Assembly (NCBI GenBank): GCA_037137755.1
Contig: JBAXJR010000026.1
Span: 1-33,320, forward strand
Reading direction: 5' to 3'
Source: Methanomicrobiales archaeon
Lineage (GTDB): Archaea > Halobacteriota > Methanomicrobia > Methanomicrobiales > Methanospirillaceae
DNA length: 33,320 nt
The notes under the pieces are model-generated. The model searched no databases and had not been told where the DNA came from. It was given only the letters and a program-made list of their open reading frames with translations. The position numbers were made by a program, and so were the translations under genes. Below, in pieces: positions 1 to 33,320 of this stretch. Numbering within the stretch: position 1 is the stretch's first letter; each line of letters starts with the position of its first letter.

Positions 1-360
1 ATTTTTAATTCGATACTCTAAGATAAAAATGTAAGCTTGGGTTTTTCGCTATCCTTTTATGATTTGGACTGCAATCCAAAAACGATGCGGTTTCCGGAAT
101 CATATTTTTACCCTAAATCGCCTTATTTAACGGATGGTTATGAATCGAAGGTTGAATCCCCATGTTTAAAAAAGGTGATTTAGAGAAGTACTGAGGCTAA
201 AACATGACGAAAAATGCCAGGTCGTTGAAATTTTACTATCGATTATAACTTCAATAAGGAACGAGTTCCCTTGGTAATCTGGAACAAAGCAGGTAAGCAA
301 ACTTTCAGGACCTCTTCTATGAATATGTAGCAAATATTTCCCGGTTATCAAAAGATTAGG

Positions 361-368
361 TTTAAATA
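361..368 (+). promoter_or_regulatory. TATA box (TTTAAATA) of gap
   Basis: Archaeal TATA consensus ~25 nt upstream of the ATG at 394, with no obvious RBS; compatible with a leaderless or short-leader transcript. Confidence 0.55.
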
Positions 369-393
369 ATTTTATTTTGTACTTCCTCATGTT

Positions 394-1413
394 ATGATAA
401 AAGTTGCAATTAATGGATATGGGACTATTGGAAAGAGAGTTGCCGATGCTGTTGCCGCGCAACCGGATATGGAGATCGTTGGCGTCTCTAAAACCCGCCC
501 AAATGCTGACGCATTTATTGCGAAGGCAAGAGGATATCCACTCTATATTGCCGATATTTCGAAGAAAAGTGCATTCGAAAACGTGGGTATTATTGTCGCA
601 GGCAGCGTTGGTGAGATGCTCACGAAAGCTGATATCGTAATTGATGCGACTCCGGGCGATGTCGGGGCAAAAAACAAGCCCCTCTATGAGAAGGTCGGGG
701 TAAAAGTTATTTACCAGGGTGGGGAGGAGCATGAAGTCGCGGGTTTCTCCTTCAATTCTGACTGTAACTACAAGGATGCATTTGGGCGCCAGTTTGCAAG
801 AGTGGTCTCCTGTAACACAACAGGGTTGTGCCGAATCATCCATGCAATGGACAAGGCATACGGGGTCGAAAAAGTCCGGGCAGTGATGGTGCGACGCGGT
901 TCAGACCCTGGCGAAATAAAGAAAGGCCCGATTGATGCGGTCGTCCTGAACCCGGTGACCATCCCGAGCCACCACGGTCCGGACGTCCAGACGGTACTCC
1001 CCCACATCCCTATCGTGACCATGGCAATGATTGTCCCAACGACCATGATGCACATGCATGCCATCAGCATGGACCTGAAAAAGGCAGCAACTCGTGAGGA
1101 TGTCCTCAGTATTATTGAAAAACACCCCCGGATGGGACTTGTACGAAAGTCAACCGGTATCACGAGTACCGCTGAGCTCAAGGAATATGTCATGGACCTC
1201 GGCCGGAGCCGTTCAGACCTGTGGGAGAACGGGATTTTTGAAGATTCCGTTGCGATGGTCGGTAAAGAGCTCTACCTGTTCCAGGCAATTCACCAGGAAG
1301 CGGATGTAGTCGTTGAGAATATCGATGCAATACGAGCCCTGATAGGGTCTGTAAAGGACCCGGAGACATCAATCCGTATGACAAACGAAGCGCTTGGGTT
1401 TACTGCGATTTAG
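394..1413 (+). CDS. gap: Glyceraldehyde-3-phosphate dehydrogenase, archaeal type II (NAD(P)+)
   Basis: N-terminal INGYGTIGKRVADAV Rossmann motif, catalytic SCNTTG, PSHHGPDV and QAIHQE motifs. Confidence 0.97.
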   Translation: MIKVAINGYGTIGKRVADAVAAQPDMEIVGVSKTRPNADAFIAKARGYPLYIADISKKSAFENVGIIVAGSVGEMLTKADIVIDATPGDVGAKNKPLYEKVGVKVIYQGGEEHEVAGFSFNSDCNYKDAFGRQFARVVSCNTTGLCRIIHAMDKAYGVEKVRAVMVRRGSDPGEIKKGPIDAVVLNPVTIPSHHGPDVQTVLPHIPIVTMAMIVPTTMMHMHAISMDLKKAATREDVLSIIEKHPRMGLVRKSTGITSTAELKEYVMDLGRSRSDLWENGIFEDSVAMVGKELYLFQAIHQEADVVVENIDAIRALIGSVKDPETSIRMTNEALGFTAI

Positions 1414-1450
1414 AATAACTATTAACTCCCTTCATAACCCATGATTTCTG

Positions 1451-2392
1451 ATGGACTCGTATGCACTGGCGACACGGAATACTGTAGAGGTCGTCACCGA
1501 CGAAGAACTTAAAATTCTCCTTAAAAAGCCGAAAAAACGCGTATACGCCGGGTACGAGCCGAGTGGAGAGATCCACCTCGGTCACCTGGTAACGGTCAAT
1601 AAACTCCGGGATCTCAAAGATGCAGGGTTCGAAGTTGTTGTCCTGCTCGCTGACCTACATGCATTCCTGAACCGGAAGGGGACAATGGAAGAGGTCGGGG
1701 AGCTTGCCAACTACAACCGGCGGTGTTTTGAGGGGCTTGGGTTGAAGGACGTAACATTTGTCCTCGGCTCAGAGCTCCAATTGAACTCCGAATATGAGCT
1801 CCTTATGCTCCGGCTCTCCCAGCAGATTACCCTGAACCGTGCGACTAGGAGCATGGACGAAGTCGGACGGCAGATGGAGGCACCTACCGTCTCCCAGATG
1901 ATTTACCCGATCATGCAGATGGTCGATATTGCGATGCTTGACGTGGACGCTGCTGTCGGTGGAATTGACCAGAGAAAGATCCATATGCTCGCACGGGAGC
2001 ACCTTGTCAATGCCGGGTATTCGTCGCCGGTTTGTATCCATACACCAATTCTTAACGGCCTTGATGGTAAGAAAATGTCCTCCTCAAGTGGCAATTACAT
2101 TTCGGTAGCCGATACAGAGGAAACAATAAATAAAAAATGCCAGAAGGCATTCTGTCCTCCTGAATGCGAGGACAATGCAGTCCTCCAGATGTTCCAGTAC
2201 CACGTGTTCCCCCGCGTTCATGTTGTGAGTGTCAGGCGGCAGGAAAAATTTGGAGGCGACAGGGAATTCGACAACTATGCTGCACTTCATGAAGCCTACC
2301 AGAAGGGAGAGGTCCACCCGCTCGACCTGAAAAAGACACTCGGGACATACCTGGCTGAGATCCTTGCCCCGGTCCGGGATTACGTCCATTAA
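1451..2392 (+). CDS. tyrS: Tyrosyl-tRNA synthetase, archaeal type
   Basis: YAGYEPSG, HLGH (HIGH), YPIMQ, GGIDQRKIHM, KMSSS and HPLDLK motifs. Confidence 0.97.
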   Translation: MDSYALATRNTVEVVTDEELKILLKKPKKRVYAGYEPSGEIHLGHLVTVNKLRDLKDAGFEVVVLLADLHAFLNRKGTMEEVGELANYNRRCFEGLGLKDVTFVLGSELQLNSEYELLMLRLSQQITLNRATRSMDEVGRQMEAPTVSQMIYPIMQMVDIAMLDVDAAVGGIDQRKIHMLAREHLVNAGYSSPVCIHTPILNGLDGKKMSSSSGNYISVADTEETINKKCQKAFCPPECEDNAVLQMFQYHVFPRVHVVSVRRQEKFGGDREFDNYAALHEAYQKGEVHPLDLKKTLGTYLAEILAPVRDYVH

Positions 2393-2403
2393 CGGAGGGT
2401 TCC

Positions 2404-3213
2404 ATGAATAGAGATCAGCCTGAAAAGGAGTTTGATTTCGATCGCGAGGTTGACCGGCTCGGTATAAGGATCAAGGATGCCAACCAGCTCAAAGTCAGGG
2501 ATGATGTATTCGACGAAATAACGCTTCTCGCGCTCTATAAACTGGTCCATAAAAAGTGGCTCTCGGCAATCGGGGGATCGATCAGCACCGGTAAGGAGGC
2601 CAATGTATTTCTCGCTGACCGGGAAGGAACTGATGTCGCTATCAAGATTTACCGGATCCGCACTGCTAATTTCAACACGATGAACGAATACATACTGGGA
2701 GACCGTCGTTTTACCGGGATGCGAAAATCACGGAAGGACCTGATTTTCGCCTGGGCGAAAAAAGAATTTTCAAACCTGAAGCGGGCGCACGAGGCGGGTC
2801 TTTCTGTACCCGAACCATATGTCTGGGACAGGAATATCCTCATCATGGAGTTCATGGGATCTGGCGGGCGCCCATACCCTCAGATGCGGAATGTGAACCT
2901 TGAGGAGGCAGCGGGTACATATGAGGAGATCATTTCATTTATGGCTGATTTGTACAAAAAAGCCGGGCTTATCCATGCGGATCTGAGCGAGTTTAATATC
3001 CTCTTCGGGGACCGCCCATTTTTCATCGATATGGGACAATCAGTTACAACAGATCATCCGAGGGCGTTTTCATTCCTGAAAAGGGATATTGCAAACATCA
3101 ATCATTTCTTCTCTTCCCGCTGCGAAGTGAAGGATGAACGAGAACTTTTTACAAGGATTACGGGTCTTGTCTTCCCGGATCTCAATACAGAACAACAGGG
3201 AAAAAAGGTGTGA
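2404..3213 (+). CDS. rio1: RIO1-family serine protein kinase
   Basis: STGKEANVF, AIKIYR, IHADLSEFNIL and IDMGQSV motifs; GGAGG RBS upstream. Confidence 0.95.
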   Translation: MNRDQPEKEFDFDREVDRLGIRIKDANQLKVRDDVFDEITLLALYKLVHKKWLSAIGGSISTGKEANVFLADREGTDVAIKIYRIRTANFNTMNEYILGDRRFTGMRKSRKDLIFAWAKKEFSNLKRAHEAGLSVPEPYVWDRNILIMEFMGSGGRPYPQMRNVNLEEAAGTYEEIISFMADLYKKAGLIHADLSEFNILFGDRPFFIDMGQSVTTDHPRAFSFLKRDIANINHFFSSRCEVKDERELFTRITGLVFPDLNTEQQGKKV

Positions 3214-3220
3214 TTTAGTC

Positions 3221-3760
3221 ATGATACAGGAGATAAAAGTTTCAGGAAGCCGGATTGGAGCATTAATTGGAAAGGAAGGATCGACCAAAAAGAAACTTGA
3301 GGAAAAATCCGGGGCTCAAATCACTATTGACAGTAAGGAGGGAATGGTGAGAGTCGAGGGTGAGGAGGCCCTCGGTGCCCTCAGGGCAATTGAGACGGTA
3401 AATGCCATTAACCGGGGTTTTTCACCGGAACGTGCCTTTTGTCTCCTTGATGACGAGGATTTACTGTTTGATGTAATTGACCTGTCAGAAATAGCAGATA
3501 CACCGAATCAGCTTGACCGGATCCGTGGCCGCATTATCGGAAAAGACGGGAAGTCAAGGGAACAGATCGAAGATATGACTCAGGTTTCCATTTCGGTGTT
3601 CGGGAAAACGATTGCCCTTATCGGATTACCGGAGCATATTAAGGTTGCCCGGACGGCGATTGATATGCTCATCCAGGGCGTACCTCATGAAGCGGTCTTC
3701 TCTTTCCTGGAAAAGAAAAAGAGGGAGCTGAAGCAGGATATTATCAGCTATTATTACTAA
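3221..3760 (+). CDS. KH-domain rRNA processing protein (Dim2/Pno1 family)
   Basis: Two GxxG KH motifs (IGKEG, IIGKDG) and RGFSPERA; usual neighbour of rio1. Start set at ATG 3221, inside ORF 3134..3760. Confidence 0.92.
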   Translation: MIQEIKVSGSRIGALIGKEGSTKKKLEEKSGAQITIDSKEGMVRVEGEEALGALRAIETVNAINRGFSPERAFCLLDDEDLLFDVIDLSEIADTPNQLDRIRGRIIGKDGKSREQIEDMTQVSISVFGKTIALIGLPEHIKVARTAIDMLIQGVPHEAVFSFLEKKKRELKQDIISYYY

Positions 3761-3827
3761 TTTTTTTCTGGTCCGAAAGTTGAGGTAATTGAAAAGAGCC
3801 ATTATGGACCGATATTCGAGAGGGGCA

Positions 3828-3840
3828 TTTCCACTGGAAA
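3828..3840 (-). promoter_or_regulatory. ORB-core-like element upstream of hel308
   Basis: TTTCCACTGGAAA (minus strand TTTCCAGTGGAAA), identical to the core of the ORB at 8715-8727. Confidence 0.45.
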
Positions 3841-3969
3841 GCAATACAGGTTCCCTAAGCTCGGTTGATCAATTTAACTATGCTGGAATGTTATTAGAGT
3901 GGAATCAAAGGGGTCTGGATCTGGAACGCTGTATAATATTTTGCTTCAAGTACCCACGGGAGGGGACCG

Positions 3970-6141
3970 ATGAAAATCGAGGAATTACCAATATCAGGAC
4001 ACCTTAAGGCGTATTATAAAAAGGCCGGGATCTCGGACCTGTACCCGCCCCAGGAGGAGTGTATCCGGAAGGGGATGTTTGACCGGAAAAACCTCCTTGT
4101 CGCAATCCCGACCGCAAGCGGAAAAACCCTTGTAGCCGAGATGGCGATGCACCATCACATCGGGAAATCAGGTAAATGCCTCTATATCGTTCCCCTCAAA
4201 GCATTGGCAAGTGAAAAATTTGATGAGTTTTCCAGGAAAGATGTCCGCGTTGGCATTTCCACTGGAGATTTAGACCGGCGGGACGAGTCTCTTGGAAAGA
4301 ATGATATCATCGTTGCAACGAGCGAGAAAGTAGACTCCCTCATCAGGAACAGTGCTCCCTGGCTGAAGGATATTTCACTTCTGGTTGTGGATGAAGTACA
4401 CCTTATCGATTCTCCTGATCGCGGTGCTACGCTTGAAATGGTCATTACAAAAATGAGGTATCGTAACCCCGATATGCAGGTTATTGCACTAAGTGCAACC
4501 ATCGGGAACCCTGGTGTGCTCGCCCGCTGGATGGACGCGGAGCTCGTAACAAGCGAATGGAGACCTGTTGACCTCCGGCAGGGTGTATTTTATAATGGGA
4601 AAATCAGGTTTCACGAGGTGTGCCGTCAGGTAGAGACAGTATCAAAGTATGATGACCTCAACCTCTGCATGGACACGATTACCGAGGGTGGCCAGTGCCT
4701 TGTGTTTGTCTCGTCAAGGAAAAATGCTGAGGCTTTTGCAAAACGGGCTGCTTCAGCCTTTAAATTAGAAAATTCCGAATTGAAAGAGTTATCAGAGAGG
4801 ATCAAAAAACTGGCGGAAACGGATAACGATAAATTGCTTGCAGCATGTGTCGAATCCGGCGCCGCTTTCCACCATGCAGGTCTGAAACGTGAGGCAAGGG
4901 CGACTATAGAGGAGGGGTTCCGGAAAGGACATATCAGATGTATCTCCTCCACCCCAACCCTTGCAGCCGGGCTTAACCTGCCGGCGAGAAGGGTAATTAT
5001 CAGGGACTATCGCCGTTTCACTTCCGGAGAGGGTATGGTACCGATCCCTGTCAGGGAATACCACCAGATGGCTGGTCGTGCAGGACGGCCCCATCTCGAC
5101 CCATACGGCGAGGCAGTCCTGATTGCGAAAGACGATCAGGATGTCGATGCACTATTCGAGTGGTATATTGATGCCCCGGCGGAAGATGTCTATTCCCAGT
5201 GCGGGACCGAGACCACGCTCTGTACACATATCCTTTCACTTATCGCATCCGGATTTGTCAGGTCCCGGGAAGAACTTTCTACGTTCATGGACCGGACTTT
5301 TTTTCTCTACCAGCATAAACAGAGCCGGGTAATTCCACGTGTTATCGCACAGGTGATCGAATTTCTTCTTACAACAGAAATGATCACTGAAAATGGTGGA
5401 ATCCTATCAGCCACAGAATTCGGATCGCTGATCTCCCAGTTATATATCGACCCGCGGGGTGCAGATGCAATTGTAAGTGGGATGTGTTCTGCAGAGGAAT
5501 ATTCAGATATCGGGCTCCTCCAGCTGATTTGCAGCACACCCGATATGTACACCCTCTACGTAAGCAACAAGGATATCCCGTACCTTGACCGGTTCCTCGG
5601 GGATCGGGGGGACGAGCTCTGGCTCCCGTTACCCGCTGACGAAGAGGAGGTTTATTACAGGGGTTTGAAAACAACGATGCTGCTCCAGGACTGGGCTAAC
5701 GAGCTCTCCGACACGATGATCTGCGAACGGTATTCGGTAGGCCCGGGAGATATATATTCGATGGTTGACAGCGTGAACTGGCTCCTCCATGCAACCTCAA
5801 GACTTACGCCGATGTTTTCACCCCGTTTCCGTAACCAGGTCCGGGAGTTTGAATACTGCATGAAATACGGTGTTAAACGGGAATTGTTGCCGCTGGTAAA
5901 AATCAGAAACATCGGTCGTGTGCGGGCGCGGCGCCTGTTTAACAGCGGGATTACCACCAACGAAGACCTTCGGTCGGCGGGGAAAGACCGGGTCGCCCAA
6001 ATCCTTGGAAGGGGTATTGCAGACCAATTGTTTAACTCTGTTAAAAGGCAGAGTTCTATGATCATAGAAGAGTCGGGGGAGGCCGTGGAAGGACCCGTGA
6101 CCCGCAAAACGCAATATACATTATCCCACTTTGAGGAGTAG
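3970..6141 (+). CDS. hel308: Ski2-like SF2 DNA helicase Hel308/Hjm
   Basis: PTASGKT Walker [31 protein letters not shown]-terminal HhH (IGRVRARRL) and PIP-like QYTLSHF. Confidence 0.96.
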
Positions 6142-6191
6142 GCGGGTTTTACCGAGCAATACAGATATGAAGTCACACAAGGGGGTAGAGA

Positions 6192-6773
6192 ATGAATACA
6201 TCTGATAAATGGAGTCATTTGGATATTATTCATCTGGATATAATTAATGAGAATGAAATCCGGGAACTGGATCTCGAAATCCGACAGGTTTCATTTCAGG
6301 TCCGGGATACTGGAAGTTTCCTCTCGTGGTTACGGGACCTTTCTAACAGGAATGGTGTTTCTATTGTCTGTTTTAATGCAGAGCTTATGGCAGGACATGA
6401 ACACGTCATATCTGCAATGTTCCATGCTAAAAGGGCAATGAAGAAGGGCACCTGCATTTCCAGTTCATTTGAAATTGAGGCTCTTCTTTATGCCGCAGGA
6501 TCCCGCCAGTGCCAGGACGCAGCAAAATTCGGTGTACACCAGGGATTGAATAACTGCTATCTCTGCATATACCCGATAAATCCCCAGGTCTGGTCAGATC
6601 TCTCACCCGTGATGACCATCTCAACCGATGACTGGGAACGAATGACAGATGAAAAAATGACGGTTCTGACTTCTGTATTTGGTATCACAAATGATGAAAT
6701 TGTGGTCACCGGAAAGGACCGCATAAAAGATCTCGTTCTTGAAAGGGTTGCGCTACTTGAAGTAAATAAATAA
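6192..6773 (+). CDS. cgi121: KEOPS complex subunit Cgi121
   Basis: HA.RA, EIEALLYAAGSRQC..A.KFG and terminal LVLERVALL motifs; follows hel308. Exact start uncertain. Confidence 0.88.
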   Translation: MNTSDKWSHLDIIHLDIINENEIRELDLEIRQVSFQVRDTGSFLSWLRDLSNRNGVSIVCFNAELMAGHEHVISAMFHAKRAMKKGTCISSSFEIEALLYAAGSRQCQDAAKFGVHQGLNNCYLCIYPINPQVWSDLSPVMTISTDDWERMTDEKMTVLTSVFGITNDEIVVTGKDRIKDLVLERVALLEVNK

Positions 6774-6909
6774 TTCCCCCGGCAGATTAGCCAGTACAGG
6801 TGGATTTCATCAATTGGTTACCCAGCCCCAACAGGATTATCCTGTTCTGATTTTTATCCTTGCGGTTTTTCTGAAAAAAAGAGCAGTCCTGGATTTCTAA
6901 CGTCTCTTT

Positions 6910-7398
6910 TTATTTTCTTGCATGGGTTAGAATATGTCGGATTTCGGGGATGATGAGGGAGCTCATCGCCAGTTTTACTGCAGTATTGGAACCGGGAATG
7001 CAGAAAACGACCTTCTTCCGGATAACTCCTGCACTTGCCCGCGAAAGCATTGCAGCTGGTCCGATTTCCTCATAACTTTTCATCCTGAATAGTTCTCCAA
7101 AACCCTCTATTTTCTTCTCGTAGAGTGGTTCAACCGCTTCGATGGTGCAATCATCAGATGTCAGTCCTGTTCCGCCATTCAGGACCAGGCAATCACTTTG
7201 TTTAAGCCCGTGGACCGTTGCTTCCCGTATTGCTTCAATACGGTCAGGAACAATTACATAGTAATCCATAGGATAACCGGCTCTCCGAAGACAGGTTATG
7301 ATGATCTTTCCACTGGAATCCGTTTCTACGTTCCGCGAGCTTGAAACGGTAATTACGCCTGTTGTTATTGGGATGGGCTGTATATGTTCGGGGTTCAT
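6910..7398 (-). CDS. moaB: Molybdenum cofactor biosynthesis protein MoaB/MogA family
   Basis: ITVS, DSSG, GGTG...D, GFGELFR, SRA.AG and PGS motifs. Start set at ATG 7398; the ORF extends to 7431. Confidence 0.92.
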   Translation of the reverse strand: MNPEHIQPIPITTGVITVSSSRNVETDSSGKIIITCLRRAGYPMDYYVIVPDRIEAIREATVHGLKQSDCLVLNGGTGLTSDDCTIEAVEPLYEKKIEGFGELFRMKSYEEIGPAAMLSRASAGVIRKKVVFCIPGSNTAVKLAMSSLIIPEIRHILTHARK

Positions 7399-7471
7399 CG
7401 CATCACTATTATGATAGATTGGCAATGGCATAACGTTTCCCTTCTCTTTTTGTGTATGGGGTTTGTGGGGA

Positions 7472-7492
7472 CCCCTTTGTTTCCTCTGGAGA
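7472..7492 (-). promoter_or_regulatory. Origin recognition box (ORB) with G-string
   Basis: Minus strand reads TCTCCAGAGGAAACAAAGGGG, matching the archaeal ORB consensus TTCCAGTGGAAAC-N-GGGG. Confidence 0.88.
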
Positions 7493-7794
7493 GTTTTCCT
7501 GATTTCTGGTTCTTTCTCTGATGTTGCTGTTCCCAGATTTCCAATTACCTGCTTTTTTTACTTATGACACAAAAAAGCAGCAAAAAAAGTCTTCTCAAAA
7601 TCCCCTTCTTTACATATACTGATCTTATGAAACGTAGGATTTGTGAATATTCCATTCGTTGTTTTTTGTTCTTTGACCCTGTTGATTCTGTAGTGACAAT
7701 TGGTTATTTTGTTCTTTTGATTTTCGGATTTTTGCTTGTTTGTCCTTCTTTTTTTCTTTTATTTTTTATTCTGTAAAAAAAGTTTCAATTATAG

Positions 7795-7885
7795 CCTCTT
7801 ATTCTTATAGAAAGATATTTCGATATGTATATATATTATAATTTCAACAGTGTACAACAAGCTAAACTATTTTGTCTTTTTTATT
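7795..7885. other. Candidate DNA unwinding element
   Basis: Very AT-rich (gatatgtatatatattataattt), lies between the inverted ORBs, at the T-rich to A-rich strand switch. Boundaries approximate. Confidence 0.6.
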
Positions 7886-7906
7886 TCCCTTCTAGTAACT
7901 ATTCTA

Positions 7907-7934
7907 GTTTCCAATGGAAACCAGAGGGTCTGGG
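7907..7934 (+). promoter_or_regulatory. Origin recognition box (ORB)
   Basis: GTTTCCAATGGAAACCAGAGGGTCTGGG. Confidence 0.85.
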
Positions 7935-8007
7935 ATATGATACAGAATAAGGGTAATTTGGGGTGGTACCTGGAAACATTTCCTCCCAGAATAAAAAAGA
8001 ATGAAAA

Positions 8008-8018
8008 TCCATAGGAAA
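8008..8018 (+). promoter_or_regulatory. Degenerate mini-ORB
   Basis: TCCATAGGAAA; another half-site, ACCTGGAAAC, at ~7968-7977. Confidence 0.4.
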
Positions 8019-8715
8019 ATCAGTTCGTGTGGAGAAATCGGAAAACTTCCAGAAAAACACCCAGGCAAAATGAAAAAAAGATTCAGCAACCACACAAAAT
8101 AAAAGAAAACATCAATGAAAGGAGAAAAACACCACAAATAAGGAAGATTCATGGTAATGGGACTCCCTCATAACAGAGGATTAAAAAAACTCTCCATTTA
8201 TGGATCGTTAGTCACCGGCGATCAACGATAAAGAAAATGAACCGATCACAGGAGAGCAAAAACAATCAACAAACGAGATCCTGATATGTTTCCATTAATC
8301 CGGGAAAATGGGAAAAAGAAGGCCAGATTTGAATACAGAGAAAAAAAGGCCCTGATTTTTCCTATGCCTTATTTCTCCAGCTTATAAAACAGAATCGAAA
8401 GAGAACAATGTATACAAGCACAAAAAGAAAGGGAAAATATTTCCAAAAACACGGGTTAGAAACACTATCCAGAGGTATCAAGATCCTAGAATCAATCAAT
8501 TGCTTCTGTTTGCATTTTTAACCGGTAACCGGGAAATACCCAATAAAATGGAATGGACTATTCAGTTGCGCTCCTTCCATCCAGAAAAGGTATCAGATAT
8601 CATCCATATTTATTATCATAAACAATTTCTGGATACGAGGGACTGGTTCTTCCACTGTTCAATAGAATCGACTATTTGGAGTGTAAAACTGTAATAAGTC
8701 TCCAAATATTCACCT

Positions 8716-8735
8716 TTCCAGTGGAAACCGTGGGG
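8716..8735 (+). promoter_or_regulatory. Origin recognition box (ORB) with G-string
   Basis: TTCCAGTGGAAACCGTGGGG, a near-perfect consensus match. Confidence 0.9.
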
Positions 8736-8789
8736 TGCATTCCGACGAAAAAAACGATCAGATTTTAAGCACGGATATCTAAGGTTTAG

Positions 8790-8802
8790 CTCCACTGGAA
8801 AC
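8790..8802 (+). promoter_or_regulatory. ORB core abutting the cdc6 start codon
   Basis: CTCCACTGGAAAC, 1 nt before ATG 8804. Confidence 0.75.
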
Positions 8803-8803
8803 C

Positions 8804-10087
8804 ATGCCCGAAGACCCCGATACATCAGTCGGACTTTTTAAAAAGTTCCTCGCAAACAATAAAATATTCAAAAACCGTGAGGTCCTCAGGCATTCCTATA
8901 GACCAAATATATTACCTCACAGGCGACCACAGATAGATCAGATCGCCTCAATACTCGCACCTGCCCTGAAAAACGAAACCCCCTCAAATATTCTTATTTA
9001 TGGCAAGACCGGGACTGGAAAAACCGCCTGTGTCCGTTATGTTGGGACAGAGCTTGAAAATGCCGGTTCCCAGATGGGGATGGTATGCCGGGTTGTACAC
9101 CTTAATTGTGAAGTTATCGATACACAGTACCGGATTCTCGCCCAGATCTCAAAGTATATCCTGGGACCGGATGAGACGGCAAGTGATAAACTGCGTGCGC
9201 ATATTCCGATGACCGGCTGGCCGACAGACCAGGTGTACCAGGAGTTAAAAAACCAGCTCGAATCGAGTGGCGGGGTCCTCATCATTATCCTGGATGAAAT
9301 TGATAAGCTGGTAAAAAAGAGTGGAGATGAGACCCTCTACAATCTCACCAGGATCAATACCGACCTGAAAAAGTCCAAGGTCAGCATGATTGGTATTTCG
9401 AACGATCTGAGTTTCAAGGATTTCCTTGATCCCCGTGTACTATCTTCGCTCAGCGAGGAAGAACTGGTTTTCCCCCCTTACAATGCCCCCCAACTTGTTG
9501 ATATCCTTCAGCAGCGTGCGGAATCCTCCTTTGTCGAGAATGCACTGGATGAAGGTGTAATCCCTCTCTGTTCCGCCCTTGCAGCCCAGGAACACGGGGA
9601 TGCCCGCAGGGCCCTCGATCTCCTGAGGGTTTCAGGGGAGCTGGCAGACAGGGCAGATACTGACCGGGTTACAGAGGAGCATGTAAAAATGGCCCAGGCC
9701 AAGATAGAAAGTGACAGTATGATTGAGTGCGTCTCAACGCTGCCCACCCAGAGTAAAGTAATCCTCTATTGTATGCTTCTTCTGGACCAGACAGGCCAGA
9801 ATATTTTTACGAGCGGCGAGGTGTCCCGGATCTACCAGGACATTGCCCCCAAAATTGATATCGATGTCCTGACCCACCGCAGAATAACTGACCTGATAAG
9901 CGAACTCAATATGCTGGGGGTTATCAATACCAGGGTTGTAAGCCGTGGGCGTTATGGAAGGACAAAAGAGATGTGGTTTGACGTAAATACCTATAAAATA
10001 CGGGACGTAATTCTGAACGACCCCAGGTTAAGTCAGCAGGGTCTTGCCCAGATTGATACTCACTGGGTAAAGAGCCTGTTCAGGTGA
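8804..10087 (+). CDS. cdc6: Orc1/Cdc6 replication initiator
   Basis: YGKTGTGKT Walker A, LDEID Walker B, DPRV.SSL, FPPYNA.QL, HGDARRALDLLR and C-terminal wHTH with SRGRYGRT. Confidence 0.97.
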   Translation: MPEDPDTSVGLFKKFLANNKIFKNREVLRHSYRPNILPHRRPQIDQIASILAPALKNETPSNILIYGKTGTGKTACVRYVGTELENAGSQMGMVCRVVHLNCEVIDTQYRILAQISKYILGPDETASDKLRAHIPMTGWPTDQVYQELKNQLESSGGVLIIILDEIDKLVKKSGDETLYNLTRINTDLKKSKVSMIGISNDLSFKDFLDPRVLSSLSEEELVFPPYNAPQLVDILQQRAESSFVENALDEGVIPLCSALAAQEHGDARRALDLLRVSGELADRADTDRVTEEHVKMAQAKIESDSMIECVSTLPTQSKVILYCMLLLDQTGQNIFTSGEVSRIYQDIAPKIDIDVLTHRRITDLISELNMLGVINTRVVSRGRYGRTKEMWFDVNTYKIRDVILNDPRLSQQGLAQIDTHWVKSLFR

Positions 10088-10092
10088 AAAAA

Positions 10093-10584
10093 ATGGACGA
10101 AAAAGATCTTCTCCTCCTCCAGCTACTTGAGGATAATAGTCGTGTATCGGCTGATGAACTCTCGGTCATGACAGAAATACCTGCCGGGGATGTTGAGTGC
10201 AGGATCGCAGCCCTGGAAGAGGCCCAGGTAATCAGAAAATATTCAGCAGTCATTGACTGGGAGCGGGCAGGGAACGGAGAGGTCTGGGCCATTATTGAAC
10301 TGAAAGTAAACCCCGAGCGGGACTTTGGGTACGACCGGATTGCCGAACGGATCTCGAAATTCAAACAGGTGCGATCGCTGCGGTTAATCACCGGGACGTA
10401 CGATTTCCAGCTTCTCGTAACCGGGAAAAATATGCAGGAGGTTGCGCGTTTCGTCTCTGAACATATCGCACCGATGGATCGGATCCGGGAAACTGCAACC
10501 CATATTATTATGAAAAATTATAAAGAGAATGGAAATACCCTATGTGGTCATGAAGTGACCGAACGCATTCCATATTCATTCTGA
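10093..10584 (+). CDS. Lrp/AsnC family transcriptional regulator
   Basis: N-terminal HTH and C-terminal RAM-like domain (ITGTYDF, TATHII). ATG 10093 follows an AGGTGA RBS; alternative GTG at 10084 overlaps the cdc6 stop. Confidence 0.9.
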   Translation: MDEKDLLLLQLLEDNSRVSADELSVMTEIPAGDVECRIAALEEAQVIRKYSAVIDWERAGNGEVWAIIELKVNPERDFGYDRIAERISKFKQVRSLRLITGTYDFQLLVTGKNMQEVARFVSEHIAPMDRIRETATHIIMKNYKENGNTLCGHEVTERIPYSF

Positions 10585-10594
10585 AGGTGGGCGA

Positions 10595-11758
10595 ATGCGA
10601 AACTTCATCTCAAAATCGGCGGAAGCGATTCCACCGTCGGGCATCCGGAAATTCTTTGATCTCGCCCTTACGATGGACGATGTGATATCCCTAGGTGTTG
10701 GGGAACCCGACTTCACAACACCATGGAACGTATGCGAAGCTGGTATCTATTCGATAGAACAGGGTACGACTTCCTATACCTCAAACCGGGGACTCCAGGA
10801 GCTTCGGGACTCGCTATCAGAATATTTAAAAAGCCATTATGGTCTCCATTACAATGCAGATCGGGAGATGGTTATCACTAGCGGGGTTTCAGAAGCGCTG
10901 GATATTGCAATAAGGGCCGTGATTGACCCTGGTGACGAAGCCCTCGTTACGGAACCCATTTACGTCTCCTATGCACCGTGTGTGACTCTGGCGGGTGGTG
11001 TGCCCGTTCCGGTGCCCTGTCTTGAGAAAGACCAGTTCAGACTCATGCCGGATTCGCTGATGGAAAAGATTTCCAAAAAGAGCAAAGTCCTGATCCTGAA
11101 CTTCCCGAACAATCCTACCGGCGCAGTAATGAAGCGGGACGATCTGAAGGCAATTGCAGATATTGTTGTTGACCATGATCTCCTGGTAATAAGCGACGAG
11201 GTATACGCGGAACTCACCTACGAGGGGTCCCATGTTGCACCTGCAACCATAGACGGTCTATGGGAGAGGACAATCACCCTGAATGGATTTTCGAAGGCTT
11301 ATGCAATGACCGGATGGCGGATCGGGTATCTCTGTGCACCCGAGCCGATATGTGATGCGGCACTGAAGATACACCAGTACGTAATGCTCTGTGCCCCCGT
11401 GATGGGACAGATTGCTGCCAACTCGGCTTTAAGGAACGGTGAGGATGAAAAGGACCAGATGGTGACAGAATACCGCGTACGGAGGAACCTGTTTGTCCAT
11501 GATCTGAACCGGATCGGGCTCCCCTGCCATGTACCTGAAGGTGCGTTTTATGCGTTCCCGTCGGTGAGGTCGACAGGCCTGTCCGATTTCGAATTTGCCG
11601 AACGACTCCTGAAAGAAGAACGGGTCGCCGTCGTGCCGGGAACCGTGTTTGGGGATGCAGCTAAAGATCATCTACGTTGTGCCTATGCCGTCTCAAGAAA
11701 GGATTTGAAAGAGGCTGTAATCAGGATAGAGCGTTTTCTGTCAAACCTTCCTAAATAA
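10595..11758 (+). CDS. PLP-dependent aminotransferase class I/II (AlaT/YugH-like)
   Basis: SGIRKFFD, LGVGEPDF, PNNPTG, SDEVY, SKAYAMTGWRIG (PLP Lys) and GAFY motifs. Confidence 0.93.
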   Translation: MRNFISKSAEAIPPSGIRKFFDLALTMDDVISLGVGEPDFTTPWNVCEAGIYSIEQGTTSYTSNRGLQELRDSLSEYLKSHYGLHYNADREMVITSGVSEALDIAIRAVIDPGDEALVTEPIYVSYAPCVTLAGGVPVPVPCLEKDQFRLMPDSLMEKISKKSKVLILNFPNNPTGAVMKRDDLKAIADIVVDHDLLVISDEVYAELTYEGSHVAPATIDGLWERTITLNGFSKAYAMTGWRIGYLCAPEPICDAALKIHQYVMLCAPVMGQIAANSALRNGEDEKDQMVTEYRVRRNLFVHDLNRIGLPCHVPEGAFYAFPSVRSTGLSDFEFAERLLKEERVAVVPGTVFGDAAKDHLRCAYAVSRKDLKEAVIRIERFLSNLPK

Positions 11759-11844
11759 CCGGGCAGGAACTCCACAAGCAGGGACATCAGCACCCGAACC
11801 TTCTTTTATATTTTTTGTATGGTGTTTCTGATGGTTGATCCCGG

Positions 11845-11917
11845 TATCCCGGCAACTCCCGGTTGATCACCCTCCCGAAAAAATGACCCTTACGTAACAA
11901 CCGGGGGTTGCAGGATA
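11845..11917. repeat. Imperfect inverted repeat (stem-loop) upstream of purA
   Basis: GCAACTCCCGGTTG (11852-11865) pairs with CAACCGGGGGTTGC (11898-11911) with one G-U pair; extended by TATCC/GGATA. Confidence 0.6.
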
Positions 11918-11960
11918 TAGATTTATTGCGCTTATCATCCCATACTACATGATAGAACTT

Positions 11961-12971
11961 ATGAGCTGCACGATTATTGTCGGTGGGTTTTTTGGTGATG
12001 AGGGTAAGGGCAAGATAGTTGCGCATATTGCCTATCACGATAAACCAACCATTATTTCAAGGGGTGGCGTCGGGCCGAATGCCGGTCACACCGTAAAGAT
12101 GGGTGAGAAGGAATATGGGGTCAGGATGGTCCCGTCAGGCTTTATTTACCCGGATGCCCGCCTTTTTATTGGTACTGGCGTTCTGGTGGATCCCAGGGTT
12201 TTAAAGACAGAAGTTGACATGCTCGGTGTTAAGGGGCGGATTTTTGTTGATTCGCGGTGTGGGATAATTGAAGAAGACCACATACGGAGAGACAAGGGGA
12301 GTGACCACCTTGCAAAGACCATCGGGAGCACGGGAAGCGGGTGCGGACCGGCAAATTCAGACCGTGTGATGAGATCGGCGAGACTTGCACGAGACGTTCC
12401 GGAATTGAAAGAATACCTGATTGATGTCCCGATGGAACTGAATAGCGCATTAGACCGTGGGGAACGAGTCCTCCTTGAAGGGACCCAGGGCTTTGGTATC
12501 TCACTCTATTATGGGACATATCCGTTTGTAACCAGCAAGGACACCTCTGCCTCGCAGATCGCCGCGGATAACGGGGTGGGTCCGACCCGGATTGACGATG
12601 TAATCGTTGTCTTCAAGGCGTACCCGACAAGGGTTGGCGAAGGGCCGTTCTCCACGGAGATGACCCGCGAAGAGTCGGATGAGATGGGCATCCAGGAGTT
12701 CGGGACGGTAACGCACCGGCAGCGACGCATCGGTGAGTGGGACGGGAAGATGGCACGGTATTCGGCGATGATCAACGGCTGTACCCAGGCAGCAATCACC
12801 GGTATCGACAGGATCGATGAGGCATGTTTTGGAGCGACCCGTTATGATCAGCTCACGGAAAAAGCGATCACATTCCTCAAAAAGGCGGAAGCTGATATCG
12901 GTGCCCCTATAACCCTGATCTCCACAGGGCCTGATGTCTCGCAGATCATAGATCTCCGTGACGAGCCATGA
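11961..12971 (+). CDS. purA: Adenylosuccinate synthetase (short archaeal form)
   Basis: GDEGKGK, PNAGHT, EGTQG, YPFVTS, TRVGEGPF, EFGTVT.R.RR and ISTGP motifs. Start set at ATG 11961. Confidence 0.96.
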   Translation: MSCTIIVGGFFGDEGKGKIVAHIAYHDKPTIISRGGVGPNAGHTVKMGEKEYGVRMVPSGFIYPDARLFIGTGVLVDPRVLKTEVDMLGVKGRIFVDSRCGIIEEDHIRRDKGSDHLAKTIGSTGSGCGPANSDRVMRSARLARDVPELKEYLIDVPMELNSALDRGERVLLEGTQGFGISLYYGTYPFVTSKDTSASQIAADNGVGPTRIDDVIVVFKAYPTRVGEGPFSTEMTREESDEMGIQEFGTVTHRQRRIGEWDGKMARYSAMINGCTQAAITGIDRIDEACFGATRYDQLTEKAITFLKKAEADIGAPITLISTGPDVSQIIDLRDEP

Positions 12972-13165
12972 AGAGAAGTCTGCTTGACATTCTCTGCTGT
13001 CCCGTCTGCAAGGGAGACCTGGCCCTGGGAGTTGAGACAGAGGATGAGACCGGGATTATTGAAGGGACACTGACATGTGCCAGTTGCAGCGTGGCATATC
13101 CCATCAGTGACGGTATCCCGGACCTGCTTCCGAGATTTGAGGCACCTCCTGAGAGTAACAAATAA
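12968..13165 (+). CDS. Trm112-like methyltransferase partner protein
   Basis: LLDILCCPVCKG...LTCASC...YPISDGIPDLL; ATGA overlap with purA. Confidence 0.9.
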   Translation: MKRSLLDILCCPVCKGDLALGVETEDETGIIEGTLTCASCSVAYPISDGIPDLLPRFEAPPESNK

Positions 13166-13257
13166 AGGAATAATGGACTGGAATCCCTGCTATTGCGCCC
13201 GGATTATCCTACCATGATTATCACTTCTTTTTGTACCGTTCGTGCGGGGAGGCGGGA

Positions 13258-14172
13258 ATGTATTCCACGATAGTCCTTCCGTTAGCACTTCTTGTTGACC
13301 GGCTGGCAGGTGACCCTGACTCCAGGTTTCATCCGGTCGCGCTCCTTGGCAGGTTGATAAGCTGGTGGGGAAAACCGGAAAAATGGCCTGTAAGGGCAAG
13401 GAAATTTGCCGGTACCGCGATGTGGGTACTGACAGCTTTCATTTTTGCCGTTCCGTTTTTCCTGGTAAGCGTCGTCCTCCCCTGGTACCTGTACCTGATC
13501 TGTGCGCCATTTCTCTTAAAAATCTGTTTTGCATGGCGATCATTGGAGGAACATACCAGCTGTGTGGTCAACGCCGCCCGGGAGGACCTGGATCTTGCAA
13601 GGTCACAGGTGGGGAGGATGGTATCCCGGGATAGTGGCAGTCTTACAAAGGAGCAGGTCCTTTCTGCCGGGTATGAGTCAATGTCTGAGAACCTGGTAGA
13701 CAGCATCATCTCTCCGTTGTTTTTTTTCGGGTTAGCCGGGCTCACTGGGGCGGCGGTGTACCGGGCAGCAAACACGATGGATGCCATGCTCGGGTACAAA
13801 GATGAGCGGATAGACCTCGGCTGGTGGTCCGCGCGAATGGATGATATTTTCAACTATATTCCTGCCCGGATCACCGGGCTGTTGCTCCTCCTGTACTTCG
13901 CATGCAAGGGGCAGTTCCAGCCGGCCTATGAAGCATTAAAGCTGGATGGGAAAAAAAGGCCGGGATTTAACGGCGGTATCCCGATGGCAATCATGGCAGG
14001 TGGCACTGGTGTAAGGTTCGAGAAACCCGGGGTTTATACCATCGGGCCAGGCGTTCGCTCACTGGAAGAGGGCGGCCCGGATATTCTGAAAGCCGTGAGG
14101 GTGATTACCCTCGTATTCTCAGCGCTTCTCATCGGCACACTACTTTTATTGCAGATACTGCTCAATATATAA
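13258..14172 (+). CDS. cbiB: Cobalamin biosynthesis protein CbiB/CobD (adenosylcobinamide-phosphate synthase)
   Basis: GDP...[30 protein letters not shown] and ARMDD...YIPAR motifs; GGAGG RBS before ATG 13258. Confidence 0.93.
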
Positions 14173-14176
14173 GAAT

Positions 14177-15073
14177 ATGAAACTCGAGGAACTGAGATTC
14201 GGCACCGAACTGCTGAAACGGGGTTTCGCATCCATGCAGAAGGGGGGAGTAATCATGGATGTTGTAAACGCCGAGCAGGCGATGATTGCAGAGGAGACCG
14301 GTGCAGTCGCAGTGATGGCACTGGAGCGGGTGCCTGCCGATATCAGGAAGGCGGGAGGAGTCGCCCGGATGGCAGACCCCGAGATCGTGATGTCAATAAT
14401 TGACGCAGTTTCCATCCCGGTGATGGGAAAGGTCAGGATTGGTCATTTTGTTGAGGCACAGGTCCTGGAGTACCTTGGTGTTGACATGATAGACGAAAGT
14501 GAGGTCCTGACCCCGGCAGATGAGCAATACCATATTGATAAGTCAAAATTCAAAGTCCCGTTTGTCTGCGGGGCAAGAAACCTCGGGGAAGCCCTGCGAA
14601 GAATTAACGAGGGGGCTGCCATGATAAGGACTAAAGGGGAAGCTGGAACCGGGAATATCGTTGAGGCAGTCCGGCATATGCGGGCGATAATGGGTGAGAT
14701 CCGCATGCTGAAAGGCATGGACATCCAGGAACAGATTGACTTTGCCCGTGATATTGAAGCACCGGCGGAACTGGTAATTGAATGTGCACGGATGGGGAGA
14801 CTGCCTGTTGTGAATTTCTCCGCGGGTGGTATTGCCACACCATCTGATGCGGCACTCATGATGCAGCTGGGTGCAGACGGTGTATTTGTCGGTTCAGGGA
14901 TCTTCAAGTCTTCGCAACCAAAGGTCATGGCTAAGGCCATCGTTGAAGCGGTAAACAACTTTGATAACCCGGAAAAAATTGCAAAGGCAAGCCGGGGACT
15001 TGGAGATGCAATGCCGGGCCTGGATATCCATACCTTGCCGGAAGACCAGGTGCTCCAGTATCGTGGCCGGTAA
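14177..15073 (+). CDS. pdxS: Pyridoxal 5'-phosphate synthase lyase subunit
   Basis: [38 protein letters not shown] and [16 protein letters not shown] motifs. Confidence 0.97.
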
Positions 15074-15166
15074 CAGTACATTTTTTTTATTTATGGAATC
15101 TTTTCCCCGTTTGTTGGTAATCCGGAATACACGTGGGTTTCGACAACCGGTTAGAAGGTGAGTGGT

Positions 15167-15754
15167 ATGGGAACCAGGATCGGGGTGCTTGCTCTCCAGG
15201 GAGCAGTCAGTGAACATATTGATGCATTCAGGCTGGCACTGGATACCATTGATCCTTCGGGGCATTCATCTGTGATATCCGTACGTCATGCCGATGAAAT
15301 TTCAACTCTCGATGGTCTCGCGATTCCTGGTGGTGAATCCACCACAATTTCACGCCTCATTGATAAAAACCAGATGAGGAGACCGATTGAAGAATTTGAA
15401 GGGGGTATTTTTGCTACCTGCGCAGGAATGGTCCTCATGGCGACAGAGGTGGGCGATTCACGGATATGTACCCTTGGGCTTATTGAAATGAATGTTGAAA
15501 GAAATGCGTTTGGTCGCCAGAGAGAGTCGTTTGAGACAGATCTTGAGATGAAAGGATTTGATACCCCGTACCACGCGATTTTTATCAGGGCACCGGTTGT
15601 CACAAGCTGCGGGGATGGTGTCGAGGTCCTTTCAAAAATAGGAAAAGGGATTGTAGCCGTTCGGAAAGATCGTTATTATGCCCTTGCATTTCACCCGGAA
15701 CTCAGTGCCGACCCTAGGATTCATCTCCAGTTCATTCAACGGCTGGGCGTTTAA
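15167..15754 (+). CDS. pdxT: Pyridoxal 5'-phosphate synthase glutaminase subunit
   Basis: GVLALQG, PGGESTT, TCAG, RNAFGRQRESF, FIRAP and FHPEL motifs; GGTGA RBS before ATG 15167. Confidence 0.96.
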   Translation: MGTRIGVLALQGAVSEHIDAFRLALDTIDPSGHSSVISVRHADEISTLDGLAIPGGESTTISRLIDKNQMRRPIEEFEGGIFATCAGMVLMATEVGDSRICTLGLIEMNVERNAFGRQRESFETDLEMKGFDTPYHAIFIRAPVVTSCGDGVEVLSKIGKGIVAVRKDRYYALAFHPELSADPRIHLQFIQRLGV

Positions 15755-15882
15755 TCACTTTATTATTCTTCAACATAGATATCGTTTTTTTGCTGTCAAT
15801 AAAAAGCGATAGAATTGGATTCTCCTGGACAAGAACCCTCTCGTCCTGTCTGGATATCGGGTTATCTTTTTTTTGTAAACTT

Positions 15883-16569
15883 TCAATCCTGACCTACAAC
15901 ATTATCCGGATCGATCAACCCGTCTTTCATGTAAATAATCCGATCGAAATACGTTTTATGCCACTCTTCGTGAGACACCATAATTATGGTCTGACTGAGG
16001 TCCCCGTTCAGTTTTTTGAACAGGTCAAGAATAATCCGGGAGTTCTGGGAATCGAGATTTGCACAGGGCTCGTCCGCAAGCAGGATCGTTGGTTTGTTCA
16101 CCAGTGCCCGTGCAATCGCGACGCGTTGCTGTTCACCTCCTGACATTTCCCCAGGAAGATGGTGGCTACGGTCTTTAAGTCCGACGAGATCGAGAATTTC
16201 AGTACAGACCAGGGAGCATTCATTCGGCGTCATCCCTCGTACCATGGAGGGGAGGTACACATTTTCCCTGGCAGTCAGTTCGGGGACGAGGGCATAGTCC
16301 TGGAACACATACCCAAGTCTTCGTAAACGGAACAAGGTCCGTTCCCGTTCGTTCAGGGTACCGACATCAATGCCGTCAATCGAGATAGAACCACTGGTAG
16401 GACGGTCAAGAAGACCAAGCATGTGGAGCAGTGTCGATTTCCCACTACCGCTCGCGCCCATAATTCCGACGAATTCACCCTTTTTGATCTCCAGCGAGAC
16501 ACCGTTCAGTGCCAGAACCTGAACAGGGCCCTTGCCATAGATTCTTTTTAGATCACGCCCGATAATCAT
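15883..16569 (-). CDS. ABC transporter ATP-binding protein (LolD/MacB-like)
   Basis: GASGSGKST Walker A, MSGGEQQRVAIARAL signature, LADEP Walker B, SH switch. Confidence 0.93.
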   Translation of the reverse strand: MIIGRDLKRIYGKGPVQVLALNGVSLEIKKGEFVGIMGASGSGKSTLLHMLGLLDRPTSGSISIDGIDVGTLNERERTLFRLRRLGYVFQDYALVPELTARENVYLPSMVRGMTPNECSLVCTEILDLVGLKDRSHHLPGEMSGGEQQRVAIARALVNKPTILLADEPCANLDSQNSRIILDLFKKLNGDLSQTIIMVSHEEWHKTYFDRIIYMKDGLIDPDNVVGQD

Positions 16570-16570
16570 G

Positions 16571-17773
16571 TCAACCCCGAATAGCAGAGAGGATATCCTC
16601 TTTTGTTGTTATCCATGCAGGAACGTAGCCGGCGATTATCGATACTATCAGGAGGCTTATTATCGAACGGACGATGAGCATCGGGTCAACAACCGGGGCA
16701 ACCGGCCCCCCCGGAAATACAATCGGAGAAACTGCAAGTAACTGGAGTATCAACAACAAAAAAATACCCCCGACGACCGTACCGATAGCAAAAATAAAAA
16801 GGGCCTGGAAGATATAGGATTTGATAATAATCGAGCGGTCGATCCCGATTGCCTTAAGGATCCCTATCTGTTTCCTCCGGTAGACCGTATTGATAAATAT
16901 CACGATGAAAATCACTACAATTGCAATAACCAGGCTTACTATTGTGCCAATCAGGTTGATAATATTAAAGCTGCCAATGATCTGGTTTAAAAAATTGGCC
17001 GATTTTTCCTCCCAGGTCCATATCTTTTCCTGTACTCCAAACGATATCAGCGTGTTACGCATGCTGTTTTCATCGCCGGTCACCTCAGTCTTTACAAGGA
17101 TCTCGTTCGCTTTATCAGTGATGCCTATGACGGATTCATATTCTTTCTTCGTAATAAACGCGCTACCGTCCGCACTGTATGAACCGGAATTAACAATGCC
17201 CTTGATGCGGTATGGCCGCGTTACACCATTGCTGAAGGTAATGTCAACCGTCTGCCCAACGCTCACTCCGCCGAGGGATGGAATAACATCAAGTTTTTCA
17301 TCCTGGTTCCCGGCGAGCTGGTACCCGAGGACTACCTGGTCCGTATCTCCCGAGCTCAGAAAGCTCCCGCTGATCACTTTCGAAGGAGTTTTCAGAACTG
17401 TTTTCTCGTCATCAGGATTGATGGCATCTAATGTGGCAGTGACTACATTCCCTTTATGAGTGAAGGTAGCCCCGGTTGAATACCGCGGTGAAACCCCGGT
17501 TACGCCGGGAATATGTTCGACCTTTTTCTGTAACTCACTTACATTATTGATGTATATTTGATTCTTTGATGGCTCGATCACCAGGTTTCCATAGCTGTAG
17601 TCAATTGACTGCTGGTTAAAAAGGACGGCGACACCGGTGATGATGGAGGGCAGAAAGATCAGGTTGACGAAGACCATCCCTAAAATGAGAATGGTCAGGT
17701 ACAGGGTACCTTTGTTCCCCCTGACAATCGATCGCTTTGCGAGGAAAAAGGCGACCTTTGATTCTTCAAACAT
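16571..17773 (-). CDS. ABC transporter permease (FtsX/MacB-like)
   Basis: One N-terminal TM, a large extracytoplasmic domain and three C-terminal TMs, RRKQIGILKAIG motif. Start set at ATG 17773. Confidence 0.9.
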   Translation of the reverse strand: MFEESKVAFFLAKRSIVRGNKGTLYLTILILGMVFVNLIFLPSIITGVAVLFNQQSIDYSYGNLVIEPSKNQIYINNVSELQKKVEHIPGVTGVSPRYSTGATFTHKGNVVTATLDAINPDDEKTVLKTPSKVISGSFLSSGDTDQVVLGYQLAGNQDEKLDVIPSLGGVSVGQTVDITFSNGVTRPYRIKGIVNSGSYSADGSAFITKKEYESVIGITDKANEILVKTEVTGDENSMRNTLISFGVQEKIWTWEEKSANFLNQIIGSFNIINLIGTIVSLVIAIVVIFIVIFINTVYRRKQIGILKAIGIDRSIIIKSYIFQALFIFAIGTVVGGIFLLLILQLLAVSPIVFPGGPVAPVVDPMLIVRSIISLLIVSIIAGYVPAWITTKEDILSAIRG

Positions 17774-19019
17774 TGGCAGTTTCCTTTTTCCGGAATACCA
17801 GGAACCAGTATGCAAAGCCTCCTGCAAGGATGAGCAGGATAACTGCCCCGATTATAACCGGGGTGCTGTCCTTGTTGTACACATTCAGGTGGAGTTCCTG
17901 TTGGGCCTGGTGGGGGCCGTAATCATCTGTATACTCGAGGACCAGGATATAGGGGATATCCCCGGAACGGTCCGCCTGGAGATTGAATGGTGCAGGGGCA
18001 TCATTATTAGGTTCAATTTTGCCCACAAATGCTTCCTTCGTTCCTGGTAGCGGGAGGTCTATTTTCGCGTTGACCGATTTGGCATCATCAGTGCCGGTGT
18101 TTTCGACCCTGATATACAGGGTAAACTGGTCACCTTTACTGATCCTGGCCGGGTCCGTGGTGATTTGGGAGATGTCCAGCTGGGCCTGGCCCCTTATATT
18201 TACACCTAAGGTTTCAACCTGTCTCGTAAACGTGCCGTCTGGGTTCTGGTAGTCGATAACCAGGTTGACCGGACTTATCCCGAGTGGGGACTTCTTATCT
18301 GTTGAAAACTCCATGTAGAGGTTTTTTTGCTCGCCCGGGCCTAATTTTTCGATATGATAGGTACCCGGGGTCTTCGGTGTGATTGACGGGTTGGAAGTAG
18401 TTACCGTGACCTGGAGATTACTTGCTGATAACTGCCCGTTATTTGCGAGGCTCACCGTGGCATTAAAATCGTTACCCGGCATTACACTTGCAGGTAATTG
18501 TTTGTCGACCGTGACCTGTGGCTTTTTCTGGATCTGGACTTCGCTGTTTACATTTACCGGGATTGGGAATTTGAGACTCGTTGCATCTGAGACGCGGATC
18601 CAGACTTCCGGGAAATATACTCCGGGTTGATCAGGTGCCTGGATGAGGAACGTTATCGGTATTGACTGCCCTGGCCCAAGTTCACCTACCCGGTTATATC
18701 CCCCGCTAATTACGTCCACACCATTTCCTACCATTGTGACACTATCAATCGGGGCATTGATATCCACATTCGTCGTGGTTGTTGCGCTGTTACCGGCCGT
18801 GCCGCTGGAATATGACTGCGAAATTGTTGCCTGCCCTGCAGTATTTTTGACAGTTACCGACACAATCCCCTGCTCACCTGGCAATAATACTGATGGAGTT
18901 ACCTTATAATCGGAAACGATAACCGAGGGTTCACTTGCGGTTACCGGGATGATACTAACGAGGAGAAACAGGATCAGCATTGCAAAAAACAAACGATAGA
19001 ATGGAACGGACGTTGGCAT
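17766..19019 (-). CDS. COG1361 S-layer-domain/CARDB-like membrane-anchored protein
   Basis: Signal peptide, repeated Ig-like units (V.V.N.G...A.N, L.PGE), C-terminal TM and basic tail. Start at 19019 or 19034. Confidence 0.8.
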   Translation of the reverse strand: MPTSVPFYRLFFAMLILFLLVSIIPVTASEPSVIVSDYKVTPSVLLPGEQGIVSVTVKNTAGQATISQSYSSGTAGNSATTTTNVDINAPIDSVTMVGNGVDVISGGYNRVGELGPGQSIPITFLIQAPDQPGVYFPEVWIRVSDATSLKFPIPVNVNSEVQIQKKPQVTVDKQLPASVMPGNDFNATVSLANNGQLSASNLQVTVTTSNPSITPKTPGTYHIEKLGPGEQKNLYMEFSTDKKSPLGISPVNLVIDYQNPDGTFTRQVETLGVNIRGQAQLDISQITTDPARISKGDQFTLYIRVENTGTDDAKSVNAKIDLPLPGTKEAFVGKIEPNNDAPAPFNLQADRSGDIPYILVLEYTDDYGPHQAQQELHLNVYNKDSTPVIIGAVILLILAGGFAYWFLVFRKKETANV

Positions 19020-19069
19020 GTACAGTATCCTCAATCACCCAGCCGATAATGATATCGATTGTTTACAGA

Positions 19070-19078
19070 TTTATATAA
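19070..19078 (-). promoter_or_regulatory. TATA box for the S-layer-domain/ABC operon
   Basis: Minus strand TTATATAAA about 50 nt upstream of the ATG at 19019. Confidence 0.5.
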
Positions 19079-19103
19079 CGAAAACAGACCGGATGCTCCC
19101 CTT

Positions 19104-19952
19104 TCAATAGCCCTCAGCACCATTGCGGTTGTCCTGCGGACCCTGGTCCGGATTGAGCATGTGTTTTTCGATAACCCGGACAAGTTCAATCAGGTGTGCT
19201 TTCATGTTCTCCCCTTCCGGTAGGTCAATGACCGGGACTCCTGTCCGATCAGCGATCTCCATCGTCGGGTCATAAGGAAAAGCAAATAGTGTGGTGACCC
19301 CGGTTTCAGCCAGCCGTTTCGCGATCGGCACCGGGTCATCACCTGGTCGCAACTTGTTTATAACCCCGAAGAGTCGTGGAATCCCAAGGTCCTTTGCCAT
19401 TTTCGCGATCTGGAAGGCGGTTTCAACGGATTTAACACCGGGCTCGACGATAACCAGGAGGGCCTGGGCAGACCTGGTCGTACCTCTTCCAAGGTGCTCA
19501 ACTCCTGCCTCCATATCCATCACCAACAGGTCTGCCTCTCCTGAAAGGTGTGATACGACTCTTTTTGCAAGGGTATTCGCCGGGCAGTAACAACCGCCTC
19601 CACCGGTTTTGATCGCCCCGAGGACGAGAAGCCGTACCCCGTCTTTGCAGGTGACCCCGAACATATCGAGTACGTCATTTACTTTGGGGTTTATCCGGAA
19701 CACGACCCCCGAAGCCCCGGGCGGTGCCCCGGTCCGCTCTTCGATAAAATCCTCTCGTGAAATTAGTGGCGTTATTGTGTCCGGTTGCCCAGCTGCACCA
19801 CAACCGAGCGAGTACCAGAGGTTTGGGGAGGGGTCCATGTCGAGTGCGATTACCCGCATTCCCTTTCTTGCAAAAGTCCTGGCGAGCCCGGCGGCGATCG
19901 AAGTCTTTCCAACGCCCCCTTTTCCGGTGACTGCGAGGGTGATCATTACCAT
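19104..19952 (-). CDS. cooC: CooC/AcsF nickel-insertion ATPase for CODH/ACS
   Basis: GKGGVGKT, DMDPSPNL, F.INPKV.D, GGGCYCP metal motif and DMEAGVEHLGRGT. Start at ATG 19952 or 19946. Confidence 0.93.
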   Translation of the reverse strand: MVMITLAVTGKGGVGKTSIAAGLARTFARKGMRVIALDMDPSPNLWYSLGCGAAGQPDTITPLISREDFIEERTGAPPGASGVVFRINPKVNDVLDMFGVTCKDGVRLLVLGAIKTGGGGCYCPANTLAKRVVSHLSGEADLLVMDMEAGVEHLGRGTTRSAQALLVIVEPGVKSVETAFQIAKMAKDLGIPRLFGVINKLRPGDDPVPIAKRLAETGVTTLFAFPYDPTMEIADRTGVPVIDLPEGENMKAHLIELVRVIEKHMLNPDQGPQDNRNGAEGY

Positions 19953-20068
19953 GCTGTTTAGCGTTGCGGGAATATAACGACTCTCTGGCATCGGGTGATT
20001 TGTAGCTCTATGCCCGCCTGAGCAGCCATATGTTAATGGTATACCGGGAATGAAGTACAGGACATACA

Positions 20069-21700
20069 ATGGGCCGTATTACCATCATGCCTGAAGGAAA
20101 AAGCGGGCCCCTTCGGGAAGGGGAGACACTGCTATCCCATTTTCAACGGCTTGGTATCCATATTACTGTCGGATGCGGGGGTACCGGTGAGTGTGGTACC
20201 TGCCTGGTACGGGTACTGTCTGGTTCAGGGGCCCTCTCCCTACCGACCCCATCAGAGAAGAAATGGCTGGATACACCCGGGGGGCGTCTTGCCTGCCAGG
20301 CGATAGTGCTTGATGAAACAGCAGCTATTATTGTCGAAACGAGGGAGACGGGGGCATTTTCAATTGTTAGCGGGGGTATCCGGGCAGAATTTGAGAAAGG
20401 CCCGTTGATCGCGGTGAAGGATGTGAATGGGCGACGGGTGATTGTCCGGGATGACCACATAGTAGATTTCCTGACAGGGCGGTGCGCAGGGATATCTTTT
20501 GATGCCGGCACGACTACCCTCGTCATCCGGTGGTATGATCTTGAAGGCGACAGCTGTACCCCGCTTGCAACAGCCTCGATATTAAATCCACAGGGAATGT
20601 ACGGGGATAATGTGATAGACAGGGTAGGTTATGCGACAGCTTCCCCTGACGGGCAGTCCCGGATGGAGCAGGTACTGGCTGAGGCCATTCAACGCGTACT
20701 GTCATCAGGGCCTGTAAAACCTGCCGAAATATACGATATCGTCGTTGTCGGGAATACCGTAATGCGGGACCTGATCTGCGGTCTCCCTGTCCACTCCCTT
20801 GGACGATCCCCCTATGAATCATGCCATCCCGGACCGATCGAGCTCCCGGCAGTCGATAGGAAAATCATGATCCATCCTGCAGGGCACCTGTATGCACCAC
20901 CAGTCCTTGGCCAGTTCGTCGGTGCCGACATGCTTGCAGTCCTCCTCGCGGTGGGGATGCACCAGCGGGATGAGGTCATAATGGCCATCGATATTGGCAC
21001 GAATACCGAGATTGCGATTGGGAACCGTGAAAAAATCCTTGTTACGTCCTGTGCATCCGGGCCGGCATTTGAAGGTTCGGGTGTGAAGTGCGGGACCGGG
21101 GCAGTGAATGGTGCGATCCAGCAGGTCCGTATCCTGCCCGATGAATCTGTGTCCTGCTCGACAATCGGGAATGCATTGCCTACCGGTATCTGTGGTTCAG
21201 GACTGGTGGACACCCTGGCGGAATTGCTGGAACACGGGTTCATGAATGTGGCAGGAAAGTTCACCGGTGGAAGGCAACGCTTTGTCCTGGCGTACCGTGA
21301 TGAGCAACCTGGGTCCCCAATTTTTCTTGATGAAGAGGATATTGATGCCATTAAACTTGCAAAAGCAGCAATTTTTACCGGGGTCCGGACACTTCTTGGA
21401 AGATGGGGGGCAACTCCTGATCATCTCTCAAGGATATACCTTGCAGGGGCATTCGGGACATCAATTGATCCCATAAAAGCAGAACGGATCGGTATGATTC
21501 CATCATTGCCCCGCGATCGTGTGGTACAGGCAGGAAATGCGGCTATCGAGGGTGCCTCCATGATACTCCTCTCCCGTTTGAAACGATACGAAGCAGAGAA
21601 GATAGTGGCGATCACCGAACATGTCAGTCTTGAAAATGAACCCGGGTTCGAAGATATGTATATTGACGGGCTCGGGTTTGGTCCGATCGAAAACCCGTAA
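20069..21700 (+). CDS. ASKHA-family ATP-dependent reductive activator of corrinoid proteins (RACo/AcsV-like) with N-terminal [2Fe-2S] domain
   Basis: CGGTGECGTC...RLAC ferredoxin motif, DAGTTT, NPQ..YG.NVI.R, GNTVM, FVGAD, DIGTNTE, GPAFEG, GICGSG, LAGAFG and GNAA motifs. Confidence 0.92.
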   Translation: MGRITIMPEGKSGPLREGETLLSHFQRLGIHITVGCGGTGECGTCLVRVLSGSGALSLPTPSEKKWLDTPGGRLACQAIVLDETAAIIVETRETGAFSIVSGGIRAEFEKGPLIAVKDVNGRRVIVRDDHIVDFLTGRCAGISFDAGTTTLVIRWYDLEGDSCTPLATASILNPQGMYGDNVIDRVGYATASPDGQSRMEQVLAEAIQRVLSSGPVKPAEIYDIVVVGNTVMRDLICGLPVHSLGRSPYESCHPGPIELPAVDRKIMIHPAGHLYAPPVLGQFVGADMLAVLLAVGMHQRDEVIMAIDIGTNTEIAIGNREKILVTSCASGPAFEGSGVKCGTGAVNGAIQQVRILPDESVSCSTIGNALPTGICGSGLVDTLAELLEHGFMNVAGKFTGGRQRFVLAYRDEQPGSPIFLDEEDIDAIKLAKAAIFTGVRTLLGRWGATPDHLSRIYLAGAFGTSIDPIKAERIGMIPSLPRDRVVQAGNAAIEGASMILLSRLKRYEAEKIVAITEHVSLENEPGFEDMYIDGLGFGPIENP

Positions 21701-21735
21701 TTACAAATCACGATAATACAAGGGAATTTGCCATG

Positions 21736-22668
21736 CTACGCAAGTTTCACGGTGTTTTGATTAGTTATTACAATCCGGTGCTCTTCCTCCAATTCCCTGA
21801 GATACAGGTCAAATGCCCTCCTCGTTACACATCCTGAGGTTCCCTTGCCGGAAGACAGACCCACAACCTGCATGGCAAGGTCCTCAACCCCGATGTCCCC
21901 CGATCGATTGAGAACTGACAGGATGGCGTCTTTCGTCGAAGGGAGCCCGCAACTCTCGAACAATGCATCCCTGAACAAGTCCCCGGCCTCCTGCATCAAC
22001 GGGTAACGGGGGTCCATTTCAGCCAGGCAGTAGTTTTCAGCTTCATCGTTATGCTGTTCATCATAACAGAACCTGGATAGGAAATCCAGGTCGTGCGTAT
22101 CAACACCGGTAAGTTTTCCCGCGATGCAGGAGGCAGAGCCGCAGGGGGTATCTCTCTGAACTTCTACCTGGTTGATTCTCCCCGACCCTCGGTCAGTGGA
22201 TACTCGAAGAAGCGGCCTTCCAAAAAATTTCAGGAATTCGCCTATCAATGGATCATTGCTCCGGGAAAGACTGCAAAATGGCTCAGGAAATTCGACGTGA
22301 ACCCCCATTTCAGTCAGTTCATCAGTGATGGTCTTCCTGGCTTCCGGGATTGTGTCCCGGTCCTCAATGGGGTACAGAACTGAACGGACGTTGAGCCTCC
22401 TGGCAATACAGGGGATCAGATCGCTCAGGCGTCCGTGGACCCCGAGGACTATCAGCAGGTCCGCACCGGTCTCCGGAAAATCAGCCGGTATATAACGTTC
22501 CGGATTTTCGAAAAAGCTGTCCGGCCCCAGTGTATCTCCGCCATGGACCAGGACCTGTTCCGGCCTCATTTCGTATGCCCCGCTGACCTGGTCTCCCAGC
22601 CCGCCGAGGCTGATCGTATTGATTATCTGCTCCCCAAAGGGGCCCGAATAGAGAAAAAAGATCCTCAT
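21736..22668 (-). CDS. DUF166-family protein with putative C-terminal winged-helix extension
   Basis: YSGPFGEQ start, FPEPFCSL, FGRP, V.RDTPCGS and CLAEM motifs recalled for DUF166; ATG 22668 overlaps the upstream stop (ATGA). Confidence 0.72.
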   Translation of the reverse strand: MRIFFLYSGPFGEQIINTISLGGLGDQVSGAYEMRPEQVLVHGGDTLGPDSFFENPERYIPADFPETGADLLIVLGVHGRLSDLIPCIARRLNVRSVLYPIEDRDTIPEARKTITDELTEMGVHVEFPEPFCSLSRSNDPLIGEFLKFFGRPLLRVSTDRGSGRINQVEVQRDTPCGSASCIAGKLTGVDTHDLDFLSRFCYDEQHNDEAENYCLAEMDPRYPLMQEAGDLFRDALFESCGLPSTKDAILSVLNRSGDIGVEDLAMQVVGLSSGKGTSGCVTRRAFDLYLRELEEEHRIVITNQNTVKLA

Positions 22669-23330
22669 GACTTTTCCTGCATGAAGCCCCGGCATTTTCT
22701 CAGACCGTCAATACAATCCCTGCCGTACGCGTCTGCACCAATTGTCCTTGCAAACCCCTCGGTTACTGCGTGTCCTCCTATGATGACACGAACACGGTCC
22801 CTGAGTCCTGCGACCTCAAGTCCATGTAGTACCTCACTCATTGCCGGTAGCGTTGTGGTCAGCAGGGATGACATGGCGAGGATATCCGGTGTGTTATCCC
22901 GCACTGCCTCAACAAACTTTGCACAGGGGACATTGACACCGGTGTCGATGACAAAAAACCCGTCAGATTCAAGGGTAACGGCAAAGATAGTCTTTCCGAT
23001 ATCATGGACATCGCCTGCCACCGTGCCGATTACAACCACCCCTTTTCCTTCTTTTCCGGGAGGGAGAAGCGGTTGTATCAGTTCGATAGCCCGTTTCATG
23101 TTCCGGCCCGAAACAATCAGGTCAGAATTGAAATACCTCCGGAACCCGGGGTCTTCGTACCCCTTTCCGATCTCTTCAAGGCCAAGCTGTAGTTCGCCAA
23201 AAACCGCGAAGGGATCTATCCCGCTATCGAGTTGCAACTGACAGTACTCCCTGATTTTTGTGCCCTTAAAATCGAGCAGAACGCTAACCAGGTGTGAAAG
23301 TGCGGTTTCCCTGAGAGGATCATCTGCCAT
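22665..23330 (-). CDS. Stand-alone corrinoid (B12-binding) protein, MtaC/MttC-like
   Basis: Four-helix cap followed by GTVAGDVHDIGK (DxHxxG), SSLLTTT, IIGG and IGADAY motifs. Confidence 0.93.
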   Translation of the reverse strand: MADDPLRETALSHLVSVLLDFKGTKIREYCQLQLDSGIDPFAVFGELQLGLEEIGKGYEDPGFRRYFNSDLIVSGRNMKRAIELIQPLLPPGKEGKGVVVIGTVAGDVHDIGKTIFAVTLESDGFFVIDTGVNVPCAKFVEAVRDNTPDILAMSSLLTTTLPAMSEVLHGLEVAGLRDRVRVIIGGHAVTEGFARTIGADAYGRDCIDGLRKCRGFMQEKS

Positions 23331-23565
23331 ATGATATCCATCCAGGCTGGAAATACCAGATAAGTGTAAGAAATTCGGTTCGGTTGTTCGTCGACATGGT
23401 GTATCCTTTCATTGCTCCTGCATCCGGGTACTCCGGGCGATCGGAACATAATGTCAAATGGGCATATCCCGCGGCCCGAATATCCTCCGGGCTGAACTGG
23501 CATGGTCGCCAATGGTTTTATGCGACACTTCTGCCACCTGTTTGCGGGAAAACGATTGGCAACTC

Positions 23566-24999
23566 CTACCGGTAACTCCACCCCGGTTTGTGATCGATCC
23601 CTTCCCATTTCTCTCTGAGGTATCCGGGAATTCCTGCGGAATCACGCGGTCCCACCATGACATCCCATTTTATTGCATCCTCTATATCGCCTTTCAGGCG
23701 TGCAGCCAGACCCGGGATTATCAGGGTCCGGTGAGTGACTTTTTCTGAAATTCCCGATGAACTGATGACATCGGCTACTTTCTGGGCATTGAATTTTCTC
23801 CCCGCAACGGCTGAGTCAACGGAAAGGCCTTCGGTATCAGCCACCAGCAGGTAACAGTTGAGCTTTTCAATATCAGAGAGGACCGTGTAATACGTAAGGG
23901 CAAAGTTCGAGGTAATCAGTACGGGGCTTGTTACGGGGTCAGGGGTACCAAAGATCCGGAGCCCGGGTTCGACACTCACCGGTTTTCTCGGGTCATTATA
24001 CAGGTTATTGACAAGGACCACCAGGGGTAATGTCGACCACATCGACGGGTCCCTGATGATCATAAGATCCGCATACCGGATCGTCATCATTGACGCAAGG
24101 CAGGACTCCATCCAACGGATTACTTCGTCCTGCATGGAATTCTGCTGGTCCCAAAGGGTTACCGGCGACCCGATCAACGGGTGTCCCAGTAATGAATCAT
24201 CGCCGGAAATCGCGGAAGTCCTGATCATGGTCATATTGTCGAGGGAACCGCGGAGTGTTTCCCCAAATCCACAGCCCGGGTCGATGAGGAGATTTTTCAC
24301 ACCCCTGTCTGAAATCGCGGAGATAAGCGACCGTATTGTACCGACGTTTCCGTCGGCATGAACCGAAAGGGGGCATCCGGAACTGTTCGCCAGTTCGGCC
24401 ATCTGCTCCCAGTTTGACTCATCGGCGGCATAAATGAGTGGTCTTCTCTCTCCTGCCACCTCAAGTCCTGCTGCCATAATCACCGGGTCAGATGACCAGA
24501 GGACCAGAGGCATCTCAGTCTGCCCCATTACCATCTCCACAGTTTTTCGGAAGGTTCCGGCATCACCGGAAAGCGAACGGATAGTGATACCGTCGAGTTT
24601 CAGGGTATGGCCGATATATGGATAAGAAAACGAACTGGTATCCCTAACACGGCTGGCAATATCGTCTGCGGTCATCGTGTCATATACCGTGGTAAAGATC
24701 GCGGTCTTGTTAAAATAACGGAGCTCGTGCCGGTGCATGACCAGCTGGCCGCCAACCCTGATCTCCTGTTCACCCCGGCCGATCATGACCTCTTTTACCG
24801 GTGGGGCGAGGAGTGCCTCAAGTTTTTCGAGATTGACCTGGAATTTCGGGTCTGTAAGCGGAGGACACTGGGCCAGTGCCAGGCCACGCTCGCAGAGCTG
24901 AACGGCGAATCCCATGCAGGTCTTCGGGATGCACTCCCCACAGTTGGTACGGGGAAGGAGCGGGTAAAGATTCATCGGGCCTAGCTTTTTCTTCGTCAT
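23566..24999 (-). CDS. cdhE: ACDS complex gamma subunit (corrinoid Fe-S protein, large)
   Basis: LPRTNCGEC-x4-C-x16-CP [4Fe-4S] motif, YNDPRKP, T.NFALTYYTV, IIPGLAA and VGPRDS. Confidence 0.96.
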   Translation of the reverse strand: MTKKKLGPMNLYPLLPRTNCGECIPKTCMGFAVQLCERGLALAQCPPLTDPKFQVNLEKLEALLAPPVKEVMIGRGEQEIRVGGQLVMHRHELRYFNKTAIFTTVYDTMTADDIASRVRDTSSFSYPYIGHTLKLDGITIRSLSGDAGTFRKTVEMVMGQTEMPLVLWSSDPVIMAAGLEVAGERRPLIYAADESNWEQMAELANSSGCPLSVHADGNVGTIRSLISAISDRGVKNLLIDPGCGFGETLRGSLDNMTMIRTSAISGDDSLLGHPLIGSPVTLWDQQNSMQDEVIRWMESCLASMMTIRYADLMIIRDPSMWSTLPLVVLVNNLYNDPRKPVSVEPGLRIFGTPDPVTSPVLITSNFALTYYTVLSDIEKLNCYLLVADTEGLSVDSAVAGRKFNAQKVADVISSSGISEKVTHRTLIIPGLAARLKGDIEDAIKWDVMVGPRDSAGIPGYLREKWEGIDHKPGWSYR

Positions 25000-25010
25000 C
25001 CTGGTTCCTC

Positions 25011-26186
25011 CTAATGCCCCACCCCGATGAAATCAGGAAATGTCGGGGGGTTTATTCCATCTGCAAGCCACCCGACGATGTCCTCAATGGTCCTTGCCCC
25101 CCCCGGGTGGACCATGATAAACAGGTCAATACCTGCAAGAAGGAATGCAAGGGCCCCGGTAGTCTCCCACAACGGGCCCCGGTACTCACGTGGTCCCAGT
25201 TCGGGATCCCGTTTCCAGGCCTCACGTGCGCCCCACGAATTTGCAGTCCCTGAAGCCATCGGGCACTGGAGCTCCTTATCGCCCATCAGGCCTGCATAAC
25301 GTATGCGTTCCATTACCGAGAACGAGTACTCAAGTCCGTATCCCAGCGCCGCAGATGTCGGGTCCATGATGATCTGGTCGGGGGGCAGGTAGCCCATCAG
25401 CTTCCGGTTCAGCTCCTTGGCCTGGTTGATATCGATCGGGCTCCACGCGAGGACAATATGGTTAAATTCCTGGGCAGCCTTTGCCACTGGTTCCCACATG
25501 CTCATGGTGGCTGATGAGAGAAGGATCCGTTCCCCGGCACATACTTCAGCTATTTTCGGGAGGAGTTTTGCATCTTTTTCAGGATTTCCCGACCCTCCGA
25601 TGATGAGTGGTACATCCACTGCCTGGAGGAGGTCCTCCACGAGGCTGACGGCACGCTTTACGGGTGTATCCTTGAGGTACGGGTCCGTGCTGATCAGGTC
25701 AAGGTCGATTAAGTCAGCACCATAACGGTCAACCCAGGCCTTTGCCCAGGCACAGGGATCCTCAAGTGCGTCTCCGAACGACTCTTTGACCGGCCCCGGG
25801 AGTGGCGGGACAATATCGAAAACACTCCCGGCGACCACGGGGGAATGGAGGTCTGTCCCCTCGAACAGGTGGAATGGTGGTGTCGAGGCCCCACCGATGG
25901 TCACCGATTTTACCCGGCTCCCACCGTCTCCCCTGGTTGAGCCCAGGATTACTTCCCTTATTTTCCCCGGGTATGACCGGACCGGTGGTGTATACCCGAT
26001 ATCAACAAGCCCGGGCAATGGTGCCAGCAACGGCATCTGCCCGCCCAACGCCGGGAACCCTGAGAGATCTGATAAAGAAATCGTAAGTTCCTTTGCGGTC
26101 AGGGTGACTCCTTCCAGTTCTAATTCGCCATCCCCCGCAAGGAGTTTAATCAGGCTCCGGATCAGTGCGTCCTGCCCGTTTTCCAT
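25011..26186 (-). CDS. cdhD: ACDS complex delta subunit (corrinoid Fe-S protein, small)
   Basis: ISTDP, VDVPLIIGGSGNPEKD, MDPTSAALGYGLEY, NSWGAREAW and RGPLWE motifs. Confidence 0.96.
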   Translation of the reverse strand: MENGQDALIRSLIKLLAGDGELELEGVTLTAKELTISLSDLSGFPALGGQMPLLAPLPGLVDIGYTPPVRSYPGKIREVILGSTRGDGGSRVKSVTIGGASTPPFHLFEGTDLHSPVVAGSVFDIVPPLPGPVKESFGDALEDPCAWAKAWVDRYGADLIDLDLISTDPYLKDTPVKRAVSLVEDLLQAVDVPLIIGGSGNPEKDAKLLPKIAEVCAGERILLSSATMSMWEPVAKAAQEFNHIVLAWSPIDINQAKELNRKLMGYLPPDQIIMDPTSAALGYGLEYSFSVMERIRYAGLMGDKELQCPMASGTANSWGAREAWKRDPELGPREYRGPLWETTGALAFLLAGIDLFIMVHPGGARTIEDIVGWLADGINPPTFPDFIGVGH

Positions 26187-27569
26187 TTATTCCCTCCCTT
26201 TTCGTACAAAGATCCGGTCCGCATGGAGCCGGATATTATGAAATGTTATCGAGACCCCGGCCCCCGACCCTGATGGTAAAGGTCGGCTGTCCCGTGAACT
26301 GTCCGCAACGGTCCCGACAGAGTCGGAGATGGTTAATTCAGCAGTTCCTGTCCGGGCAAGGATTGGATGATGGTGTGCCTGTAGGAACCCCATCATCTCA
26401 TCCACGGACGTTACGTCCTTTTCGGTCGCTATCTGATCGTACAGGTCGGCCGGGATAAATGCCTTCAGTTTCTCCCGCACATCCGCAGGGATCCATACGA
26501 TCCGCCCCCATCCGCCGCTCGCCCGCAGGAACCGGGGAGACCTCATATACTCGAAAGAGAGCCCGTGAAAACCATCCACCTGCCTCCCGCCACCTGTTGA
26601 GTCCGCAATGGAGCCGAAGCTCAGTCCCGTGGGAGTCACACCCCGGAAGTCCCGGTTTACAATCCCAAGCCCATCGCATTCAGGGACATAAAATGTCGTA
26701 CATTCAAAGCAACCGCAGGATGTATGGGGATAGCCAAATGCCGTATACAGCTGGACTCTTGCAACATCAGACAGGGATTTTTCCTTAACAACACGGTTTA
26801 CTCCTTCATATTCCCCGGTTTCGGGATCGATGCAGATACCCTTCTGGATCTCATAGATCGGGCCTCTCGGGTCAACCCTTGAAGCAGCCCGCCCGTCAAG
26901 CCAGCTGATCGCCCCGCAGTTGGCGTACCGTTCCGGCGTGATCACACAGACGTGGGAAGGTGCAAAGGACTGGCAGAGTGAACATCCATAGAAAACATCC
27001 ACGTCCTCATCGGTCATTCCCCGGGTCCTTGCGTCGCGTTCCTCGTAAGTCTGGACCGCTACGGCATGCCATCGGTGCACAAGCGCCGGATCGGTGATCA
27101 ACGTCACACTTATACGGTCGATAATCGGGAGAGCACTCCGGAAAAGCCTGATCAGCACCGTCCCGACATGACTGAGCGTAAGGCCCCGGGCGACCGCCTT
27201 TTTATCAACCCGAAGCCAGATCCCGTCCCTCTGGTTGAGGTGCATGAACCCCTCGATCCAGTTACAGAAGTCGTGGATCCGACGTTCCATGACCGCTTCC
27301 ATGTCCCCCTCCAGCTGGGCCCCGGCAACCTCCACGCATATGCCAAAAGGGATAGCTCCGCCTACAGCCATCTCGGAGAGATCGGGACCAAGCACTTTTA
27401 CCTCTCCGTCATTGACCTCCTCCGGTTTTTTCACCCTGAGTATCTCAAATTTTTCCTGTACCTGAGGGCCCCCCAGCTCGACATGCATCGTCTGTTTCCG
27501 GATGCGTTCCCCTTCATATACAACCCCGATTTCGACAGGGATATCGGAGAACATTCCATCGGTTGTCAT
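26187..27569 (-). CDS. cdhC: ACDS complex beta subunit (acetyl-CoA synthase)
   Basis: YEGERIR, EGFMHLNQR, FYGCSLCQSFAPSHVC and PHTSCGCFE A-cluster ligands; ATG 27569 overlaps the cdhB stop. Confidence 0.96.
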   Translation of the reverse strand: MTTDGMFSDIPVEIGVVYEGERIRKQTMHVELGGPQVQEKFEILRVKKPEEVNDGEVKVLGPDLSEMAVGGAIPFGICVEVAGAQLEGDMEAVMERRIHDFCNWIEGFMHLNQRDGIWLRVDKKAVARGLTLSHVGTVLIRLFRSALPIIDRISVTLITDPALVHRWHAVAVQTYEERDARTRGMTDEDVDVFYGCSLCQSFAPSHVCVITPERYANCGAISWLDGRAASRVDPRGPIYEIQKGICIDPETGEYEGVNRVVKEKSLSDVARVQLYTAFGYPHTSCGCFECTTFYVPECDGLGIVNRDFRGVTPTGLSFGSIADSTGGGRQVDGFHGLSFEYMRSPRFLRASGGWGRIVWIPADVREKLKAFIPADLYDQIATEKDVTSVDEMMGFLQAHHHPILARTGTAELTISDSVGTVADSSRDSRPLPSGSGAGVSITFHNIRLHADRIFVRKGRE

Positions 27570-28111
27570 GTGCACCCTACCTCATCGGCGATTGTATTCA
27601 GGTGTGTTACCCACTCATCTCTGGTAAGGTTTGGAAATGAAAGCGTGCAATGTGGCTGGTACCGCTGATCAATTGAAATAAACCGGATACCTTTCGGAGC
27701 GAACGATTTCAGTCCTGACTGGAGCAGCCACCCCATAATGTAAGGGAAACCGATAAACAGGACAAGGTCGGGGTGCTGGTGGTCATTGCTGATGCTCCAG
27801 TCCGGATCGTTCAGCCGTGACCCGATCTCCATTGTTGAAAGTGTAGCCGTTGGATTAAAGCCCCTTTTTCTGAACGCTGGGGCAGTGGACGGTGTCGTGA
27901 TAACTGGAATTTTTCCGGCATCTGCAATCCGGATAATGATCTCCACCGGATTTCCTGCGGTACTGGCCGGGACCTCTGCAAGGTGGGCTGCCACAATAAG
28001 CGGGTGAGTTGCTTTCTTCAACAGGGCTGCAATAACCGCTGGTTTGGTAACCACCGTTGACTGGGTGCTGCCGGGGACCTCGTAGCGCTGCCATGGTGTA
28101 TCGTAGGTCAC
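27566..28111 (-). CDS. cdhB: ACDS complex epsilon subunit
   Basis: PWQ..VPG, L.DPDW, DLVLFIG, LKSFAP, YQPH...SFPNL motifs; sits between the alpha and beta genes. Confidence 0.93.
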   Translation of the reverse strand: MTYDTPWQRYEVPGSTQSTVVTKPAVIAALLKKATHPLIVAAHLAEVPASTAGNPVEIIIRIADAGKIPVITTPSTAPAFRKRGFNPTATLSTMEIGSRLNDPDWSISNDHQHPDLVLFIGFPYIMGWLLQSGLKSFAPKGIRFISIDQRYQPHCTLSFPNLTRDEWVTHLNTIADEVGCT

Positions 28112-30459
28112 TCTACCCCACCCCCTTTTCGTACCAGTCGTGGTAGCAGTGTAGGGTCCGGGATACGGCCGTCACCTTCTTTCCAGTCTGTCTGGCGCAG
28201 GGCTTTCTGGATGTCCTCTTTCATCGCCACCGGAATATCCGCGGTTGTTCGCACGAACAGGTGCATATCGTCCGGCATAACCCCGAAAAACTTCCTGTGG
28301 AGATCGATGTAATGGTTCAGCTTGATAGACCTGCCCTTTGTCGTATCGCTTGGCCTCATGCAGAGTTTCGGGATGAGCACCATTGCCTCCTCGCGTGTCT
28401 CAGCGACGGCGAAAAGGTGCTCGGGAGTTGGAGCTGCGTAGACCCGCTCCCCTGTCCTCGCATCAATGACCTCCCAGTCCTCGTCATGGTCCTTACGGCC
28501 GAGGAGCATCCTCCGGTATTTTGCGCCATGGGGCCCGACGATGACGGGTATCCCGAGACGCCAGAACCCAGCTGCAATGGAAGATGCCTTCTGGGACATC
28601 GCACCCCATGCTATCCCGACAGCCCCGACACGGTTATGGACATAGTCTGCGATCTCTTCATAATTCGAATTCAGCTGCCTTCTTGCAAAAATGTTCGCGA
28701 TCTTAATCGCAGCCCCGGATATGTGGGCGTTTGAAACGCACGAACCGCAGTTGACGAGGCCCCCCGCATCGAAGGTCCCGGGATACGCTTCGTAGAGGCC
28801 CTGCCCGTCTTCCGTCTTATACATCCCGATTTGCATAGCGGCACATCCGGAGGTGGTCACGATATATCGTCTTTTTAAGAATTCTTCGGCGATAAAGCCC
28901 ACATCTTTCCATGAGCCCGGGTTGTTTGAGCACCCGACCATCCCGAGTACCCCTGGGACTTCACCCATCACAATCGGACCTCCGACTGCACGGATCTCGG
29001 TGTCCCGGATCGGCCCCCTGCCGCAGCGGACCCGGAACTTTTCCTTCCCCATTCGGATCCTTGACGCACCGAGGATCATCGTGTGGGGCATCAGGCCCTT
29101 CGCACAGACACCTTCGCCTTCACACCTCGTACAACCGATGCATGACTCGTACAATTCACCAAGAAGGCTCAGGTTTCCCTTTCCGGCAGCGGCGATGGCC
29201 TCTGCGAGGGGGAGATCATTGGGACATACCCTCCTGCAGTTGTCACACCCGCCGCAGGTTTTTGCGGCAGCGGCAATGGTTGCCTCGTCAGGAATTGCAC
29301 GGAATTTTTTCCTTTTCGGGAACATGACCGTTGCAAGGCGGACCGCCACCTCTCCCGCCTTAACAGGGTCAAGAATTGCCGCACCAGTACTTTTACCATT
29401 GATAATATCCCCAACGATGCTGTCGATCGGGTCATTTGTTCTGTCCGGGAGCCCCTGGAAATTTTTGCAACTTGTCGCTATAACCGGTGCATGTACCTTT
29501 TCAGCCTCAATTACAACATCTGTCCGGACACATTGCTCGTCGATTACGATGACATCTGCCCCCCCATAACGGATAAACCGTATCTGGTGAGAGAGTGGGC
29601 CGACGATCTTCGCCTGGTTATTGTATCGTGTCAGATCGAGGGCGGTACAGCATATCCCGGCAAGGTCGATAGCATCTTCAAGGCCATGGTCACGCATATA
29701 ATCCGTGATCTCAACTGAAGGGGCAACATTATGGCCAATGACCAGAATTGACGGTTTAGCGGGGTTCACACATCCGATGCCGATATCAACGAGTGCAGCC
29801 TCCGGGTCCCCTTTAGGAAAATTAAGTGAGGAGATCTGTGCGATGTCAGCAGCCTCCATCGCAACATGGTCGATCATCCCTGCATGGAAAACCTTGGACT
29901 CGAAATCAATATTGTTACCTTCCTGACCGGTATGACAGCAGGCAAGGAGCTGGGTGATCTCCTTCTCGCAATAATCCAGCACATCTTCAAGATCTCCAAG
30001 TGTGATCGGTTTGATCCCGGTTACCAGCCGGATATTCGGTGCTTCCAGGTTTACAGAGGTACCAATGTCAAGGAGGTGGTCACGGCCCGAGGTTTCAACC
30101 AGGCGTTCGAGAAGATGGCGTGCGTGACCTGTATGAGTTGCCGTCCCGATTGATGCCGAGAGAAGCACGATACGGGACTGCTGGGCCGCCATATCTATCC
30201 CACAGGCCCCGCGTTTCCCACGTGAAAGGTCGCACTTCCCCATGGTGCATAAGCAGCAAAGGTCACAAAACGGGAGATAATGGGGGGGATATTTCTTCAG
30301 GAGTTTATGGTCCCATTCCCGGAGATCCCCGATACCCGGCATACGCGTAGGGCCGGGCCGTTCCTCCCACGTCCTGATGATCCGCCCGATATCGAGTTCG
30401 ACCCCGTGTGCCCTGATATCGTCGCCAATCAATTCGTCGATTTTAACCCTTGCTTTCAT
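28108..30459 (-). CDS. cdhA: ACDS complex alpha subunit (CO dehydrogenase)
   Basis: CDLCCLCTMGKC, IGHNV, GICCT, DEQC, two ferredoxin-like Cys clusters, GCSN, SGCAA and CGSCVSNAH motifs. Start set at ATG 30459; the ORF extends to 30522. Confidence 0.96.
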   Translation of the reverse strand: MKARVKIDELIGDDIRAHGVELDIGRIIRTWEERPGPTRMPGIGDLREWDHKLLKKYPPHYLPFCDLCCLCTMGKCDLSRGKRGACGIDMAAQQSRIVLLSASIGTATHTGHARHLLERLVETSGRDHLLDIGTSVNLEAPNIRLVTGIKPITLGDLEDVLDYCEKEITQLLACCHTGQEGNNIDFESKVFHAGMIDHVAMEAADIAQISSLNFPKGDPEAALVDIGIGCVNPAKPSILVIGHNVAPSVEITDYMRDHGLEDAIDLAGICCTALDLTRYNNQAKIVGPLSHQIRFIRYGGADVIVIDEQCVRTDVVIEAEKVHAPVIATSCKNFQGLPDRTNDPIDSIVGDIINGKSTGAAILDPVKAGEVAVRLATVMFPKRKKFRAIPDEATIAAAAKTCGGCDNCRRVCPNDLPLAEAIAAAGKGNLSLLGELYESCIGCTRCEGEGVCAKGLMPHTMILGASRIRMGKEKFRVRCGRGPIRDTEIRAVGGPIVMGEVPGVLGMVGCSNNPGSWKDVGFIAEEFLKRRYIVTTSGCAAMQIGMYKTEDGQGLYEAYPGTFDAGGLVNCGSCVSNAHISGAAIKIANIFARRQLNSNYEEIADYVHNRVGAVGIAWGAMSQKASSIAAGFWRLGIPVIVGPHGAKYRRMLLGRKDHDEDWEVIDARTGERVYAAPTPEHLFAVAETREEAMVLIPKLCMRPSDTTKGRSIKLNHYIDLHRKFFGVMPDDMHLFVRTTADIPVAMKEDIQKALRQTDWKEGDGRIPDPTLLPRLVRKGGGVE

Positions 30460-30669
30460 TTCCGGTATTTTCCTCTCGTCTGGCTGGACATATAAATCAT
30501 GGGAAATACGCAATCTTAACACTTTGCCAACAGTGCATTTTCGGGCTCATTTTTAGATTTGAGTCCGGGGGATCGCATCTTTTGGGATTCATGCTTGAAA
30601 AAGTGTAAGAAAATTTTACCCCTTCTATCTTCTTTTAGTGTTCACTTACTATATTAGTATAATATTTTA

Positions 30670-30677
30670 TTATATAT
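30670..30677 (-). promoter_or_regulatory. Candidate TATA box of the cdh operon
   Basis: Minus strand ATATATAA within an AT-rich block about 210 nt upstream of cdhA. Confidence 0.45.
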
Positions 30678-30722
30678 CTATCAAATACGGCATTCGTTTT
30701 CGAAAATGGGGGCTCTTTGTCC

Positions 30723-30774
30723 TGAACAATTGACATTTGTTCAATGCGTGTTCAACAAATGTTCAGTGCGTTCA
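30723..30774. repeat. Phased GTTCA direct repeats plus a TGAACAA-N7-TTGTTCA palindrome
   Basis: GTTCA at 30739, 30750, 30761 and 30770; inverted copy at 30723; another copy at 30640. Confidence 0.7.
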
Positions 30775-31008
30775 GGATAATTAAGAAAAAAGAAGTTGTT
30801 TGGATGCTCCAATGATGGACTCGGCCATCGATTGAGGATCGCCGGATCTTTCCTCTCTCACCTAAGTAGAGCCAATTGAAAGTAGGAGAGATGAAATTCA
30901 ACTGGATACTACAAATCGGTTATAGAACCATTTGGCCTCTCAAAATGTATATCATCTTATAACCAATTATATCCAATTAGGATTAACGAGTAGTAGGAGG
31001 AGGTAGAG

Positions 31009-31164
31009 GTGGCGAAGCCAATTGAATTAGAAACAGTCCTTGTAGGGGAACATGCAAGGGCGTTTCATGAATATATGGAAAGTAACGTCAGCCACGAGAC
31101 CCCAGAAAGTCGACAGGTTATGAGAGAGGCCAGGGAGCTTTCAAAAAGATTCAAATTTTTATGA
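31009..31164 (+). CDS. 51-aa putative antitoxin (not in the ORF track)
   Basis: Manual translation MAKPIELETVLVGEHARAFHEYMESNVSHETPESRQVMREARELSKRFKFL; GTG start after AGGAGGAGG; ATGA overlap with the GNAT gene. Confidence 0.78.
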   Translation: MAKPIELETVLVGEHARAFHEYMESNVSHETPESRQVMREARELSKRFKFL

Positions 31165-31721
31165 AAATCCCCCTCAACGACTTAAATTTTTTTAAATTAG
31201 ATGATTCCTTCGATATCTCTTCTTTCAATTGTGGGAATTTGGAAATTGATTCGTTCATTAAAGACGACGCAAAAAGGTACCAAAAGGATAAAATTGCCGT
31301 CACTTACCTTTGTTATTATCATGACAATTTAGTTGGTTTCTTCTCGGTTGCCATGGGATGTATCGATGCGCGGGCAGTCGAACCACAAGACGGTAAGAAA
31401 GGATACAGCCCTAGAAAATTTCCGGCCTTGAGATTGGCACAAATGGCGACCTTAAAAGAATATCAAAGGCATGACGTCGGTAAAAATATGTTAGCATATG
31501 TTTTTGCGATAGGGTTTGCACTGTGTGAATTTATTGGATGCAGGGTTGTTATTGTAGATGCAAAAAAGGACGAAAAAACTATTAATTTTTATAAAAAATA
31601 CGGATCTTTTGAAGACTTCGGCCCTTCCGATGCTACAACCCAGTCGCTATTGCGAGATCTTAATAAGATTCCCGAAGGAGAACGAATTAATACAGAACTT
31701 ACGGAATATCAAAAAAAGTGA
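31161..31721 (+). CDS. GNAT acetyltransferase, TacT/AtaT-like putative toxin
   Basis: FNCG...ID.F, PALRL, GCRVVIVDAK and FYKKYG motifs typical of GNAT toxins of TA systems. Confidence 0.85.
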   Translation: MKIPLNDLNFFKLDDSFDISSFNCGNLEIDSFIKDDAKRYQKDKIAVTYLCYYHDNLVGFFSVAMGCIDARAVEPQDGKKGYSPRKFPALRLAQMATLKEYQRHDVGKNMLAYVFAIGFALCEFIGCRVVIVDAKKDEKTINFYKKYGSFEDFGPSDATTQSLLRDLNKIPEGERINTELTEYQKK

Positions 31722-31896
31722 TAATTTCGCAGGCGTCTATCTCGGTTGTATTTTAATAATTCAGAATCTTCAAGACATTTTTCCACGGACCAAAAAAGAT
31801 TGGATACTACTTGAAGTAACCGTTCAATGAATTCTAGGGCTACATTTCCATAAATCTTTTTTAAATTCTCTACTCACTCTCTTCGTTGAATACGAG

Positions 31897-32034
31897 GTGG
31901 ACAATATCGGGAAGTTGACCGGGGAAGAGAAGGCAAGAATGGATACAATTGCTTTCCAGATCTGCGAGAACTGTTGCCAGGCTAAAGCATTCCCGACCCG
32001 GAAAGGGACCGGGTATATCGAGGTGGGCTCATGA
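31897..32034 (+). CDS. Small hypothetical protein with CxxCC motif (not in the ORF track)
   Basis: 45 open codons (VDNIGKLTGEEKARMDTIAFQICENCCQAKAFPTRKGTGYIEVGS); stop overlaps the next ATG. Start uncertain. Confidence 0.4.
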   Translation: MDNIGKLTGEEKARMDTIAFQICENCCQAKAFPTRKGTGYIEVGS

Positions 32035-32252
32035 CCTCGGTTACCGTTTCGCTCCGGACCGCCTTATTGATCGCAAAAGACCGGGAAAAGGCAATTCCGA
32101 GGTGGAAACAGTGGCGTTTACGGAACCCGGAAAAGGATAAGGAGCAAAGGAGGGCCTATTATTGGCGGAATCGGGATAAAATCGCTGTAAATAGCCGTAT
32201 TCGGTATTGGATGAGAAAGGGGGCCAATGCGGGCGATTTAAAGGAACAATAA
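32031..32252 (+). CDS. Small basic hypothetical protein, virus-like
   Basis: GAGGTG RBS; W..RNPEK....RAYY.RNRDK pattern resembles the helical repeats of phage HNH-type proteins. Confidence 0.55.
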   Translation: MTSVTVSLRTALLIAKDREKAIPRWKQWRLRNPEKDKEQRRAYYWRNRDKIAVNSRIRYWMRKGANAGDLKEQ

Positions 32253-32553
32253 GGGAGATTATGGTCCAGGTATGATAGGATGTTCGACGAATAATAAGGT
32301 TTTATGATTAAACGGGGCTAATATGGATGTTATTCTACGAATGTTGTTTTGACCTGAATATGGGTATAGGATAAATCATTTGGAATTATATCCGAGACTT
32401 AATAAAAAAACCCTCCTGAAGCAAGATGGCTTCGCACGAAGCGATGAAAATATGAATGCCATATTTTTTACGCCTATAACGTTGTTGGATCCGAAAGAAA
32501 AGTAATACGTATCTAAATGTTTATTGCCCTGAAAATCAGATAAGCCGAATTAT

Positions 32554-33051
32554 ATGCGACAAAAATTGACAAAACCAATTGTGATACATTATACGCACAA
32601 ATGTGTTTGCGGTCGTGAAACTGAAGTGAGACATCTATATAGCCCGGGGGATAATTTTCCAGCCCTTCCTGGGTATCACAAATGCAATCAATGTAATTCC
32701 TATTTTGTAATGACATTTCCACCAATAGGAACTATTTATCACATGAAAATTGATGGGCTTAATATTTTTGGAAATGAGTATTTGGTTAATTTTGAACTTA
32801 GAAGAAAAATCTACGAGCAATTTTCCCAACGAGAGTCGCAAATTAAATCATATCTTTTTGGTCTAATAAAACTAAATAATTTTTCTAAGAATGAAAAAGC
32901 AGAGTTTCAACTATTTAGAACGAATCTGAAATATTTCAAAGATAGAAAGGAAAATTCGATGATCACTTCTGAAGAACGCCAATATTTATATCAGCTAAAT
33001 CCTGAAGGCCTTTTAAAGGATTGGTTTGCAATTTGTAAGGAGAAGGTATGA
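32554..33051 (+). CDS. Hypothetical protein with N-terminal zinc-ribbon-like motif
   Basis: 165-aa ORF in AT-rich DNA with HKCVCG...HKCNQC. Confidence 0.65.
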   Translation: MRQKLTKPIVIHYTHKCVCGRETEVRHLYSPGDNFPALPGYHKCNQCNSYFVMTFPPIGTIYHMKIDGLNIFGNEYLVNFELRRKIYEQFSQRESQIKSYLFGLIKLNNFSKNEKAEFQLFRTNLKYFKDRKENSMITSEERQYLYQLNPEGLLKDWFAICKEKV

Positions 33052-33320
33052 ACAAATCGTTGGACAACACGTTTATCATATATTCTAGGGATTAGAAATT
33101 GCCTATGAAATGTGCCCATACGTCTTCTGGTTATCAATGCTAAGCACCCGAATAACTCCGAATTGATGATTAATCGGAATATTTTTGATAACATTAAAAA
33201 ACCCCGCATGCTGATCAAATAGGAATATCCGGTTTGACATGACGCGGAAAGTCTGTTTTAACATTGCTATACTAATAATGATACATAAACATGATTGCAC
33301 CTAAAATTTAAAAGATGAAT

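Follow-up and report, generated by a model that had tools for sequence, protein, structure and literature searches.

A corrinoid protein, a long DUF166 protein and a short RACo-type activator linked to an archaeal acetyl-CoA decarbonylase/synthase operon

Gene content of the cdh-linked locus

The window, i.e. the entire 33,320-nt stretch of Methanomicrobiales DNA analysed here, encompasses cdhA (28108-30522; Pfam Prismane), cdhB (27566-28111; CO_dh), cdhC (26187-27575; CdhC and ACS_CODH_B_C), cdhD (25011-26186; CdhD) and cdhE (23566-24999; CdhD and FeS), all on the minus strand; the NCBIfam models of the gamma and delta subunits are matched above their cut-offs. As judged from these domain matches, cdhABCDE (23566..30522, minus strand) is an archaeal-type acetyl-CoA decarbonylase/synthase (ACDS) operon.

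Downstream of cdhE, on the same strand, lies a gene encoding a 221-aa predicted His-on corrinoid protein (22665..23330; PF02310, E 4.4e-23), designated here as CorP. A preliminary description of this DNA had placed the gene directly downstream of cdhE; strand and position were borne out, but a 235-nt spacer (23331..23565, minus strand), which is found in the genus, separates the two genes. The spacer contains a small upstream ORF (23320-23412) that stops 11 nt within CorP, and one RNA-library contig of low depth spans 23364-23600, taking in the end of cdhE (35 nt) along with the greater part of the spacer. CorP is followed by a gene for a long DUF166 protein (21736..22668, minus strand; PF02593, 103 bits, cut-off 24.4). 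The TGA stop of CorP overlaps the ATG of DUF166 at 22665-22668 (ATGA), which sets the DUF166 start and thus a protein of 310 aa, whereas the longest ORF would encode 319 aa.

Convergent with DUF166, at a distance of 35 nt, is a gene for a short RACo-type reductive activator of 543 aa (20069..21700, plus strand; Pfam Fer2, Raco_middle and RACo_C_ter). It is divergent from, and 122 nt apart from, a gene for a 280-aa CooC-type nickel-insertion ATPase (19104..19946, minus strand; Pfam CbiA/ParA-type) with GKGGVGKT and CYC motifs; the listed ORF extends over 19104-20069, and a start at the P-loop fits 19946. ORFs, Pfam matches and sequence thus agree with the preliminary description as regards the intact DxHxxG motif of CorP, the ATGA overlap and the divergent cooC (minus) and RACo (plus) genes.

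In the short RACo, a 2Fe-2S ferredoxin domain at the N-terminus precedes the middle and ASKHA ATPase domains. The protein is matched by the RACo of PDB 3zyy (E 1.7e-70), while its best NCBIfam match is AcsV-like and falls under the cut-off of that model. It had been designated a bacterial-type RACo; it is indeed a convergent ASKHA activator, but the RACo_linker domain (PF17650) is absent. The genome encodes a second, long RACo, which does have PF17650 and to which the short protein is 33% identical. This long RACo belongs to a second ACS cluster in the genome, of bacterial type.

Conservation of the linkage

Synteny searches located the module next to cdh genes in all 12 of the congeners covered, and likewise among other Methanomicrobiales, Bathyarchaeia, Hadarchaeales and Hecatellales, so that the linkage, whose conservation had been posed as a check, recurs across distant archaea. 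Fifteen loci were fetched from genomes in which DUF166 matched strongly, namely those of genera g4 and g20 and of 11 of the 12 congeners, and every one retained the order cdhABCDE-CorP-DUF166-RACo-CooC. A wider set of 48 loci covered Methanomicrobiales, Bathyarchaeia, Hadarchaeales and Hecatellales; many came from close kin and are not independent. In this set, CorP was directly upstream of long DUF166 in 41/44 assessable loci, a convergent RACo followed DUF166 in 30/36, and at least one cdh gene was present in 38/48. Exceptions were three CorP loci in which RACo is not adjacent (L074, L075 and L077), three assessable loci (L062, L065 and L066) plus the short locus L082 in which CorP is absent beside long DUF166, and the 17-kb locus L053, with no cdh gene within reach of the module.

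The 4-nt stop/start overlap of CorP and DUF166 was seen again in many lineages, CooC was kept adjoining RACo in syntenic loci, and, measured against the window's copies, sequence identities of the CorP, DUF166, RACo and Cdh proteins rise and fall together (r 0.89-0.98). As the arrangement is repeated across several archaeal lineages, it is more than chance. It could still be argued that the genes are neighbours through descent alone, with RACo and CooC being ordinary ACDS helpers: many loci stem from close relatives, and in 9/9 other Methanomicrobiales loci fetched, from which CorP and DUF166 are absent, a long RACo and CooC- and/or AcsF-like genes come after cdhABCDE. Such a lack of joint function is nevertheless very improbable, given that the CorP-DUF166-RACo linkage outlasts rearrangement of the surrounding gene order across phyla, that the translational coupling is conserved, and that the predicted contact of CorP with DUF166 came with clean controls (see below).

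The association with ACDS is not a property of DUF166 proteins at large. Outside these lineages, the 30 DUF166 loci that scored best in the phylum showed no cdh, CooC, CorP or RACo gene within 1.5 kb, indicating that the ACDS link is confined to certain DUF166 subfamilies.

The activators linked to the module also stand apart. The 28 RACos linked to the module all fall within 530-548 aa, and a tree separated them by a 100/100 branch from 10 long RACos, namely those located directly after cdhE or acsC. One Hadarchaeales genome searched has the short RACo only, and in two Bathyarchaeia genomes with CorP the sole RACo is about 610 aa long and located elsewhere. The client of the short RACo may simply be the CoFeSP of the cdh type concerned.

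Methyltransferase genes and the CorP-DUF166 pair

CorP carries the motifs GDVHDIGK (DxHxxG), SSLL and GG, and its profile matches PDB 1y80, 4jgi, 7xcn_M and 3ezx. The AlphaFold2 model (pLDDT 89.4) gave MttC, 4jgi, MetH and MtmC as best Foldseek matches. By profile and predicted fold, CorP combines a four-helix cap with a Rossmann B12 domain, is of the MtaC/MttC/MetH-Cob type and belongs to the methyl-carrier family. Residues C30 and C213 are invariant within the subfamily (24/24), and the protein falls under every NCBIfam equivalog cut-off.

As claimed before, the module comes without a methyltransferase gene: no MT1 or MT2 gene was found in the window, and no MT1, MT2 or MetE gene was found among 63 neighbour ORFs scanned (of 111 listed) at 18 non-Methanomicrobiales loci, where the neighbours are Wood-Ljungdahl genes. 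MtaB and MttB were not found in the genome, which is 90.6% complete. Its only URO-D/MtaA-like gene adjoins a different corrinoid protein; having a corrinoid neighbour of its own, this gene does not explain CorP.

These findings bear on the idea that CorP serves as a methyl shuttle linking ACDS (or methyl-H4MPT) to either a core methionine synthase or an external donor, DUF166 being a novel methyltransferase. The methyltransferase-cognate type of CorP, the linked reductive activator and the single core MetE gene in the genome are in keeping with it, as is the prediction by Price et al. 2021 (PMC7857596) that core methionine synthases receive their methyl groups from corrinoid proteins. However, the same study places these synthases in most methanogen orders, while most relatives searched lack the module, only 19/61 having a DUF166 protein that matches the window's at all. 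This weakens the previously suggested role in methionine synthesis and, together with the methyltransferase results above, makes such methyl transport improbable.

The long DUF166 protein is predicted (AlphaFold2 pLDDT 84.9) to begin with a Rossmann-like domain bearing a GPFGEQ loop and to end in a winged helix (residues 244-310), with Cys-bearing motifs at C132, C176, C214, C240 and C280. VIA-align comparison of the model returned a middling Z of 8-9 for the Rossmann-like part and about 9 for the winged helix, for which most top matches had an rmsd of 1.3-1.8 A over 54-63 residues. No methyltransferase fold was recognised in DUF166, nor was any related solved structure found. The window's protein represents a long, divergent subfamily marked by the winged helix and by additional conserved cysteines.

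The winged helix announced in the preliminary description is thus recovered in the model, but the regulatory role attached to it is doubtful. In such a role, CorP would sense corrinoid, redox state or CO, and DUF166 would bind DNA and control cdh expression. Weak HTH_20/MarR matches in a few orthologues, a singleton protein in which a HAMP sensor is fused to the C-terminal half of DUF166, and the location of the genome's two other corrinoid proteins among histidine kinases are consistent with this. Yet the domain has a pI <7 (acidic or neutral) in 20/24 orthologues, its putative recognition helix is acidic, in the Hadarchaeales copy L058 it is shortened to 47 aa, the short DUF166 paralogues found here have no winged helix, and a reductive activator would be unexpected for a sensor. 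The predicted CorP interface, moreover, lies outside the winged helix, and we regard regulation as highly unlikely.

That interface derives from a complex prediction, a check proposed beforehand, in which CorP and DUF166 reached a score of 0.65, compared with 0.00 for the best of three controls. The 0.65 mark is met by 58/80 solved complexes and 2/110 mismatched pairs, rates that apply only roughly because own-made alignments were used. Contact agreement between runs was at least 86% and partner pLDDT at least 85. Predicted contacts involve subfamily-invariant motifs of CorP at 19-22 (LLDF) and 63-79 (SDLIVSGRNMK), and of DUF166 at 9-14 (GPFGEQ) and 215-219, next to the invariant C214. Since no solved DUF166 relative turned up, the score is unlikely to reflect memory of a known complex. 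The modelling supports binding of CorP and DUF166 to each other.

Proposed role and relation to known systems

A DUF166 gene beside CODH/ACS was described in a 2024 preprint as needed for autotrophy of Methanococcus maripaludis (bioRxiv 10.1101/2024.03.05.583561). According to the preprint, the delta-duf166 strain does not fix CO2 and is complemented, and the fitness profile of the gene parallels those of cdh genes and cooC2 (cofitness r 0.94-0.99). The link between DUF166 and ACDS is hence already known, and the system is not undescribed in this respect; its corrinoid partner and dedicated RACo were not found in the literature searched. In the preprint, the M. maripaludis locus has no CorP, the word 'corrinoid' does not occur and no RACo is described at the locus.

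The pairing of that DUF166 with a CooC paralogue and its requirement for ACDS function would also suit a maturation role distinct from a catalytic shuttle, in which CorP would be a store or carrier of cobamide, while loading of apo-CdhE or replacement of damaged cofactor would fall to DUF166 together with CooC-type ATPases. Short DUF166 paralogues that immediately follow CooC and precede CorP in four Bathyarchaeia loci (L053, L060, L079 and L081), a cbiB gene a few kb from the module in the window's genus, and the predicted CorP-DUF166 binding point the same way. On the other hand, a dedicated RACo clade co-inherited with CorP suits a protein working as Co(I) better than a store, CorP retains the complete methyl-carrier signature and cap, and we know of no such escort for CoFeSP. 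We consider cofactor delivery unlikely.

The reading that we favour, and hold about as readily as we doubt it, is that CorP and long DUF166 form a two-protein complex, encoded by translationally coupled genes and co-inherited with archaeal cdhABCDE, CooC and a dedicated short RACo, that couples to ACDS. Its basis comprises gene content, conservation, the separate RACo clade, folds and the controlled binding prediction, and, from outside, the requirement of one DUF166 family member for CODH/ACS-dependent autotrophy described in the preprint. The trio of CorP, DUF166 and RACo probably services ACDS. The short RACo, using its 2Fe-2S centre and ATP, would reduce the Co(II) of CorP, and possibly that of CdhE, to Co(I), with CorP alternating between Co(I) and methyl-Co(III) as a carrier. 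DUF166 is predicted to contact the cap domain of CorP with two of its loops, the Gly-rich one and that around C214, and may be the partner enzyme coupling the corrinoid to ACDS. It would put or keep ACDS in a methyl-accepting active state, by priming or repair transfer of methyl groups or electrons to CoFeSP or the A-cluster side, and the module would not feed a separate pathway.

Among known systems, MtaBC, MttBC and MtmBC with MtaA/MtbA and RamA resemble the module in having a small His-on cap-plus-Rossmann corrinoid protein, an adjacent partner gene and a COG3894-type ATP-dependent activator; four-component O-demethylases (MT I, CP, MT II and activating enzyme) and Mto are also alike. In contrast to MtaBC, MttBC and MtmBC, the module has no TIM-barrel MT1 or URO-D-type MT2, its partner is a Rossmann-like DUF166 protein and its context is ACDS, not a methylotrophic pathway. 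CorP shares its fold and DxHxxG...SxL...GG signature with the MetH cobalamin-binding module, but stands alone, with invariant C30 and C213 and no fused substrate or reactivation domains. The RACo that acts with CoFeSP in Carboxydothermus hydrogenoformans (PDB 3zyy and 4c1n) and acetogen AcsV likewise have 2Fe-2S, middle and ASKHA domains and adjoin acetyl-CoA synthase genes, whereas the window's RACo, about 90 residues shorter and without PF17650, belongs to a separate clade travelling with CorP and DUF166; its client could be CorP, CdhE or both. Finally, MMP_RS05055 and CooC2 of M. maripaludis likewise combine a Pfam DUF166 protein and a CooC encoded next to ACDS genes, with ACDS-dependent CO2 fixation requiring MMP_RS05055 according to the preprint cited above; the window's protein is of the divergent long subfamily, and the two are compared at the level of the Pfam family.

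Gene order and conservation of the linkage

The window contains all five archaeal acetyl-CoA decarbonylase/synthase (ACDS) subunit genes in one operon on the minus strand, identified from six-frame ORFs and Pfam matches as cdhA (28108-30522), cdhB (27566-28111), cdhC (26187-27575), cdhD (25011-26186) and cdhE (23566-24999). A 235-nt spacer (23331-23565, same strand) separates cdhE from a minus-strand gene (22665-23330), recognised in the same manner, for a 221-aa B12-binding protein, here designated CorP. The CorP stop codon and the ATG of the next minus-strand gene overlap as ATGA (22665-22668) and, because its ATG sits in this overlap, the product, assigned by Pfam to the DUF166 family, is 310 aa long. 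Convergent with the DUF166 gene, at a gap of 35 nt, is a plus-strand gene (20069-21700) for a RACo-type activator with Fer2, Raco_middle and RACo_C_ter domains (Pfam), which is divergent from, and separated by 122 nt from, a gene (19104-19946) for a CooC-type ATPase, recognised by Pfam and by its GKGGVGKT and CYC motifs. This layout had been reported in the preliminary description, which was right in every structural point as judged by six-frame ORFs, Pfam, motifs and the ATGA overlap.

Furthermore, the linkage of CorP, DUF166 and RACo, which that description had reported from this single locus, was found to recur beyond the genus, in several archaeal lineages. A strong full-length DUF166 homologue is present in 12/12 congeners, in one further genus of the same family and, outside that family, in the two genomes of another genus; among 61 relatives, 19 gave DUF166 matches at E ≤0.001, three of these being weak paralogue matches. 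Within the limits of their contigs, all 15 loci fetched share the gene order cdhABCDE, CorP, DUF166, RACo and CooC. A set of 48 loci was obtained by a pattern scan in which each species was represented by one genome; they derive from Methanomicrobiales, Bathyarchaeia, Hadarchaeales, Hecatellales and one Nitrososphaeria-labelled record; counts based on them include close kin (nine loci are from the window's own genus) and do not represent independent events. CorP is encoded directly upstream of DUF166 in 41 of the 44 loci whose upstream sequence extends to at least 700 nt, and a short DUF166 paralogue is found in its place in L062, L065 and L066. Of the 36 loci for which at least 1.7 kb of downstream sequence was available, 30 have a convergent RACo gene within 1.6 kb; the other six comprise three loci in which CorP is absent or not assessable (L062, L066 and L086) and three in which it is present (L074, L075 and L077). 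At least one cdh gene was observed in 38/48 loci; the remaining ten are mostly short, and L053, which has no cdh gene within its 17 kb, is a true exception. The surroundings of this module (i.e. CorP, the long DUF166 protein and RACo, with CooC, beside the ACDS genes) vary by lineage; in Hadarchaeales and some Bathyarchaeia, for example, cdh has a divergent or convergent orientation. Despite such differences in gene order, CorP and DUF166 remain paired and keep their 4-nt overlap. There is good support for the view that the module accompanies one archaeal ACDS cluster type as a conserved accessory inherited along with it. In a set of 151 genomes from the phylum, none of the 30 DUF166 loci with the highest scores had a cdh, CooC, CorP or RACo gene within about 1.5 kb, and the DUF166 family as a whole is not ACDS-linked.

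Additional neighbouring genes were observed at individual loci. In the Bathyarchaeia loci L073 and L078, DUF3786 is located ahead of the CooC-CorP-DUF166 row, on its upstream side, and MTHFR-like and DUF5981 genes occupy this position in L071 and L078, the two features coinciding only in L078. The module adjoins genes for Mtd, F420 ligase and ADP-forming acetyl-CoA synthetase in L075 and L077, and a NikR gene is close to it in L067.

Searching the entire window against Rfam with gathering thresholds returned no matches, and therefore no riboswitch or known RNA is recognised in the cdhE-CorP spacer. A small minus-strand ORF upstream of CorP (23320-23412; 30 aa, or 25 aa from its second ATG) ends 11 nt inside CorP and is open in the window and in 8/9 same-genus loci (L040-L048, with L047 misregistered). 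In view of its weak amino acid conservation and its absence from L049-L051, it is not claimed as a gene. Four metatranscriptome runs from one study yielded short contigs (depth 2.4-9) matching parts of cooC, RACo, DUF166, CorP, the spacer and cdhE, all 100% identical to the window except for one letter in one contig. One of them bridges the CorP/DUF166 junction (22600-22772) and another spans the cdhE end and most of the spacer (23364-23600). These contigs reveal neither strand nor the continuity of a single transcript and may include DNA carry-over; they hint, no more, that the genes are expressed and the spacer is read through, and stretches without coverage carry no information. The cdhE-CorP gap in other lineages is only about 10-70 nt, a distance that would fit co-transcription there.

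Elsewhere in the window, an AT-rich (GC about 0.38), non-coding stretch of 1.4 kb (7431-8804) lies upstream of cdc6/orc1 (8804-10087) and contains TCCAnTGGAAACC three times (at 7910, 8717 and 8791); it looks like a putative replication origin with ORB-like boxes.

CorP, DUF166 and their predicted complex

CorP possesses the complete cobalamin signature DxHxxG ... SxL ... GG (as GDVHDIGK, SSLL and IIGGHAV), of which residues D107, H109, G112, S154, L156, G185 and G186 are invariant in 24/24 orthologues. The AF2 model (pLDDT 89.4) consists of a four-helix cap followed by a five-stranded α/β Rossmann-like B12 domain, and its best Foldseek matches were MttC (7xcn, E 1.9e-16), 4jgi, MetH and MtmC (3ezx; TM 0.82, rmsd 2.2 Å over 205 columns). 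A profile of the 24 orthologues matched PDB 1y80, 4jgi, MttC (7xcn_M), MtmC (3ezx) and MetH. Judged by signature and model, CorP is a full methyltransferase-type (MtaC/MttC/MetH, His-on) corrinoid protein, for which corrinoid binding is predicted. It falls in no substrate-specific NCBIfam equivalog (MtgC, MtbC, MtaC and others), with all scores below the cut-offs (best scores: MtgC_2, 160.8 bits, cut-off 370; pyl_corrinoid, 139.3 bits, cut-off 215.3). Its subfamily has the invariant motifs LLDFxG and SDLIVSGxNMK and two cysteines, C30 and C213, that are invariant throughout. Members of this subfamily, together with long DUF166, were also encountered in two NCBI records named [Eubacterium] cellulosolvens, a rumen bacterium label (P0104 and P0418); their nearest cluster members are from Bathyarchaeota, and they are probably archaeal contigs inside a bacterial assembly.

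The DUF166 protein scores 103.2-103.3 bits against PF02593 (gathering cut-off 24.4), which is matched by all 24 long-DUF166 orthologues. The long form represents a small subfamily (only nine representative clusters at E ≤1e-30) on one side of a tree branch with support 88/91. Its motifs FPxPFC, (S/T)PCG and CLA(E/S) are common to short family members, i.e. canonical paralogues of 222-247 aa with FPxPFC, SPCG and CLAS and without the C-terminal winged helix of the long form. Such short paralogues are located upstream of CorP in four Bathyarchaeia loci (L053, L060, L079 and L081), directly after CooC in L079 and L081. A single ENA sequence (P0129, 563 aa) combines a HAMP/sensor N-terminus with residues 158-303 (the C-terminal half) of long DUF166 and is either a true signalling fusion or an assembly chimera; as the only such case, it was considered too thin to use.

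Among the cysteines of DUF166, C132, C214 and C280 are conserved in 24/24 orthologues, C240 in 22/24 and C176 in 19/24. The protein is not a member of the DfsP selenoprotein subfamily (NF041372; 30.6 bits, cut-off 200). The NCBIfam model is named 'DUF166 family (seleno)protein DfsP', and DUF166 appears among the prokaryotic selenoprotein families in the accessible text of a selenoprotein review (PMC9312934); name and listing together hint at a redox-active or nucleophilic cysteine in DUF166.

The model of DUF166 is confident (pLDDT 84.9), with the best-conserved motif, ENYCLAEMDP..PLMQEAGD, lying partly within a low-confidence loop. Foldseek retrieved nothing from the PDB at E ≤0.001, and the ESM Atlas returned just one DUF166 cluster (0.89) and no structure. 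Using VIA-align, residues 1-175 were recognised as a Rossmann-like domain (Z 8-9, middling by the tool's own warning) and likened to the NAD-binding domain of hydroxyacid dehydrogenases and the CoA-binding domain of ADP-forming acyl-CoA synthetases. A weak Pfam scan of the 24 orthologues (E ≤5) revealed no recurring CoA_binding or NAD-binding family, and the apparent likeness to CoA-binding domains is a structural lead only. Residues 244-310 adopt a predicted winged-helix fold (VIA-align Z 8.3-9.5, rmsd 1.1-3.0 Å), matching MarR-, IclR- and ArsR-type domains, the Rpa2 winged helix and the cullin WHB domain, with the helix sequence ...DLYLxELxxEG. This winged helix is acidic or neutral (pI <7) in 20/24 orthologues and is cut short in the Hadarchaeales copy, L058, which would tend to argue against a DNA-binding role. 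A function of the whole module as a sensor or regulator, to which such a fold might lend itself, is ranked fourth among the readings considered and appears very improbable.

Complex prediction, for which two 24-row alignments (CorP and DUF166) served as input, gave a score of 0.65 for the pair (runs 0.57, 0.68 and 0.65), compared with 0.00 for the best of three controls. This mark is reached by 58/80 solved complexes and by 2/110 mismatched pairs, counts that hold roughly here, since our own alignments were used. The runs share at least 86% of contacts, with a partner pLDDT of at least 85. On CorP, the predicted interface comprises residues 19-22 and 63-79 (cap-domain motifs); on DUF166, it comprises residues 9-14 (the GPFGEQ loop), 17, 35-42, 76-78, 102-106, 208-209 and 215-219 (next to C214), and these are subfamily-invariant positions of both proteins. 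The model thereby supports binding between CorP and DUF166, the latter having been proposed in the preliminary description as the missing partner, and the two probably form a physical complex. In modules of the MetH type, the reactive face of the cofactor lies beneath the cap. A partner gripping the CorP cap, as modelled, is what one would expect of an enzyme acting on the bound corrinoid. Alternatively, the module might act as a cofactor escort, a reading that we rank second and regard as rather unlikely.

Activators, cdh cluster types and genomic background

The RACo of the window matches PF00111 (2Fe-2S ferredoxin), PF17651 (middle) and PF14574 (ASKHA ATPase) over their cut-offs, and PDB 3zyy at E 1.7e-70; by Pfam, the linker domain PF17650 is absent from it and present in a second, 638-aa RACo of the same genome. 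RACos beside CorP-DUF166 are all 530-548 aa. In a maximum-likelihood tree, from which three rows were left out (two mis-delimited, one truncated), 28 short and 10 long RACos occupy opposite sides of a 100/100 branch, the groups having been set by length and the length split coinciding with the choice of loci. All five genomes reached through loci encode a RACo: the Hadarchaeales genome has the short form only, and two Bathyarchaeia genomes that have CorP without an adjoining RACo carry one of about 610 aa elsewhere. Taken together, lengths, tree and survey indicate that the short RACo therefore travels with CorP, while its client may also be, or may instead be, CdhE. CooC contains a deviant Walker A P-loop (GKGGVGKT) and a CYC (CXC) metal motif, with CbiA/ParA-type Pfam matches; none of the CooC-specific NCBIfam models matched it.

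Among the 61 relatives, CdhC was found in 43 and RACo in 44, with many genomes possessing two copies of each. Methanomicrobiales without long DUF166 were shown to have cdhABCDE followed by a long RACo (602-630 aa) in 9/9 loci fetched, with CooC- and/or AcsF-like genes present and CorP and DUF166 absent. A quick CdhC tree places the 18 module-linked rows from Methanomicrobiales together with those of Bathyarchaeia/Hecatellales (SH-aLRT 99), apart from nine Methanomicrobiales CdhC without the module, which suggests that the whole cdh cluster may have moved between phyla. The module is in this sense a marker of a distinct, apparently laterally shared cdh cluster type that connects some Methanomicrobiales to Bathyarchaeia. 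Among relatives, by contrast with the module, the long CdhC type is found widely. The genome of the window also carries a second, bacterial-type ACS cluster (L088, contig C6, 8788-16911), in the order AcsB-like (678 aa), AcsD, AcsC, the 638-aa RACo with linker domain, a 344-aa protein and an AcsF/CooC-like ATPase. The cluster has no adjoining CODH gene, and its 344-aa protein, which has no Pfam match, could be the methyltransferase that it otherwise lacks.

The assembly to which the window belongs (as contig C26) is 2.64 Mb and 90.6% complete, and encodes McrA, a single DUF166 protein and three B12-binding proteins over the Pfam cut-off, CorP included. The other two are encoded among PAS/GAF/PocR histidine kinases (contig C20, 3767-5526; contig C50, locus coordinates 7803-8876), one being directly followed by the only URO-D/MtaA-like gene of the genome and the other being fused to a phycobilisome-like domain; these loci look like signalling rather than catabolic systems. 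MtrH was absent from the assembly search and was found in 9/12 congeners, and the sole MtrA match is a stand-alone paralogue. Given the congeners and the incomplete assembly, loss of Mtr was set aside, and the missing MtrH is read as an assembly gap. The MtrA-like paralogue (contig C23, locus coordinates 2145-6427) lies outside any mtr operon, in an arsenic-resistance-like row of genes for an ArsP permease, a C_GCAxxG_C_C protein, an Acr3/SBF transporter, a low-molecular-weight phosphatase (ArsC-like), the MtrA-like protein and PadR.

No cognate gene for a substrate-specific methyltransferase (MT1; MtaB/MttB/MtmB) or an MtaA-type methyltransferase (MT2) was found next to CorP in the window, nor any such gene near the module among 63 scanned ORFs from 18 related loci. 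The preliminary description had raised the question of such genes elsewhere in the genome: neither MtaB nor MttB was found in the 90.6% complete assembly, and one core MetE gene and the URO-D/MtaA-like gene beside another corrinoid protein are present. These results bear on the possibility that the module shunts methyl groups to methionine or from external donors. According to the available text of Price et al. (2021, PMC7857596), core methionine synthases are predicted to take methyl groups from corrinoid proteins and occur in most methanogen orders, yet most relatives searched lack the module. Because of this, and because no MT1, MT2 or MetE gene accompanies the module, a methyl shunt is ranked third and considered improbable.

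Proposed role and relation to known systems

The module is real and conserved, and the literature anticipates only part of it. In the accessible text of a preprint on Methanococcus maripaludis (10.1101/2024.03.05.583561), the DUF166 gene MMP_RS05055 is located with cooC2, divergent from the CODH/ACS operon; it is cofit with cdh genes in RB-TnSeq (r 0.94-0.99), and its deletion abolishes CO2 fixation and is complemented in trans. Only 'an accessory role' is proposed there for its product, with corrinoid nowhere mentioned. In the openly readable literature searched, DUF166 is named in four papers, of which this preprint is the only one of functional relevance; no account was found of cdh genes accompanied by DUF166, a corrinoid protein and RACo, and work on CODH/ACS accessory genes did not describe the module.

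By analogy with corrinoid methyltransferase systems, and given the dedicated activator, CorP would work through Co(I)/methyl-Co(III), and DUF166 would be its partner enzyme, acting on or for ACDS. The reading ranked first, to which we give about an even chance with the general claim included, is that the module would prime or repair the ACDS methyl chain. A more specific version is offered tentatively, as possible rather than probable: DUF166 might represent a new class of corrinoid-protein partner enzyme that primes or repairs the nickel/corrinoid methyl-transfer chain of ACDS. It might combine a domain of Rossmann-like or CoA-binding-like type with a centre formed by Cys (elsewhere Sec) and, again tentatively, might act together with a free corrinoid protein of the His-on type and an ATP-dependent activator dedicated to the system.

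ACDS is among the oldest carbon-fixing machines. The maturation and upkeep of its archaeal form are poorly known, one DUF166 gene being indispensable with no mechanism proposed. If true, the more specific version would provide a mechanism for the unexplained DUF166 requirement in methanogen autotrophy, and would constitute a previously unrecognised step of the Wood-Ljungdahl pathway in Bathyarchaeia, Hadarchaeales and some methanogens. Through the module, the DUF166 family acquires a corrinoid protein as its concrete predicted partner, along with a dedicated activator and a defined interface, and an open genetic observation on DUF166 becomes testable biochemistry. With DUF166 as a partner protein of unassigned fold, the module resembles in its composition ACDS accessory factors and corrinoid-protein systems with a COG3894 activator.
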